From positions 1-64,000 of the forward strand of contig CAVWBU010000019.1 in assembly GCA_963753345.1 (NCBI GenBank): a stretch of DNA of 64,000 nt. Reading direction: 5' to 3'. The notes under the pieces are model-generated. The model had not been told where the DNA came from and searched no databases. It saw only the letters and a list, made by a program, of their open reading frames with translations. The translations under genes and the position numbers were made by a program. Below are positions 1 to 64,000 of the stretch, piece by piece (position 1 is the first letter of the stretch; every line of letters starts with the position of its first letter). Source of the DNA: an uncultured Fibrobacterota bacterium. GTDB lineage: Bacteria; Fibrobacterota; Chitinivibrionia; Chitinivibrionales; FEN-1185.

Positions 1-2
1 CC

Positions 3-533
3 AAAAGCAAACTTGGTATCGGCTATGGATACGACACCGACAACGAAGTCGACGGCCCCAATGAGGCCGGCAACGGTCCCAACGGGAATCCCACAGACAT
101 CAACGCCAAGTGCCTGTATTCAATCAACAATGGGTGCGGCGGCATAATGATATGGTCGATCGATCGCGCCCCGACCGTGTGCGACAGCGTCACCGCTTAT
201 TACGTGAATAAAACCGTGACGCAGGCCGGGCTGATCCCGTTGTGCGCTCTGCATCGCGGGCAGCGGGTCGCATTTACTATTGTGAATAATGGATCAACCG
301 GCATAAGTGAAATCAGATATTCGGTGCCATCTGCCGTGAGTGTTAAGCTGGCGCTTTTCAACATGAAAGGCGCGCTGGTGCAGAAGCTCGCCAGCGGTCA
401 GCGCGAACCGGGAACCAACTACACCGTTGTTGTGAGTAAAAACATTTCGGGCAATTCCGTCAAGCCCGGTGCTTATGTCGTGAAGCTCGCCACACCCGAA
501 AGCTCAGAGCAGGGCACAATAATAATCAAGTAA
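3..533 (+). CDS. 3' part of a GH18 chitinase-like protein with a C-terminal Ig-like secretion/sorting domain (5' end outside the window)
   Basis: The frame is open from base 3: KSKLGIGYGY...AKCLYSINNGCGGIMIWSID resembles the GH18 last-strand motif (GG.MIW). The tail LALFNMKGALV...PGAYVVKL resembles a T9SS/FlgD-Ig-like C-terminal domain. Confidence 0.65.
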   Translation, partial: KSKLGIGYGYDTDNEVDGPNEAGNGPNGNPTDINAKCLYSINNGCGGIMIWSIDRAPTVCDSVTAYYVNKTVTQAGLIPLCALHRGQRVAFTIVNNGSTGISEIRYSVPSAVSVKLALFNMKGALVQKLASGQREPGTNYTVVVSKNISGNSVKPGAYVVKLATPESSEQGTIIIK

Positions 534-598
534 CAGCACTGGGCAGATTGATTTCCGAAACATCGGATTTGCAAGTGCCTTAACTATGGAGTGATGAG

Positions 599-2275
599 AT
601 GAATTGCCAAAAAAGCTTTTGTTCCGAATATGATGATCTGTCCGACCGGCTGTTCGCCCCTGAGCCCAGTGCTGAGTTCGTCGAAGCATTGTCGAAGGGT
701 AACGGCCGCAACATTAAGCCATTCGTGCGTCAACAGGCTCAGCACGAACGATTTAGTGGAGGAATCGCTGTCGGGCGGAAATCCAAAAGGGTTTGTTTTG
801 CCACGCTGTTGACATCATGTATGGTTACCCTTAGTCTTGCCCAAACCGATTTCCTTAAAACCGACGGCATGAACATCCGGAACAATATGGGCAAAGGTGA
901 CACGGTTCGGTTGTACGGAGTTAACATCGGCGGTTGGGAAATCATCGAGACATGGATGGCGCCGATGAACGGCGCGCATAACGAATGGGACGCCCGCAAC
1001 CTGCTGGCAAGCAGGTTCGGCTGGGACAGCGCGGTCGCGCTGAAAAAGATTTACCTGAACTCATGGTTAAGAAGCGACGATTTTCCGAGGATAGCGGCTG
1101 AGCATTTGAACTGCGTTCGGCTCCCCATGCTGTGGTGTGATTACATGGACACGAACGGGAACTGGCTCAAAAAGCCGGACGGCGACACCGATTTTACCCT
1201 GCTCGATTCCTTTGTTGTCAATGCGAGTAAAAACGGCATTTACACTGTTTTCGACCTGCACGGCGCGCCCGGTTCGCAGAACGGCGCGGACCATTCGGGC
1301 AGGGAAGACGGGAAGCTCCTGTACTCGGTCCCGAAGTATAAGACGTTCCTGATAAACTGGTGGAAAGGCGTTGCCTCGCACTTCAAATGCGTTGCCTCGG
1401 TCGCGGGATACGACCTGCTCAACGAGCCGTCGTCAACATATACAAACCCCATGGGCGCGGACGTCGTCGCATTATACGATACCTTGTACAAGGAAATCAG
1501 GAAAATCGATCCGGACCACATGATTATCATGGAAGGAATCTGGTCATGGGACGTGCTGCCCCAGCCGTCTTCGAAAAACTGGACAAATGTCGTTTATCAA
1601 CTTCATTGGTACTATTCGGGAGATCCGGCGACCGGGGTGAATGGCGACGTGAGCAACGCCCTTACGTACATGAACAACTGGAAGGTGCCGTGTTATGTCG
1701 GGGAATTCCATTTTTCCGGCCAGACCGCCTACGGCACGAATAAAATGTCGCAAAACCCGATCAGCTGGACTATGTGGACATATAAGATAGACTACAACGA
1801 CGATTGGGGCATGTATGTTCCGACCAACGGAAGTTCGACCCCGAACCTGAACACCGACACCTATGCCCAGATCGCGCAGAAATGGAACACCTGGGACACG
1901 CAGAACCACTTCACCCGGAACACCGGCGTTGCCAACGCGCTGAAGACCGCGGCAACGCTTAACGGCGAACCGAAACATCCGCTGCCGATTACCAGGATTT
2001 CATGTGTAACGCCGGTCATCCAAAAAGCAACGCCACATGAGGTAAGTTCTTTTCAAATGAGAAAAACCGGTAATGGTTCGCTTTTGGCGGATTGGCCATC
2101 GACGCAAAAATTCACGTTGTCCCTTGTATCTGTCAAGGGCCAGGTCGTTGCAAAACGAGTTGGAACCAGCGGCAGCTGTGTCTTTGACATGAGGGGAATC
2201 GCACCCGGGGTATATCAGGTCGTGGCCCAGATTGGTGGAGTCATGTACAACCGGCAAGTGATGATTGCGCGATAG
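599..2275 (+). CDS. Secreted GH5 glycoside hydrolase with C-terminal sorting domain (true start probably near 770)
   Basis: Motifs GVNIGGW, NCVRLP, DLHGAPGSQNG, YDLLNEP (acid/base), HWY and VGEF (nucleophile). A signal-peptide-like stretch follows GGAGG at about 758. Tail PGVYQVV. Confidence 0.85.
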   Translation: MNCQKSFCSEYDDLSDRLFAPEPSAEFVEALSKGNGRNIKPFVRQQAQHERFSGGIAVGRKSKRVCFATLLTSCMVTLSLAQTDFLKTDGMNIRNNMGKGDTVRLYGVNIGGWEIIETWMAPMNGAHNEWDARNLLASRFGWDSAVALKKIYLNSWLRSDDFPRIAAEHLNCVRLPMLWCDYMDTNGNWLKKPDGDTDFTLLDSFVVNASKNGIYTVFDLHGAPGSQNGADHSGREDGKLLYSVPKYKTFLINWWKGVASHFKCVASVAGYDLLNEPSSTYTNPMGADVVALYDTLYKEIRKIDPDHMIIMEGIWSWDVLPQPSSKNWTNVVYQLHWYYSGDPATGVNGDVSNALTYMNNWKVPCYVGEFHFSGQTAYGTNKMSQNPISWTMWTYKIDYNDDWGMYVPTNGSSTPNLNTDTYAQIAQKWNTWDTQNHFTRNTGVANALKTAATLNGEPKHPLPITRISCVTPVIQKATPHEVSSFQMRKTGNGSLLADWPSTQKFTLSLVSVKGQVVAKRVGTSGSCVFDMRGIAPGVYQVVAQIGGVMYNRQVMIAR

Positions 2276-2400
2276 GTGCGTTAATCGAACAATGATACAA
2301 TTTGCACACGGGCATCGTTCATGATGAGAACGTGTCCTGAGTTTATCATGAACAACTCAAATAGGATTTTCTAAAATTGTAATGTCTTCAGGAGGAAAGC

Positions 2401-3492
2401 ATGAAAAAATCCTCAGTTCTTGTTCAGTTCTTAATTTTGATTTGTTCCGCGGCTTTTATTCCACCAGCATTACAAGCAGAACCTTTAGCATCGAGCAGCG
2501 CTCAAGATTTTCCCGGCAAAGTCTGCGCTCCCTATGTGGAATGCTGGGGAAATCTGTCCGTCTCCACCCTGGCAACCGGCACCGGTAACAAATACTACAC
2601 CCTTGCTTTTATGATATCCAACAGCACTGCCAACAGCGCGCCGTACTGGGACGGCAGCATGCCGCTTAGCGACAATAAATACGTGAGCGATATTGCAAAT
2701 CTTCGCGCACAGGGCGGCGATGTCATCATTTCCTTTGGCGGCGCATCCGGATCGGAACTCGCTCAGGTATATACCAGCGTGAATCCTTTGCAAGCGGCGT
2801 ATCAGCAGGTGATCACGAAATACAATTTGAACTGGATGGACCTTGACATCGAGGGAGCATTCATCGCCGATGCAGCGGCCATCAACCGCCGCAACCAGGC
2901 CCTCAAGAACCTGCAGGCCGCCAATCCCGGCCTGAAGGTCTCCTATACGCTGCCCGCAATGCCCGAAGGCCTCACCCAGGACGGGTTGAATCTGCTCTCA
3001 AATGCCAAATCAAACGGCGTGCAAGTTGATATTGTCAACGTCATGGCAATGGACTATGGCTCCTGCAACGTCGACATGGGCCAAGCAGCCGTCAATGCCG
3101 CCAGCAATACTCACAGCCAACTTGCCGCCCTGGGTGTTTCCGCGCAGATCGGCATCACGCCGATGATCGGCGTCAACGATGTCTCATGCGAAAACTTTTC
3201 AACAGCGAATGCGCAGACCGTGGTGAATTATGCCAACGCAAACAGCCACATCGGGTTCCTGGGGTTCTGGGCAATGGACGTCGATGCAAACCATAATTAC
3301 TTGAACATCTTCAAGACCTTCAACGCTCCGATTTCCGTGGTTCCAGTGATGAGCAAAGCGCTTTCACTCGCACATCAGAGGGCCGGAATCTATGACGCCA
3401 TGGGCCGGATTGCAACGCCCTCAAACAGACCGTTTTCGGTGGAGAAAACTATTACGGTTAACGGGAGCAGGCATACACTGAGGATCAAGTAG
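2401..3492 (+). CDS. Secreted GH18 chitinase
   Basis: RBS GGAGG, signal peptide, ISFGGASG, catalytic MDLDIEG (DxDxE), VNVMAMDY, GITPMIG. Confidence 0.9.
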   Translation: MKKSSVLVQFLILICSAAFIPPALQAEPLASSSAQDFPGKVCAPYVECWGNLSVSTLATGTGNKYYTLAFMISNSTANSAPYWDGSMPLSDNKYVSDIANLRAQGGDVIISFGGASGSELAQVYTSVNPLQAAYQQVITKYNLNWMDLDIEGAFIADAAAINRRNQALKNLQAANPGLKVSYTLPAMPEGLTQDGLNLLSNAKSNGVQVDIVNVMAMDYGSCNVDMGQAAVNAASNTHSQLAALGVSAQIGITPMIGVNDVSCENFSTANAQTVVNYANANSHIGFLGFWAMDVDANHNYLNIFKTFNAPISVVPVMSKALSLAHQRAGIYDAMGRIATPSNRPFSVEKTITVNGSRHTLRIK

Positions 3493-3695
3493 ACGACCGC
3501 GAAGGATGCTCTTCATCTGCCACCATCATTGAGGACGGTTACGGGGACCTCACCTGCACAAGCTCCAATCCCAAATACGGTCCGCATACGTACTTTGTCA
3601 ATCCCGTTACCTGCCCTAATCAAAAGACACCGGTCTGGTGGAGCCAGTTTATAGCTTCCAACCATAAGTAGATAAAATTGGCATAAGCAATGGGA

Positions 3696-4127
3696 TGGGC
3701 GTTCCCTTCGCTTCGCTCGGGTCTCCTTCCGGTCCACCCCTTCGGGTGCTTCCAAGGGTCGTCGGCCTCCGGCCTCGGGCCGCCACGGCCTTATGGCCCA
3801 CAGGGCCGGGTCCGGGCGGCATCCCGCCTCAAGCGGGACCATTTTTCCAGTCGCCCCTAACGCGCGGCAAAGGAATTCTATTCGGTCAATTATTGTTTTT
3901 CGCGCCATCGATATCAAAGATACGCATACGTAAACGCGTATACGCGTCTACTTCTCAACTCTTTAGCTATTCAACGTTTCACCTTATTCAACTGCTCCAC
4001 GTGGGTGCCCCCCAGCCGAAGCAGCTTTCTTGCAAATCAACTTACTTGGGGGCCACCCAGAAGGGGGTAGCGAAGGACACCACAGGCCGAAGGCCGAGGA
4101 GGCCGGAGCGAGGGGGATACCTCCCCC
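3696..4127 (+). repeat. Dispersed structured intergenic repeat, copy A (module 1 + linker + module 2)
   Basis: TGGGCGTTCCC...CCTAACGCGCGGCAA (3696-3870), then linker, then GGGTGCCCC...GGGGCCACCC-AGAAGGGGGT...GGGGGATACCTCCCCC (4003-4127). The same anchors recur at 7 other loci. Confidence 0.9.
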
Positions 4128-4162
4128 GTGGATATTTCTTCTAGCGGAGTGCTTTTATCCAA

Positions 4163-6202
4163 TTAGCTAAATTCAACCGTATTCTTCCCATCCATTATTA
4201 TCAGCCCCTCAAAAAACTCCCCGGCCTGGCCCATGCACTTGAACGGCCTCGGGCTCTTGCCCGCGCCCACGAAGAAACCTACTTCGTACGCGGTCGCCCC
4301 CGCCGCGACTTCCTGTTCGTCAACATGCACGCCGACAAGGTCGACGCGGCAGTTCTTCCAGTAGGGCGGCGAATTTCTCGCCCGGGAAGGGCCGTAGGCA
4401 AGCCCCTTGGAGCGTCCCCACACAAACTGGAACAGCAGGCGGTCTTCCACGCTCGCCCAGAACGAGGGGCAGCTTATTTCCTTGAAGGTCTCACGGCGCG
4501 GCGTGAACAACTCGTGCTGCGAGCCGCCGGAGAAGTCGATGCTCTCCTTTGTCCAGACATCATTGACAATGTGGATGGGGGACAATAACTGTTCCCGGAG
4601 CGCGACATTTGTTTGCGCGGTGATCCTGTCGAACACGAGCAGCCCGTCGTCGCCCCAGGTCACCACGCGCACGTCCCTTGACAAAAGCAGTTCCCCGCCG
4701 CCGCCGAAGTAGTGGAGGCGGCCCATGGTCTCAAAGCCGTCTTTCTGAATACGGTCGTTGTGAAAAACGACGTCCCAACGCCTGACGCGTTCCCCGGTCG
4801 CCGGAATGCCGAGCATGTCGGCCCTGTGCTGGACCACCAGTTCCGGATAGCTGTGCACGTTGAGACCGATCACGGGATGGCCGGAAAGCGCCTTCCAGGC
4901 GACGCTGCGCGTCATGCGCACGTTGCGGCGGTAGCAGACCTCCACGAAGGGATAAATTTGCCGCGTGTCAACCGCGCTTTCTATCTGGCCCGTGGTGTAG
5001 AACCGGAACTCCTCGGGAAACGGCAGCACGCCAAGCATGGCAAGCTCGAAACCGACCTGGCTCTGAAAGAGAAGCTCCCAGCCTTCGTGCGCGGGCGTAA
5101 ACCCCAGAACCCAGGGCGCGCCGGCCGGGTCTCCGGGCGCGAGCTTCTCGTTCATCCATGATAGCAGTTTGCCGGTTATCGAAAACGCGCGCGGGTCGTT
5201 GTTCCACAGCCCCCACGCGAGCGAAAACGGCCGGGGCATAAAGTAGGGAAGGTCCTGGCCACCCGGCGCGTAAATCATGCCTGTGGGCAGGCAGAACCGG
5301 AGCAGCAGGTCGAACGCCTGCTGGTGGTTGGTGCGCCGGAAGTACTCCGGCGCGGGCCTGCCGTGGAGCGCGTAGGCCGCCATGGACAGCACCACCCACA
5401 TGCCGTAGCACAAAATGTCCGGATGGAAGAAGCCGTGGTTCTCCGCGGTGAGGTCGGGAAACAGGGTCTGGGTCGTTGCGAAATGGGAAACCGATTTCTC
5501 GAGGTATGCCGAATGGTCGGCCCTGTCGTTCTCCGACGAGGCGATGTTGAGCGCCCACACCGCGCAGGTCCGCTTCCAGCGCTCAATGTTGGGATGGCCG
5601 TCGCAGAGGTTGATGGCCCAGCTTAGGCACAGAACGTCGAAGGCGTTTTCCTCGAGCTTGGTGTCGACGTCACAGCCGCTCGGCGGCAGCACGCCGGTAA
5701 ACCGGTCGGCCTCGTAAGCGAGCACGCGCTTCACTTTTTCGACAAGCTCCGGAGCAAGCGCCTCGCGGGCGAGCCTGCACGAGAGGCCGAGGAGCGCCGC
5801 CCACAGGCTGCTGCGCCAGTTCTCGCCCCACCGCTTGCGCTCAAGGAACGCCTCCACGTCGCGGCTTCCCGTAAGGTGCGTGTCGCACGCCCATGCAATG
5901 CCTTTGCGGATAATGTCAATAAGCCGGTCTTTTGTCACCAGCGGCTCCAGAAGCGCGGTTTCGTTTCTGTAAAGAAACGCGGAGAGCGTGCAGAGCGCCT
6001 GCAGATGGGGACGCACCACGTATTCTATGACCGGCGACGACGACCCCACCGTCCGCATGTTGAATGCCTGCGGATCAACGGTGCCGAACAAGCCGCAGGT
6101 ATCGTCGAGGTCGTGCCACGAGGAAAGGTAGTAGCCCATGCCGCGCTGCAGCAGCTGGAGAACCGAATGCGGGTCGAGCTTTTCCTCAAAGGTGAGCGCC
6201 AT
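4163..6202 (-). CDS. Hypothetical 679-aa protein, possibly an alpha-toroid plus beta-sandwich (lyase-like) fold
   Basis: Long ORF with GC-rich codon usage. N-half looks helical (DTKLEENA, TAENHGFFHP) and C-half beta-rich. No signal peptide. Confidence 0.75.
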   Translation of the reverse strand: MALTFEEKLDPHSVLQLLQRGMGYYLSSWHDLDDTCGLFGTVDPQAFNMRTVGSSSPVIEYVVRPHLQALCTLSAFLYRNETALLEPLVTKDRLIDIIRKGIAWACDTHLTGSRDVEAFLERKRWGENWRSSLWAALLGLSCRLAREALAPELVEKVKRVLAYEADRFTGVLPPSGCDVDTKLEENAFDVLCLSWAINLCDGHPNIERWKRTCAVWALNIASSENDRADHSAYLEKSVSHFATTQTLFPDLTAENHGFFHPDILCYGMWVVLSMAAYALHGRPAPEYFRRTNHQQAFDLLLRFCLPTGMIYAPGGQDLPYFMPRPFSLAWGLWNNDPRAFSITGKLLSWMNEKLAPGDPAGAPWVLGFTPAHEGWELLFQSQVGFELAMLGVLPFPEEFRFYTTGQIESAVDTRQIYPFVEVCYRRNVRMTRSVAWKALSGHPVIGLNVHSYPELVVQHRADMLGIPATGERVRRWDVVFHNDRIQKDGFETMGRLHYFGGGGELLLSRDVRVVTWGDDGLLVFDRITAQTNVALREQLLSPIHIVNDVWTKESIDFSGGSQHELFTPRRETFKEISCPSFWASVEDRLLFQFVWGRSKGLAYGPSRARNSPPYWKNCRVDLVGVHVDEQEVAAGATAYEVGFFVGAGKSPRPFKCMGQAGEFFEGLIIMDGKNTVEFS

Positions 6203-6208
6203 GGGAAA

Positions 6209-6448
6209 TCAGACAGGCTCCTGCGGAAGCGGGTTGTCCATGGGATACAGCGCGATGTTGCCCTGCCCGGCGTCGTCGGCGCATTTGCGGGCAAATTCGC
6301 GGGCGGTGTTGGAGTCGTACAGCACCACGAAGCCGTCGCCGAAGAAGTGCGGCCGCCGCTCGCCCTGGAGCCAGGAGAGGCGTTTGTCAACTTCCCCGCG
6401 CAGAAACGAGGGATCGCTCCCCGAGTAGCCGATGCCGATGTACGCCAT
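6209..6448 (-). CDS. Small hypothetical protein (79 aa), probably co-transcribed with 4163-6202
   Basis: ATG start after an AT-rich region. 6-bp gap to the next gene on the same strand. Confidence 0.6.
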   Translation of the reverse strand: MAYIGIGYSGSDPSFLRGEVDKRLSWLQGERRPHFFGDGFVVLYDSNTAREFARKCADDAGQGNIALYPMDNPLPQEPV

Positions 6449-6513
6449 AATGTTAAAAATTAACAGGTGCCGGAGGTAAGATAAAAACTTGGCTTATTAT
6501 TTAATAGAAGAAT

Positions 6514-6693
6514 TGGGCGTTCCCCCGCTGCGCGGGGTCGGTCTCCCTGCGGGCTCGGCCGTTCGGCCTCGTTGCCGGATCGCCCTATGCCTATCGGCCG
6601 GGTCGACCGGCAATTCGCTTTTGCTCACCCTCCGGTCCACCTAACGCGCGGCAACAGGATTACGTTCTGTCAAGTGGCGCTACTTGCGCCATC
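6514..6693 (+). repeat. Structured repeat, locus B left half (module 1 plus partial linker)
   Basis: TGGGCGTTCCCC...CCTAACGCGCGGCAAC. The interior is nearly identical to copy C module 1. Confidence 0.85.
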
Positions 6694-6770
6694 CAGAATA
6701 CTCATAAAGCAATGCAAGAAGACCCCGATTAGTCAAGCTCAAGCAAATTGTGGATGGGTCTTACTACCCA

Positions 6771-6907
6771 GCGCCAGGCAGGACTGGAGGCCGCGCCAAA
6801 GCGCGGTGCTGCCTGACCACGGCCCGCAGGGCCCTTGTGGCAGGCAGCCCGAGGCCCGCGGCCGAGACCGGAAGGACGGCCGCCGCCGCGCAGCGGCGGG
6901 GCGCCCA
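6771..6907 (-). repeat. Structured repeat, locus B right half (module 1, inverted)
   Basis: The reverse complement reads TGGGCGCCCCGCCGC...GGCCTCCAGTCCTGCCTGGCGC, closely matching copy E at 18061-18198. Confidence 0.85.
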
Positions 6908-6965
6908 GATCTTCTCTTAAGTTCTAAAACAAATCTTGAAGCGCGGATATTATTTTTTGTGGTAT

Positions 6966-7041
6966 GGGGCTGTAGCTCAGCTGGGAGAGCGGTTGGTTCG
7001 CAATCAACAGGCCAGGGGTTCAATCCCCCTCAGCTCCACCA
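6966..7041 (+). tRNA. tRNA-Ala(CGC)
   Basis: 76-nt cloverleaf, GGGGCTG/CAGCTCC acceptor with G3:U70, anticodon loop TTCGCAA, encoded CCA. Confidence 0.95.
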
Positions 7042-7050
7042 TCCTTTCTT

Positions 7051-8304
7051 CTACGCAATCTTCCTGTCGACCTTCAATCCGAACACAGGCTCGGTCTTGC
7101 GCAGAATCACGTCGCGGGTGATGAGGCATTCCTTGATGTCGTCGCGGTCGGGTATCTCAAACATGATCGAGATGAGGACGTTCTCCAATACGCTCCGCAG
7201 GCCGCGGGCGCCGGTCTTCTTTGCCACCGCGGTCCGCACTACCTCGCGCAGCGCGTCCTGCGAAAAGGTGAGGCGGATGCCTTCCATGGAAAACAGTTTC
7301 TGGAACTGACGCACGAGCGAGTTCTTGGGCTGGGTGAGGATCTTGAGCAGGGCCTCGTCGTCGAGCTGGTCGAGCCCGAACACCGCAGGCACCCTGCCCA
7401 CGATCTCCGGAATCATGCCGTATTTGATGAGGTCATCGGGCTCGACCTTGCGCAGCATGTCGCCGATGGAGTTTCCCTGCTTGCGCTTGAGCTCGGCATT
7501 GAACCCCATGCGGCTCTGGCCGATGCGCGCTTCGATGACGTCTTCGAGCCCGACAAACGCGCCGCCGCAGATGAAAAGGATGTCGCGCGTGTTGATGGGA
7601 ATCAGGTTCTGCTCAGGGTGCTTGCGCCCGCCCTTGGGCGGGACGTTCGCGATGGTGCCTTCGAGGATCTTGAGCATGGCCTGCTGGACGCCTTCGCCCG
7701 ATACGTCGCGGGTGATTGACGGATTGGGAGATTTCCTCGCGATCTTGTCGAATTCGTCTATGTAAATGATCCCCTTTTCGGCCTTGGGAACTTCGTAGTT
7801 CGACACCTGCAGGAGGCGGACGAGCATATTTTCCACGTCCTCGCCCACATACCCCGCTTCGGTGTACACCGTGGCGTCGACAATGGTAAACGGCACCTTG
7901 AGGAGCTTCGCCAGGGTATGGGCGATAAGGGTCTTGCCCGTGCCGGTGGGGCCGATGAGCAGGATGTTGCTTTTCTCGATTTCCACGCCGTCGTCGTCGA
8001 GCTGAGTGCGGGACAGTATCCGCTTGAAATGGTTGTACGCCGCGACGCACACGCCCTTTTTCACGTCGTCCTGGCCGATCACGTACTGGTCGATAAAGGA
8101 CTTCATCTCCCGGGGCGTGGGGAGCGTGTCGAGGGCGAGGTCGCCGGGCGTTTTACTCTTGTCCTCACGCAGGATCTCGTTGCACATCTCGACGCATTCG
8201 GCGCAGATGTGCACGCTCGGGCCGGTGATGAGCTTGGCCACGGTGTCGGCGCTCTTGCCGCAGAAGCTGCACTTGATGCCCGGATACTTCGGCTTCTGGT
8301 TCAT
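7051..8304 (-). CDS. clpX: ATP-dependent Clp protease ATP-binding subunit ClpX
   Basis: CSFCGK zinc finger, GPTGTGKT Walker [24 protein letters not shown]. Confidence 0.98.
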
Positions 8305-8305
8305 C

Positions 8306-8893
8306 TCACTTTTCCCTTTTGGTAAGGATCTCGTCGATGATGCCGTAGGCAAGCGCTTCTTTCGCGTCCATAAAGAAGTTACGGTCGGTGTCCTTGCTGA
8401 TCACGCTCACGGGCTGGCCGGTGTGCTTTACAAGGATGGAATTGAGCGTTTCCTTGATGCGCATGATTTCCTTGGCGTGGATCGCGATGTCGGTGGCCTG
8501 GCCGCCCGCGCCGCCGGCCGGCTGGTGCAGCATGATGCGCGAATTGGGGAGCGCGTAGCGCTTTCCCTTGGCGCCGGCCGCAAGCAGAATGGCCGCCATG
8601 CTCGCCGCCTGCCCGATGCAGATGGTGCTTACATTCGGCTTGATGAACTGGATGGTGTCGTAAATGGCGAGTCCTGCCGAAACCACGCCGCCCGGAGAAT
8701 TGATGTAGATGGTGATGTCCTTGTCCGAGTCTTCGTATTCGAGGAAGATGAGCTGGGCCATCACGAGGTCGGCAATGGTCTCGTCGATCTCCTGCGCCAT
8801 AAAAATGATGCGTTCCTTGAGCAGCCTGGAGTAGATGTCGTAGGAACGCTCGCCGCGACCGGTCTGTTCGACGACAATCGGAACTAATGACAT
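8306..8893 (-). CDS. clpP: ClpP protease proteolytic subunit
   Basis: [45 protein letters not shown]. Confidence 0.98.
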
Positions 8894-8956
8894 GCTGATA
8901 TCCTCTTGTTTATGATGTAATGCGTGCGATGAATTTGTCAAGATACTTGAAAGATT

Positions 8957-9443
8957 TGGGCGTTCCCCGTCAATGTAGAGACGTAGCGCGCTACGTCTCT
9001 ACATTGACGGGTCGGTCCACCCCTTCGGGTGCTTCCAAGGGTCGTCCCTGCGGGCTCGGCCGTTCGGCCTCGTTGCCGGACCGCCCTGTGCCTGTCGGCT
9101 GGGTCGGCCGGGAACGCGCTCCTGTGCGCCCTCCGGTCCACCTAACGCGCGGTAGAGGGATTCTTGTAAGTCAATTGCTTTCTCGCGCCAAACCGTCGCC
9201 TCACCCCGGCCGCTATCGCGGCCACCCCTCTCCACTCGGTGGAGAAGGGAAATGCAAATTGTTCCTTTTGTATTCCCGCTGTCAACTGTCAACCGTCAAC
9301 TTTCAACTCTCTTTCGTCGGTGCCCCCGCAGCCGAGGCTTCTTCTTGCAAACAAACTTCCTTGGGGGCTACCCAGGAGGGGGTAGCGCAGGACCCCGCAG
9401 GCCGAAGGCCGAGGAGGCCGGAGCGAGGGGGAAACTTCCCCCC
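8957..9443 (+). repeat. Structured repeat, copy C (complete, with nested REP-like, 27-nt and boxC-like inserts), between tig and clpP
   Basis: Same module 1 and module 2 anchors as copy A. Perfect 46-bp palindrome at 8966-9011. Confidence 0.9.
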
Positions 9444-9453
9444 CAAGTCATTT

Positions 9454-10737
9454 CTATTTCTTTTCCGCAACATCTTCTGCTTTTTCTGGAACATATTCTC
9501 CAATCAGAAAATCCAGCGTCTTCCGTTCGCGGATGTCCGACCTTATTCTATTGGTGGTGCCGTTGGCGCGCAGCGACTGTTTGAGCTGTTCGAACGGCTG
9601 CCCGTATGCGGCGGCAAGTTGCTCCACCTGGCGGTCCACCTCCGCCTGGGTCGCCTTGATCTTTTCCCTGGTGGCGACATACTCGATGATCTTGTAGCGC
9701 TTGATCGCCCGTATCGCCGAGTCGCGGTACTTCCGGTTGATTTCCTCCTCGGTGGGAAGCGGTTCGCCGGGGCGCGCATATTGCCGGATTTCGTCGGCCA
9801 TGTGTTCGAGGTAGCTTGTGATGCGCGATTCCGGGACCTCAAAAGGGCTCTTGTCCGCGAGCTTGGCGATGGCCTCGGAATACGCCTCGTTCTTCGAGCG
9901 CTCCTTTTCCCTGAGCTCAAGGTCCTTGCGCACCGCGTCGGCGAGCGCCGATTCGGTCTCGAAGTTGCCGAGCTTTTTGAGGAATTCGGGCGAAAGCGCG
10001 GGCACGATCTTTTCCTTGACCGCGTTGATCTTTACGGAGAAGAACGCGTCCTTGCCCGCAAGGTCTTTTGAGGAGAAGTCCCTGGGGAACCGGATGTCCA
10101 CGTCCACGGTTTCCCCGGCGCTGCGGCCGATGAGCGCCTTGTCGAATTCCTTTATTTCGCCGTTGCCGAGCTCGACCGGGTATTTGGGGTTCGAAAAATC
10201 CTTGCGCTCAACGCCGTCAATGATCACCTTGAGGTACTCGATGGCAACGCTGTCGCCCTTTTTCGCGGGCCGGACAACGTCGACGAGCTCGGCATGGCGC
10301 TGGCGCAATTCCTCGACCGCCTTTTCCACATCGCCGTCCTTGACTTTCCTGGGTTCGGCCCTGATGTTGAGGTTCGTGTAGGACTTTATTTCCACAGGCG
10401 GGTCGATTTCGAATTCTATGGAAAAGGAAACCGGCGCGCCTTCATCCGCCTTGAGGTTGCTTATTTTTCCCCGGCTGATGGGCGAAAGCGAGTTCTGTTT
10501 GCATGCGTCTTCGAACGACCGCTCGACAACGTCTTCCACGGTCTGCGCGTAGATCGATTTGCCGAACCTGGATTGCACAAGGTCGAGCGGGACTTTTCCG
10601 GCCCTGAAGCCGGGCAGGGAAATTTCCTTTTTGTACTGCGAAAGTTTTTTGTTGTACTCGCCTTCGACGTCCTCCTTGGGGATTTCGATGTCGAGAATGC
10701 GAATGTATGAACGCGGTTCGGAAATGGCAGCCTTCAA
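9454..10737 (-). CDS. tig: Trigger factor
   Basis: TTG start after GGAGG, PGFRAGKVP ribosome-binding motif, FKBP-like middle domain, tig-clpP-clpX synteny. Confidence 0.95.
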   Translation of the reverse strand: MKAAISEPRSYIRILDIEIPKEDVEGEYNKKLSQYKKEISLPGFRAGKVPLDLVQSRFGKSIYAQTVEDVVERSFEDACKQNSLSPISRGKISNLKADEGAPVSFSIEFEIDPPVEIKSYTNLNIRAEPRKVKDGDVEKAVEELRQRHAELVDVVRPAKKGDSVAIEYLKVIIDGVERKDFSNPKYPVELGNGEIKEFDKALIGRSAGETVDVDIRFPRDFSSKDLAGKDAFFSVKINAVKEKIVPALSPEFLKKLGNFETESALADAVRKDLELREKERSKNEAYSEAIAKLADKSPFEVPESRITSYLEHMADEIRQYARPGEPLPTEEEINRKYRDSAIRAIKRYKIIEYVATREKIKATQAEVDRQVEQLAAAYGQPFEQLKQSLRANGTTNRIRSDIRERKTLDFLIGEYVPEKAEDVAEKK

Positions 10738-10767
10738 ATAATCCTCCCGAAAAAAGAAATCCGGTGT

Positions 10768-10849
10768 TGCGAGAAGGGGGACTCGAACCCCCACAGGTTT
10801 CCCTACGAGATCCTAAGTCTCGCGCGTCTGCCAGTTCCGCCATCCTCGC
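10768..10849 (-). tRNA. tRNA-Leu(TAG)
   Basis: Reverse strand starts GCGAGGATGGCGGAACTGGCAGAC. Anticodon arm CGAGA-CTTAGGA-TCTCG, long variable arm, classic position upstream of tig. CCA not encoded. Confidence 0.95.
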
Positions 10850-10974
10850 AGACCATACAGCCTGATAAAAGCTTTTTGAACTTGGGCTATATGATTGTAA
10901 TTGAGGAAAATAACTGATACGGATGTGAAGTTACAAGCTAAGTATGCTGCAACTACTGGTTAATAGCACTCAGG

Positions 10975-11408
10975 TGGGGGAAGTGTCCCCCTAGGGTGCG
11001 ACTTCCGGCGCCTCCTTGCTAAATGCAAATTCCACAAAATCCGGAGGCGCCGGCGATCCGCACCCATACCCCCTCGTGGGTAGCCCCCAAGTAAGTTGAT
11101 TTGCAAGAAAGAAGCTTCGGCTGCGGGGGCACCGAGAAGAATAGTTGAGAGGTTGAGAAGTTGACACGTGTACGCGTAGCCGCGTTTACGTGTGCGTGTT
11201 TGGGACACAGATTGGCGCGAGAAAAGTGTTTGACTGATAAGAATTCTGTTGCCGCGCGTTAGGGGCGACTGGAGGCCGCGTTGGAGCGCGGTGCCGCCCG
11301 GACACGCCGCGCAGCGGCCTCGTGCCGAGGCGGCCCGAGGCCGAAGGCCGAGACCGGAAGGAGAACCGACCCGAGCCTGAGTCTTGACGAGGGGGAGGGA
11401 AACGCCCA
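10975..11408 (-). repeat. Structured repeat, copy D (complete)
   Basis: The reverse complement has TGGGCGTTTCCC...CCTAACGCGCGGCAAC...GGTGCCCCCGCA...GGGGGACACTTCCCCC. Confidence 0.9.
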
Positions 11409-11424
11409 ATTTTTTATTTATTTT

Positions 11425-13257
11425 TTATCGCGACGTATTAAAAGAATACCTCAGCCAGATGCGGTGCTGGGAAAGGTCGAGCAGGGGGCCGCTCGAAAGC
11501 GGATGGTTGTACTGGAACGAGTACAGATAGTCAAGCGTTACCGATCGGGAGATTCTCCAGGAGACGCTGGCATTGACCCAGTACACCCAGTAATCCGGAA
11601 GAATGGCGTGCTTTTCGAGAATAGGTTCTATGGGAAATTGTACGATGACCTCTCCCTCGGCGGTAATCGCCCGTCCGAGCCGAAGGGTCGCGTCGACCGA
11701 CGCTTCGGGACCGTAGGTAATGTTCACGGCGTCGTCTACTTTCTGCAAGATCTTGTAGTTCGCCTGGAAACGGGTGAGCAGGGTATCGAGCGTGTCTGCG
11801 GAGAGGGAAGAGGAAGACTTCTCCTCTTTGGTCTTTATTGCCGAGTCCCCTTCGTTCGTTATGTCCTGGTACTGGCCCCAAACGTTGCGTTGAGAATAGC
11901 CTATCCCAAGCCTGACTTTCGCGTCGAACACCCCAGAGGTGATCGCGTCCACATTCGCGCCGACGCCGAGATCGACGGACATCGGCGAAAATGACGGCTT
12001 GAGCCTTTTCGAACGCGAAACCGAGTCAACCGCGGTCACCGCCGAATCGGGGCCGGTAATGAGGAACAAGTGAAGTTGGGACGATTCCTCGAAGCGGTCG
12101 TACAGCGGGAAGAAGCTGGTCTCGAACTGCATCCGGCCGTATGGCCCGAGCCAGTGCATGATACGCCATATGTACAGGGAATACACCCGGAAATCATCGG
12201 ACGTGTTGTTGATTTCCGAGATGTTGAGATTTGAGAAGTTGAGCTCCTCGTCGAAGAAGAACTTGGTGTCCCACTCGCCCCTGCCTCTGGAGTGGTTGAC
12301 GCGGAGGTTGGTGAGGAGCACAATGGCCGAGTTGTTCGTGTCGTTGGTGGTGTTGAAGAGAATGCTGCCGCCGATATCGAGGCCGTATTTCCAGTGCGAC
12401 GTAATCTTGCGCGAAGCTTCACCGATATCGGTGACGCCTCCGCTCAGGATCTTTCCGGTCACCGAATCTTCAACCGCGATGAACTGGGTAAGCTCGCCCG
12501 GAAGGAGGCGCACCGTCACAAAGCTGGTGACGGCGTTATAGCCTCCGCCGGCCCCAAAAATCTTGTACAATCCCGGGTTGAGGATCCAGGTCTTGATGCG
12601 TTCGCCCTTGGTCGGGTCCCTTCCGTAGGCCCTTCCGAACGGTTCGAATTCGTCAAGCCGCACCAGTTCGTAGCTTCCCCGGAAGGGAATGTTGCTTTCG
12701 CTCACCACGTCCACCTGAAGGCCGCACCAGGTGGGGAACAGCATGGTGGTCCTGCCTTCGTCGACCACCACCCATTTCTCGATGCGCTGCTTGGTGGTGC
12801 CGTTTCCCAGGCGAACGCTGTAGGTGCCGGGAATGAGGCAGTATTTTTTCCCGGGCTTGCCCGTGAGCACCACCTTGCCGACCGAGTCGGCGATCTGGAC
12901 GTCGGGTTCGAGGGAAGGGTCCGATATTCTCGGCACGAACACCGCGCCTTTACCGATGGGAATAGGGGTTTCGTCTTCGTCGACCTGCTGGGTAACCGGC
13001 GGCGCGTCCCAGGTCTTTACCGCTTCTACGTACCATTCGGGCGCGTAAGGGGAAGAGACCGGCGCATGCACCGAGGCCGTATCTGCGACCACGCTCGCGC
13101 TTGCCGCGCCGGTTATTTCCTGGCCGGGGAGCGTCGGCGGCGGTTCGGCAAAGGCAACGGAGGCGCACAGCGCAAGAGCGAGACAGGGGAGGCGCACGAA
13201 TGCCGAAAGACGGCGACGCTTTGCGGGCAAGGCGAGCATATCACTCACCGCCTTCAC
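11425..13257 (-). CDS. Secreted, probable outer-membrane protein (N-terminal Ig-like domains plus C-terminal beta-barrel-like region)
   Basis: Signal peptide ending AFA. Alternating aromatic beta-strand pattern in the C-half, ending IWLRYSF. Overlaps the upstream lipoprotein gene. Confidence 0.7.
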   Translation of the reverse strand: MKAVSDMLALPAKRRRLSAFVRLPCLALALCASVAFAEPPPTLPGQEITGAASASVVADTASVHAPVSSPYAPEWYVEAVKTWDAPPVTQQVDEDETPIPIGKGAVFVPRISDPSLEPDVQIADSVGKVVLTGKPGKKYCLIPGTYSVRLGNGTTKQRIEKWVVVDEGRTTMLFPTWCGLQVDVVSESNIPFRGSYELVRLDEFEPFGRAYGRDPTKGERIKTWILNPGLYKIFGAGGGYNAVTSFVTVRLLPGELTQFIAVEDSVTGKILSGGVTDIGEASRKITSHWKYGLDIGGSILFNTTNDTNNSAIVLLTNLRVNHSRGRGEWDTKFFFDEELNFSNLNISEINNTSDDFRVYSLYIWRIMHWLGPYGRMQFETSFFPLYDRFEESSQLHLFLITGPDSAVTAVDSVSRSKRLKPSFSPMSVDLGVGANVDAITSGVFDAKVRLGIGYSQRNVWGQYQDITNEGDSAIKTKEEKSSSSLSADTLDTLLTRFQANYKILQKVDDAVNITYGPEASVDATLRLGRAITAEGEVIVQFPIEPILEKHAILPDYWVYWVNASVSWRISRSVTLDYLYSFQYNHPLSSGPLLDLSQHRIWLRYSFNTSR

Positions 13258-13945
13258 CCCGGAATTTTTCTATTTCCTTCTGCCTGCTGGAGTCGGCGCC
13301 GGCGGTGGAGTTGCCGCCCGCAGCGCCGTATTCCCTGAAAAGAACCGCGTCCATGTCGTGAACCGCCTGGTCCATGATGAATTCGAGGATCTCCGACATT
13401 TCCCGCACCACGTTGTCCGGCGAATATTGAAACACGCGTTTGCGGTTGTCGAATTCCCGGGAATACATGACGCGGCCGTCCGACAGCCTGGTCAGGGAGA
13501 GCCGTAACGCAAGGTGCGCGTACCACAACTGGTCGCTGTCGTATTCTTCGAGCGCCTCGATGACGCCCGACAACTCGTAATTCGGCTTGAGCCCTTCGTC
13601 ATAACGCCTGATGATGTGGCTCACGAAATTGATGCTTTCGAGATGCTTCTGGATAAGATCGGTGATCATCTTCTTGGGGCCCACCGCCCAAAGCTTGTAG
13701 AAATAATATCGCAGTTCATACGGGCTCTGGCGGTAGACAATCTGCGAACGGTTGTAGGCGTCCTCAATGTCAAGCTCCTTGAGCCGTATGGTAAAGGGGT
13801 ACGGCGTGGCAAGGAGGCGTCCCGTGCTCCGCATCGGAACATAGTTGAGGACATAGTACTGCTTTATAGGAATGGTCCCGCAGCACACCGCGACGGCGCA
13901 GGCGGCGCACGCGAGCAGCAGGATCCTGCGACGGCGACGTCTCAT
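13241..13945 (-). CDS. PqiC-like ABC transport auxiliary lipoprotein
   Basis: Lipoprotein-like signal (AVAVCC), then YYVL, IVYRQ...YKLWA. Lies directly downstream of mlaD. Confidence 0.8.
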   Translation of the reverse strand: MRRRRRRILLLACAACAVAVCCGTIPIKQYYVLNYVPMRSTGRLLATPYPFTIRLKELDIEDAYNRSQIVYRQSPYELRYYFYKLWAVGPKKMITDLIQKHLESINFVSHIIRRYDEGLKPNYELSGVIEALEEYDSDQLWYAHLALRLSLTRLSDGRVMYSREFDNRKRVFQYSPDNVVREMSEILEFIMDQAVHDMDAVLFREYGAAGGNSTAGADSSRQKEIEKFRGEGGE

Positions 13946-13946
13946 G

Positions 13947-14864
13947 TCAGTGTTCTCTCTCTTTCTGTTGTTCGCCCCTGAGGAGCAGCGACGGGTTTTC
14001 GGACAGCTCCTTGGCGAGCTGGTTCGCGTTTTCGAGGGCTTCCCTCAGGTTCTCCATGGAGACCGAGATGTCTTCCCGGTTCTGTTTTACCATGAGAAGG
14101 ACCGTTTCGGAAAGGTTCTTAAGCGACAATGCCGTGGAGTCGACGCGCGTGATGATTCGGGATATCTGCTGCTCCGAGAGGCTCCGGTTGAGCGTGCCTG
14201 CGACGCCATGGATGTCGGTCGAAATGCTGTCTATCTTGCCCATCACCTGCCGGGCCGTTTTCGCTATTTCCTTGAAATCGGGCCCGGCGCCGCCGAAAAA
14301 GCTTTTTGCGTCGGCCGTGACCGTCACGAGGTTGTCGAGGATTTTCTTGATGGACGCCAGGCTGTCCGGCTCTGAAATCGCGTTGAGGTGGTTGAGAAGA
14401 AGCTCGACTTTTGCCACGATCACGTCCACTTTCCCCGTGAGAGAAGAGAGCATCGACACCTTGGTGGGAATCTCCGAATTGGGGGGAAGCTCCGGCGACG
14501 CATTGGTGCCGCCCATGATGTCGAGATAGTTGAGGCCCGTGATGCCCATGGCCCACGACTGCGCGTACATGTCCTTCTTCATAGGGAAATCGCTCTGCAC
14601 CTTGAATGCCACCTTTACCCTCGAAAGGTTTTTCGGGTCGTAGCTTATCGCGGCGACTTTACCGATAAGAACGCCGTGGAACTTCACGGCCGAACCCTGC
14701 TCCAGCCCGCTCATCGATTCGCCGGCAAAATACGCGAAGTATGTTTTCTCCTTGTGGGACACGTGCAGGCCCAGCGGGATGGCCACGAGCACGAACGCAA
14801 GGCCGCACACCACGGCCACGAAAATGCCGAGACGGGCGCGTTGTGCCTTTGTCAAATCGCTCAT
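13947..14864 (-). CDS. mlaD: MCE/MlaD family protein with helical C-terminus
   Basis: N-terminal TM helix, SGLEQGSAVKFHGVLIGKV MCE motif, GITGLNYLDI, C-terminal ENPSLLL. Confidence 0.9.
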   Translation of the reverse strand: MSDLTKAQRARLGIFVAVVCGLAFVLVAIPLGLHVSHKEKTYFAYFAGESMSGLEQGSAVKFHGVLIGKVAAISYDPKNLSRVKVAFKVQSDFPMKKDMYAQSWAMGITGLNYLDIMGGTNASPELPPNSEIPTKVSMLSSLTGKVDVIVAKVELLLNHLNAISEPDSLASIKKILDNLVTVTADAKSFFGGAGPDFKEIAKTARQVMGKIDSISTDIHGVAGTLNRSLSEQQISRIITRVDSTALSLKNLSETVLLMVKQNREDISVSMENLREALENANQLAKELSENPSLLLRGEQQKEREH

Positions 14865-15670
14865 GCGGTCTGCTCCACGAGAAAAGGAAATTCCGATGCG
14901 GCACGGCCCTGCGCGGTCGCGCCCTCCTTGCGCATGAAAAAGTCGAACACCGGCCCCGAGGCCAGGCGCTTTGCCTGGGAAAAGGGGCCTTCGAAAAGAA
15001 CGCTTCCCTGGTACAAGAAGACGATGTTGTCGGCGATCTTTTCTATCGAGGCGAGCTCGTGGGTCACCACCACGATGGTGATCGACAGGGCCGACCGCAG
15101 CGACAGAAGCAGGTCGTCGAGCCCCGCGGCGGTCACGGGGTCGAGCCCGGCCGACGGTTCGTCGCAGAACAGAAGCGGCGGGTCGAGCGCAAGCGCGCGC
15201 GCAAGCGCCGCGCGCTTGCGCATGCCGCCCGACAGCTCTTCGGGAAGGAGCGACGCCGCGTGGGCGAGTCCCACCTGTGACAGCTTGAGATGCACCACCT
15301 CCCGCACAAGGGCGGGAGGCAGTTTCGTGTGCATCGTAAGGGGCAGCGCCACGTTTTCCTCCACGGTAAGCGATCCGAGCAGGGCGCCGTTCTGAAACAG
15401 GATGCCGGCGCGCTTGAGCAGTTCCATGGTTTCCGAAGAGTCAAGGTCGGAAAGCTTGGTGCCGAACAGGTGCACGCTGCCGCCCGACAAAGGGAGCAGC
15501 CCCACAATCGTCTTGAGCAGCGTGGTCTTGCCGCAGCCCGACGGCCCCAAGATCACGCGGATCTCGCGCGGCAGCACGGTGAGGCTTACGTTGTCAAGCA
15601 CGGTGCGGCGGCCGTAGCGGGCCGAAACGTTTCTCACCTCGACGATGGGCGATGCGGCATTTTCGGGCAT
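14861..15670 (-). CDS. mlaF: MlaF-like ABC transporter ATP-binding protein
   Basis: GPSGCGKT, LSGGMRKRAALARALALDP, CDEPSAGLDP, VVTHE. Confidence 0.92.
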   Translation of the reverse strand: MPENAASPIVEVRNVSARYGRRTVLDNVSLTVLPREIRVILGPSGCGKTTLLKTIVGLLPLSGGSVHLFGTKLSDLDSSETMELLKRAGILFQNGALLGSLTVEENVALPLTMHTKLPPALVREVVHLKLSQVGLAHAASLLPEELSGGMRKRAALARALALDPPLLFCDEPSAGLDPVTAAGLDDLLLSLRSALSITIVVVTHELASIEKIADNIVFLYQGSVLFEGPFSQAKRLASGPVFDFFMRKEGATAQGRAASEFPFLVEQTA

Positions 15671-15767
15671 AAGAGCACAACCCTCGGGATGTATTCGCGC
15701 AACGAAAGCGCGACGAAGATGCTTTCTCATTATACAACAGGCGCTTGCTTTTCCGCAAGAAGACATA

Positions 15768-16011
15768 ACCGCAAAGACGCAAAGGCCGCAAAGTTTGACA
15801 TGAAGGAAAGATTAAAACTTACCAAGCAGTTCATAAGTATGAGCACATATTCAGACTCGCCGCTCGTCCTGAGCTTGTCGAAGGATGAGCGACCGTTCAT
15901 GGTTCGACAAGCTCACCACGAACGGCAAACGTGTCCTTACTAATGAACTGCTTAGTAACATTGCAAAGTTGAAACATTGGCATTCCTTTGCGTTCTTTGC
16001 GTCTTTGCGGT
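15768..16011. repeat. Three nested inverted repeats between mlaE and mlaF
   Basis: Outer IR 15768-15793/15986-16011 (24/26 match). Middle IR 15819-15839/15938-15958 (19/21). Inner stem TGAGCTTGTCGAA/TTCGACAAGCTCA within 15860-15925. Confidence 0.85.
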
Positions 16012-16023
16012 GAACTCTTCTTA

Positions 16024-17103
16024 TCAGAAAATAAACGAAAAGGCCGCATCAGCCATGATGATCACAAAGATGCCCGTGACCACGCTCGCGGTGGTTTCCC
16101 TGCCCACCGCTTCGGCGCCGCCCCTCACCCGGAACCCGTGGAATGCGCCTATCCAGATAATAAGCCAGGAAAACACAACCGACTTCACGATATTTGCGAC
16201 CACATCGGCAAGCGCGATGTTCTTCATCATTTCGCGGATGAAAAGCCCGGACGATATGTCGAGGTACAGCACGGCCACCAGGTATCCGCTCAGAAGCCCG
16301 GTGAGCGATGCGGTGATGGACAGCAGGGGCATGGTGACCGACAGGGCGAAGAACTTCGGGACAATCACAAACTGGACCGGGTGGATGCCCATAGTACGGA
16401 GCGCGTCTATTTCCTCCCCGACGACCATGGTCGCGATTTCCGCGGTGATCGCGCTGCCGTTGCGCCCCGTGAGGATGATGGCGGTCATGAGCGGGCCGAG
16501 CTCCTTAATCATGGAAATTACGATCATGGGCGCAAGGAAGATTCCCGCGCCGAAATGTTCGAGCTGCATGGCAGCTTGCAGGGCCAGCACGTTGCCGATA
16601 AGAAACGAAAGCAGGCCAACGATGCCGAGCGCCTTGTACCCCATCTGGAACATCTGCTGCTCTATGGCGCCCTTCCTAAAGTCCCGTTTCTTGAGAAGTC
16701 CAAACGTGCCCCAGTACAGGATTTCGGCGAGCATTGACAAAGCGAGAACAAGCGTGTTGTAAAGCGCGGCGACGCTGTCGCCGAGGCGAAGCAGAATGTT
16801 TTGTTCCGGAGCCTGCCGCTGCGGACCGCCCCCCAGCGGGGGCGCCGCGCTGCGGAGGGCGGAGAGCACCGCGTCGGAGGCGTTGCGAAGAACAATTCTC
16901 TTTCCCGTTTTCGCGTACGCTTTTCCCACATACGAGAGCAGGGAAATGCCCGAGGAATCGATGAGCCGTGTTCTGGATGCGTCGAGCACGGGCGGGTCGG
17001 CGGCAGGATGCAAAAGAAGGTCCTGGCCCTCCTTTTCAATCCAGTCCCTGGTTACGGAAGCGGGCAGTTCTATAACAGAGGCCATAGGTGCATTTCCGGG
17101 CAT
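16024..17103 (-). CDS. mlaE: MlaE permease with N-terminal STAS-like domain
   Basis: IDSSGISLL STAS motif, KELGPLMTAIILTGRNGSAITAEIATM, EEIDALRTMG, VGRETTASVV. Confidence 0.92.
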   Translation of the reverse strand: MPGNAPMASVIELPASVTRDWIEKEGQDLLLHPAADPPVLDASRTRLIDSSGISLLSYVGKAYAKTGKRIVLRNASDAVLSALRSAAPPLGGGPQRQAPEQNILLRLGDSVAALYNTLVLALSMLAEILYWGTFGLLKKRDFRKGAIEQQMFQMGYKALGIVGLLSFLIGNVLALQAAMQLEHFGAGIFLAPMIVISMIKELGPLMTAIILTGRNGSAITAEIATMVVGEEIDALRTMGIHPVQFVIVPKFFALSVTMPLLSITASLTGLLSGYLVAVLYLDISSGLFIREMMKNIALADVVANIVKSVVFSWLIIWIGAFHGFRVRGGAEAVGRETTASVVTGIFVIIMADAAFSFIF

Positions 17104-17463
17104 CGGCGGCGTGCTGCCGCGCCGTCATTTCCTGTGCCGAAACGTTTTAGGCCCCTGTCCGGATGGCTTGACGGAATGGTATGCCGTCCTGTCAATCAAA
17201 ACCGGCAGGATTGCCTTGTTGTAAATGCCGAAGAATTATCGTGAAAATAACGTCTTATTTCAATTATTATCAATACATTACACGAGTTGAAGGCGTTGGA
17301 TTTCCAAGGATCCGCCCCTAAAATAATCCGAGAAAGTTGTTGATTTTTTTCCTTTTCGGCGATATATTTGGATGGCTGTTTGGGTTGCACCACTATCTAT
17401 TAGGAATATAAGTCTTAAGCAGCGCGTAAACACCTCCTAACCGGGAAAGGACGCGAAACGTCT

Positions 17464-17931
17464 ATGCAGTTACCCAAGTCAAGACGTCGCCAGAAACTTC
17501 GCGAAAAAAAGTGCCAGTATCCGGGGTGCGGAAAGATTTTTTTTGGCATCCACATTTCAAAGTACTGTCCCGAGCACAGGCAGGACAGGTACAGGATCCG
17601 CAAGCGGACCAAGCCGGAAGACGTCAATATAAAGAATCAGACCTTCAAGCACAATTACACCGAGGTGATCACCATGGTGCTCGATTGCGCGCTTGAGGGC
17701 TGCGATAACCAGTTCGAGGTGAAGATCTACCCCCGGCAGTACATTTATCCCAAGTACTGCCCGGAACACAGGAATGAATATAAGCGGGTGCGCCATCTGC
17801 GTCAAATAGGAAGGGAAGATCTCATCGAGCAGATGATGAGGGAAAGCGAAATGATGGAGATCGAGCCTCCTGCCGCCAAGGATAAGTCCGCCGAAACAGA
17901 CGATGTGGAGGCGGTCGACGACGTGGCGTGA
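17464..17931 (+). CDS. Hypothetical protein with two CxxxxC...KYCPEHR repeats and an acidic tail
   Basis: CQYPGC...KYCPEHR and CALEGC...KYCPEHR. Typical codon usage. Followed by a terminator. Confidence 0.8.
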   Translation: MQLPKSRRRQKLREKKCQYPGCGKIFFGIHISKYCPEHRQDRYRIRKRTKPEDVNIKNQTFKHNYTEVITMVLDCALEGCDNQFEVKIYPRQYIYPKYCPEHRNEYKRVRHLRQIGREDLIEQMMRESEMMEIEPPAAKDKSAETDDVEAVDDVA

Positions 17932-17956
17932 GCCGGCAGGTTTTGTTCCCTGAAGG

Positions 17957-17989
17957 GCGGGAGAAGGGTGAAGATCCTTTTCCCGTTTT
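17957..17989 (+). terminator. Probable intrinsic terminator
   Basis: CGGGAGAAGGG/TCCTTTTCCCG stem followed by a T run. Confidence 0.55.
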
Positions 17990-18017
17990 TATTTCCGTAT
18001 AATAAATATTAAGAATA

Positions 18018-18479
18018 TGGGCGTTCCCCTTGCCTTCGTCAAGAAATTTAAATAAAAAGATGGGCGCCCCGCCGCTTCGCGGCGGCGGCCGTCCTTCCGG
18101 TCTCGGCCTTCGGCCTCGGGCCACCTCGGCCCTATGCCGCGGTAGCGGCGGGTCCGGGCGGCACCGCGCTTTGGCGCGGCCTCCAGTCCTGCCTGGCGCG
18201 CGGCAACGGAATTCTATTCAGTCAATTGCTTCTTCTGGCGCCAATAGGTATGCACAATAAATCAGCCAGAGCTTCCTCTTTGCATTTTTAAACTCTTCAA
18301 CTATTCGACCTTTCAACTCTCTTTCTCGGTGCCCCCGCAGCCGAAGTTTCTTTCTCGCAAATCAACTTCCTTGGGGGCTACCCACGAGGGGGTATGGGTG
18401 CGGATCGCCGGCGACTCCGGCTTTCGTTGCATTTGCCTGGGAGGCGCCGGAAGCCGCACCCTAGGGGGACACCTCCCCC
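18018..18479 (+). repeat. Structured repeat, copy E (complete from 18061, preceded by a truncated second start at 18018)
   Basis: TGGGCGCCCC...CCTGGCGCGCGGCAAC, linker, module 2 almost identical to copy D. Confidence 0.9.
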
Positions 18480-18555
18480 ACATAAAAATTAATTAGATTG
18501 TCGAATTAATAATCTATTTTCAAATAACTCGATTCATCGCCTGGAGATTTCCTTT

Positions 18556-19131
18556 ATGAAAATTGTTCCCTTGCTTCTCGCGGCATTTTGTCTCACTCTC
18601 GCCTCATGCGCCTTTGCCCCGTACTATTACAACTTCTCCCCTGTCGACGCGCACCGCCGCAGCGCCGTATCCGGCGACACCGGTTCGGTTTTATTTGCAA
18701 AGGAACCCGATTCCACCGCCGCGCGCTGCACGCTGTCGGACAGCCTGGTTGACATCCGGTTCTGCATCACCACCTATCAGATTGAGTTTACCATAAAGAA
18801 TAAGACCGGCCGGACGCTTACCGTGGACTGGGAAAAGTCGGCCTACACAAACCCCCGCGGGGTGCGCAAGAGAGTGATCCACAAGGGGATCGTCTATGCT
18901 CAGAAGGAGGTTTTCCAGCACCCGAGCCTCATTTACAAAGGCGAAACGCTTTCCGACGTTCTGCTGCCCTCGGAGAACGTGGTGGTGTATCTGTATGGGA
19001 GCGGCGGCTGGAACGTGGCGCCGATTTTCTCGAATGCGGATTTGGGTAGGACCGCGCAGGTGCTGTTTGCGCTTGAAATCGACGGCGTGGTGCACGAATA
19101 CACGGTAAGGTTTGTGATCAATTCGGTGTAG
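18556..19131 (+). CDS. Hypothetical lipoprotein
   Basis: RBS GGAG, lipobox LASC, beta-rich body. Confidence 0.75.
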   Translation: MKIVPLLLAAFCLTLASCAFAPYYYNFSPVDAHRRSAVSGDTGSVLFAKEPDSTAARCTLSDSLVDIRFCITTYQIEFTIKNKTGRTLTVDWEKSAYTNPRGVRKRVIHKGIVYAQKEVFQHPSLIYKGETLSDVLLPSENVVVYLYGSGGWNVAPIFSNADLGRTAQVLFALEIDGVVHEYTVRFVINSV

Positions 19132-19152
19132 GGCGGGAACGGCAGCCCTTTC

Positions 19153-19842
19153 TCACCGCTCTTCGACGAGAACCATGGTGGCGCCGGGACTGCCCGGCAT
19201 TCCCGAGGAAAGGCTCTTTACAAACAGGCCGTCGCTCTTCCTGAACCAGTAGTCTCCGTGCCAGAGAGCGGAAAACAGGCCGGTCGGCGCGATCCTGATG
19301 CGCACCGCCGCAACCGGCGTTCCCCTCACCGACACCGCTTCCTCGCCCATGCGCCGCGCCCGCAGCGTGTAGGGCTTGAGCGTGTAGGGTCCCACAAGCG
19401 CGATGCCGGTGAAGGTGATCTCGGCAGCGGACGACAGCGCGAAATCGCGCAGGTCAAACGGCATCAACTGCTTCCACACCGCCCGCCCGAGGGCATACGT
19501 CCGCGCAACGGGTTTGCCCCGGAACGTGCCGGACAGCACGAGGCTGTCGCCGGCCTTGACAAGAAGGACGTTTGTTCCCTTCATACGCTCCACGGCCTTC
19601 CAGGACCGGTCTTCCGCCGATTTGTCGATTTTCAGCTCATTGACCATAGCCGCCGTGTCGGATCGCCACTCGGTGCGAATGATCGTGCCCGCGCTGTCTC
19701 CGGCAATGACGCACGACGATGTCACGGTGTCCTTGCCGGCAAAAAACCGGTAGGTGAGGGTGGCGGCCGAAAGGGGGCGCGCGGGCAATGCAACGGCTCC
19801 CAGTGAAAGGCATGTTGACAGACGCAGAATTGCCCGCAGCAA
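19153..19842 (-). CDS. Secreted hypothetical beta-rich protein
   Basis: Signal peptide. C-terminal DYWFRKSDGLFVK resembles DUF3108-like beta-meander proteins. Confidence 0.65.
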   Translation of the reverse strand: MLRAILRLSTCLSLGAVALPARPLSAATLTYRFFAGKDTVTSSCVIAGDSAGTIIRTEWRSDTAAMVNELKIDKSAEDRSWKAVERMKGTNVLLVKAGDSLVLSGTFRGKPVARTYALGRAVWKQLMPFDLRDFALSSAAEITFTGIALVGPYTLKPYTLRARRMGEEAVSVRGTPVAAVRIRIAPTGLFSALWHGDYWFRKSDGLFVKSLSSGMPGSPGATMVLVEER

Positions 19843-19863
19843 TGCGGTCCGTGCCCGTTGCGA

Positions 19864-20220
19864 TCATTTTGTATCGAACCTCTTTATCGCATCGTATCCG
19901 CCGGCGTTCACCACGTTCCCGAACCCGTTCTGTTTGAGGACCGAAAGTGCCATGGCGCTGCGGTTGCCGCTTCGGCAGTAGACGACAATCTGCTTGTGCC
20001 GGTACTGTTCAAGCTCTTTGATTCGCCCGGCCATCTGGTCGTGGGGAATGTTGATCGCGGTGCTGAAATGGCCGGCGTCGTATTCCTGCTTTGAGCGGAC
20101 GTCGATGACGAGCACTTCTCCCGGCGGAAGGCGGAAGTACTGCCCTATCGATTTCCTTCTGACAAGACCGATGCCGACAACGACACAAAGGACGACGGCG
20201 CACGCGATGAGGATTTTCAT
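19864..20220 (-). CDS. Membrane-anchored rhodanese-like protein
   Basis: IDVRSKQEYDAGH, INIP, VVYCRSGNRS, NAGG. Confidence 0.9.
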   Translation of the reverse strand: MKILIACAVVLCVVVGIGLVRRKSIGQYFRLPPGEVLVIDVRSKQEYDAGHFSTAINIPHDQMAGRIKELEQYRHKQIVVYCRSGNRSAMALSVLKQNGFGNVVNAGGYDAIKRFDTK

Positions 20221-20315
20221 GGGGTTTGTTCCAGTCTGACAAGGTTCATCAACCAGAGCATCTGCGGCGATTGGTCCGCCCGTGTTCCCGGCCCTGTCGC
20301 GGGAATGATCCCGGG

Positions 20316-20894
20316 TCAGATCCGCAGCGCCGCCGGATTCCACTTCTTCATCGTAAACCAATACACGGAATAAACAAGCCCGCCCGCCATCATGCCGAAA
20401 ACCGCTCCCCCGAGAACATCGAGCGGGTAGTGCACGCCCACGTACACGCGCGAGAACGCGATGACGGCGGCAAAGGCGAACGCGGTGATCCACACGCGCC
20501 TGCGCCTATACAAAAGCGAAAACAGGGCTGCCTGGGCGAACATGTTCGCGGCGTGCGACGACGGGAACGACTCCGAGCCCTTGCGGCCGAGCAAAAACCG
20601 CCCGCCGGTAATAACCACGCGCTCGTCGCACGGCCGCAGCCGGTGAAATTGCGGTTTGATGATCCTGTTGCACACCGGGTCGGAAACCGACACCGTGACA
20701 AGCGCAAGTGCGAGAACAACCATGGCCGAGCGTCGCTTGACATAAAGAAATACCAGCGCCGCGGCAACCGCCGGCAGTATCCAGAACCGTCCGTTGGTGA
20801 TAATGACAAACACGGCGTCGAGCACCGGGTTGGCAATGGCGTGGTTGAAGAAGAGGAAAAGCTGGGTGTCGAGATCGAGCAATGCCCGGACCAT
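20316..20894 (-). CDS. PAP2 family membrane phosphatase
   Basis: KxxxxRxRP, SFPSSHA, SRVYVGVHYPLD. Confidence 0.92.
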   Translation of the reverse strand: MVRALLDLDTQLFLFFNHAIANPVLDAVFVIITNGRFWILPAVAAALVFLYVKRRSAMVVLALALVTVSVSDPVCNRIIKPQFHRLRPCDERVVITGGRFLLGRKGSESFPSSHAANMFAQAALFSLLYRRRRVWITAFAFAAVIAFSRVYVGVHYPLDVLGGAVFGMMAGGLVYSVYWFTMKKWNPAALRI

Positions 20895-20900
20895 TTCGCG

Positions 20901-21794
20901 CTACTCCTTCCGCTCGTACCAGATGAGCCTCGCGGTGATCACACCCACCCGAATTCTCGCGCTCACCACCACGGGCATCTTGTAGGCGTCGTCGGTGAGC
21001 CACAGCTTGATTTCATCCCTCTTGGTAAATACGCGGCCCCGGCCGACAAGCACCGGCTTCACGAGCACGCAGTTGAACGTGCCGGCCTCCACCGCCACCG
21101 GTTTGCGCTCCACGCAATGCGAGACGATTTTGAAGGGCTTGGTGTGCACGAAACAGTCGACGGAGAACGAATCGCCGGGAGCCAAGTCCATGGCGCGAAT
21201 GTAAATGAACAGCGAAAAGTAATTCTGCACAAAGGGCGGACATTCCGCAAACCCGGTGTCGTTGCCCTTGGCATAGGCCCTGTTGGCGGCCTGGTCGAAC
21301 AGCGACCAGCGATCGTCTTTGTATCGGCCCTCGCGAAGGTGCTCCTCGAAGAAGAAGGGGTACATGCCCTTGGGATCCATGGTGGTGCGTATGAGGTCGC
21401 GCACGGTGTAAAACGCGCTGAAAAAACCGTTTGTCAATCCCCTCCCCGTGACCACCAGGCGTCCGCTTTCCGAATCGAGCGACGTTTCGAGGATGACGAA
21501 ACCGGCGCGCAGCGGCCCCCAGCCGACGTCGTAGACGAATTTCTCCCCCTTGACAAAGGGCACGCTGTCGACCGATCGGAGTCCGCCGGCGAACGAGCAT
21601 TGCTTCCTTTCGAGGAGGGAATCGACGAAGCGGGCCGGGAAGGGGGGCGGACACGGGTTCTCGCGGTCGAGCCTGGTCCATTCGCCTTCTTGCACGCGGG
21701 CCGGCTGCGAGGTCCCGGAGGTGTCGGCGCCGCCCGGCGTTTCCGCCGCGAGAATAGTGAGGAGCACGTAGGGGAGAACAGTCCTGGCGCGCAT
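20901..21794 (-). CDS. DUF3108-like secreted protein
   Basis: Signal peptide, PFVKGEKFVYDVGWG, VEAGTFNC, LWLTDD. Confidence 0.75.
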   Translation of the reverse strand: MRARTVLPYVLLTILAAETPGGADTSGTSQPARVQEGEWTRLDRENPCPPPFPARFVDSLLERKQCSFAGGLRSVDSVPFVKGEKFVYDVGWGPLRAGFVILETSLDSESGRLVVTGRGLTNGFFSAFYTVRDLIRTTMDPKGMYPFFFEEHLREGRYKDDRWSLFDQAANRAYAKGNDTGFAECPPFVQNYFSLFIYIRAMDLAPGDSFSVDCFVHTKPFKIVSHCVERKPVAVEAGTFNCVLVKPVLVGRGRVFTKRDEIKLWLTDDAYKMPVVVSARIRVGVITARLIWYERKE

Positions 21795-22202
21795 GGATGA
21801 AAGCCCTTCCGGCCTGCAATAGATTTACAAAAGCTACTGCGGCGGTCAGCGCGCCGCGGTCCGGCACCTGCACGTCGTGCAGGACTGGCGTAAAAATAAT
21901 CCCTGCCGCCGGAACCGGCCGCAGCCCCTTCTCCTTCATGCAACGGTTTTGCCGCGAGAACGGCACATAGTATCTTTTACGTGGGCCGGCAACCCTGCCG
22001 CTTCTATTCGCCCGCTGGCCCCGCCCGGTGTGGCGGGGAACGCGCGGGCTGGGTTATTGAAGAACCTCGCAGTCCCGCCAGAGCGGGACGAGAAATCTTC
22101 CATCCCTATGGAAAAAAAACATACTCATAGTCGGTCGCTAACCCCGAAGCAAGCTTCGAGGATTACGCTCGCTATGGGATTCAAACCGGAAAGGACCATT
22201 CT

Positions 22203-22976
22203 ATGAAGTCGCGTGCGTTAACGTACCTGTGCCTTTGCGTTCTGGCGCTTTCACCGGTCATGTGCGGAAAGAACAAGTCCACCAATCCCACGCAGAGCCA
22301 GTACGCCGTCTACGACTACTCCGACACGGTTGCGCTCCGCGCCATTCTCGACGCCAACAGCCTCACAGCGATTTCCGCAGGAAACCCGGGCAATCCGCCT
22401 CTTTTTTGGATAATGCTTGACCCGAACAACAATCACCGCATCCAGGAGCTCGACCTCGGCGACAAGGGCATTTCGGTTATTCCGGCGCAGATCGGCGCGC
22501 TTTCGGCCATGACCATTCTGCGGCTTGACTCCAACGCCATATCCGTGCTGCCCGCCGAAATCGCCCGATGCACGTCGCTGGTCCTTCTCCGGTTGTCAAA
22601 CAACCAGCTTTCCACGCTTCCCTCCGGCATCAGCTCACTGCATAATCTCAAGACGCTCGTCTTGTCGCATAACGCCATTGTAGGACTGCCGCAGACCCTA
22701 TGGACGATCACCTCGCTCACCGAGCTCGATCTCGATTACAACCAGCTCGACAGCCTGTCGTCGCAGGTGTCGAACCTTGTAAACCTCGGGAGCATCCTGC
22801 TCAACAACAACAGCCTTACCACCCTGCCCCCGTCGCTTCAGCAAATCGGCGCCCTCGAGTACATGCAGATCGACAACAACCACATCTGCCCTTCCACGCT
22901 CGACGCCGCGTTCACCATATGGCTTGACCAAAGGGCCGAGCAGCACTGGGACACCACGCAGGGAACGTGCCCATAG
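22203..22976 (+). CDS. Leucine-rich-repeat lipoprotein
   Basis: Lipobox-like VMC. About six 23-aa LRRs of pattern LxxLxLxxNxLxxLP. Confidence 0.88.
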   Translation: MKSRALTYLCLCVLALSPVMCGKNKSTNPTQSQYAVYDYSDTVALRAILDANSLTAISAGNPGNPPLFWIMLDPNNNHRIQELDLGDKGISVIPAQIGALSAMTILRLDSNAISVLPAEIARCTSLVLLRLSNNQLSTLPSGISSLHNLKTLVLSHNAIVGLPQTLWTITSLTELDLDYNQLDSLSSQVSNLVNLGSILLNNNSLTTLPPSLQQIGALEYMQIDNNHICPSTLDAAFTIWLDQRAEQHWDTTQGTCP

Positions 22977-23010
22977 GCCCGGCTCAATCGGATAGAAAGA
23001 TTTCCTTGCC

Positions 23011-23478
23011 GTGAGCGGACCAACTGCTGCACAAGTCTCGTCGGTCGCCCGTTTTGTAAAGTTCAGCATCGTGGGAGGCAGCGGCGTTGTCGTCAATGCA
23101 GGCCTGTTCTATCTGTTCACCACGGGTGCAGCATTTGATCATAAAGTCGCAAGTGTTATCGCCATCGAATGTGCGATAATCAATAATTTCTTGTGGAATT
23201 ATTTCTGGACCTGGAAAGACCGAAAGACCGAAAGCAAGCGGTCATTTGCGTACATGTTGATGAAGTTCAACCTGTCTTCCGGTCTTATCGCCTTCGTCGT
23301 CAATTTTGGACTCCTCGTGTTGCTTACCGATTTGTTGCATGTCAACTACCATCTCCCGATATCCCAAGTGTCCAATGTCTTTATATCAAACCTTATCGGC
23401 ATCGGTTGCGGCACCCTGGCCAATTTTTTCCTCAGTCATTATCTGGTGTTTTCGAAGAGAAAAAATAGCGGAAAGTAA
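23011..23478 (+). CDS. GtrA family membrane protein
   Basis: FVKFSIVGGSGVVVN, NNFLWNYFWTW, four hydrophobic segments. Confidence 0.88.
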   Translation: MSGPTAAQVSSVARFVKFSIVGGSGVVVNAGLFYLFTTGAAFDHKVASVIAIECAIINNFLWNYFWTWKDRKTESKRSFAYMLMKFNLSSGLIAFVVNFGLLVLLTDLLHVNYHLPISQVSNVFISNLIGIGCGTLANFFLSHYLVFSKRKNSGK

Positions 23479-23519
23479 AGGACGCGCCGCCGCAGATCAT
23501 CTGGAAAAGTGATGATACA

Positions 23520-25958
23520 ATGGATCCATCCGGAAAGAAAATAAAAGAGAAGAGCGGCAATCGACCCTTTGCGCCTACCGATGCGGCGGGGAATCCGCTG
23601 CCCGCAGCAACGTGGAAGAGCTTGTTCCTCGCCGGGATTCTCATCCTCCTGACGGCGATATTCTACTGGCCGATTCTTGTCGGTAAAGGGTTTCTCTGGA
23701 ACGATTTTCTTGAGCAGAACTTCGTGTACCGCCTGTTTGCGGCGGTGTCCCTCAAGCAGGGAATTCTGCCGTTCTGGAATCCCTATGTGTTCTCGGGCCT
23801 GCCGTTTTTCGCGGATGTCCAGGCGGCCGTGCTGTATCCGCTCAACCTTGCGCTCACTCCCTTCGCAACCCAGGACTGGCTGAGCCCGCTTCTCGTCGAA
23901 TACCAGATCATTCTGCACATCGCCATGGCAGGATGTTTTATGTACCTGCTTGCCCGAGAATTCGGGGCAAGCAGAAGCGGCGGCCTGCTTGCGGGCGTAA
24001 CGTTCATGTTCTGCGGATTTTTCACCACGCACATTTTCCACGAGAACCTTATCCATGCTGCGGCATGGTTCCCGCTGGCAATTGTTCTTTTCCGGCGCGC
24101 CCTCGACAGGATCAGCTTGCTGTACGCTTCGCTCACGGCGCTCGTGCTCTGCGTGATCTTTCTGTGCGGGTATCCGCAGCTCATGGTGCATATGTACTAC
24201 TGGCTGGCCGCCTATTACCTGTTCGGGCTCATTGTGCGCATCAGGGGAAAAACGCGCGTAGCGCCGGAAGTGAAGCGGGGCGTTCTGTTCGCGGCGCTCG
24301 TGATTCTTGGCATCGGCATGGCAGCCGTCCAGCTCCTGCCCACGCAGGAGCTTGCGAAGAATTCGGTGAGGCCGCATCTTTCTTTTTCGGAATCCTGCGA
24401 AGGGTCACTGCGGCCCTACCGGTTCGTCACCCTGTTCGCGCCCAATTATTTCGGCCGGCCGCAGAAAAGCGCGTACTGGGGCGTTTCCGAGCAGGACGTC
24501 AACGGCGGCATGCACAACTACTGGGAAACCGCGGTCTACGCAGGGACCGTGTCGCTGGCAATTGCGGCGATTGCGCCGTTCGTGGTGCGAACGCCGCTCA
24601 CCGTGTTCCTTTCCATTATGGGAGTGGTGAGCCTGCTGCTTGCGATGGGCAATTCGTTCTTTCTGTATTGGTTCGCCTTCAAATTTCTTCCGGGACTTAA
24701 CGCATTCCGGATACCGGGCAGGTTCGCCTACCTGTTTGCGTTGTCGGTGTCGCTGCTTGCAGGAACAGGTCTCACCTGGCTGCAGGCAACCGGCCCGCTG
24801 GAGAAAAACGGGCGGCTCAAATCAATCGTGGAACGGGTGCTGCTTGCCGCTGCCGGAGCCGGCATCCTCTGGGGGCTGCTTGCCGCAACCGGCGCGTTCA
24901 AGGGCGGCATCGCGGATTTCATGCTCGCCTCGGGCCGGTTCGGCGCAAACGCGGCCGGGCTGGCAAACTACGTTGACAAACAGATATATCCGAATGTGGT
25001 CGGGAGCATATGGCTGTTTGCAGGGCTTGCCGCGTGCGCGACGGCGATAACCTGGCTGCGACTGCGCGGAAAGATCTCAGGCAGGACCGCGGCGCTCTGC
25101 ATGGTTGCCGCGGCCGCGCTTGACTTTCTGGCATTCGGCTTCGGATTTGCCGCGGGGAACATCGATCCCACGGTGATGTACGCAAAGACGCCCGCAATCG
25201 AACAATTGCAGGACATGGAGAAAACCGAATACTTCAGAATAAATTCCCGCAACTCCAACCCGGGCACCGACGATCTCGGCGGGCCGGCCATGGTATTCCG
25301 CAAGAACCAGGGCAGCGTTCACCGCTTGTTCCTCATAGAAGGGTACAATCCCCTGCGGCTCAGGCGGGAGCTTGTGGACCGTAGAGACCGAACGCTCGAC
25401 ATTCTCAATGTGGGGCTCAAGATCGCGGTGGACGACCGCGGGCAGATGTCGCTTGTCGCGCATCCCACGTATTTTCCCCGCTGCCGCATGGTGTACAACT
25501 ATGTTGTGGAACCGGATGAGGAACGCATTCTGCCGCTGTTGTATTCGCCGGGATTTGACCATAGAAAATCGGTGATCCTCGAACAGATGCCGGCCGCGGC
25601 AATCGACACCGCGCAGCCGGACACGGCGTGGAAGTGCCGCATTGTCAACTACGCACTCAACAGGATCGACCTCGACGTCACCACCGCGAAAAGCGGGCTT
25701 CTCGTGCTCAGCGAGATTCACTACCCGTCGTGGAAGGCAACGGTGGACGACAGGCCCGCGCCGCTGTACCGGGCCGACTTTGCGCTCCGGGCCATTCCGG
25801 TGGGGCAGGGGCATCACGTGGTGTCGTGCTTCTTTTCCCCCAAAGTGTTTTTAAGGGGACTTGCCATATCGCTCGTGTCGCTGGCGCTCACGCTTGCGCT
25901 TGGCGTGTGGGGATTTTTGCAAAAGCGCGGGCGTGGAAGAGCAGGCGCAAAAGGTTGA
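23520..25958 (+). CDS. YfhO-like multi-pass membrane protein (putative GT-C glycosyltransferase)
   Basis: PFWNPYVFSGLPFFAD, many TM helices, C-terminal LVLSEIHYPSWKATVD...ALRAIPV. Confidence 0.85.
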   Translation: MDPSGKKIKEKSGNRPFAPTDAAGNPLPAATWKSLFLAGILILLTAIFYWPILVGKGFLWNDFLEQNFVYRLFAAVSLKQGILPFWNPYVFSGLPFFADVQAAVLYPLNLALTPFATQDWLSPLLVEYQIILHIAMAGCFMYLLAREFGASRSGGLLAGVTFMFCGFFTTHIFHENLIHAAAWFPLAIVLFRRALDRISLLYASLTALVLCVIFLCGYPQLMVHMYYWLAAYYLFGLIVRIRGKTRVAPEVKRGVLFAALVILGIGMAAVQLLPTQELAKNSVRPHLSFSESCEGSLRPYRFVTLFAPNYFGRPQKSAYWGVSEQDVNGGMHNYWETAVYAGTVSLAIAAIAPFVVRTPLTVFLSIMGVVSLLLAMGNSFFLYWFAFKFLPGLNAFRIPGRFAYLFALSVSLLAGTGLTWLQATGPLEKNGRLKSIVERVLLAAAGAGILWGLLAATGAFKGGIADFMLASGRFGANAAGLANYVDKQIYPNVVGSIWLFAGLAACATAITWLRLRGKISGRTAALCMVAAAALDFLAFGFGFAAGNIDPTVMYAKTPAIEQLQDMEKTEYFRINSRNSNPGTDDLGGPAMVFRKNQGSVHRLFLIEGYNPLRLRRELVDRRDRTLDILNVGLKIAVDDRGQMSLVAHPTYFPRCRMVYNYVVEPDEERILPLLYSPGFDHRKSVILEQMPAAAIDTAQPDTAWKCRIVNYALNRIDLDVTTAKSGLLVLSEIHYPSWKATVDDRPAPLYRADFALRAIPVGQGHHVVSCFFSPKVFLRGLAISLVSLALTLALGVWGFLQKRGRGRAGAKG

Positions 25959-26289
25959 GAGGATTTTTGGAAAACGTTTTTCGCGTAATTCTGCGGCAAA
26001 AATGCTCCGGATTTTAGCAAATTCTCCGTGGTTTTGGTCGGTTTTGCAGTAAATTGTCGATGGTGGGCGCAAGCGGGGTCAAAGGAACGGCGCCTTCCTT
26101 CCCGATGCGGTTTTCGCATGAAAGGAGTCGAAGCAGGCCGCGGGTTTGTTTCACAAGGCAAGTCTTTTTATATTGTTCCAAAATAGGGAATCATTATATA
26201 TTTTACAAAGTCCGTTGATTCGAAGGCGTTCATTACATAAGTATATTCTCAATAATTACCTTCAATTTTTCAGACAAGGAGGTCGGGTC

Positions 26290-26685
26290 ATGTTTTCAAA
26301 ATTAAGAGTTCTGGTGCTTTTCCTTGCAGTATGCGCCATGGCCGACGTGGAGAATCTGTCGTCATCGAGCGCTGCTTTCAGCTTTGCGCCGGTGGGAGTC
26401 ATTCAGCAGGTTTCGTACTTCTCAAATTCGGTTTCCTTCACTTGTAAGAAAATCGCCGTGGGAAGGGAAGGTATGGCCTTTTCCTGGGCGCTGCCGAAAA
26501 TAAAGGGAGAGACCGGTAAACTCAGCATTTGCTCGGTTTCCGGCAAACTCATCAAGTCGTTCAACCTCGCTTCGAATGAAGGCAATTTCACCTGGAACGT
26601 GAGCCGCGGGAAGATGGCCGGCGGCGTGTATTTCGCAACGCTGTCGTACGGACAGTTCAAAAAGAGCCTGAGAATTCTCTACTAG
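26290..26685 (+). CDS. Small secreted protein consisting almost only of a sorting-type C-terminal domain
   Basis: RBS AGGAGG, signal peptide, LSICSVSGKLIKSF...FTWN...AGGVYFATL. Confidence 0.7.
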   Translation: MFSKLRVLVLFLAVCAMADVENLSSSSAAFSFAPVGVIQQVSYFSNSVSFTCKKIAVGREGMAFSWALPKIKGETGKLSICSVSGKLIKSFNLASNEGNFTWNVSRGKMAGGVYFATLSYGQFKKSLRILY

Positions 26686-26757
26686 GAAACAATCGGCACA
26701 ATCCGGATCTGCAAACCGGTTCAACACAACAAGGAAAAAATTAAAAGGAGATCAAAC

Positions 26758-29182
26758 ATGGTTAAGAAAGTACTGGGAATTCTCATGGTTGTTTCGGCCA
26801 GCCTGTGCGCGACGGTGACGTACGGCCCCACCGTTCTCAACTCCGTCCACGTCCCTGCGAATATCATCAAGGGAAGCGGACTCAGCTGGTCGGGAAAAGT
26901 CACCTACATGCTCACGGTGGGCGACAACGACTCACTCACGGTGACCCTTACCGTCGCTCCTGATGCAAGCACGCCTGCCGCGCCCGCATGCGTGGTAACG
27001 CCGACCGACGGAGACTATGGCGTTTTTCCCATGATCACGGGCAAGAACGGAAAAAGGGAGATATTCTTCAATGCAACGTTCACCACGGCGCCTGCCGTGA
27101 CCGACAAGTATGTGGCAACGGTTGCAATCCATGCGAACATGAGCCCCACAGAGGTGCTCGCCCGCCAGATGCTTGCTCAGATTCCCACGCTTGCGGATAA
27201 GATCGGAATGATTACGGGCGACGGCAGTTTTGACACGCATGATGCCAACGGCGGCACCTTTGGTACAATTGTCCGTTTTCAAATGGTGGATGGGCCTCAC
27301 GGCGTCAACATGTGGAGAAACATTCCGGCCACTGCTTTTCCAACCGAACTCACCTCTGCTTGCGCATTCGATACGGGTCTTACCTACAGAATTGCTCAGG
27401 CCATCGGCAGCGAATGCCAGACCGCTTATCTGGGTCGAAACGTAAACCTTGGTCCCATGTGCAATATCGTAAGAGACCCGCGGGGCGGAAGAGACTACGA
27501 AACCTGGGGAGAAGACGCTTTTCTCCAATCCAAACTTATCGCGTCCGATGTGAGGGGCAGGCAGAGCCAAAATGTTGTGGCCACATGCAAGCACTTTGTG
27601 TGCAACGACCAGGAGCGTGACCGATACCTGACCACGGCCAACGTCGACACCGTGGTCATGCGCCAGACTTATTGTCTATCCGTTCGAATCGGCGGTGAGA
27701 AATGGCGGAACCTGGGGGATCATGGCGGCGTACAACAAGGTGAATAACGTGTACTGCACCGAGAACCCCTTCACCGAAACCCAGATCCTCAAGCAGGAAT
27801 GGGGGTTTAGAGGGATAGTGATGACCGACTGGTTCACGCAAATGACCATCGCCGGCGCAACTTCCGGTACCGATATTGAAATGGACGAGTCGAAAATTTT
27901 CGGAGCAATAGTAATTGGACAGAACGGCGTGACTCAGGATATTCTCGACGACAAGATCCTGAGGGAGCTGCGCGTGAAGATCTGGACCGGTTGCGTTTCG
28001 GGGTTTCCGTTGGTAAACGGGGCGAGCACCATCTGCAGCGATGACCACGGGAAGCTTTCGTATCAAGCGGCGTGCGAATCGTTTGTTCTTGTCAAGAACA
28101 ACGCGGTTCCCGCCAACAACAACAAGCCCTTGCTGCCGCTCGATTCAAACGGCACTGCAAAAATAGCGGTTGTGGGCCCCTATGCCAACCAGTGCTGGAC
28201 CGGCGCGTCTCAAACCGGCACAAGTTCCTATATTGTGGCGTGTCCTACCGACGTGCATACCCCGCTTGCGGCGATTACGGCAAAATACGGCGCATCGAAG
28301 ATGGTGTCCGACTGGACCCTGGCCGACATCGTGATTGTGGTGGTTGCCTGTCCGTCAAAGGGTGCCAATGCGGCTGCCGAGAATCAGGACAGGACCGACG
28401 CAATCCTCGGCACGAGCGAGGCAATGAACGATCTCACCACCGGCGCCGCAGTCCCGCAGGTTGACCAGAACGCACTTATCGCGCAGATCATCGCCGCGGG
28501 CAAGAAGACCATTGTCGTGCTCGGAGGAGGAAGCCCTATTGTCAAGGATTCGTGGTACACCGCGCCGTCGGTGCTTGTGGCGTGGTATGGCGGACAACGG
28601 TACGGCCTGGCCGTGGCCGACATTCTTTTCGGCGCAGTCAACCCGAGCGGCAAGTTGAGCGCGACCTTTCCGGTTCTGCAGTCTGATTTGCCGGTGTTCA
28701 CCAACGACCAGCAGTTTGTCCCCTACGAAAAAGCGAACGAAGGCAGGGGATATCCTTATTACATCGGCAAGGGCGTTGCGCCGCTCATTCCGTTCGGGTT
28801 CGGTATGAGCTACACGACATTTACCTACAGCAATCCTGTTATTCCCCCGTATGCCTATATCGGCGACAAGATACGGATGTCGGTTGATGTGCAGAACTCC
28901 GGCGCGGTTGCCGGCGACGAAATCGTGCAGCTGTATATCAGCCAGGCAGGCAATCCGGTGTACAGGCCGGCTCGCCAGTTGCGCGGGTTCGCCAGGGTGA
29001 GTCTTACGCCCGGGCAAACCCAGACGGTCAATTTCGACCTCAGGGAGCAGGATTTTGCGCACTGGGTGCAGGGAACGGGATGGGTTGTTGATCCCGAAAG
29101 CCAGTACAACATAATGATCGCAAAGAACTCGATGGACGCCAACGCGCTCACGGGGACCATTACATTGCATCCCGCCGACTAG
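26758..29182 (+). pseudogene. GH3 beta-glucosidase-like gene split by a +1 frameshift near 27673 (pseudogene or sequencing indel)
   Basis: ORF1 has DGPHG, RDPRGGRDYETWGED and KHF. ORF2 has MAAYN, VMTDW and an Fn3-like C-domain. Removing one T in TAT-T-GTC gives MRQTYVYPFESAVRNG. Confidence 0.85.
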
Positions 29183-29207
29183 CGGCCCGCTGGCTCGGCG
29201 AGGAGCC

Positions 29208-29236
29208 TTGACAAGCGGTATATTTTCGCGCATTAT
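29208..29236 (+). promoter_or_regulatory. Candidate sigma70-type promoter
   Basis: TTGACA-17 nt-CATTAT upstream of the paralog pair. Confidence 0.4.
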
Positions 29237-29378
29237 CGAGGCGGACAATCAATCGGCCGGAAACAACGCACCAGGCGTTTCCGGCCGACTGCCGTCGGCA
29301 TGCGGAACTCTATTTTCGCGCTCACACGGAAATCGCCCTATACGTGCGGTATTAACTGCTCTTCAGAAAGGGACAGCT

Positions 29379-31088
29379 ATGGGAGGGAAAGACTGGATTC
29401 GCAATTGTGTTCTTGGACTTTTGGCAAGCGCCGCGCTCTGTGTTGCGCAGGAGACAGATTCGGCAAACGGCGACCAGCCGTCACCGGCCCCTCAGTCCAA
29501 TCCGTATTCGCAAACAATTGCAAGCGCAGAGGGTACTCAAGCACGGCCTCTTGCGGCGGCGGAAAGTCCCCTGCGCAACAGCCTGTCGCTGTTCTTTGCG
29601 CTCGATGAAGGTGAAATCGAGCATGGGGTGGAGAACGAAAACAGCTCCGCCAACCCGGTCAGCCACATGTGGCAGCAGAGCTTGTGCTTCGACCTCACCA
29701 ATGACGCAGTGTACAAGGAAAGGCTCAGGTTGGTGGTGAGCATGGAGTGCCACCTTTCCTTTTCCGCAATGCAACTTAATAATTTTCCAGCCACGCTAAG
29801 TCCGGATTTTTCCTTTTACCCCAACGATGTCGAACTCAGCTACGCCATCGGAGGATCACCGGCCAGACCATGGCTAAATGTGGCTGCCGGCTATTTTCCG
29901 TTCAAGTACAACCCGGACGCAAAGCACCTTGGCGAATATTTGCTTCGCTGTTCCGCGTATCCGACTTTTATAGTCACCAATAACGAATTTCCCATGACAC
30001 GCGAGCTCGGCTTCCATGTGTTCGGCAATTCCGACTGGCTCATCAATCCCGCCATCGACCGCATCAAATGGGACTTGATGCTCACCAGCGAAACCCACGA
30101 CTGGCCCACCCAGGACTGGACCGTAACCGGGATTCTTTCCAATAACCTCTTTAATTTCTTTGACATTGGCGCCGGTGTATCATTCCAGAGAATTATTCCC
30201 ATCAACGACACCATCACGACTCCCCGCGGCAAGGCGGTATTTACGTCCGGCCATATTACCAGCAATTTTCTTAATGCCAATGGCGACACTACCTACTTCA
30301 CCTTCAAATCCACCAAGATCATGGGCCGGGCATCCATTTACCCGCAACGATTCATTCCTCAATTCAGGATACCGTTTGCCCCTGTTTTTGGAGATAAGCC
30401 GTTCTTTGGAACAGAGGACCTCAAGATTTACGGCGAAGCGGCAATTCTCGGGTTGGACAACCAGACCGTCTATTTCGACAGCGTAATCGCCCCCGGAGAC
30501 ACGGTTCTCATGAAGGCGCCCGAAGCCAATCAGTATTACGATTCGCTCGTGGACAGAATTCCCTATATGGTCGGCATAAATCTTCCCACCAACCCTCTCC
30601 TGAGCTATGGTATACTCGCCTGGGTGCTCGGCAAATGGCTCCAGGATGAAACCGGCGACGGCATCACCAATATGCGATTCGGATCGGCCAATATCCCCCT
30701 GGGCGTTCTCACCATTCCGGTGGCGCTTGCCTGCGGGCCGTTGCAGCACTATTGTGGAGTGGATCTCTCCCTCGACCAGATTTCGCTGGAATTCGAACAC
30801 TACAGCAACCGGTTTCCCAACAGCGATTATAACGCAATCAACTTCATCCCGGCAGGGCTTATCCCGACCCCGCGGGCTACGGTTTTCGTTAAAAACCCGA
30901 GCGATATAAAATATGCCTTGACATTCAAGAAGTCGTTCGCGGACCAGCGGTTCGCGGTTTCCGGCCTCATTGGACGGGACCACATGCGCCCGCCGTTTCT
31001 CGGCCCGGCCGCCCAGGGTGACTGCGACGATGAGCTGCAGGCAAGGAATCAATGGTGGTGGACGCTCAGACTGTCGGCGAATTTTTAA
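29379..31088 (+). CDS. Putative outer-membrane protein, paralog 1
   Basis: Signal peptide, AGYFPFKYNPDAKHLGEYLLR..AYP, C-terminal WWWTLRLSANF (terminal Phe as in beta-signals). Confidence 0.7.
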   Translation: MGGKDWIRNCVLGLLASAALCVAQETDSANGDQPSPAPQSNPYSQTIASAEGTQARPLAAAESPLRNSLSLFFALDEGEIEHGVENENSSANPVSHMWQQSLCFDLTNDAVYKERLRLVVSMECHLSFSAMQLNNFPATLSPDFSFYPNDVELSYAIGGSPARPWLNVAAGYFPFKYNPDAKHLGEYLLRCSAYPTFIVTNNEFPMTRELGFHVFGNSDWLINPAIDRIKWDLMLTSETHDWPTQDWTVTGILSNNLFNFFDIGAGVSFQRIIPINDTITTPRGKAVFTSGHITSNFLNANGDTTYFTFKSTKIMGRASIYPQRFIPQFRIPFAPVFGDKPFFGTEDLKIYGEAAILGLDNQTVYFDSVIAPGDTVLMKAPEANQYYDSLVDRIPYMVGINLPTNPLLSYGILAWVLGKWLQDETGDGITNMRFGSANIPLGVLTIPVALACGPLQHYCGVDLSLDQISLEFEHYSNRFPNSDYNAINFIPAGLIPTPRATVFVKNPSDIKYALTFKKSFADQRFAVSGLIGRDHMRPPFLGPAAQGDCDDELQARNQWWWTLRLSANF

Positions 31089-31247
31089 CCGCGATTCTCC
31101 GAAAAAGAATCTGATGAGGCCGATTCCAACCACGGAAGAAGTTCTTTGATGAAAAGCAAGTTGACAGTTCCGGAATCCGACAAGCGCACCGACAACGCGA
31201 ACCGCTGCTGCAGGGCGGGCCGGCTGTTTCATTCAGGAGGGAAACAA

Positions 31248-32966
31248 ATGATAGCGAGGATAGGTCTGGCAATGCTCGCTGGGGCATGCCTGAGTCTCGG
31301 GCAGACAATAGATTCGGCGGGCAGGGGACTCTCCGGTTCCGCGGGCCAGACAGGCCCCGAAAACGGCATAGGGCTTTTGCAGCTGATTCAGCCGCGGGCC
31401 CTATGGGAAAAAACGGGCTTTACGTACCGCGAAAACCTGTTCCTCTGCCTTGACGAAGGCGAGGCGGAACAGGGCATGTACGATCACCCGATTGCGCCGG
31501 ACACGGCCGGGTACACCAGGCTGGACCATGTATGGCTCCAGGATATGGTATTCCACCTCACCGAGGACGTAACCTACAAAGAGCGGCTTCGCCTCATCAT
31601 GAGCGTCGAAGCGGAATTGAATTTCTCCATGGTTCACCGGCTTGAGTACCCTAGCACGCTGATACCGGCATTTACTTTTTATCCGAACGACATGGAATTG
31701 CAGTATTCGGTTGGCGGCACTGTTGCGCATCCCTGGTTTTCGGTGGCGGCGGGGTACTTTCCCTTCAAATACAATCCGGACGCCAAAAATCTTGGCGAGT
31801 TTCTGCTCAGATGCGGCGCCTATCCTACCATCATTCAAACAACGCCGTTCTTCCCCATGACAAGGGAACTCGGGCTTCATGTGTCAAGCAGTTCCGATTG
31901 GTTCATGAACCCCGCAATAGACCGCGTTCAATTGGACCTGATGCTCACGAGCGAGACGCACGACTGGCCCGTTCAGGATTTTACGCTCACCGGGATCCTA
32001 TCGAACAACCTTTTTAACATTCTGGACCTGGGAGCCGGCGTTTCGTTTCAAAGGCTGATGTCGGTCAACGAGTTGCTTACGACTCCCCACACGGGGGATA
32101 GTGTTTCATATCTTGACCAGAATGCGCAGACACAATACTATACGTTTGCATCCACCAAAATCATGGGTCGCGCCGCGATCAGTCCTCTCAGGTTCGTACC
32201 GCAATTCAAGATTCCGCCTTCCTTTATTTTCGGCGAGCATTCGTTCTTCGGAAAGCAGGATCTTAAGGTCTATGGCGAGGTCGCGGTCCTGGGCACGCAA
32301 GACTATGTGAAATACGGTTCTTTTGCCCGGGTAGGCTCCATAGACCCAAACACGGGCGACTCCGTTTACACAAACGTGCCTGGAACCGGAACTCCGCTGC
32401 CGGATTCCCTCAATTTTTATAACAATATCAAAGACAGAATGCCAATGATGCTCGGCATTGATTTGCCCACAACCCCGCTGCTGGCCTATGGCGTTCTTCC
32501 TTTTCTCCTCACCAAATGGCTTTACGATGAAACTGGTTCGGACATCCGGCAACTTGCATGGGTGACGCTCGTTCCCGCGCTCGCAAGCGGTGTGGCCGAG
32601 CATTTCCTGGGCTGGGACATGGGGCTCGACGAATTCTCGCTGGAATTCGAATGGTTCAGCCAGAAATATACCAACAGCGACAGGCATCAAATAAACCCGG
32701 AGGATGGGGGAGGTCATGGCGGCATACCGATACCTTATACCAACGACACATGGAATGCGGCCAATTTGGGCAAGGCGGAACCGACAAAGTATTCCTTGTA
32801 TTTCAAGAAGGCGTTCCTCGACAGATTCGCGATTTCCGGAATTGTCGGGCGGGACCATATGCGTCCGGCATCAGTAGGCGTTCCGCCATCCATCCAGCAG
32901 ACCGACGATTTTCTGAAGACGAGGGAGAACTGGTACTGGATGCTCAGACTGTCGTCTAATTTCTGA
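31248..32966 (+). CDS. Putative outer-membrane protein, paralog 2
   Basis: RBS AGGAGG, signal peptide, AGYFPFKYNPDAKNLGEFLLR..AYP, DLMLTSETHDWP, C-terminal WYWMLRLSSNF. Colinear with paralog 1. Confidence 0.7.
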   Translation: MIARIGLAMLAGACLSLGQTIDSAGRGLSGSAGQTGPENGIGLLQLIQPRALWEKTGFTYRENLFLCLDEGEAEQGMYDHPIAPDTAGYTRLDHVWLQDMVFHLTEDVTYKERLRLIMSVEAELNFSMVHRLEYPSTLIPAFTFYPNDMELQYSVGGTVAHPWFSVAAGYFPFKYNPDAKNLGEFLLRCGAYPTIIQTTPFFPMTRELGLHVSSSSDWFMNPAIDRVQLDLMLTSETHDWPVQDFTLTGILSNNLFNILDLGAGVSFQRLMSVNELLTTPHTGDSVSYLDQNAQTQYYTFASTKIMGRAAISPLRFVPQFKIPPSFIFGEHSFFGKQDLKVYGEVAVLGTQDYVKYGSFARVGSIDPNTGDSVYTNVPGTGTPLPDSLNFYNNIKDRMPMMLGIDLPTTPLLAYGVLPFLLTKWLYDETGSDIRQLAWVTLVPALASGVAEHFLGWDMGLDEFSLEFEWFSQKYTNSDRHQINPEDGGGHGGIPIPYTNDTWNAANLGKAEPTKYSLYFKKAFLDRFAISGIVGRDHMRPASVGVPPSIQQTDDFLKTRENWYWMLRLSSNF

Positions 32967-33028
32967 CCGGAACAAACTTTGCGCCGGGAAGCGACCAGGC
33001 GGACCGGTGCTCCCCCGTGCAATAGTTC

Positions 33029-33059
33029 AAAGGCCGGCATCAATCAGCCGGCCTTTTTT
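33029..33059 (+). terminator. Intrinsic terminator
   Basis: AAAGGCCGGC/GCCGGCCTTT stem plus T run after the paralog pair. Confidence 0.75.
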
Positions 33060-33108
33060 ATTTTCAGAGCGTGCGGCGGATCATTCGCGCCCACGGCACT
33101 CATTTATT

Positions 33109-33283
33109 TCCAGCTACCACGAATGAAGATTCGTAGCTGTGCCTACGGCCGTGATTTTAAGAGAAACCCCCGCCTATGGCGGGGGAGCTGGACGGCTACG
33201 TAACGGCACAGGTGCCGTTTCTTTTTTTCGCGGCCTTATGGGCCGCTTCAAAAAAGCCACCGCCTATGGCGGTGGTCGTTTAC
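33109..33283. mobile_element. Hairpin cluster resembling IS200/IS605-type ends (non-autonomous remnant)
   Basis: TCCAGCTACC-hairpin-AGCT, CCCCCGCCTATGGCGGGGG-AGCTGGA and AAGCCACCGCCTATGGCGGTGG-TCGTTTAC. No credible gene. Confidence 0.4.
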
Positions 33284-33356
33284 TATTTTGTAACGGGGAA
33301 ACACGTACGCCATAAGACTCTGTTTCTGGAATCGTCACGAAAGGATCCTTTCGATC

Positions 33357-35123
33357 GTGGATAGGAAAGGCATAACCGCAAGGGCGGAAGAATACGTTCG
33401 GCTCGAACAAGACCCTTTCTTCCGGAACCAGGTGGAAGCCCTCCTTGCGAAAAAGGACTTTATTGAGCTTTCCGACCGGTTCTACATCGACCTCGAGTTC
33501 GGCACGGGCGGCATACGCGGGGTTATCGGCGGCGGATACAACCGGCTTAACCCGCTTGTCATACGCAAAACCACGCAGGGACTTGCCAACTACATCAAGA
33601 AAACCGTTGCGCCGGACAATGCGTCGGTCGCCATCGCCTACGATTCCCGCAACTATTCCGACGCATTCGCGCTCGATGCGGCGCTGGTGCTGGCAGCGAG
33701 TGGCATCAGAGCGTATCTGTACACGTCGCTCCGGTCCACGCCGCAGTTGTCCTTTACGGTGCGCAAGCTCGGGGCAACGGCCGGCATCGTGATCACGGCG
33801 AGCCACAATCCGGCCGAGTACAACGGTTACAAAGTGTACTGGAGCGACGGCGGGCAGATTGTTCCGCCGCACGACACGGGCATCGTGAACGAGGTCCGCG
33901 CGGTGCGCGGACCGGGAATCGCCTGTTTGACAAAAGACGAAGCGCTTGCAAAGGGGCTCCTGGTTCCGATCGACAGGGACATGGATGTCGCATTCATCGG
34001 CATGGTCAAGGCGTGCGTGCTGCGGCCCGAACTGGTGCGTGCGCAGGGGGCGCGGCTCAAGGTGGTCTACACGCCGCTGCATGGAACCGGCGCGATCCCG
34101 GTGGCACAGGCGCTTTCGGACATGGGAATTGTCGTGACGTTTGTTGAGCAGCAGCGGAAGCCGGACGGCAATTTCCCCACCGTGGCGTTTCCCAACCCCG
34201 AAGAGGCCGCGGCCATGAAGCTGGCGCTCGACCTTGCGAAAAGTGAAAAGGCCCACCTGGTGCTGGCCACCGATCCTGACGCCGACCGCCTGGGAATTGC
34301 CGTGCCCGACGGCTCGGGCGGTTTCACGCTCCTTTCGGGCAACCAGCTCGGCGCGCTCCTGCTCGACTACATTCTCTTGAGCCGCCGGGAGCTGGGCACC
34401 CTGCCGGCCCGGGGCGCATATGTAAAGTCGATCGTCACCACGGAACTCGGCCGGCTCATCGCCGAGGACCATGGCGTGGCATGCTTCGACGTGCTCACCG
34501 GCTTCAAGTACATCGGCGAGAAGATGCGCGAATTCGAATCACAAAACGACGGTTACCGTTACGTTTTCGGCACCGAGGAGAGCTACGGGTTTCTCGTCAA
34601 CACGAGCGTGCGCGACAAGGACGCGGTGTCGGCCGCGGTCGTCACGGCCGAGATGACCCTGTACCACCTGTCGCAAGGCAGATCGCTGCTCGACAGGCTT
34701 TCCATGCTCTACGAACAATACGGCTTTTTCCAGGAGACGCAGGTGTCGCGGTATTTCAAGGGCGAGTCCGGCCTTTCGACAATGGCCGCGCTCATGGCGC
34801 GGCTGCGCAAAGCGCCGCCCGCGGCAATCGGCGGCGGGAAAGTCGGTTTTGTAAAGGACTACCGCGACGGCACGGTGCTCGACACGGCCAGCGGGGAGAG
34901 AAAGAAGTCGATTGGCCTTCCGTCGTCCGATGTCGTGCAGTTCGTGTGCGACGACGGGTCGGTTGTCACGGCGCGGCCCTCGGGCACCGAGCCGAAGATC
35001 AAGTTCTACGCCTCGTGCCGGGGCGCGGCCGGCGTCCCGCTTGCGCAGTCCCGGCCGCAAACGGCCGCGAAGATCGAGGCCATCCGCGCCCAACTAACCA
35101 CCCTTGTCGACGGAGGCAACTGA
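33357..35123 (+). CDS. Phosphoglucomutase/phosphomannomutase
   Basis: FGTGGIRG, ITASHNP, DPDADR, EESYG, RPSGTEPKIK. Confidence 0.95.
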   Translation: MDRKGITARAEEYVRLEQDPFFRNQVEALLAKKDFIELSDRFYIDLEFGTGGIRGVIGGGYNRLNPLVIRKTTQGLANYIKKTVAPDNASVAIAYDSRNYSDAFALDAALVLAASGIRAYLYTSLRSTPQLSFTVRKLGATAGIVITASHNPAEYNGYKVYWSDGGQIVPPHDTGIVNEVRAVRGPGIACLTKDEALAKGLLVPIDRDMDVAFIGMVKACVLRPELVRAQGARLKVVYTPLHGTGAIPVAQALSDMGIVVTFVEQQRKPDGNFPTVAFPNPEEAAAMKLALDLAKSEKAHLVLATDPDADRLGIAVPDGSGGFTLLSGNQLGALLLDYILLSRRELGTLPARGAYVKSIVTTELGRLIAEDHGVACFDVLTGFKYIGEKMREFESQNDGYRYVFGTEESYGFLVNTSVRDKDAVSAAVVTAEMTLYHLSQGRSLLDRLSMLYEQYGFFQETQVSRYFKGESGLSTMAALMARLRKAPPAAIGGGKVGFVKDYRDGTVLDTASGERKKSIGLPSSDVVQFVCDDGSVVTARPSGTEPKIKFYASCRGAAGVPLAQSRPQTAAKIEAIRAQLTTLVDGGN

Positions 35124-36763
35124 TGCCCGACACCAGAAAAATTCCCGCGGTTACTGCACCGGCGGAATCGTCGGCGGCCCAAGCCGACCCGTTCGTGGGG
35201 TCCACCATCGGCAACTGCCAGATCATCGAGAAGATCAACGAGGGCGGCACCGCGTTCATTTACAAAGCGCACAACATTCCCTTCGACCTCGACAGGGTGG
35301 TGAAAATTCTCAAACCGTCGCTCAAGGACGAAGAGGACTTCTTCATCCGCTTCCGGCAGGAGGCGCAGCTCACCGCGAGGCTCGACCATCCCAACGTCCT
35401 TCGCGTGTTCGACACGGGCGAGGTCAACGGCTATTTCTACATGGAGATGGAGTACATCACCGGCCAGACCCTGCGCGAGTTCATGATCTCCAACTCCAAG
35501 ATCGGCGAGCGCGACATCCTGTCGATCGCGCTGCAGATCACCAAGGCCCTCGAATACGCGCACGGCGTCGAGATGACTGGCCCTTCCGGCGAAATCATCC
35601 ACGGCATCCTGCACCGCGACATCAAGCCGGAGAACATCATGATCACGCCGGGGAAGCTGGTGAAGCTCATGGACTTCGGCGCGGCGCGGCCCCTCAACAT
35701 CACGAGCGACACCATGCAGGGGATGATCGTGGGGACGTTCCATTATATGTCGCCTGAACAGTTGTCGGGCGGCAAGCTTGACGTGCGCAGCGACTTCTTC
35801 TCGCTTGGCATCGTGATGTACGAGCTGTGCACCAACCGGAAGCCGTTTATGGGCGAGAACCTCACCGCTCTCATCCAGTCCATCAACGACTGCCGCTACA
35901 CCCCGGTGAAGAAGCTGCGGCAGTCGACGTCCTCGCTCACCGAGGAGCTCATCGACAAACTGCTTTCCAAAGACCCGGATCACCGGCCGTCAACGGAAAA
36001 GGAGATCATCGAGGACCTGCAGGTCTGCATCCAGTCATACTCGACCTGGGGCATCGGCAAAAAGATGAAAGTGCCGTTTTCGTTCAAGCGGCAGTTCGGC
36101 ACGATCGCCTTTGTGGTTTCACTGGTTGCGCTTGCGCTGTCGGCGCTTGCGTTTTACCGCGTCTTTTTTACCGATTTGTCCGCACCGCGGTTCTCGCAGT
36201 CGGCCGCCGTGCCGCTTCTCGAACGGGGAAAGCTTGACGAACGGGAGGGCCGGTGGGACGAGGCCGCCGCCGCGTACCGGATGGTGCCGTCGCTGGATAA
36301 CGGCGGGCTGGCAAACGAATACCTCGAAGCGCAGATCCGTCTTGCCGCCATCTATCTCAAGCACACCAAGCAGTACGACCGCGCCCGCAGGATGCTCGAG
36401 CGCCTGCGCATGCAGTTTTCCGATCCCGCAATCGACGCGTATCTGGGCGAGGCGTACTACTGGCTCGGCATGTTCGACGAAGCGAAGCTGCGCTTCGAGG
36501 CGTCGCTCGGCTCGCAGGCTGGCTCGGTGATCCTTCTGAACCAGGATTTCAAACGCGAAGTCCTCTTCTTTCAGGCCTCCGCGCTCGACAAGAAGGCCGG
36601 CCTTAATAACTATGTACCCGCCGCGCTCATGGAGGCCCAGAAGGCGTGGAACTACTACGTGGAGTACTCCGGCTGCGCAACACGGCCCGGCGACGACCAG
36701 TGCGCCTACGCGAGAAAGCGGCTCAATGATCTTGACAAAATCGACCACGACCGCGCGCGGTAG
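35123..36763 (+). CDS. Hanks-type Ser/Thr kinase with TM helix and C-terminal TPR-like region
   Basis: VVKIL, HRDIKPEN, DFG, YMSPEQ, DFFSLG. TM helix FGTIAFVVSLVALALSALAF. ATG overlaps the upstream TGA. Confidence 0.93.
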   Translation: MPDTRKIPAVTAPAESSAAQADPFVGSTIGNCQIIEKINEGGTAFIYKAHNIPFDLDRVVKILKPSLKDEEDFFIRFRQEAQLTARLDHPNVLRVFDTGEVNGYFYMEMEYITGQTLREFMISNSKIGERDILSIALQITKALEYAHGVEMTGPSGEIIHGILHRDIKPENIMITPGKLVKLMDFGAARPLNITSDTMQGMIVGTFHYMSPEQLSGGKLDVRSDFFSLGIVMYELCTNRKPFMGENLTALIQSINDCRYTPVKKLRQSTSSLTEELIDKLLSKDPDHRPSTEKEIIEDLQVCIQSYSTWGIGKKMKVPFSFKRQFGTIAFVVSLVALALSALAFYRVFFTDLSAPRFSQSAAVPLLERGKLDEREGRWDEAAAAYRMVPSLDNGGLANEYLEAQIRLAAIYLKHTKQYDRARRMLERLRMQFSDPAIDAYLGEAYYWLGMFDEAKLRFEASLGSQAGSVILLNQDFKREVLFFQASALDKKAGLNNYVPAALMEAQKAWNYYVEYSGCATRPGDDQCAYARKRLNDLDKIDHDRAR

Positions 36764-36772
36764 CGCCCTCGC

Positions 36773-37606
36773 ATGAAGACCGTTGCGGTGCTCAACCACA
36801 AGGGCGGCGTGGGCAAGACCACGTTTGCGGGCTGCACCGCGCAGGCGCTGTCGCTGGTGGGGTTCCGGGTGCTTGCCGTCGACAACGACAGCCAGCACAA
36901 CCTTTCCACCATGCTCGGCACGGGCGCCTGCTCTCCCTCCATCCGCGACGTGTACCGCGGCCCGGTGGAAACCGCGCCGGCGATGTTCCTGCGCGCCATC
37001 CGCCAGACCGGTCTTCCGAACCTGCACATCGTCACCTCATCACGCGAGCTGTGCGACGCCGATGTGCCCAACGTGCGCTTCATGCGGCAGGTTCTTGACG
37101 CATGCGACCTTGGCCGCTTCTACGATTACGTTCTTGTCGACAACGCGCCGGGCATGGACCGGCTCCAGATGTCCTCGGTGTATGCGTGCTCCGAGATCTT
37201 TGTTCCCACCGAGCTCGGGCAGTTCGCCGTTGACGGCATCGTCGAAATGGCGAAAATGCTTGCCACCGAGCACCCGTTCGGCGGCAGAATAACCAGGATA
37301 ATCCCGAATTTCTACCGCGACACCAGACGCCACAACAGTTTCCTTGCCGCTCTGCGCCGCCTTTTTCCCGGCATGGTGACGCAGACGGCTATCCCCGCGG
37401 ACCCGGTGTTCGACGAGCTTGTCACCGAGGGAAAAATCCTGTTTCTCCACCGCCTGGCCTCGCGCGGGGCCGCGTACTACCTCAAATTGATTCATGAGTT
37501 GTTTGACCTGAGCGAAGAGAAAGTGTGGAGCATGGTGCTTGCGAAAAGGGATGAGAAGAGGAGTGAGGAGGCGCGGTCGCGGTTTAAGGGGTTTCAAAAA
37601 TCGTGA
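36773..37606 (+). CDS. ParA/Soj family ATPase
   Basis: NHKGGVGKTT deviant Walker A, VDNDSQHNLS, YDYVLVDNAP. Confidence 0.9.
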   Translation: MKTVAVLNHKGGVGKTTFAGCTAQALSLVGFRVLAVDNDSQHNLSTMLGTGACSPSIRDVYRGPVETAPAMFLRAIRQTGLPNLHIVTSSRELCDADVPNVRFMRQVLDACDLGRFYDYVLVDNAPGMDRLQMSSVYACSEIFVPTELGQFAVDGIVEMAKMLATEHPFGGRITRIIPNFYRDTRRHNSFLAALRRLFPGMVTQTAIPADPVFDELVTEGKILFLHRLASRGAAYYLKLIHELFDLSEEKVWSMVLAKRDEKRSEEARSRFKGFQKS

Positions 37607-37787
37607 GGAAGCCGACCACCTGACCCGGCCGGTTACGCAAATTCCAGTGAACCTTTCCCCCTGTTTCCGCGACTATCCCTTTGGAATCGGAGAGACGATT
37701 CCCTGTAAAATGGTTGGGAAGGGCTGCCGTGGTGGATGGCGGCCCTTTCTTGTTTTGCGGATAAAGCGGAAAACCCCGCGCGAAGGA

Positions 37788-37816
37788 TTGACAAGAAGAC
37801 CGATACGCCTTATTTT
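37788..37816 (+). promoter_or_regulatory. Candidate sigma70-type promoter
   Basis: TTGACA-17 nt-TATTTT. Confidence 0.35.
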
Positions 37817-37893
37817 TGAAGGGTGGCGGTTCCGGAGAGAAGTGGCGGGCGGCAAAGGGTTCATCAACAGGTCGGTACGACAAAAGGGGCATC

Positions 37894-38167
37894 ATGAGCG
37901 ACAACGAATTAAGAGAACACCTGACCAATCTTCATCAGGAACTCAAGAACGTCGAAGTTGTTGATGAAGAATCACAGAAACTTCTCGAAACTATCCATTC
38001 AGATGTGCAGATGCTGCTGGCGCATAACGGCAGCGCGCCCTCCGAACACCACGCACCGGCGCGGGACCGCCTCGCCGAATCGGCGCGCCATTTCGACATT
38101 TCGCACCCGCAAGCTGGCAGCCACCATCCGCACCGTTGTCCACACGCTCAACAACATGGGGATCTAA
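37894..38167 (+). pseudogene. DUF4404-like small protein with a +1 frameshift near 38110
   Basis: MSDNELREHLTNLHQEL...HFDISHP continues in the +1 frame as KLAATIRTVVHTLNNMGI, the ending typical of the family. Confidence 0.75.
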
Positions 38168-38356
38168 AGCACCCTGCTTGGAATCGTGCTCGGACCATCG
38201 GATTAGTTTGAGTACCTGTCGCGCCGATTGCCGGCATGGGCGCGAAATATCTCCTGTCGAATTGCATTATAAGTATTGAAATAATACCTCTTTCTTCGTA
38301 AATTATAAGGTGAGGGGCGGGCTGCTGCTTGGTGTACCATTAACCGGAGGCGCCTG

Positions 38357-39490
38357 ATGAGAAATGCGGGAGCAGGAATTGTTGGGGTTTTCGCATGTGC
38401 TTTGCTGTTTTCGCAGGCTGTTTTTGCTGCGGAGAATGCGGTGAAGGTGGTCACGCCGAAGAAAGGCATTGCCGCGGCCAAGTTCGGCCCCGACAAGATC
38501 GCTACGGCGGATGCGAGCTGGTACTACGACTGGAGGAACACTCCGAATTCGGGGACAGCTCCCGCGGGAAAACCGGTGGAGTACGTGCCCATGCTGTCCA
38601 ACGCGGGCGCGGTTACCACTCAGAACATTGCTGCGCTGACAACCGCAAAGAACAACGGCACCTACAAATATCTGCTTGGCTTCAACGAGCCGGATCTTGG
38701 AAGCCAGGCGAACATGACCGTGGCACAGGCCATAAACCTGTGGCCCCAGCTTATGGCCACAGGACTCACCCTCGGCAGTCCTGCGCCTTCGTACCCAAAC
38801 GCTTGGTTCGACAGCTTTATGACCCAGGCTGCCGCCAAAAAGTACACGGTAGACTTTATTTGCCTCCACTACTATGCGCCGCCCAATGCGGCGAACGCGG
38901 TGTCGGCCCTTCAGACGTTTCTCACCAACGCCTATGCCAAGTACAAGAAACCAATCTGGCTCACCGAGTTCGGCGCGCCGGACTGCAAAACGCTCGGTTG
39001 GTGCGGAAGCAATGCAGCGGCGCTCACCCAGGCGCAGGTCGACGCCTTTGTGCCGCAGGTCATTGCCATGCTCGAAGACCTTGCCTGCGTCCAGAGGTAT
39101 GCGTGGTTCGTGGACGCGTCACAGGCGGGTTTTGAACTGTCGGCCGTCTTTAACAGTGATGGTTCCCTCACGCAGACCGGCATAGACCTGCGTGACGCGC
39201 ACGGCACCGCGTCCGTGCAGACCTACAGCCCTGTATTCACGCGGGCGGCCGCAAGCCCCATCGTGCGCATCCGGGCCGACAAAAAAATCGCCGGCGTCCT
39301 TCCTGCAAATCCGACTTCGTACCGCTTCAGCCTTTACAACCCGGCAGGACGGCTCGTCGCCTCGTCCGCAGGCACCGGCTCGGGCGAGACTGTTTTCGAC
39401 CCTTCCGCGGCAAGATTGACAAGAGGTACATTCATCGCCAGGCTGGAATACGGCGGCATTGCGAGGCAGGCGAGGGTCGTGGTGGAGTAA
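38357..39490 (+). CDS. Secreted GH128-like (Glyco_hydro_cc) beta-1,3-glucanase with C-terminal sorting domain
   Basis: SWYYDW, EYVPM, LLGFNEPD, DFICLHYY, PIWLTEF, RYAWF. Tail LYNPAGRLV...GTFIARL. Confidence 0.88.
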   Translation: MRNAGAGIVGVFACALLFSQAVFAAENAVKVVTPKKGIAAAKFGPDKIATADASWYYDWRNTPNSGTAPAGKPVEYVPMLSNAGAVTTQNIAALTTAKNNGTYKYLLGFNEPDLGSQANMTVAQAINLWPQLMATGLTLGSPAPSYPNAWFDSFMTQAAAKKYTVDFICLHYYAPPNAANAVSALQTFLTNAYAKYKKPIWLTEFGAPDCKTLGWCGSNAAALTQAQVDAFVPQVIAMLEDLACVQRYAWFVDASQAGFELSAVFNSDGSLTQTGIDLRDAHGTASVQTYSPVFTRAAASPIVRIRADKKIAGVLPANPTSYRFSLYNPAGRLVASSAGTGSGETVFDPSAARLTRGTFIARLEYGGIARQARVVVE

Positions 39491-39514
39491 CGAGAAGCAG
39501 TTTGATACGAAATG

Positions 39515-39547
39515 ACGGTCGCTCGGTATAAGGCGGCCGTTTTTTTT
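39515..39547 (+). terminator. Intrinsic terminator
   Basis: ACGGTCGCT/GGCGGCCGT stem followed by a long T run. Confidence 0.65.
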
Positions 39548-39633
39548 ATTTGCGAATGCGGCAGATCGGGAGTGTCCCGACTCTGCGCTTTGTTGCATTC
39601 CTTTCTGTGAAGTGAACTGAATTTGCCGTGCTC

Positions 39634-40452
39634 CTACTCCCAATCCCGCGTCTTCTCGGACAGCTCCACCAACCGCGGCACGTTCCTTATGAACTCCTTC
39701 ACCGGAATTGTATTGTCCGCGTCGCAGAGCGCCTTGTCCGGGTGCGGGTGAATTTCGAAGAAAAGTCCGTCTACGCCCATGCACACGGCCGCGCGGGCGA
39801 GCGGCATTGCAAGGTCGCGGTTTCCGGATGAGCGCCCCTTTGCGCCGCCCGGCATCTGCACGCTGTGGGTAGCGTCGAAAATCACGGGCACGCCGAAGCT
39901 CTTTAGCACCGGGATGCCGGAGAAATCCACCACAAGCCTGTTGTAGCCGAACACGGTTCCACGTTCGGTGAGCCAGGCCTTTTTGCCCGCTTTTTCCAGC
40001 GAATATTTCATGTCGTGCGGGGCCATGAACTGTCCTTTCTTGACATTCACGAATTTCCCCGTGCGTGCCGCGGCGACCAGCAGGTCGGTCTGCCTGCACA
40101 AAAACGCTGGAATCTGGAGAATGTCCACGACTTGGGCCGCCTCTTTTGCCTCGGCCGGAGAATGAATGTCCGTTAAAATCGGCAGGCCTGTTTTCGATTT
40201 CACCTTTTCCAGAATTGCGAGACCCTTTTTCATTCCCAGGCCCCTGAACGACGAGCGCGAGGTGCGGTTCGCCTTGTCGTAGGAGGCCTTGAAGATGATT
40301 ACGGCATTCTCCTGTGAGGCCAGCGTTGCCAGCGTTTCCGCAATGTCAAGGCAGAGGCGTTCGGACTCGATGACACAGGGGCCGGCGACGAAGAAGAGGT
40401 TTTTCTTGGTAGATGGGCCGGATTTGAAGGGATAGGAGAGGGGAAGAGGCAT
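39634..40452 (-). CDS. kdsA: KDO 8-phosphate synthase
   Basis: AGPCVIES, KASYDKANRTS, QIPAFLCRQTDL, KKGQF, FDATHSVQ. Confidence 0.97.
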   Translation of the reverse strand: MPLPLSYPFKSGPSTKKNLFFVAGPCVIESERLCLDIAETLATLASQENAVIIFKASYDKANRTSRSSFRGLGMKKGLAILEKVKSKTGLPILTDIHSPAEAKEAAQVVDILQIPAFLCRQTDLLVAAARTGKFVNVKKGQFMAPHDMKYSLEKAGKKAWLTERGTVFGYNRLVVDFSGIPVLKSFGVPVIFDATHSVQMPGGAKGRSSGNRDLAMPLARAAVCMGVDGLFFEIHPHPDKALCDADNTIPVKEFIRNVPRLVELSEKTRDWE

Positions 40453-40464
40453 GTTAGATCCCTG

Positions 40465-40492
40465 GTTGAAAGTTAAAAGTTGAAAGTTGAAA
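40465..40492 (+). repeat. Heptamer tandem repeat (GTTGAAA x4, one variant)
   Basis: GTTGAAA GTTAAAA GTTGAAA GTTGAAA. Confidence 0.8.
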
Positions 40493-40528
40493 GGATAAAC
40501 ATTGAGTTTGTTTGTTTACGCAATGCGA

Positions 40529-40776
40529 CCTCACCCCTGCCCCTCTCCGCTAGGAGAGGGGGCTTTAAGTAGAAAGCTGCGATCCTTCAAGTGCCTTTGC
40601 ATTTCTTGTCTCGATTCCACTTCCGCTCGTGGGTGCCGCCACAACAATGTATGGTCTTGCAGCTGCTTTATCAAGGCGGCCACCCAGGAGGGGGTAGCGG
40701 AGGAACGGACGCGCATTAGGGATGCTGGTTTGTAAACCGGCGCGGCCGGGCCGCAGCGAGGGGGATACTTCCCCCT
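40529..40776 (+). repeat. Structured repeat, copy F (boxC-like hairpin plus module 2 only)
   Basis: GGGTGCCGCC...GGCGGCCACCC-AGGAGGGGGTAGCG...GCGAGGGGGATACTTCCCCC. Confidence 0.85.
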
Positions 40777-40835
40777 TTAACAAATTCTTTTCTAGAAAAA
40801 ATTCACAAAGAACCGAGGCATTAAAGCCCGAAAAC

Positions 40836-40865
40836 TTGACTGTCCAATCTCAGCCAAAGTATATT
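40836..40865 (+). promoter_or_regulatory. Candidate promoter of the gap operon
   Basis: TTGACT-18 nt-TATATT. Confidence 0.4.
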
Positions 40866-40971
40866 TTGTAGCCTTCTTTGGAAAGCAAAAAGCACTGCAA
40901 ATTCATCCGCTTTCCAGAATACAAAATAGCTAATTCGAAACAGACAGAACACATAACTTTTAACCTTCTAG

Positions 40972-42048
<1,077 letters not shown>

Positions 42049-42121
42049 ACGGCGCATTGCCACGTTACACATTTACGGGAACGGAAAAAACTCCGTTCCC
42101 GCATGCTTTCGGGAGGAACAA

Positions 42122-43390
42122 ATGGGGATTTCGAAAAAGACGCTGAGAGACATTGACGTAACAGGAAAGCGCGTGCTCATGCGCGTGGACTTCAACGTTC
42201 CGATGAAAGACGGCGTGGTGCAGGACGACACCCGCATCAAGGCTGCGCTTCCCTCAATCAAGTACGTGCTTGAAAAAGGCTGCAAGAGTCTTGTCCTGAT
42301 GTCCCACCTCGGCGATCCGAAAAAAGACATGAAAAAGGCAAAGGAAAAGGCCGAGAAGGACGGCAAACCGTTTGACGAAAAGAAATACATAGAAGGCAAG
42401 CACCGTATGAAGCCCGTGGCCGAATACCTTGCCAAGTTGCTTGGCAAAGAGGTGAAGTTCGCGCCCGCGTGCATGGGGCCGGAGACCGATGCCATTGTAA
42501 ACGCGCTCCCGCAGGGCGGCATCTGCATGCTCGAGAACACGAGGTTCCACAAGGAGGAAACGTCCAAGGAAGAGTCAGAGCGCGAGGTTCTGGCTACGGC
42601 GCTTGCTAAATACGGCGACGTGTACGTGAACGACGCGTTCGGCACGGCCCATCGGCCGCACGCCTCCACCGAGACCGTCGCGCATCACCTGCCCGCGGTC
42701 GCAGGGTTTCTCATGGAAAAAGAGCTTGAGTATCTTCAGGAAAAGATCGTCAAGAATCCGGCCAAGCCGTTTGTGGCGGTGATCGGCGGGGCAAAGGTGT
42801 CGAGCAAAATCGCGGTGCTCGAAAGCCTGCTTTCCAAGGTGAACACCATCATCATCGGCGGCGGCATGGCGTATACGTTCCTGAAATCGAAGGGCGTTTC
42901 CATCGGCAAGTCGCTTGTCGAGGACGAGATGGTGGAAACGGCGAAAGGCGTTCTTGCCAAGGCCGCGGAAAAGAAAGTCGCGCTTCTGTTGCCGGTCGAT
43001 CACGTCGTGACCCAGCAATTCGCCGCTGATGCTCCTTCAAAGGTGTCCTCCGGCGATGCAATCGAAGATGGCTGGATGGGCATGGACATCGGGCCGAAGA
43101 CCATAGAGAAGTTCAAGGCCGCGCTTGCCGGCGCAAAGACCGTTTTCTGGAACGGCCCCATGGGGGTGTTCGAATTCCCGAAATTCGGCGAGGGCACCAA
43201 AGCCGTGGCCACTATGCTTGCCGGACTTACCGGCGCCACCACCGTTATCGGCGGCGGCGATTCGGTCTCTGCGGTCAACAAGCTGGGCCTTTCTGCCAAA
43301 ATGTCCCATATTTCAACGGGTGGCGGCGCGTCCCTGGAGCTTGTCGAGGGCAAAGAGCTGCCCGGCGTGAAAGCTTTGATGGACAGATAG
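42122..43390 (+). CDS. pgk: Phosphoglycerate kinase
   Basis: RVDFNVP, SHLG, NDAFGTAHR, GGAKVSSK, WNGPMGVFE, STGGGASL. Confidence 0.98.
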   Translation: MGISKKTLRDIDVTGKRVLMRVDFNVPMKDGVVQDDTRIKAALPSIKYVLEKGCKSLVLMSHLGDPKKDMKKAKEKAEKDGKPFDEKKYIEGKHRMKPVAEYLAKLLGKEVKFAPACMGPETDAIVNALPQGGICMLENTRFHKEETSKEESEREVLATALAKYGDVYVNDAFGTAHRPHASTETVAHHLPAVAGFLMEKELEYLQEKIVKNPAKPFVAVIGGAKVSSKIAVLESLLSKVNTIIIGGGMAYTFLKSKGVSIGKSLVEDEMVETAKGVLAKAAEKKVALLLPVDHVVTQQFAADAPSKVSSGDAIEDGWMGMDIGPKTIEKFKAALAGAKTVFWNGPMGVFEFPKFGEGTKAVATMLAGLTGATTVIGGGDSVSAVNKLGLSAKMSHISTGGGASLELVEGKELPGVKALMDR

Positions 43391-43430
43391 TCATAACGTA
43401 TTTTACAAGCCCTAAGGAGAGAAAACCATC

Positions 43431-44186
43431 ATGGCCCGAAAAAAGTTTATAGCAGGCAACTGGAAAATGAATACCACGATTGACGAGGCTGTCATCCTCG
43501 CAAAAGCAGTGGTGGAGAAAATGGGAAAGGTCACCGACGTGGACATCGCTGTGTGCCCGCCCTACATAAGCCTCAAGGCTGTGGCCAGAGCGCTAAAAGA
43601 CTCATCGGTCAAGCTCGGCGCGCAGGACGTTCATTGGGAGGCCAAGGGCGCATTCACCGGCAAGGTGAGCTGCGCGATGCTCAAGAGCGTCGGCGTGGAA
43701 TATGTGATAATCGGCCATTCGGAACAGCGACAGTATTTCCACGAGACAAACGAAACCGTCAATAAAAAAGTAATCGCCGCGCTGGCGGCTGGACTTCTGC
43801 CCATTGTGTGCGTGGGAGAGACGCTTGACGAACGCAAAACAGGAAAGCTGTTTTCTATTGTGGAAGCGCAGACGAAAGGCGCTTTTGCGGGCGTTTCCAA
43901 AGCCGACGCCCTTACATGCACCATCGCTTATGAACCGGTATGGGCCATCGGCACGGGTGAAGTCGCGACGCCCGAACAGGCCAACGAGATGCACGTGTTC
44001 ATCCGTAAGCAGATTTCGTCGATATACGATACCGATACGGCCGCCGCCATGCGCATCCAGTACGGCGGCAGCATGAAGCCCGACAACGCTAAAGCACTGC
44101 TCGCGCTTTCGGACGTGGACGGCGGGCTCATCGGCGGCGCCGCTCTCAAGGCAGACGATTTCTTCGGGATTGTCAAACCTACATAA
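43431..44186 (+). CDS. tpiA: Triosephosphate isomerase
   Basis: AGNWKMN, GHSE, AYEPVWAIGTG, YGGS. Confidence 0.98.
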   Translation: MARKKFIAGNWKMNTTIDEAVILAKAVVEKMGKVTDVDIAVCPPYISLKAVARALKDSSVKLGAQDVHWEAKGAFTGKVSCAMLKSVGVEYVIIGHSEQRQYFHETNETVNKKVIAALAAGLLPIVCVGETLDERKTGKLFSIVEAQTKGAFAGVSKADALTCTIAYEPVWAIGTGEVATPEQANEMHVFIRKQISSIYDTDTAAAMRIQYGGSMKPDNAKALLALSDVDGGLIGGAALKADDFFGIVKPT

Positions 44187-44208
44187 AGGGTAGTAAGGCC
44201 GGGTAGTT

Positions 44209-44715
44209 ATGCTGTTTGGAATCGGACTTGTCATTTTCGTGATCATCTGCGTTTTCCTTTGCCTGCTCATCCTTATTCAGTCGGACAAGGGTGGCGGTAT
44301 ATCGGGCGCGCTCGGCGGCGGGTTTTCCAGTGCGACCAACCTGCTGGGTTCGCAGGACACGGCAAACATCCTCACGCGCGCAACCGCGATTTCGGCCGGG
44401 ATATACTTGGGGCTGTGCCTTCTCCTGTCGATTTTCCTGTCCCATCCTTCGGGCGCGCAGGTGAAGTCCGCGCTCAAGGAACGGGCCGAAAAGCAGGGCA
44501 ATTATTCTCCTGCATCCGCGCTGCAGGGGCAGCAGGGACTCCCCATCGGCAATCCCGGCGGCGGAGCAGCTCTCCCGCCGGGCGGCCTACCTGCGCCGCA
44601 GGGGGTTCCCGCTCCGCAGGGTAGCGTGCCGCAGACGACGCCGGCACAGGGCGGACAGGCACAGTCACCGCTTACGGTGCCGAAGGTGCCCGCGCCGTCC
44701 AAGGGGAACAAGTAA
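44209..44715 (+). CDS. secG: Preprotein translocase SecG with Pro/Gln-rich tail
   Basis: LILIQSDKGGGIS...LTRAT, two TM helices, tpiA-secG-tRNA-Leu synteny. Confidence 0.9.
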   Translation: MLFGIGLVIFVIICVFLCLLILIQSDKGGGISGALGGGFSSATNLLGSQDTANILTRATAISAGIYLGLCLLLSIFLSHPSGAQVKSALKERAEKQGNYSPASALQGQQGLPIGNPGGGAALPPGGLPAPQGVPAPQGSVPQTTPAQGGQAQSPLTVPKVPAPSKGNK

Positions 44716-44731
44716 GTAGCATTTGTTACGT

Positions 44732-44818
44732 GCGGTCGTGGTGGAATTGGTAGACACGCATGTTTGAGGGGCATGTGGGAGTAATCCTGTGTCGGTTCAA
44801 ATCCGACCGACCGCACCA
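44732..44818 (+). tRNA. tRNA-Leu(GAG)
   Basis: Starts GCGGTCGTGGTGGAATTGGTAGAC. Anticodon arm CATGT-TTGAGGG-GCATG, long variable arm, CCA. Confidence 0.95.
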
Positions 44819-44842
44819 TCGTTGAGATATCCTCTTTGTCAA

Positions 44843-44869
44843 TGGCTCCGCGAAAGCGGGGCCTTTTTT
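44843..44869 (+). terminator. Intrinsic terminator
   Basis: GGCTCCGC-GAAA-GCGGGGCC followed by a T run. Confidence 0.8.
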
Positions 44870-45030
44870 CTTGGACGGTTTTCCCGTCGTCTCACTCCGC
44901 CCTATAGATACCCGCTCTGCGCAGAGTAAGAGTAGCTGGTTGCGTCGCATCGGAGAATAAATGATCGTGGCGGGTATTCGTTGCAGGAGAATTATATTTT
45001 ATAAACAAACGTTCCTGCCCGAGGTAATGA

Positions 45031-45315
45031 ATGCCTTTAGATAAAACGCAAATTCTTTCGTTCCTGAGGAGTAACACCCGACTCTTTTCCGAACAGTACA
45101 ACGTACGGCGTATTGGACTTTTCGGTTCTTATGCCCGTGCCCGGCAAAGGCCGGAGAGTGATATTGATATTCTTGTCGAAGGAGAGAACATCGGTGAGTC
45201 GGAATTACGGGAACTTCTTGAGAAGAAGTTCGAAAAGAAGGTTGACATAGTCAAAGAAAACTCTCTTTTCAATTTCATGAAATACATCATTCATAAAGAG
45301 ACGGAATATGCTTGA
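45031..45315 (+). CDS. Minimal nucleotidyltransferase (MntA-like antitoxin)
   Basis: LFGSYAR...SDIDILV (GSx10DxD), KVDIV. Confidence 0.9.
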   Translation: MPLDKTQILSFLRSNTRLFSEQYNVRRIGLFGSYARARQRPESDIDILVEGENIGESELRELLEKKFEKKVDIVKENSLFNFMKYIIHKETEYA

Positions 45316-45733
45316 AGCCAAGGATGCGGGTTACCTGCTTGCCATGCTCAAGATGTGTGACGATATCGAATCATACAAGTCAGAATTCGAGACGATTGAG
45401 GCTGCCCTGGAAAAAAGGATCTGGATAAATGCCGTTTTAATGAACCTGTCGCAGATAGGAGAATACGCGGGAAGAATAAGCGAGTCAACCACCGGGAAAT
45501 ACGGCTCGGTCGACTGGAAACGGATCAAAGGCCTGAGAAACATCATTGTTCATGATTATTTCGGAGTTGATCTTGAGAGAGTCCGCTCAATTGTTCAGGA
45601 ATATGTGCCATCCTTGACAAAGGAACTAACCAGGATCATTTGCCAGAGCGTCGCTGACGGAGAAATGGATAGGGGATTGGTGGATGCGGCGAATTCTGAC
45701 ATGAGAGCCATTAAGATCGTTTTACCTTCCTGA
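45308..45733 (+). CDS. HEPN/DUF86 ribonuclease (HepT-like toxin)
   Basis: QIGE, W..IKGLRNIIVHDY (Rx4HxY). Overlaps the MNT gene. Confidence 0.9.
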   Translation: MLEAKDAGYLLAMLKMCDDIESYKSEFETIEAALEKRIWINAVLMNLSQIGEYAGRISESTTGKYGSVDWKRIKGLRNIIVHDYFGVDLERVRSIVQEYVPSLTKELTRIICQSVADGEMDRGLVDAANSDMRAIKIVLPS

Positions 45734-45812
45734 ACATCGTGTCTCTTGTACCCTTGACTATCATTGTTACCCACATTTCTGCAATGTCATTTCATACTAA
45801 CGTCTTCTGACC

Positions 45813-46856
45813 ATGGTAAAACCCAACCTTAAAGACCTCCCCCTGTCTTCCCTCGCCGAAGCAATGGCCTCTTTGGGCCAGCCTTCATTCCGTGCCCGCC
45901 AGGTGACGAAATGGCTGTATCAAAAACGCGTCGATTCCTTCGATGCAATGGCGAACATATCAAAGGAAGCGCGGAGATTGTTCGCCGAGAACTTCACCAT
46001 TGGGAAATTGCCCCTGACGGCAGTAATCGCGTCGGAAGAAGGCGATGCAATCAAGTTCGGGTTCGGGCTTGCGGATTCGGAATACCTCGTGGAGAGCGTG
46101 CTCCTTGTCGAAGGGGAACGCCGCACCGCGTGCCTGTCGAGCCAGCTCGGCTGCGGGCTCGGCTGCGTGTTCTGCGCGACCGGCGCCATGGGGTTTGTGC
46201 GCAACCTGACCCAGGCCGAGATTCTGGGACAGCTTATCGGCATCAACGACTATCAGGCGTCAAGGAGCGACAAACTCGTCACCAACATCGTGTTTATGGG
46301 CATGGGCGAGGCGCTGTCGAATTTCGACAATTTCCTTTCGTCGATTCGGATCATCAATGCCGAAGACGCCTTTACCATCGGCAGCCGGCGCATCACGGTG
46401 TCCACGGCCGGTGTGATCCCGTCGATCCGCAGGCTCATGCAGCAGGACCTGCCCGTGGGGCTGGCAATCTCGCTCAACGCGCACGACAACGCGATCCGCA
46501 GCAGGATAATGCCCGTGAACAGGACCTATCCCATTGAGGATCTTGTGAAGATCGCGGGCGAGTACTTTGACAAGACCGGAAGGCCGGTAACGTTCGAATA
46601 CATCCTTGTCGAAGGCGAAAACGACGGAGCGGAGGCGGTGAGCGCGCTCGCCGCGTTGTTGAACAAGATCGTTTGCAAGGTAAACGTTATTTCGCTTAAC
46701 CCGGCCGGATCTGGAGTCTCTAGGGGACCCGGTGAAGAAAAGGTGGGGCGGTTTGTGCAGGCGCTATTTGACAAAGGCCTTAATGCGACGATCCGGCGGA
46801 GCAAGGGGAGGGATATAAGCGGGGCGTGCGGGCAATTAGGGGGCAGAAAGAGATAG
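45813..46856 (+). CDS. rlmN: Dual-specificity RNA methyltransferase RlmN
   Basis: SSQLGCGLGCVFC radical-SAM motif, VFMGMGE, ITVST, ACGQL. Confidence 0.95.
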   Translation: MVKPNLKDLPLSSLAEAMASLGQPSFRARQVTKWLYQKRVDSFDAMANISKEARRLFAENFTIGKLPLTAVIASEEGDAIKFGFGLADSEYLVESVLLVEGERRTACLSSQLGCGLGCVFCATGAMGFVRNLTQAEILGQLIGINDYQASRSDKLVTNIVFMGMGEALSNFDNFLSSIRIINAEDAFTIGSRRITVSTAGVIPSIRRLMQQDLPVGLAISLNAHDNAIRSRIMPVNRTYPIEDLVKIAGEYFDKTGRPVTFEYILVEGENDGAEAVSALAALLNKIVCKVNVISLNPAGSGVSRGPGEEKVGRFVQALFDKGLNATIRRSKGRDISGACGQLGGRKR

Positions 46857-46865
46857 GAAAAGACT

Positions 46866-47318
46866 TGGGCGTTCCCCGCGCCGAAGGCGCGGGTCGGTTC
46901 TCCCTCCGGTCTCGGGCTCGCCCTCGGGCCGCCTCGGCCCTATGCATTTTGTGGAGACGTAGCGTGGTACGTCTCCACAAAATGCCGGGTCCGGACGGCA
47001 CCGCTCTCTAGAGCGGCCTCCGGTCGCCCCTAACGCGCGGCATAAGTTGGCATCCGCAAATCACATGTGCGCTTCGCAATAAATACAGAACTTCTCGGGG
47101 AACAGTTCCCCCTCTCCTGGAGGAGAGGGGGTCAGGGGGTGAGGCCTTCCACAATGGTTGCGTTGCGAAGGGACGACGCTTCGCGAGCGTCAGCGAGTGA
47201 ACTCGCGCGGCCCTTCGCAGGAGGGGGTGTGCCCCCGGATCGCCGCCGCGTTTGAAAGGATGTTATAGTTGACGCGGCGGAAGCCGGGGGCCAGGGGGAA
47301 ACGCGAAGCGGTGCCCCC
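46866..47318 (+). repeat. Structured repeat, copy G (complete, divergent module 2)
   Basis: TGGGCGTTCCCC...CCCTAACGCGCGG. REP-like insert at 46951-46978, inverted boxC-like hairpin at 47108-47144, module 2 with replaced stems around GGAGGGGGT. Confidence 0.85.
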
Positions 47319-47334
47319 ACCAGGTATTGATAAA

Positions 47335-50146
47335 TTAAAATTGAAATTCTATCCCCAGCGCCGGGCGGGTGATGTCGGAAATGAACTGCTTCTCGGTGTA
47401 GTCGTAGTTCCAGAAATACCCCCCGGTTTCCGGGCTCTTGTAGCCGTAACCGAAGAGATTGCTCAGGTTGGTCACGTCGAGGTAGATGTCCCAGATCCAG
47501 TTCTTAAAGATAAACTTTCTCTCGTACCGCATGTCAAGCGAGAAGAACGGGTCCATGCGCGCCGAATTGGTCGCGCCGTACAGCGGAACGTACGAACGGC
47601 TGGTGGCGTCGAACCACTTGACGCCGAGCACCGGCGTGGTGGGGTCGCCGGTGACGTAACGGACCCGGGCGCCCAGCTCCCTGTTTCCCTTGAACCTGAA
47701 GCTTCCCACAAGCTGAAGGTTGTGGGTCTCGTCCTTGCCGAACAGGTCCCACTTCTGCTCGTCGAAATTGTAGCGCTCGCTTCTTGACAAAGAGTATGCT
47801 ATCCAGCCGAAGAAGTGTTTCCCCTGGTCGTGGCGGATCATGACCTCCAGCCCGTACATGCGCCCCAAACCGTCGCCGTAGTATTTCTCCACGTCGGTCG
47901 GATCGGCCGCGAGATCGGCGGCGGTCGGCGTGCGGGCGAGGTCCCACTGGCGGTTGTAATAAACCTGAACATCCGCGTTGACGAGGTCGGTCGCCTGCCA
48001 TTCGTACCCCAGAACGTACTGGCTCCCCTTTTCCGCGGGCAGGTTGGGATTGCCCCACACCTTGTCGATTGACTCGCCCATGGGCTGGGGCGTCTCGTTG
48101 TAGGTCCCGAGCGATCCCTTTATGGTGTGGTTCTTGACAAGCTCATATTTCGCCGCAAGCCTCAGCGACGGCTCTCCGGACGTGGGCTGGCTGTTGCTCA
48201 TGTTGTAGTCCCAGAATTCCGGGATAAACGCCCCGTGGTAGTTCCTGAGTTCCGGATAGTAGTCGTACCGCAGGCCGGGCATTAAAAGCAGCTTTTTAAT
48301 GGGACGCCATTCCGCGTTGACATACGCGCCGATGGGCCCGAACGTGTACTGCGACGTGTCCTTCACGATGCTGTTCTGCGCGTTCGGAATGAGGAGCGTG
48401 AGCTGGTAGGGGACAATCGACATGTCGGCGCCGAAGTTGATCTTCAGGCGGTCGGAAAGGGACCATGCAAGCTGGTCGCGGAAGTAATGGGCGAGCTCGT
48501 CTCCCTGCATGTTCAAGAACCCGAACGCAGTAATTCCGGTTACATACTTGGTGAGCGAATAGCGCATTTCGTTTTTCAGCGAGGGATCGATGTCCCAGTC
48601 CCAGCCAAGAATTCCCATGTCGAAATACTGCTCGCTCGAGAGTTCGTTGGTGGCGCTGGTAATGTCCGAGCTTCCGCCCCGGACCTGGCCCGTAATGAGG
48701 TCGAGCCTGTCCTTCGAGCCGAACAGCGTGAGGTAGAAATGCATGTCCTTGTTGGGCTTGTAGTCGGTCCGGAAGATGTAGTCCCAGTAAAACGGCACCG
48801 CGGTAAAGAAGAGATTTTCGTGGAGCACGTCGGTAAGCACGAAGTTAAGCACATTGGCGATGTAACTCCGCCGCAGTGTGAGCAGGAAGGAAAGCTGGTT
48901 GGTGATGGGACCTTCGACGAACACCGACGCGTCGAAGAGGTTGCCGTCGAGGTAGCCGTGGAGCCTGTCGGTCTTCGGTTCGCGGCCCTTGATTTCGACG
49001 ATGCCGCCGAGCGCGCCGCCGTACCGCGTGCCCCAGCCGCCGGGATACAGGTCAACCGTGGCGAGCGCGTCGGAATTGTAGGTGGATTTGAGCCCGCCGA
49101 AATGAAACAGGAGCGGCAGGGAAACGCCGTCGAGAAAATACCGCGTGTCTCCCGTTCCGGACCCGCGCACGATGATGCCCGCCGCGTCGAAGGCCGACCG
49201 CGCCACGCCCGGAAGCGCCAGCACCACCTTGACGGCGTCGCCGCCCAGGCCCGGCACTTTCTTGACTTCGTTGAGCGTGAGGGTGTATTGCTCGACCTCT
49301 TTCTTCTCGGTCTTTCCGTACACCACGATTTCGTATTCGCTGTACGAAAATCTCTGGATGTGGTAGGTGATTACCTTTACCATCCCCCGCTGAATCGATT
49401 CGTTTTCGACAAGCTGCTCGTAGCCGGGGCACACCACCTTTATGGTGATGGGGCCGCAGGGGAGCGAAGAGAAGCTGAAGTTGCCCGCCGAGTCGGTGAG
49501 CGTCACGACGGCGTTTTCCTCGCAGTGCTGGTTGCCGAATTTGCAGATTTTCTTCAGGTACGCGCCGAACGGAACGCTCAGCGAAGAATCCGCCGTGGTG
49601 TCGCGATAACTCACAATGACGGTCGCGTCGCGAACAGGCGCGCGCGTGCCGCGTTCGAGCAGCCGGCCCTTGAGGTTAACGTATTGTTCGATTTTTTCGG
49701 CGACTTCCTGAAGGGAGAACCGGTAGACATATTGCAGGATAACCGGGACCGGCCTGCCGCCCGCCTTTGCGGGCGCGAAACTGAACCGCTTTGCCGCCGC
49801 CGCTGCGCTTGAGTCGAGCAGCGGATAAAACCCCCGCACGATCGCCACCGAATCGACCCTGCCGAGCGTGTCCACCACGAGGTCGAGCACCACCGCGCCC
49901 TCGACGCCTTTTTTGACAAGATCTGGCGGATACTCTGCCTTGACAAATTCAAGAAGCCGCGGCATGGAGTCGATGGCCGGGAGGCTGTCCTGCGCCGCGG
50001 CGCGGGAGGTGTCTGCCGGTGCGGAAGAGGAAGGGGACGGCCTGATGAGGTGCGCTTGTGGTGACCTGGGCGAATGCGAGCGCGGACGCACAACCGATAA
50101 CGAAGCACCCCAGGCGAACCTTTGCGCTGCAAACCGGCAATCGCAT
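47335..50146 (-). CDS. TonB-dependent receptor with N-terminal TonB C-terminal domain. The signal peptide is in a different frame (+1 shift near 50040-50065).
   Basis: EYPPDL..GVEGAVVL...G.V TonB-C motif, plug-like LPGV...IIVRGS, C-terminal LGIEFQF. ATG at 50146 gives MRLPV...ALAFAQ out of frame by one base. Confidence 0.85.
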
Positions 50147-50148
50147 CG

Positions 50149-50940
50149 TCACTCCTGCAGAAGCACGTATCGGATCGAGAAGGTTATCCACGTCGCAACC
50201 GGTTTGCCGTCTCGCATGGCCGGGTCGAATTCAAGTTTCAAAAATAACTCACGGGCGCTCTCGCGTGTCCCGTACCCGAGGTCGTTGAGGATCTTCACTT
50301 CCTTCACTTTTCCGTCGCCTCCCACGAGCAGTTCGGCCCGGACCACGCCCTGCACCTTGGCGTCGATCATTTCCTTGGTGTATTCGGGTTTGATCTCCTT
50401 CCTGAGGCGGGGCGCCGTGGCCACCGTGGTGATCGACACAAGCGGTCCGGAAAGGTCCTTCCTGGTCGCCGTCACGGTGTCTACGTCTTTGTCAAGCGTG
50501 TTCCCGAGCTTGCCGATCACGGCCTCCGACACCGACCCGCCCGCGCCGATGCCCATGGAATAGACGCGCCGCAGGCCGAACACCGGGCGCGCCGCGTCCT
50601 TTGCCTGCACCGGGGCGTTCTGCACGGGCGCGGTGAAATCCTGCTTCTGGTTGAGCAGCGGCGCCTTGGTGAGGTCAACGGGTTTTTCTTCGGGGGAAAC
50701 GGGCTTGGGTTTGGGGGCAGGCGGTTTTTTCTTTTCGGGAACCACGAATTGCGTGGTGACGGAAATCACCCGTTTCTCCTCGTAGCTCACCGGAAGCGGC
50801 TTGACGGTCCTCAGGTACAGACCCGCGCCGAAGAAAAGGAGAAGCGTGACGCAAAGGACGACGCCGAACAGGTTGTCGTGCGACCGCCGGGGCGGCGCCG
50901 ACAGGAGTTCGAGGGTGGCGTTGTCCATGACTGCCGCCAT
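50149..50940 (-). CDS. tonB: Energy transducer TonB
   Basis: N-terminal TM helix, Pro/Lys-rich linker, PEYT...VQGVV...FDPA..DGKPV. Confidence 0.88.
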   Translation of the reverse strand: MAAVMDNATLELLSAPPRRSHDNLFGVVLCVTLLLFFGAGLYLRTVKPLPVSYEEKRVISVTTQFVVPEKKKPPAPKPKPVSPEEKPVDLTKAPLLNQKQDFTAPVQNAPVQAKDAARPVFGLRRVYSMGIGAGGSVSEAVIGKLGNTLDKDVDTVTATRKDLSGPLVSITTVATAPRLRKEIKPEYTKEMIDAKVQGVVRAELLVGGDGKVKEVKILNDLGYGTRESARELFLKLEFDPAMRDGKPVATWITFSIRYVLLQE

Positions 50941-50943
50941 AGG

Positions 50944-51399
50944 CTAGTCCTCAATGACAAGCACCGAAAAATCGGTAAAGCCCGCCTTGCTGCAGGTGTA
51001 CATGACGCGCTTGACAATGTTGAATTCCAGGTCCCGGTCGCACTGGATAATGATCCGCTTCGATTCGCCGGTCTTCCTCCGGGTGAGCCACTCGTACACG
51101 CCGCCGACGAGCAGATCGGGCGACGCGGCGAACGACGCGTTGGCCGCGAGCTTTCTGCCGTCGGCAACGACCGCGTCCCGCGTGATCTCCACCATCAGGC
51201 TGGGACTCGGCTGCTGCTTGGAGGACGACAGGGGCAGGGTGAGGTCCGACGACGGCGTGACGAGCGTGCCTTCGGCGTTGAAGCTCTGGATGAGAAAGAC
51301 AAGGAGGAGCGTGAGAATGTCGATGAGGGAGGTCATCTGCGGCTTGATGAGGTCGCCGATGCCTTCCGCCGGGGAGAATTTCTTTTTGTGCAGGTTCAT
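50944..51399 (-). CDS. exbD: ExbD/TolR family protein
   Basis: MTSLIDILTLLLVFL, IIIQCDRD. Confidence 0.88.
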   Translation of the reverse strand: MNLHKKKFSPAEGIGDLIKPQMTSLIDILTLLLVFLIQSFNAEGTLVTPSSDLTLPLSSSKQQPSPSLMVEITRDAVVADGRKLAANASFAASPDLLVGGVYEWLTRRKTGESKRIIIQCDRDLEFNIVKRVMYTCSKAGFTDFSVLVIED

Positions 51400-51911
51400 C
51401 GTGCACTTACCGGAGCGCCGGCCGGGTTTTCCGTCGCGCTGGCGAGGCTCACTTTTTCGAACCCGGTCTTCTTGCATGCGTCCATGATGCGCACCACGTA
51501 CCGGAAATGGATGCCGTCGCGCGGGGCCACGATAACCTCGTCCTTGACGTCTGCGCCGGCGCGGCGGACCTGCAGCTTGGAAGCGAGCACCTCGTAGGGA
51601 TATTCGTCGCCCGTGCGGGGAATGGAATCGAGCAACGATTCGCCCAAGGTAATGAGACAGTACGATTGCGCAACAAGAACGGTAATCTTTACTTTCGGTT
51701 TTTCGTTCGCGGCGCCCGGCGCGGCCGCCGCGGTCACGTTGGGCGGCAGCGACATGTCGATGACCGCGAGGTTCGTGTACACCGCCACCGACACGAGAAA
51801 GGGGATAAGGATGATGAGGACATTCATGATCGGCTTGACGTCGACGTCTATTTCCGCCTCGATGACCTCGGACGGAAGAAACCCCTTTTTCCCCACCGAC
51901 AGCGTTTTCAC
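51396..51911 (-). CDS. exbD: ExbD/TolR family protein
   Basis: VKPIMNVLIILIPFL, VVRIMDAC. Confidence 0.85.
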   Translation of the reverse strand: MKTLSVGKKGFLPSEVIEAEIDVDVKPIMNVLIILIPFLVSVAVYTNLAVIDMSLPPNVTAAAAPGAANEKPKVKITVLVAQSYCLITLGESLLDSIPRTGDEYPYEVLASKLQVRRAGADVKDEVIVAPRDGIHFRYVVRIMDACKKTGFEKVSLASATENPAGAPVSAR

Positions 51912-52540
51912 GGCTTGAGCTTCTTCATGAAGTTGAGGGTCTTTACCACCGAATCGTCGATCATTTTTGTCAACTGCGTCTGCTTGTTGTAGAGTGCGGT
52001 GTACGCCACCATGCAGGGCACCGCCACCATGAGGCCGAAGGCGGTGCAGTTCATGGCCTCGGCGATGCCGGCTGCGAGCATGGTCGCCTTCTTCGACGCC
52101 TCCACCGAGGCGAGCGACGAAAACGACGCCTGCAGGCCCGAGATGGTGCCGAGCAGTCCGAGCAGCGTGGCGATGTTCGCGAACAGGGAGAGATAGTTGA
52201 GCCGCTGGATGAGCTTCGGCATCTCGATGATGGCCGTCTCTTCAATGCCCTCCTCGATGTCGTGCACGCTCATGCCGGCGCTAAAGCGGTCCACCGCGGT
52301 GCGCAGCATGGCGATGAGCGGCGCGCCGCCCTTCGCAACGACCTTCTTCGCTTCTTCGGCATTGCCGCTGCGGAGCGCCGAGGCGATTCTGGAAACCAGA
52401 ACGGGCCCGCTTGCCCTGCAGACGATAAAGTAGAAGAAGACCCGTTCGAGCACCACCGCCGTCGAAATCGCAAGCACGGTCAAAATGACCCACATGAAGG
52501 GGCCGCCGGAATTGAAAAACGTAGCGACTGCATGAATCAT
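51908..52540 (-). CDS. exbB: MotA/TolQ/ExbB proton channel
   Basis: ATLLGLLGTISG, GIAEAMNCTAFGL. Confidence 0.92.
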   Translation of the reverse strand: MIHAVATFFNSGGPFMWVILTVLAISTAVVLERVFFYFIVCRASGPVLVSRIASALRSGNAEEAKKVVAKGGAPLIAMLRTAVDRFSAGMSVHDIEEGIEETAIIEMPKLIQRLNYLSLFANIATLLGLLGTISGLQASFSSLASVEASKKATMLAAGIAEAMNCTAFGLMVAVPCMVAYTALYNKQTQLTKMIDDSVVKTLNFMKKLKP

Positions 52541-52752
52541 GGAGTATTCGCTCCTTGTAAATGAAGGATTCTGGGTGTTTGTCCGGGAATTGAAAGCACG
52601 CGGACTCCGGCCGCGCGGACGCCATAGCGGAAAGGCCGCGACGAAGACCGACGTTGAAAATTACAACTGGCCGCCGTATCTGCGCCCTTATTTCCGCGAA
52701 TTGCACCGGCGGTCGGTGAAAAGCACGGCCGCAGCGTTGCGTTCTTTTCCCT

Positions 52753-54453
52753 CTAATGGTGGGCGCTGGTGTAAATCGCCAGAATCGTTGAAATGGTCAC
52801 CGCAATGGCCGACAGAATGGGAATGGCGACCAGGGTGAGGAACTTGTACTGTTGGGAATCGGGCACGACGATGACGTCCCCTTCCTCCAGGACGCCGGTT
52901 TCCTTCACCTGTCTCACGGAGCCGTAATAGGTGACGACGACCGAATTGGTCCTGTCGGCCTTTGAGGAATACCCGCCCGCCAACCTGATGTAGTGGTCTT
53001 TGGTGCAGCCCGCCTCGTAGGGATACGCGCCCGGCCGTCGCACGCTCCCGCTCACGTAAACGCTGTACTCCTTTTTCGGCACCACGATTTCGTCGTCGGG
53101 CTCGAGCATGATGCCGCTGTCGTTGTCGGAGAATCGAAGGACCGTAAAGTCGTTCGAGAAGCTCATATGGTTGAGCCCCGAGTTTATCTCCGGCCGTACC
53201 GAATTGTCCAGCACGCTTACACTCACCGCAGATTTTGCCGTGCTGTTGCCCTGCCGTTCGTCGGCGAACATTTTCTTGCGCCGTATCACGTAGGTCCTGT
53301 CCGGGTTGCCGAGCGCCGTGGCGCCGCCGGCCTGGCTCATCACGTCGGCGGCCTTGGTCACGTTCCTCACCAGGGGATACACGCCCGGTCGCACGATTTC
53401 CCCCCGCAGCGACACGGTTGCCACCTGCGGGTAGTTCTCCTTTTCCGCTACAATGACAAGGTCGCGGTCACGGAGGGTGAAGGACCCCGAATCACGTATC
53501 GAGACGATTTTCGTGTACGCTGTCCGGTCGGGATTGGTGCGCTGTATGATGATGTGGTCCGAGTCGGCCGACGCGTCGAGCGAAAACAGGGAAAGAAAAT
53601 CGGCAAGCCGTTCGTCTTGACGTATGGGAACCAGTCCGCTCACCTGCGCCCTGATAGATCCGGCAATCATCGCGCGGCGCCGGGCGAGCGAGAGCCTGAT
53701 GTTGTCGCCGGGATACAGGTAGGGGTTTTCCGACAGGTCGGCGGCAAGCAGGTATTTGAACAGGTCGAACACGCGCGACGAATCACGGTTCCGGCACTCT
53801 ATCTCGCGGTAGTTGTACTCATTGAGCGAGGGGACCACGCCGTTGTTCGCCGCCTTTATTGCGTCGAAGAGCCGGAACGTGCCGGAGAGCCTGTAGCTCC
53901 CGGGACTCGACACCGCGCCAGACACGCTTACCACCGCCATCTTGGTCTTTGCAAGAGAGACATACACGTCGAATTTCTTCTTCAGCCTGGAGGAGACGAA
54001 TTCGGCGATAATCTGCTTGGCCTGCACCAGACTGGTCTTCCCGATCTTTATGATGCCGAGCTCCGGGATGTACACGTCGCAATTTTCGTTTACGGTCCCC
54101 GTGTACTGGATGGAAGGCAATTCGACCACCGAGATCTGAAACACGTCCCCGCCGCCGATAATGTACGCTTCGGGGATGATGGAGTTGTCCGCAAGCTGGT
54201 CGGTTGAACGGATCAGCTCTTCGGTCTGTGCGCCGGGGAGCAGCTTCGAATAGGCCTTGAGGTCCGAGGGCGAAGGGTCCAGTGCGCTGGAAGGCGCCGC
54301 GAGGAGCACCGCGACGAAAGCGGCACCGAGAACGATCCGGCTTGACGACAGTGACGTATTCAGAGTGCCGAGCTCCTGGTGATCGGTGAAGCGCCCGACC
54401 TCGACCGGTCGGGCGCGGGGAAATCCCCGCTCAGCCGGCAGGGGCAACCCCAT
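52753..54453 (-). CDS. SLBB-repeat polysaccharide export-like protein (start uncertain, possibly CTG at 54363)
   Basis: YIIGGGD export N-domain, repeated V.V.G.V..PG.Y SLBB motifs, C-terminal hydrophobic helix. Confidence 0.82.
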   Translation of the reverse strand: MGLPLPAERGFPRARPVEVGRFTDHQELGTLNTSLSSSRIVLGAAFVAVLLAAPSSALDPSPSDLKAYSKLLPGAQTEELIRSTDQLADNSIIPEAYIIGGGDVFQISVVELPSIQYTGTVNENCDVYIPELGIIKIGKTSLVQAKQIIAEFVSSRLKKKFDVYVSLAKTKMAVVSVSGAVSSPGSYRLSGTFRLFDAIKAANNGVVPSLNEYNYREIECRNRDSSRVFDLFKYLLAADLSENPYLYPGDNIRLSLARRRAMIAGSIRAQVSGLVPIRQDERLADFLSLFSLDASADSDHIIIQRTNPDRTAYTKIVSIRDSGSFTLRDRDLVIVAEKENYPQVATVSLRGEIVRPGVYPLVRNVTKAADVMSQAGGATALGNPDRTYVIRRKKMFADERQGNSTAKSAVSVSVLDNSVRPEINSGLNHMSFSNDFTVLRFSDNDSGIMLEPDDEIVVPKKEYSVYVSGSVRRPGAYPYEAGCTKDHYIRLAGGYSSKADRTNSVVVTYYGSVRQVKETGVLEEGDVIVVPDSQQYKFLTLVAIPILSAIAVTISTILAIYTSAHH

Positions 54454-54582
54454 TCTGTCAAACAGTGAAAATACTATCCAGACGCTCTGCGCGCATAAAA
54501 AATGGGGCGGAAAGCAAGCTCATAAACTAATTTATGAATGGAAAACCCCATGGCCTGCTTTGCAAAGACAAGTTTACGAGCG

Positions 54583-55371
54583 ATGAAACAGTTTATTGCA
54601 GAAATCGTGTCTCACGGTCCCGTGTCCGACTGCTTTTTCGAGCTTGTGTTCGCATGGGACACGGCAGCAGGCGTGCCCGGCCCGGGCCAGTTTTGCACCC
54701 TTCGGGTGTCGCCGTACACGGCGCCGCTGCTCCGGCGGCCGTTTGCCTTCTCGGCATTCGACCAACAGGCGAAAACGGCGTCGATCGTCTACAAGAAGCG
54801 GGGACCAGCCACCGAACTCCTTTCGGGCAGGCAGGCGGGAAGCACCATCGACGTGATCGGCCCGCTGGGCAACGGCTTTCTGGGCTTTGCCGCCGGCTGC
54901 CGCGGCCCTTTCCTTCTCGCGGCCGGCGGCACGGGCCTGGGCCCCATCGCGTTCCTCGCGAATCATTTCGCAAAAAGCAATAGTGCATGCACGGTCGTCC
55001 TCGGATGCAGGACGCGGTCCCAGCTTCCGCGCCTGTCCATGCCTTCATCGGTAAAGGTGATTACCTGCACCGACGACGGCACCGACGGCATCCGGGGCAC
55101 TCCGCTCACGTATCTTGAGGCTCTCACGCCATTGCAATGCCGCGGCCTCACCGTCTTTTCCTGCGGGCCTGCACCGCTCCTTGCGGGCTGTTACCGCTGG
55201 GCGCAGGGGCATGGGCTGGGCTGTTATGTGGCCATGGAACAGGTGATGGCCTGCGGCGTAGGCGCGTGCATGGGCTGCGCGGTGAGAGTGACGGACGGCG
55301 GTGCAAACGGCTTCGCGCGCGCCTGCACCGAAGGTCCTGTGTTCGACGCCGGGAGGATCGCGTGGACCTGA
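54583..55371 (+). CDS. pyrK: Dihydroorotate dehydrogenase electron transfer subunit
   Basis: PGQF, LRRPF, GPLGNGF, MACGVGACMGC...CTEGPVF. Confidence 0.93.
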   Translation: MKQFIAEIVSHGPVSDCFFELVFAWDTAAGVPGPGQFCTLRVSPYTAPLLRRPFAFSAFDQQAKTASIVYKKRGPATELLSGRQAGSTIDVIGPLGNGFLGFAAGCRGPFLLAAGGTGLGPIAFLANHFAKSNSACTVVLGCRTRSQLPRLSMPSSVKVITCTDDGTDGIRGTPLTYLEALTPLQCRGLTVFSCGPAPLLAGCYRWAQGHGLGCYVAMEQVMACGVGACMGCAVRVTDGGANGFARACTEGPVFDAGRIAWT

Positions 55372-56270
55372 GTGTCGCAATCGGCACCAAAAAACTCCCG
55401 AACCCCGTGGGTGTCGCCTCGGGCACGTTCGGCTACGGCGGCGAATACGAGAAGTTGGTCGATTTTTCGGCCATCGGTGCGCTGTACACCAAAGCGGTTA
55501 CAATTGCTCCGCGTCCCGGCAACGACATCCCGCGCATCATTGAAACGCCTTCGGGACTTCTCAATTCCATCGGGCTCGCCAACGTGGGTGTTGACCGGTT
55601 TATTTCAGAGAAGATGCCGTACCTGAGGGGCCTGCCGTGCGCGGTGATCGTCAATATTGCCGGCTCCGACGCGGACGAATACGCCGCAGTGCTCGAAAAA
55701 CTGGAAGGGTGCGCCGCAGGCATCTGGGGCTACGAGATCAACGTGTCGTGCCCCAATGTCAAGCACGGCGGCATGGCCTTCGGCACCGATCCCGCGCAGG
55801 TGGAGCGGCTCACCGCGGGCCTGCGCAGGCGCACCAGGAATCCGCTCATTGTAAAGCTCACGCCGAATGTCACCGACATCCGCAGCATCGCCAAGGCGGC
55901 GCAGGAAGGCGGCGCCGACGCGGTCTCGTGCATCAACACGCTGGTCGGGATGGTGGTCGACACCGCCGCAAAGAAGCCTGTGCTGCCCTCGACCGCGGGC
56001 GGACTTTCGGGTCCCGCAATCCGGCCCGTGGGCGTGGCCGCCACCTACGCGGTGAGCAGGGCGGTGAGTATCCCCGTCGTCGGCATGGGCGGCATTACAA
56101 ATGCGAACGACGCACTGCAATACCTTCTGGCCGGCGCATCCGCCATCCAGATCGGCACGGCCAACTTCGTTGATCCTTCAACGGCCTCGAACGTGCTTTC
56201 CGGTATTTGCGAATTCTGCGATAAGGAAAAGATTTCCCACATAGAAGATCTGCACCGGTTTATCCCCTGA
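55362..56270 (+). CDS. pyrD: Dihydroorotate dehydrogenase family 1B
   Basis: ASGTFGYG, NSIGLAN, EINVSCPN, VKLTPN, GGLSGPAIRP. Confidence 0.95.
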   Translation: MDLSVAIGTKKLPNPVGVASGTFGYGGEYEKLVDFSAIGALYTKAVTIAPRPGNDIPRIIETPSGLLNSIGLANVGVDRFISEKMPYLRGLPCAVIVNIAGSDADEYAAVLEKLEGCAAGIWGYEINVSCPNVKHGGMAFGTDPAQVERLTAGLRRRTRNPLIVKLTPNVTDIRSIAKAAQEGGADAVSCINTLVGMVVDTAAKKPVLPSTAGGLSGPAIRPVGVAATYAVSRAVSIPVVGMGGITNANDALQYLLAGASAIQIGTANFVDPSTASNVLSGICEFCDKEKISHIEDLHRFIP

Positions 56271-56386
56271 TTGTCCCTGCATTTATCGAGTGAACGTTTA
56301 AGCGATCCTGAACCATCAGCCATTCCGCGCCACACGTTCGCTTGCCGCCGCTACACATTATGCACGTGTTATGATACAATGATTGC

Positions 56387-56834
56387 ATGACGTACGCTCG
56401 GGCAACACCATTCTCCGGTAATAACCGCAGAACCTGGCTGTTTATTCATCTTATGCATTGTTGGTCTGATCGCCGCGGTTTTGATTTCAGGCTGCGCGTC
56501 GTCAATTCCGCGTCCGCGAAATCCGGCGCGCGGAACGGATTTCGGCCCGCATGAGGGAATGGCCAGCTTTTACGGGCGGGAATTCAACGGAAGAAAAACG
56601 GCGAGCGGCGAGCGCTTCGACAAAAACGCCCTCACGGCTGCGCACCGCACGCTTCCCTTCGGTACAATGCTGCGGGTGACCAATCTTGCCAACGGGAAAT
56701 CAACGGTCGTGCGCGTCAACGACCGCGGGCCTTTTAAGCGGCAACGAATCATCGACCTTTCGCCTGCGGCTGCAAGGGCAATAGGTCTTGACGTCGCGGG
56801 AACCACGAAGGTGAGGATCGAGGCAGTGAAGTAA
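56387..56834 (+). CDS. rlpA: RlpA-like DPBB lipoprotein (possible +1 shift near 56441, in-frame ORF 56481-56834)
   Basis: GMASFYG, TASGERF, TAAHRTLPFG, VRVNDRGPF, IIDLS. Lipobox ISGC. Confidence 0.85.
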
Positions 56835-56835
56835 A

Positions 56836-56965
56836 AATGTAGATTGTAGAATTTAGAATGTAGATTGAAATACAAGAGAGGTTTCTAACCGGCGACAATG
56901 CGCAGCCGCAGCTGAATAAGTCTTTTTTTTTAAATTCTACATTCTACAATCTACATTCTACAATT
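56836..56965. repeat. Inverted pair of heptamer tandem arrays, (A[AT]TGTAG)n and (CTACA[AT]T)n
   Basis: 56836-56870 and 56931-56965 are reverse-complementary arrays of 4-5 heptamers. Confidence 0.85.
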
Positions 56966-56981
56966 AGGTATTTTTCCCGCC

Positions 56982-57962
56982 ATGAGAATCCTGCCACCCG
57001 CCCAGTATCTCCCCACGCTCAAGGGACTCGCTCACAATGTAATAAACCATGAGGCGGTGTTTCCCTTCTATGCCTCGTTCAAGCTCACCTCGCGCTGTCA
57101 TTTCGGCTGCCCGTTCTGCAACGTAAAGAACGACCGTGCGCCGGACCTCTCCACGGCCCAGGTGATGGCGGTTCTCGACAACCTTTCCCGCTCGTCCGTG
57201 CTCATGACGAGCTTCGAGGGCGGCGAGCCGCTCCTGAGGCAGGACATCGGCGAACTGCTGCAGTACGCGCGGAACCAATGCAGGTTTTACCTGCTGTTCA
57301 CCACGAGCGTGAAAAACGTTCTGGAGTACCCGCTTGAAGAATACGGGCGGAACATTGACTTTTTCCACATATCGATTGACGAAGGCCACAACAACCTCGA
57401 GCTGTTCGACGCCCTGCCCGCGCTGGTGCGCAGGGTGGAAAGCCAGGTATCGGTACAGGTGGTGGTGACGCGGCAGACCGTTGCCGCGCTTGAGGACAAG
57501 GTGAGGCGCGCACGCCTGGCGGGAGCAAACGTCGTTATCATCCCCGCCACCCATATGGACAACACCGACGACTGTTTCCCCGACATTGCCGCGCTCGAAA
57601 AGGTAGTGACCGGGCTCAGAAAAAAATATCCGTCCACGATCCACACGCCCGGCGGGTACTTCCGCGCTTTTCGCAAGGGCCGGTGCTCCTCGGCTTCCGT
57701 CATCATCGCGCCCGACGGCCGGCTGTACTATCCGTGCCACATTCTCGGGACCAAGGGCCCCGATCTCACCGTGGTGCAGCTTTCGAAATGGCTCGTGTCG
57801 TACGAGGCGAAAACCATGCGCGACACCATGCGGCGGTGCGAAAGGAACTGCGGATGGTACCAGTACTATTCGATTGATTCTTATACGTCAATAGGCTCGG
57901 TGTTTGAGGCGCTCGGGCCCATGCTGCGGCAGGGGAGACGGAACAGGGAGGTTGTGAAATAA
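56982..57962 (+). CDS. Radical SAM protein
   Basis: CHFGCPFC, FEGGEPLL, Cys-rich C-terminus. Confidence 0.88.
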   Translation: MRILPPAQYLPTLKGLAHNVINHEAVFPFYASFKLTSRCHFGCPFCNVKNDRAPDLSTAQVMAVLDNLSRSSVLMTSFEGGEPLLRQDIGELLQYARNQCRFYLLFTTSVKNVLEYPLEEYGRNIDFFHISIDEGHNNLELFDALPALVRRVESQVSVQVVVTRQTVAALEDKVRRARLAGANVVIIPATHMDNTDDCFPDIAALEKVVTGLRKKYPSTIHTPGGYFRAFRKGRCSSASVIIAPDGRLYYPCHILGTKGPDLTVVQLSKWLVSYEAKTMRDTMRRCERNCGWYQYYSIDSYTSIGSVFEALGPMLRQGRRNREVVK

Positions 57963-57968
57963 AAGAGA

Positions 57969-58349
57969 TTAACGCCGGAGAATCTGCAGCACATTCTTCA
58001 GTTCCTGGGCCACTTCCTCGATCAGGGGACCGTTCGGCGAGGTCGCGTTGTTGGTGCCGGCCGGATGCGTCGTGAGGTCGAGTTGCATCTGGCCCGGCAT
58101 GTCGAATTCTTTGGTCTCTGCGAGCTTCTTCTTCGCGCCCGGGATGGTGTATTGCTCTTCGTAAAGCAGGTACTTGATGTACCTGACGATTTCGATGTCC
58201 TTGTCCCGGTAGGCGCGGTTACCCGCCCGGTTCTTCTTGGGCCTCAACTGCGCGAATTCGCTTTCCCAGTACCGCAGCACATGGGGTTCGAGCGCGGTTG
58301 CGGCGCACACCTCGCTGATGGAATAGTATGTTTTCCCTTTGTCAAGCAT
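57969..58349 (-). CDS. MerR family HTH regulator
   Basis: YYSISEV...PHVLRYWESEF...GNRAY. Confidence 0.9.
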   Translation of the reverse strand: MLDKGKTYYSISEVCAATALEPHVLRYWESEFAQLRPKKNRAGNRAYRDKDIEIVRYIKYLLYEEQYTIPGAKKKLAETKEFDMPGQMQLDLTTHPAGTNNATSPNGPLIEEVAQELKNVLQILRR

Positions 58350-58494
58350 CAATGCGCCCCGTAATGGATTAGAAGGACGCCAGTTAGGACGTTTGTTTGA
58401 CGTTTATTCTTAAGACCAATTTATTATACAATATGACAAGAGACAGTGCACGTCTTTTTATCAAGAAGGCAGAATCAGGATAAAACGCGTCTAT

Positions 58495-58897
58495 GGGGGG
58501 AGGTCTACCCCGTCGGGTACTTCCAGGGGTCGTCCCTCTCGCTCCGGCCGCCTCAGTCGGCGTCCTCCGCTACCCCCTCCTGGGTGCACCCCAAGTGGAA
58601 GCAGTTGCAGAACCAGACACCTATGTGGGGGCACCCTTGGAGAGCAGTTGAAAAGTTGATGAGTCGAGAGTTTGAGAAGTTGACACGTTTACGTATGCGT
58701 CCTTTGGATACCGATTGGCGCGAGAAGAGATAATTGACTGATAAGATTTCTGTTGCCGCGCGCAAGGGCGGACTGAAGAGTGCGCTGGAGCGCATTGCCG
58801 CCTGATCCCTAGCCGAAGGCGGTTGGGACAGGCGGCAACGAGGCCGTTAGGCCGAGCTCGTAAGGAGGCCCGCCGCCGCAACGCGGCGGGGCGCCCA
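58495..58897 (-). repeat. Structured repeat, copy H (complete)
   Basis: The reverse complement reads TGGGCGCCCC...GCGCGCGGCAAC, linker close to copies A and D, then GGGTGCCCCCA...GGGGTGCACCC-AGGAGGGGGTAGCG. Confidence 0.9.
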
Positions 58898-58940
58898 AGT
58901 CTTTTCTATGAAACTGGAAGATGAAGATATAGAGTAACTA

Positions 58941-59957
58941 TCACCACCGCTCCGGCTTTGACTCCCGCAGCATCAGATCACGGAGCGCGTCTCTCACCGA
59001 TTTCCCCTCGAACAGCGTTTTGTAAACCTGGGTGGTGATGGGCATCTCTATGCCGTATTTCTGCGCGAGCGCATAGGCCGACCTCGCGGTTTCCACTCCC
59101 TCCGCAACCATAACGCTCTTTGCAAGAGCATCCTTGAGCGGCACGCCGGACGCGATGAGCTCGCCCAGGTTGCGGTTGCGCGAATGCCTGCTGATGCAGG
59201 TGGTGATAAGGTCGCCGATGCCGGTAAGGCCGAAAAAGGTCTGCTCCTGGGCGCCCATTTTTTCGCCCAGGCGCACGATTTCGGCCATGCCGCGGGTGAG
59301 TAGTGTGCCCTTGGTGTTGTCGCCGAGCCCGAGGCCGTCGCTGATGCCGGCCGCAAGCGCAATAACGTTCTTGACACTTGCGCCAAGCTCCACGCCCACC
59401 ACGTCGGTGTTGGTGTAAATGCGGAACGTATCGGTGGAGAATTCCTTCTGGATTTGCACGGCCAGGTCGAGGTTTTTCGACGCCGCGACCACGGTGGTGG
59501 GGATGCCGCGCGAAACTTCTGCGGCAAGCGACGGCCCCGAAAGCACCACGAGCCTCTTTTGCGACAGTCCAGGAATCTCGTCGGCAAGCACCTCGGTCAT
59601 GAGCTTGAGCGTGCCGCACTCGATCCCCTTTGCTGCAATCACCCAGCCCTGTACTTTGTCAATCGATTTCCGGTCGAGCGCGGCCACAAGGGTTTTGCAG
59701 GTGGGCCTCATGGTCTGCGACGGTACCACGCAGAGCACCAATTCGGCCGACGCCATGGCGTCGCGGATGTCGCTTGAAATAGCGACCTCGGGCGGGATCT
59801 TTATTCCCGGAAGTTTCTGCGGGTGCTCGCGCCGGCTCCTGAGCATGTCGGCGTCTTTCGGGTTGAACTCCCACATCCGCACGCCGTGCTTCTTTCCCGT
59901 CAGCATGACCGCAAGGGCGATGCCCCAGCTTCCTCCGCCGAGAATGGTGACGTTCAT
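58941..59957 (-). CDS. gpsA: NAD(P)H-dependent glycerol-3-phosphate dehydrogenase
   Basis: GGGSWG, LSGPS.A.EV, KNVIALAAG, GIGDLITTC.S..SRN. Confidence 0.96.
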   Translation of the reverse strand: MNVTILGGGSWGIALAVMLTGKKHGVRMWEFNPKDADMLRSRREHPQKLPGIKIPPEVAISSDIRDAMASAELVLCVVPSQTMRPTCKTLVAALDRKSIDKVQGWVIAAKGIECGTLKLMTEVLADEIPGLSQKRLVVLSGPSLAAEVSRGIPTTVVAASKNLDLAVQIQKEFSTDTFRIYTNTDVVGVELGASVKNVIALAAGISDGLGLGDNTKGTLLTRGMAEIVRLGEKMGAQEQTFFGLTGIGDLITTCISRHSRNRNLGELIASGVPLKDALAKSVMVAEGVETARSAYALAQKYGIEMPITTQVYKTLFEGKSVRDALRDLMLRESKPERW

Positions 59958-61351
59958 GGGACAGGCTCTCCTTTCGGTGACCGGGGTTCCAAGCCTTGTG
60001 CGGCTGCGTACGAGCGTTTACGGATGGGAACAAAATCGACCACCACAGGGCACCCGTCGAAATCAAAGGCCTCGTAGAGCTTGTTGACAAGGAATCTTTT
60101 GTACGACGCCACGGCGCTGCGCGGGTTGGTGGACACCACGTGAAACAGCGGGAACGGCGCATCAGCCTGGACGCACGAGACAATTTCGACATGCCTGTTC
60201 TCGCTTATCGGGTGCGGGTGGGCGGTGGTCCACTCCGCAACAAGGTCGCGGAGCTTTGCCGCGTCGACGCGCGTGTGCATGCGGCGCCGGATGTCCAGCG
60301 TCTTGTCGAGCACCGCCGTCACGCGCTGGCCCGTGATTGCCGAGGTCGACACCATGGGCGCGCGCGCAAGCTCCATGCTGCCCCTGCGGGTGCGCGCCAC
60401 AAGATGGTCGAAGGTCGTGTGGGTCTTGGCCACAAGATCCCATTTGTTCCAGCACACCAGAACGCCCTTGTGCAGGTCGCGGATTTTCCGCACGATGCGA
60501 AGGTCCTGCTCGTGAATGCCCTGCACCGCGTCAACGATGAGCGCTGCAACGTCGCAACGTCCTATGCTGTCGATGGCGCGCAGGTTGCAGTAGTACTCGA
60601 GGTCCTCTTTCACGTTCGCCTTCTTGCGCAGCCCGGCCGTGTCGATAAGGACCACGTCGTTGCCCTGGTAGGCGAGGCGCGAGTCTATGGAATCGCGGGT
60701 GGTGCCGGGGTCGGGACGGACGATCATGCGGCTCGCGCCGAGCAGCTTGTTGACAAGCGACGATTTTCCCGCGTTGGGCCTGCCGACCACGGCGATTTTG
60801 AGCGCGTCGCGGTCGTCAATGAAGGCGGACGATTTCGGTTCCTTGTTGCCGGTGCGCTTGAGCACGCTGCATACCGCGTCGAGCAGGTCGCCCACGCCGT
60901 AGCCGTGCAGCGCCGACACCGGATGGCCTTCGCCGAGCCCCAGTGCGACGAATGAGCCAAGATCGTACGGCGCGGCCTTGTGTTCCGATTTGTTAACAAC
61001 GAGAACGACGTTGTCCCTGCCTTGCTTGCGGAGGGAATGCGCCACGCGCCGGTCGATGTCGGTGATGCCGTCGCGCGCGTCCACGACGAACAGGATGACG
61101 CCGGCTTCTCCGCACGCGATGTTCACCTGCCGCTCCACGTCCGCCGCCATGCCGTCGCTTGACGAAGGGATAAGTCCGCCGGTGTCGGCGAGCGAGAAGG
61201 CGCACCCGTTCCACACCATGGGCCGGTAGTTCCTGTCGCGCGTGACGCCGGGCATGTCGTCCACCACGGCCACTTTCTTTCCGAGAATCCTGTTGAAAAG
61301 GCTGGATTTTCCCACGTTGGGCCTTCCAACGATGGATACGACGGGAAGCAC
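59954..61351 (-). CDS. der: Ribosome biogenesis GTPase Der (EngA)
   Basis: Two G domains: GRPNVGKS/DTGG and GRPNAGKS/DTAG/NKWD. Confidence 0.96.
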   Translation of the reverse strand: MLPVVSIVGRPNVGKSSLFNRILGKKVAVVDDMPGVTRDRNYRPMVWNGCAFSLADTGGLIPSSSDGMAADVERQVNIACGEAGVILFVVDARDGITDIDRRVAHSLRKQGRDNVVLVVNKSEHKAAPYDLGSFVALGLGEGHPVSALHGYGVGDLLDAVCSVLKRTGNKEPKSSAFIDDRDALKIAVVGRPNAGKSSLVNKLLGASRMIVRPDPGTTRDSIDSRLAYQGNDVVLIDTAGLRKKANVKEDLEYYCNLRAIDSIGRCDVAALIVDAVQGIHEQDLRIVRKIRDLHKGVLVCWNKWDLVAKTHTTFDHLVARTRRGSMELARAPMVSTSAITGQRVTAVLDKTLDIRRRMHTRVDAAKLRDLVAEWTTAHPHPISENRHVEIVSCVQADAPFPLFHVVSTNPRSAVASYKRFLVNKLYEAFDFDGCPVVVDFVPIRKRSYAAAQGLEPRSPKGEPVP

Positions 61352-61376
61352 GGCGCGGCTCTCCTTTGTTTCGATG

Positions 61377-62384
61377 CTAACAGATTCTGGGCAAAAGCTC
61401 GCCCGGCGGCATTTCGAGGGGTCTGGTTCCGCCGATGGCAGTCCTGAGCAGGACCGGGAATTTTCCGGCCTTGGCAACAACGCCGATGACGCACGCGTCC
61501 CTGCCTTCGGGATGGGCGCGCAGCGCGGCAACGGCGGCGTCGGCGTTTTCCGGGGGAACGATGGCGACAAACCGGCCTTCGTTTGCAATGTGCAGGGGGT
61601 CCATGCCGAGAAATGCGCACGCGCCGCGCACCACAGGCGGCACGGGCACGGCCGGTTCGTTGAGAATAATGCTCGCCTTGGAGGCCTGGGCGATCTCGTT
61701 GACCACCGCAGCAAGGCCGCCGCGCGTCGCGTCGCGGAGCGTGCGGGTGAGCGGCACGGCCGAAAGAAGCGCATCGGACAGGGCGAACAGCGGCGCGCAA
61801 TCGGACACGGCCGACGACGCGAAGCCAAGGTTTGCGCGTTGCGACAGCACGGTGATGCCGTGCAGGCCGATGCCGCCGCTCACGATCACCGCGTCGCCCG
61901 GCCTGGCGTTGGCGGCCGACAGCGATATGCCCACCTTGACGATGCCGATGCCCGCGGTGTTGATGAACATGCGGTCGGCTTTGCCCTTTTCAACGACCTT
62001 GGTGTCTCCGCACGCGATGCGCACGCCCTGCGCCGCGCACACGGCATAGAGCGACTTGAGCATCTTTGACAAAAGCGAACAGTCGAGCCCTTCCTCGAGG
62101 ATGAGCGACACCGAGAGGAGGATGGGCTTTGCCGCCATCATGGAAAGGTCGTTGATGGTGCCGCATGCCGCGAGCTTGCCGATGTCGCCGCCGGGAAATT
62201 CCAGCGGAGACACCACAAAGGAATCGGTGGAGAACGCGAAGCGGCGTCCCGGGATGTCGAAGATGAACGCGTCTTCCAGCGTTCCCACGCCGCCGGGGTG
62301 CAGCGCGGGGAACACCACGGTCTCGAGGAGCTCCTGGTTGCCTTTCCCGGAGCCGTGCGACATGCGGACGGTTGCGTTTGCCAT
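61377..62384 (-). CDS. hypE: Hydrogenase maturation protein HypE
   Basis: TDSFVVSP, GTINDL, DTKVV, RDATRGG, C-terminal PRIC. Confidence 0.96.
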   Translation of the reverse strand: MANATVRMSHGSGKGNQELLETVVFPALHPGGVGTLEDAFIFDIPGRRFAFSTDSFVVSPLEFPGGDIGKLAACGTINDLSMMAAKPILLSVSLILEEGLDCSLLSKMLKSLYAVCAAQGVRIACGDTKVVEKGKADRMFINTAGIGIVKVGISLSAANARPGDAVIVSGGIGLHGITVLSQRANLGFASSAVSDCAPLFALSDALLSAVPLTRTLRDATRGGLAAVVNEIAQASKASIILNEPAVPVPPVVRGACAFLGMDPLHIANEGRFVAIVPPENADAAVAALRAHPEGRDACVIGVVAKAGKFPVLLRTAIGGTRPLEMPPGELLPRIC

Positions 62385-62388
62385 GTTG

Positions 62389-63477
62389 TTAAGCCCCGTA
62401 CCTGAAATAGGCCGCGCACGATCCTTCGCTCGACACCATGCACGGGCCCACGGGATGCGCGGGCGTGCACGATGTTCCGAACAGCGGGCATTGATTCGGC
62501 CGCAGCCTGCCCTTGAGCACGTCCCCGCACGAACATTTGTCGGGCATGTCGGCGGGGCCGCCGCCGTCCTGGATGCCGAACCGTTGCGCCGCATCGAGCG
62601 TCGCGTACTCGGTCCTGAGGGCAAGGCCGCTTCCGGGCACCATGCCGATGCCGCGCCATATCGTGTCCGTCACGTCGAAAACTTTGTACATTGCGTCAAC
62701 CGCCCGCGGGTTTCCGTCCATTTTCACCACGCGCTGATACGCGTTGAGCACCGCCGCCTTTTTGTGGATGAGCATGTCGCATGCCATGGCGATGGCGCTG
62801 AGGATGTCGAGCGGTTCGAAGCCGGTTATCACCGAAGGAATGCCGAATTGCGAAAGGGGAAGATACGGCCGTTCGCCGATGACGGCGCTCACGTGGCCGG
62901 GGAGCAGGAAGCACGAGATGCCGAGCGCCGTGTCGGCGACAAGGGCCCCAAGCGCGGGCGGTACGGTCTTGTGCGACACGAGGAACGAGAGGTTCTTGAG
63001 ACCTTCCTGCTGGGCCATGACAACGGCCCGTGCCGTTGCCGGCGCCGTGGTCTCAAACCCCACGGCCAGAAAGACCGCCTGCTCGGCCGGGTGCCGCCGT
63101 GCGATATCGAGGGCGTGCAGGGGCGAGGTGACCACGTCGATCGCGGCGCCACTGGATTTCGCTTCGTCAAGCGACGTGCGCAGACCGGGCACCCTCACCA
63201 TGTCGCCGAAGGTGATGATCCTGGTGTTCTTCGACCGGGCAAAGGCCGCGGCCGCGTCGATGTATGCACCGGGCGTCACGCACACCGGACAGCCGGGTCC
63301 GGAAACGAGCTCGATGTTTTTGGGCAGCAGGGAACGGAGGCCGAGCCGGCCTATTTCCATGGTATGCGTGCCGCACACCTCCATGATGCGGACGCTGCCG
63401 AGCGAATCAGCGGCGCGCGAGATCCTGGCGAGCACGAGCTGTGCGGTTGATGGATCGGAAAAATCAACGAGGCCCAT
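62389..63477 (-). CDS. hypD: Hydrogenase maturation protein HypD
   Basis: MEVCGTHT, GPGCPVC, GFETT, PGHVS, GPCMVSSEGSC. Confidence 0.97.
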   Translation of the reverse strand: MGLVDFSDPSTAQLVLARISRAADSLGSVRIMEVCGTHTMEIGRLGLRSLLPKNIELVSGPGCPVCVTPGAYIDAAAAFARSKNTRIITFGDMVRVPGLRTSLDEAKSSGAAIDVVTSPLHALDIARRHPAEQAVFLAVGFETTAPATARAVVMAQQEGLKNLSFLVSHKTVPPALGALVADTALGISCFLLPGHVSAVIGERPYLPLSQFGIPSVITGFEPLDILSAIAMACDMLIHKKAAVLNAYQRVVKMDGNPRAVDAMYKVFDVTDTIWRGIGMVPGSGLALRTEYATLDAAQRFGIQDGGGPADMPDKCSCGDVLKGRLRPNQCPLFGTSCTPAHPVGPCMVSSEGSCAAYFRYGA

Positions 63478-63700
63478 TTTCGTCCGCCGTTTGAACGAGT
63501 TCCTTTAATAGCTCGAGCGTTATCTTCGCCTCCTTCTCGTCGTATTTCTGGATGGCGAGGCCCGCATGGACCATCACGTAATCTCCCACCCCGGCTTTTT
63601 CCAGGAGCGAAATGTCGGCCGTGGTCGTATTGCCGAGCATGTCGACCGTGGCCAAAGGCCCGGAAATGGAAACGATTTTCGCAGGGACGGCGAGGCACAT
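63464..63700 (-). CDS. hypC: Hydrogenase chaperone HypC
   Basis: MCLAVPAK, VGDYVMVHAG.A. Confidence 0.96.
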   Translation of the reverse strand: MCLAVPAKIVSISGPLATVDMLGNTTTADISLLEKAGVGDYVMVHAGLAIQKYDEKEAKITLELLKELVQTADENGPR

Positions 63701-64000
63701 GGTGGCGTCTGGCTTTCCGGTGATGGTGAGGGGTAAAAATACTACGTCCCTGGGGCGGGCTGAGGATTTTTTAGGGAGGGCTAGGAGCGGTCTGAGGTGA
63801 GGATGCGCCGTCCTAAAATTAAAACCTGAGGTGTATCCGTGCTCCAAGGTGAACGTAATACAGAAAATTCAAATTGTCGGTTGTTTTTCCGTCTGGATCG
63901 TAAAAAAGGTTCTTCAGATCGGAGAAGAGAACGTACACATCATATTGCATGAGCGTTCTGTTTTCCGGAACCGGTTCGCACAATTGGAACTTTAGGTCAA

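Follow-up and report, generated by a model that had tools for sequence, protein, structure and literature searches.

Among bacteria, interspersed hairpin repeats have been known chiefly in Proteobacteria, where they take the form of short single palindromes linked to RAYT transposases. BIMEs are enterobacterial mosaics of REP hairpin units. Larger structured intergenic repeats or MITEs include ERIC, Correia elements, RUP/BOX, bcr1 and RPE. Two further motifs, Flavo-1 and Acido-Lenti-1, we take to be GC-rich, multi-hairpin and recurrent in intergenic DNA. REPs are described (PMC3733652) as GTAG/CGTC-tagged palindromes of 20-40 bp.

Here we describe a family of much larger intergenic repeats in an uncultured Fibrobacterota (Chitinivibrionales) lineage, a bacterium of peat and sediment. 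The window is the whole stretch of 64,000 nucleotides analysed. A first-pass annotation had claimed eight loci in these 64 kb, most of them built from two structured modules joined by a linker. All eight are real and lie about where it placed them (Table 1), with covariance-model E-values from 1e-6 to 1e-43, and an independent repeat search of the window tied together the same places. Module 1 of element A is weak under its covariance model (43 bits) because it carries an extra hairpin. The annotation saw no transposase in the window; Pfam finds none in the 15 ORFs that flank the elements.

Table 1. Modules and linkers of elements A to H in the window (R1, covariance model of module 1; R2, covariance model of module 2)
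Feature	Position	Strand	Evidence
Element A, module 1, with optional extra hairpin CCACCCCTTCGGGTG...	3690..3873	+	nhmmer 79.1 bits; R1 43.1 bits, E 4.8e-6
Element A, linker: GAATTCTATTCGGTCAA, CGCGCCA, then TCAAC repeats with 8-nt period	3874..3996	+	sequence read; consensus of 92 linkers
Element A, module 2: H1, GAGGGGGT anchor, H2, terminal GGGGGA/TCCCCC hairpin	3997..4132	+	R2 144.6 bits, E 4.5e-41
Element B, left module 1, GCGTT/AACGC type	6508..6657	+	R1 160.2 bits
Element B, right module 1, inverted, GCGCC/GGCGC type; heads outward	6761..6913	-	R1 103.2 bits
Element C, module 1, P2 hairpin lengthened, plus optional hairpin	8953..9158	+	nhmmer 8953-9154; R1 9003-9158, 85.3 bits
Element C, linker, TCAAC run present	9159..9311	+	interval between two model matches
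Element C, module 2; 7 nt between its end and the tig stop codon	9312..9447	+	R2 147.2 bits; tig by Pfam
Element D, module 2, long H2 variant	10971..11140	-	R2 81.1 bits
Element D, linker, GTTGA period-8 run on + strand	11141..11245	-	repeat family D3, 8-nt spacing
Element D, module 1	11246..11414	-	R1 78.6 bits
Module-1 5'-end fragment, immediately upstream of element E	18018..18050	+	alignment, read by eye only
Element E, module 1, GCGCC/GGCGC type	18055..18209	+	R1 114.9 bits
Element E, linker	18210..18320	+	interval between two model matches
Element E, module 2, long H2 variant; 140-nt stretch complementary to D at 89%	18321..18484	+	R2 85.3 bits; inverted-repeat search
Element F, solo module 2	40625..40780	+	R2 109 bits
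Element G, module 1	46860..47046	+	R1 85.5 bits
Element G, diverged module 2	47201..47323	+	weak: R2 14.1 bits, E 0.0067, filters off
Element H, module 2, optional hairpin inside terminal hairpin	58491..58642	-	R2 80.4 bits; repeat family D8
Element H, linker	58643..58749	-	interval between two model matches; repeat family D3
Element H, module 1	58750..58903	-	R1 126.1 bits

Across the whole genome (G000; 4,516,072 bases, 94% complete), blastn finds 480 loci that together cover 137.8 kb, or about 3%. The copy-number check suggested by the annotation returned 407 module-1 and 289 module-2 matches with nhmmer, which we grouped into 450 clusters. The order module 1, linker, module 2 (‘1+ 2+’) accounts for 198 of these. 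Inverted module-1 pairs (‘1+ 1-’) make up 27 clusters and inverted module-2 pairs (‘2- 2+’) two; the arrangements ‘1- 1+’ and adjacent ‘2+ 1+’ occur in none of the 450. Modules also stand alone, in 133 and 79 clusters. The heads of the modules nearly always face outward (227 of 231 two-module clusters). Wherever a copy lies, short-read assemblies are interrupted.

Module 1 is about 150 nt long and its model R1 has 150 positions and 41 pairs in nine helices, with a closing stem GCGYY/RRCGC. Module 2, about 135 nt long, combines a long-range helix with an invariant GAGGGGG(T) anchor and two hairpins, a long one followed by a terminal one of the form GGGGGA/TCCCCC; R2 has 136 positions and 27 pairs in five helices. 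Both structures were written by hand and fitted with Infernal, because RNAalifold consensus folds were poor on nhmmer/MAFFT alignments. In 150 copies of each module, counted on alignments fitted to these same structures, R1 pairs are kept in 92.9% of cells (79.1% shuffled, 38-47% slid) with compensatory changes in 32 of the 41, and R2 pairs in 95.1% (86.0% shuffled) with compensatory changes in 15 of the 27. This strong covariation in both modules bears out the earlier statement that structure rather than sequence is conserved. The covarying closing stem of module 1, first noticed within the window, likewise extends genome-wide (UA 105/CG 41 and UA 108/CG 39, n=150); its variable pairs have just 3 G-U and 1 to 3 unpaired cells in the 150 aligned copies. 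Three helix columns with two or three states occur in many combinations, the eight commonest in 20 to 69 copies each, and the pairing is therefore not merely subfamily linkage. Mutual information over all column pairs was swamped by subfamily linkage and register shifts and served as a lead only. Arguments from special tetraloops (UUCG or GAA loops) were abandoned, since the helix register leaves loop assignment ambiguous. The idea that module 2 is an inverted module 1 did not gain support: nhmmer comparison gives weak matches (E 0.9-9), 16 of 16 and 3 of 3 on the opposite strand, and the local likeness, around a GGCC-TTC-GGCC hairpin, is not significant.

The linker is about 120 nt long and runs from GAATTCTATTCAGTCAA through GCGCCAATCGG to 2 to 5 copies of TCAAC with an 8-nt period. 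The motifs that the annotation had read in it recur in 180 linkers: 81% have GTCAA close to their start, 89% have CGCCA and 74% have at least two TCAAC, compared with 0 to 3% of control flanks for the last. A BIME-1-like IHF site was rejected, as WATCARNNNNTTR (the E. coli consensus with one base widened) is found in 3 of 180 linkers and 2.4 are expected from shuffles. An open frame spans at least 90% of the length in 34.8% of 198 composites on the + strand and 2.5% on the reverse. Composite lengths are spread 66/74/58 modulo 3 (n=198), so we attribute these frames to composition and reject coding. The repeats give spurious ORFs of about 150 codons.

Like BIMEs, these repeats are high-copy extragenic mosaics of hairpin units with conserved linkers, and their units may likewise alternate in orientation. 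Unlike BIMEs, their commonest composite joins two different modules rather than inverted copies of one REP, and the linker carries a TCAAC run of 8-nt period and shows no excess of the E. coli IHF consensus. REPs are single palindromes of 20-40 bp, whereas the units here are 131-150 nt long and have 5 to 9 helices and a multi-branch junction. Of 193 full-length module-2 copies, 124 have an unpaired GTAG immediately 5' of hairpin H2, which for a 4-mer is weak evidence; the other tags at the foot of H2 include GTGT (25), GTAT (17), GGAG (10) and GCAG (8). Inspected by eye, the module-1 consensus shows no GTAG/CGTC-type tag.

The annotation had suggested a likeness to Flavo-1 and Acido-Lenti-1. 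This found no support: at the Rfam gathering score, the window contains three tRNAs only. With E up to 10 over positions 3600-11500, no family that overlaps elements A to D attains its own gathering score; the overlaps come from four unrelated families, which touch the edge of an element or a linker at 15.8-19.5 bits (E 3.6-5.4). Its remark that the bipartite unit had no description agrees with our finding neither a match in Rfam 15 nor a description in the literature that we searched.

Both modules are high-copy in four of five congeners (G001, G002, G004 and G005) and absent from the fifth (G003, 99% complete); G007, which belongs to the same family, is a non-carrier too. The annotation had proposed a search for empty orthologous sites, for example between tig and clpP. 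That gap holds a full composite here and module 1 plus linker in one relative (G005), and is empty in three (G002, G003 and G004; 66 to 160 nt, no module by nhmmer). The site of element D is empty in G003, G004 and G005. The strain-variant contigs C4 and C16/C5 have flanks 99% identical, with a solo module 2 in one and a full composite in the other, and the break falls exactly at the module-2 edge. Copies are thus acquired, lost and exchanged one module at a time, within the time in which species and even strains diverge. Dispersed and variable between species in this way, the elements behave as non-autonomous mobile DNA, as had been suggested.

The earlier observation that target duplication and terminal inverted repeat are absent holds in 161 composites: the longest common flank word has a mean of 4.93 nt (4.98 in shuffled pairings) and flank complementarity, as a closing helix or terminal inverted repeat would give, a mean of 5.57 (5.45 shuffled). 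This separates the family from cut-and-paste MITEs of the DDE type. ERIC, Correia, RUP/BOX, bcr1 and RPE are, as we understand them, similar in being folding intergenic repeats of 100-200 nt that can be co-transcribed. Most of them, again to our understanding, have the terminal inverted repeats and target duplications absent here, and the distinction from them is by description only. No insertion event with both junctions was caught. Between empty and filled sites there are more differences than one clean insertion would leave. In four runs, the DNA contigs stop inside repeats, and none spans an empty site or gives junctions. A listing of 14 runs contains no RNA run with this sequence.

The copies are old. 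Their median pairwise identity is 0.71. Between nearest neighbours the median rises to 0.91 (module 1) and 0.87 (module 2), and 11 of 314 module-1 copies have a nearest neighbour at 0.97 or above. We therefore see no sign of a recent burst or of a REPIN-style master copy. Other families of the order have shortened homologues of module 1 that share its P1, P3 and CCCTCCRGTCC core.

No enzyme that would mobilise the modules was found. The genome has zero matches to PF01797 (Y1), PF07282 (TnpB) and PF00078 (reverse transcriptase), and G001, with hundreds of module copies, has no Y1 or TnpB match. Y1 transposase genes are present in three congeners (G002, G004 and G005). The annotation had suggested looking for copies beside a HUH/RAYT gene; none of six Y1 loci retrieved from these congeners has a module within ~1.5 kb. 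A link to a 930-bp repeat, read as IS5-like, was rejected because the modules show no relation to the terminal repeats of that sequence.

Module 1 could instead represent the left, and module 2 the right, subterminal hairpin end of a degenerate, non-autonomous IS200/IS605-derived (PATE-like) element, moved as single-stranded DNA by a Y1 transposase acting in trans or since lost. The fixed order and orientation of two distinct ends (198 ‘1+ 2+’ clusters), the strand-symmetric Watson-Crick pairing, the 161 composites free of terminal inverted repeat or target duplication and the Y1 genes of three congeners would all suit this origin. It does not account for two genomes with hundreds of copies each and no Y1/TnpB match, or for Y1 loci that have no module nearby. 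Two-ended elements are also not expected to leave solo modules (133 and 79 clusters) or 27 inverted module-1 pairs, and orientation is not tied to the G-rich strand (32/79). We consider a PATE-like origin highly unlikely.

REPINs (PMC3337134, PMC3116915) and the present family share non-autonomy, heads-out doublets, long persistence and a patchy distribution among close relatives. In contrast to the REPIN-RAYT system, no RAYT (PF01797) was found in the genome and no module-flanked Y1 gene in the congeners. In the inverted module-1 pair at 6484-6937, complementarity between the arms reaches only 71%, unlike in REPINs, and no high-frequency master sequence exists (nearest-neighbour median 0.91).

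Small nucleases of the GIY-YIG type would be another kind of partner. The hairpin modules might be recognition sites of a host single-stranded DNA nuclease or recombinase (Ssn-like GIY-YIG, or attC-like for a tyrosine recombinase), spread to mark self DNA or for recombination. Conservation of structure over sequence, strict Watson-Crick pairing and a sequence core conserved across the order are consistent with such sites. Two small GIY-YIG proteins are encoded in the genome, and the gene of one lies within a hairpin array of its own (contig C27). That array, however, is built from a different 111-nt repeat and has no module nearby. The other GIY-YIG gene has a module 1 ~360 nt away, as do many genes, and we rejected a link to either gene on these grounds. 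The elements moreover lie between housekeeping genes (tig, clpP) rather than in cassette arrays. We give recognition sites of this kind very little credence.

Placement relative to genes is strongly non-random. With genes called by our own crude caller, clusters lie in 118 convergent, 209 tandem and 63 divergent gaps, against 370, 1913 and 372 gaps in the background (chi-square p 7.6e-17). Convergent gaps are enriched (118/390 clusters against 370/2655) and divergent gaps are not depleted (63/390 against 372/2655). The median distance from a head is 24-28 nt to a stop codon and 66-120 nt to a start codon. The repeats thus resemble BIMEs and REPs in lying mostly behind genes, in their enrichment between convergent genes and in an occupancy that varies among relatives, and differ from BIMEs in not avoiding divergent gaps. 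In tandem contexts, antisense copies outnumber sense copies among composites (68 to 30, p 1.6e-4) and among solo module-2 copies (30 to 6, p 7e-5). Composites follow the regional gene majority in 22 of 80 cases (p 7e-5). Their orientation shows no bias with respect to GC skew (32 of 79 along the G-rich strand, p 0.11). Beyond the GCCCAA head, T makes up 41-84% over 10 positions from the third flank base and at least 50% at nine of them (n = 361); beyond the TCCCCC head, an A-run is followed by a T-run (n = 253).

These patterns allow a reading at the RNA level, in which the modules act as co-transcribed 3'-UTR elements that block exonucleases or end transcription both ways, copies are kept by selection on the folded RNA and spread as DNA is secondary. 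Heads close behind stop codons, enrichment of convergent gaps, an orientation that tracks transcription and not GC skew, and T-rich tracts just outside both heads argue for it, and RNA roles are allowed for REPs (PMC3733652). One G-U pair is also fixed, in 144 of 150 module-1 copies; this pair and the orientation bias would equally fit an RNA-level role. Against it, divergent gaps are not depleted, the U-rich tracts begin 4 to 10 nt from the last stem instead of directly after it, and close relatives with the same genes have empty sites.

Wobble pairs also bear on the question. With fixed G-U columns excluded, GU+UG and AC+CA number 38 and 55 in 5741 cells of module 1 and 45 and 20 in 3493 cells of module 2, so that these tests rest on few counts. 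Wobbles occupy about 1% of cells. Wobble/mismatch ratios are alike in sense- and antisense-read copies (Fisher p = 1.0, both modules). Wobbles as rare as A-C mismatches, independent of the direction of transcription, argue for maintenance at the DNA level rather than for an RNA gene, and the strict Watson-Crick pairing, equal on both strands, points to the helices being maintained in DNA. Set against this, an RNA-level role in 3' UTRs is in our judgement unlikely.

The annotation had offered a multicopy structured RNA as one of two explanations, and this is weakened by the same wobble counts and by an occupancy that is not conserved. On such a view, each copy would be an independent small-RNA or riboregulator gene of a structured ncRNA family. 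The complex conserved fold with its many compensatory changes and the lack of a coding frame (66/74/58 modulo 3) would be expected of such genes. They would not be expected to differ in occupancy between species, to stand a few nucleotides away from the next gene whatever their orientation, or to have modules swapped and truncated between strains; wobble pairs are rare, and no Rfam family is matched. We regard independent ncRNA genes as scarcely credible.

We consider it fairly probable that the family is a lineage-specific, BIME/REP-like mosaic of non-coding, non-autonomous interspersed repeats with far larger, multi-helix units. The form that matters would be single-stranded DNA in its folded state, or else an extruded cruciform. 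A trans-acting enzyme, in this genome something other than a Y1/RAYT transposase, would recognise it. Once inserted, copies would survive only at harmless places; they lie ~25 nt after stop codons and 66 to 120 nt before start codons. Selection on read-through transcripts would account for the antisense bias of module 2, either through polarity of the sense orientation or through a useful 3' hairpin in the antisense one.

A bolder version of the mosaic reading, which we put forward tentatively and think rather doubtful, is that the repeats are half of an undescribed repeat-enzyme partnership. A dedicated non-Y1 protein would recognise the folded single-stranded modules and copy or convert them, P1, P3 and a single-stranded CCCTCCRGTCC would form a core conserved across the order, and the heads-out composite with its TCAAC tract would serve as a two-way boundary between transcription units. 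If so, the repeats would be a new long-lived intragenomic ‘symbiont’, analogous to REPIN-RAYT and mechanistically different.

For annotators of metagenome-assembled genomes of this lineage, the practical consequence is that the repeats should be masked. What is new is a family of interspersed hairpin repeats in a Fibrobacterota lineage that fills ~3% of the genome, with units five times larger, a conserved multi-branch fold and a strict heads-out grammar, apparently thriving without any RAYT. If its mover is found, it would widen the range of ways in which bacterial genomes breed non-coding DNA.

By sequence reading, positions 3696-4127 of the window (432 nt) are one copy of a composite repeat made of module 1, a linker and module 2. 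A repeat search of the window links this copy to seven further sites, and block order is identical in the six copies aligned, in agreement with the first-pass annotation, which had claimed related elements across the window. Profile searches covered the complete assembly (4.5 Mb, 55 contigs, the window being bases 1-64000 of contig 19) and found 407 copies of module 1, about 150 nt each, and 289 of module 2, about 131 nt each. With blastn, we obtained 480 merged loci totaling 137.8 kb (3% of the genome). Some 200 kb of sequence occurs two or three times in the assembly at 90-99.9% identity (contigs C1-C14, C44, C45, C53-C55 and others); these are strain-variant contigs, in line with the 4.8% contamination figure. 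They slightly inflate the module copy counts, yet reveal module gain and loss.

Module matches across the assembly group into 450 clusters. These include 198 with module 1, linker and module 2 on the same strand, 133 solo copies of module 1, 79 solo copies of module 2, 27 module-1 pairs with 5' ends outwards and two module-2 pairs with 3' ends outwards. The opposite-sense adjacencies '1- 1+' and '2+ 1+' are found in none of the 450. The counts of 198, 27 and 2 therefore give a 'heads-out' rule (heads being the outer ends of the modules) that holds in 227 of 231 two-module clusters. The linker is conserved too (median 118 nt, n=180), with the order GAATCTATTCAGTCAA, TTGCGCCAATCGG, a variable middle and two to five TCAAC at 8-nt spacing. 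The + strand of the TCAAC run is C-rich and G-poor. An IHF site, sought in the linkers with a slightly widened E. coli consensus, is not enriched (3 of 180 linkers versus 2.4 in shuffles). An optional hairpin (core CCACCCCTTCGGGTGCTTCCA) sits at a fixed position in 35 to 47 module-1 copies genome-wide; in element H, a minus-strand locus of the window, it is nested within the terminal hairpin of module 2, and thus helices can gain nested hairpins. A variant of module 1 with a long P2 helix (GAGACGTAGCGYGSTACGTCTC) occurs in three copies only.

Coordinates of features in the window and, where a contig is named, elsewhere in the source assembly
Feature	Position	Strand	Remark
Optional hairpin	3726-3779, 9009-9062, 58497-58550		
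149-codon ORF	3695-4144	+	Spurious; coincides exactly with element A
149-codon ORF	10960-11409	-	Spurious; coincides exactly with element D
TCAAC/GTTGA run	11135-11190, 58654-58693		8-nt period; examples from linkers
AT-rich inverted repeats	56835-56965		Search entries I19, I25; about 45 nt, 41 nt apart, between two ORFs
CGCAAAG inverted repeat	15757-15793, 15986-16022		Search entry I22; 37 nt
Similar stretches	29988-30225 and 31851-32088; 30771-31091 and 32625-32969		73-75% identity
Neighboring long ORFs	29208-31088, 31146-32966		Contain the similar stretches
930-bp repeat	C18:84600-85529		Copies on C32, C35, C49, C24
Array of 111-nt hairpin repeats	C27:259555-262773		Locus L134; contains a small GIY-YIG gene

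Covariance models made from structures drawn by hand recover the window copies at E-values of 1e-6 to 1e-43. In alignments fitted to these hand-made structures, standard pairs fill 92.9% of cells in module 1 (150 best copies) and 95.1% in module 2 (150 copies), compared to 79.1% and 86.0% with partners shuffled and 38-47% and 41-66% with partners slid. Compensatory changes are seen at 32 of 41 pairs in module 1 and 15 of 27 in module 2. None of 500 shuffles reached any observed measure for either module, a test that kinship of the copies inflates. The closing stem of module 1 had been claimed to covary, and it does: among 150 copies, about 105 are UA/UA and about 40 CG/CG, with almost no intermediates. 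Linkage of states within subfamilies could produce such a pattern, but three helix columns take discrete states that are combined in many ways (20 to 69 copies for each of the eight most frequent combinations), and both sides of each helix remain matched across them. This argues that pairing is more than subfamily linkage, and the mixed states suggest that copies recombine or undergo gene conversion with one another.

If selection acted on the fold of a transcript, G-U pairs ought to be tolerated on the strand that is transcribed. With three columns of fixed or frequent G-U set aside, wobble pairs make up about 1% of cells and are no commoner than A-C mismatches; GU+UG and AC+CA number 38 and 55 in module 1, and 45 and 20 in module 2. 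The GU:AC ratio is unchanged between sense-read and antisense-read copies, split by the reading direction of neighboring genes (3:6 versus 9:21 and 7:5 versus 16:10; small counts, Fisher p = 1.0 for both). The rarity of G-U, in these small counts, favors complementarity being maintained in the DNA itself or in source copies. In Rfam, tRNA alone reaches gathering score within the window. Across 3600-11500, with E-values up to 10, nothing overlapping elements A to D does so; the overlaps there, with an element edge or a linker, come from four unrelated families and score 15.8-19.5 bits (E 3.6-5.4). Because of these negatives, the likeness to Flavo-1 and Acido-Lenti-1 that the first-pass annotation suggested fails.

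Composites are ruled out as coding sequence by lengths spread evenly modulo 3. Their + strand is stop-poor: of 198 composites, 34.8% have an open frame across at least 90% of their length, compared to 2.5% on the reverse strand, where the 8-nt-period GTTGA run of the linker places TGA in all three frames. The two 149-codon ORFs on elements A and D are artefacts of this stop-poor strand; ORFs of this sort will probably turn up in automated gene annotation.

By our own crude gene calls, 390 clusters were placed: 118 in convergent, 209 in tandem and 63 in divergent gaps, which differs from the 2655 background gaps (370, 1913 and 372; p = 7.6e-17). Where a head faces a stop codon, the median distance is 24-28 nt; where it faces a start codon, the distance is 66-120 nt, leaving room for a promoter. 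Position-specific A/T-rich tracts lie outside both heads. Between tandem genes, composites are antisense in 68 cases and sense in 30 (p 1.6e-4); solo module 2 is similarly biased (30 to 6, p 7e-5) and solo module 1 is not (30 to 28). Orientation tracks the regional gene strand (22/80 co-oriented, p 7e-5) and does not track GC skew (32/79). The genes beside the elements are of an ordinary housekeeping type: GH18, clpX, clpP, tig, DAHP synthase, GAPDH, rlmN, a TonB-dependent receptor, a MerR regulator and gpsA. From this placement we infer that it matters whether the elements are transcribed through. Module 2 in sense orientation might exert polarity on genes downstream, or in antisense orientation it might protect the upstream mRNA with a 3' hairpin; these putative effects would fit REP-like behavior.

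Occupancy shows that the elements are mobile. Orthologous sites in other species of the genus (G002-G005) were compared, as the first-pass annotation had proposed for tig-clpP. That gap holds a full composite in the source genome and module 1 plus linker without module 2 in G005. In G002, G003 and G004 it spans 66-160 nt with no module detected by nhmmer, and alignment places none of this sequence on the element; a clpP -35-like box beside the site is kept in all five genomes. Only the source genome has an element behind the tRNA at 10768-10849. Within the assembly, strain-variant contigs whose flanks are 99% identical differ in having either a solo module 2 (C4) or a full composite (C16, C5), with the break exactly at the 5' edge of module 2, and other such pairs differ by deletions inside module 1. 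The copies have diverged from one another (median pairwise identity 0.71; median nearest-neighbor identity 0.91 in module 1, 0.87 in module 2), which speaks against a recent burst.

Both modules are high-copy in four of the five congeners, G001-G005 (at least 75 and at least 81 counts) and missing from G003 (99% complete). Among public MAGs, carriers of the module-2 anchor are Fibrobacterota of the order Chitinivibrionales, by MAG labels: 59 of the 63 stretches among the matches listed come from three Chitinivibrionales MAGs, and the other four are single matches in unrelated organisms, as chance allows. Module 1 is missing from other genera of the family, and a few other genera of the order have weak module matches. 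Those to module 1 are shortened versions that keep helices P1 and P3 and the single-stranded CCCTCCRGTCC, with a stub replacing the long P4; judged by these shared parts, they are true relatives. Since shortened relatives occur elsewhere in the order, the family is old and expanded within one clade.

Neither a target duplication nor terminal or flank complementarity was found in 161 composites, as the first-pass annotation had noted for the window. The source genome (94% complete) has no match to Y1 transposase (PF01797, E up to 0.001), the TnpB zinc-ribbon domain (PF07282) or reverse transcriptase (PF00078). Y1 genes are present in G002, G004 and G005, and the proposed search for copies flanking a Y1/RAYT gene found no module within about 1.5 kb of them; G001 has hundreds of module copies and no Y1 match. 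G002 carries six identical copies of a 144-aa IS200-like Y1 ORF (L065, L068 and other loci), none adjoining a module. The sole multi-copy element seen in the source genome is the 930-bp repeat, read as a candidate IS5-like insertion sequence, with 98-100% identity between copies, inverted ends of its own and two ORFs of 187 and 164 aa that overlap. These ends are unrelated to the modules. Two small GIY-YIG genes show no link to the modules; one of them lies within the array of 111-nt hairpin repeats at L134, which are likewise unrelated.

The window holds other repeats. The AT-rich inverted repeats are built of TGTAGAAT-like short repeats and are unrelated to the modules, and the CGCAAAG inverted repeat brackets about 190 nt between two genes. 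The two neighboring long ORFs appear from their similarity to be tandem paralogues.

The closest known kind is REP/BIME/REPIN. REPs, as described in PMC3733652, are palindromes of 20-40 bp that bear an unpaired tag, GTAG or CGTC; they are located behind genes, frequently as pairs of opposite orientation, and those of the GTAG type are linked to RAYT genes that the repeats flank (REPINs and RAYTs also in PMC3337134 and PMC3116915). The module family shares with REP/BIME/REPIN its mosaic heads-out layout, placement and patchy distribution. In 124 of 193 module-2 copies, GTAG is found at the base of the long hairpin. The family differs in lacking the 20-40 bp unit size, the RAYT partner of REP-RAYT and a REPIN-like master sequence. 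Full-text literature searches turned up no account of repeats in Chitinivibrionales or Fibrobacterota. The module family is BIME-like in its working, yet by definition lies outside REP-RAYT. The observation holds up: the scale is striking and the structure unusual, but repeats of this general kind are known.
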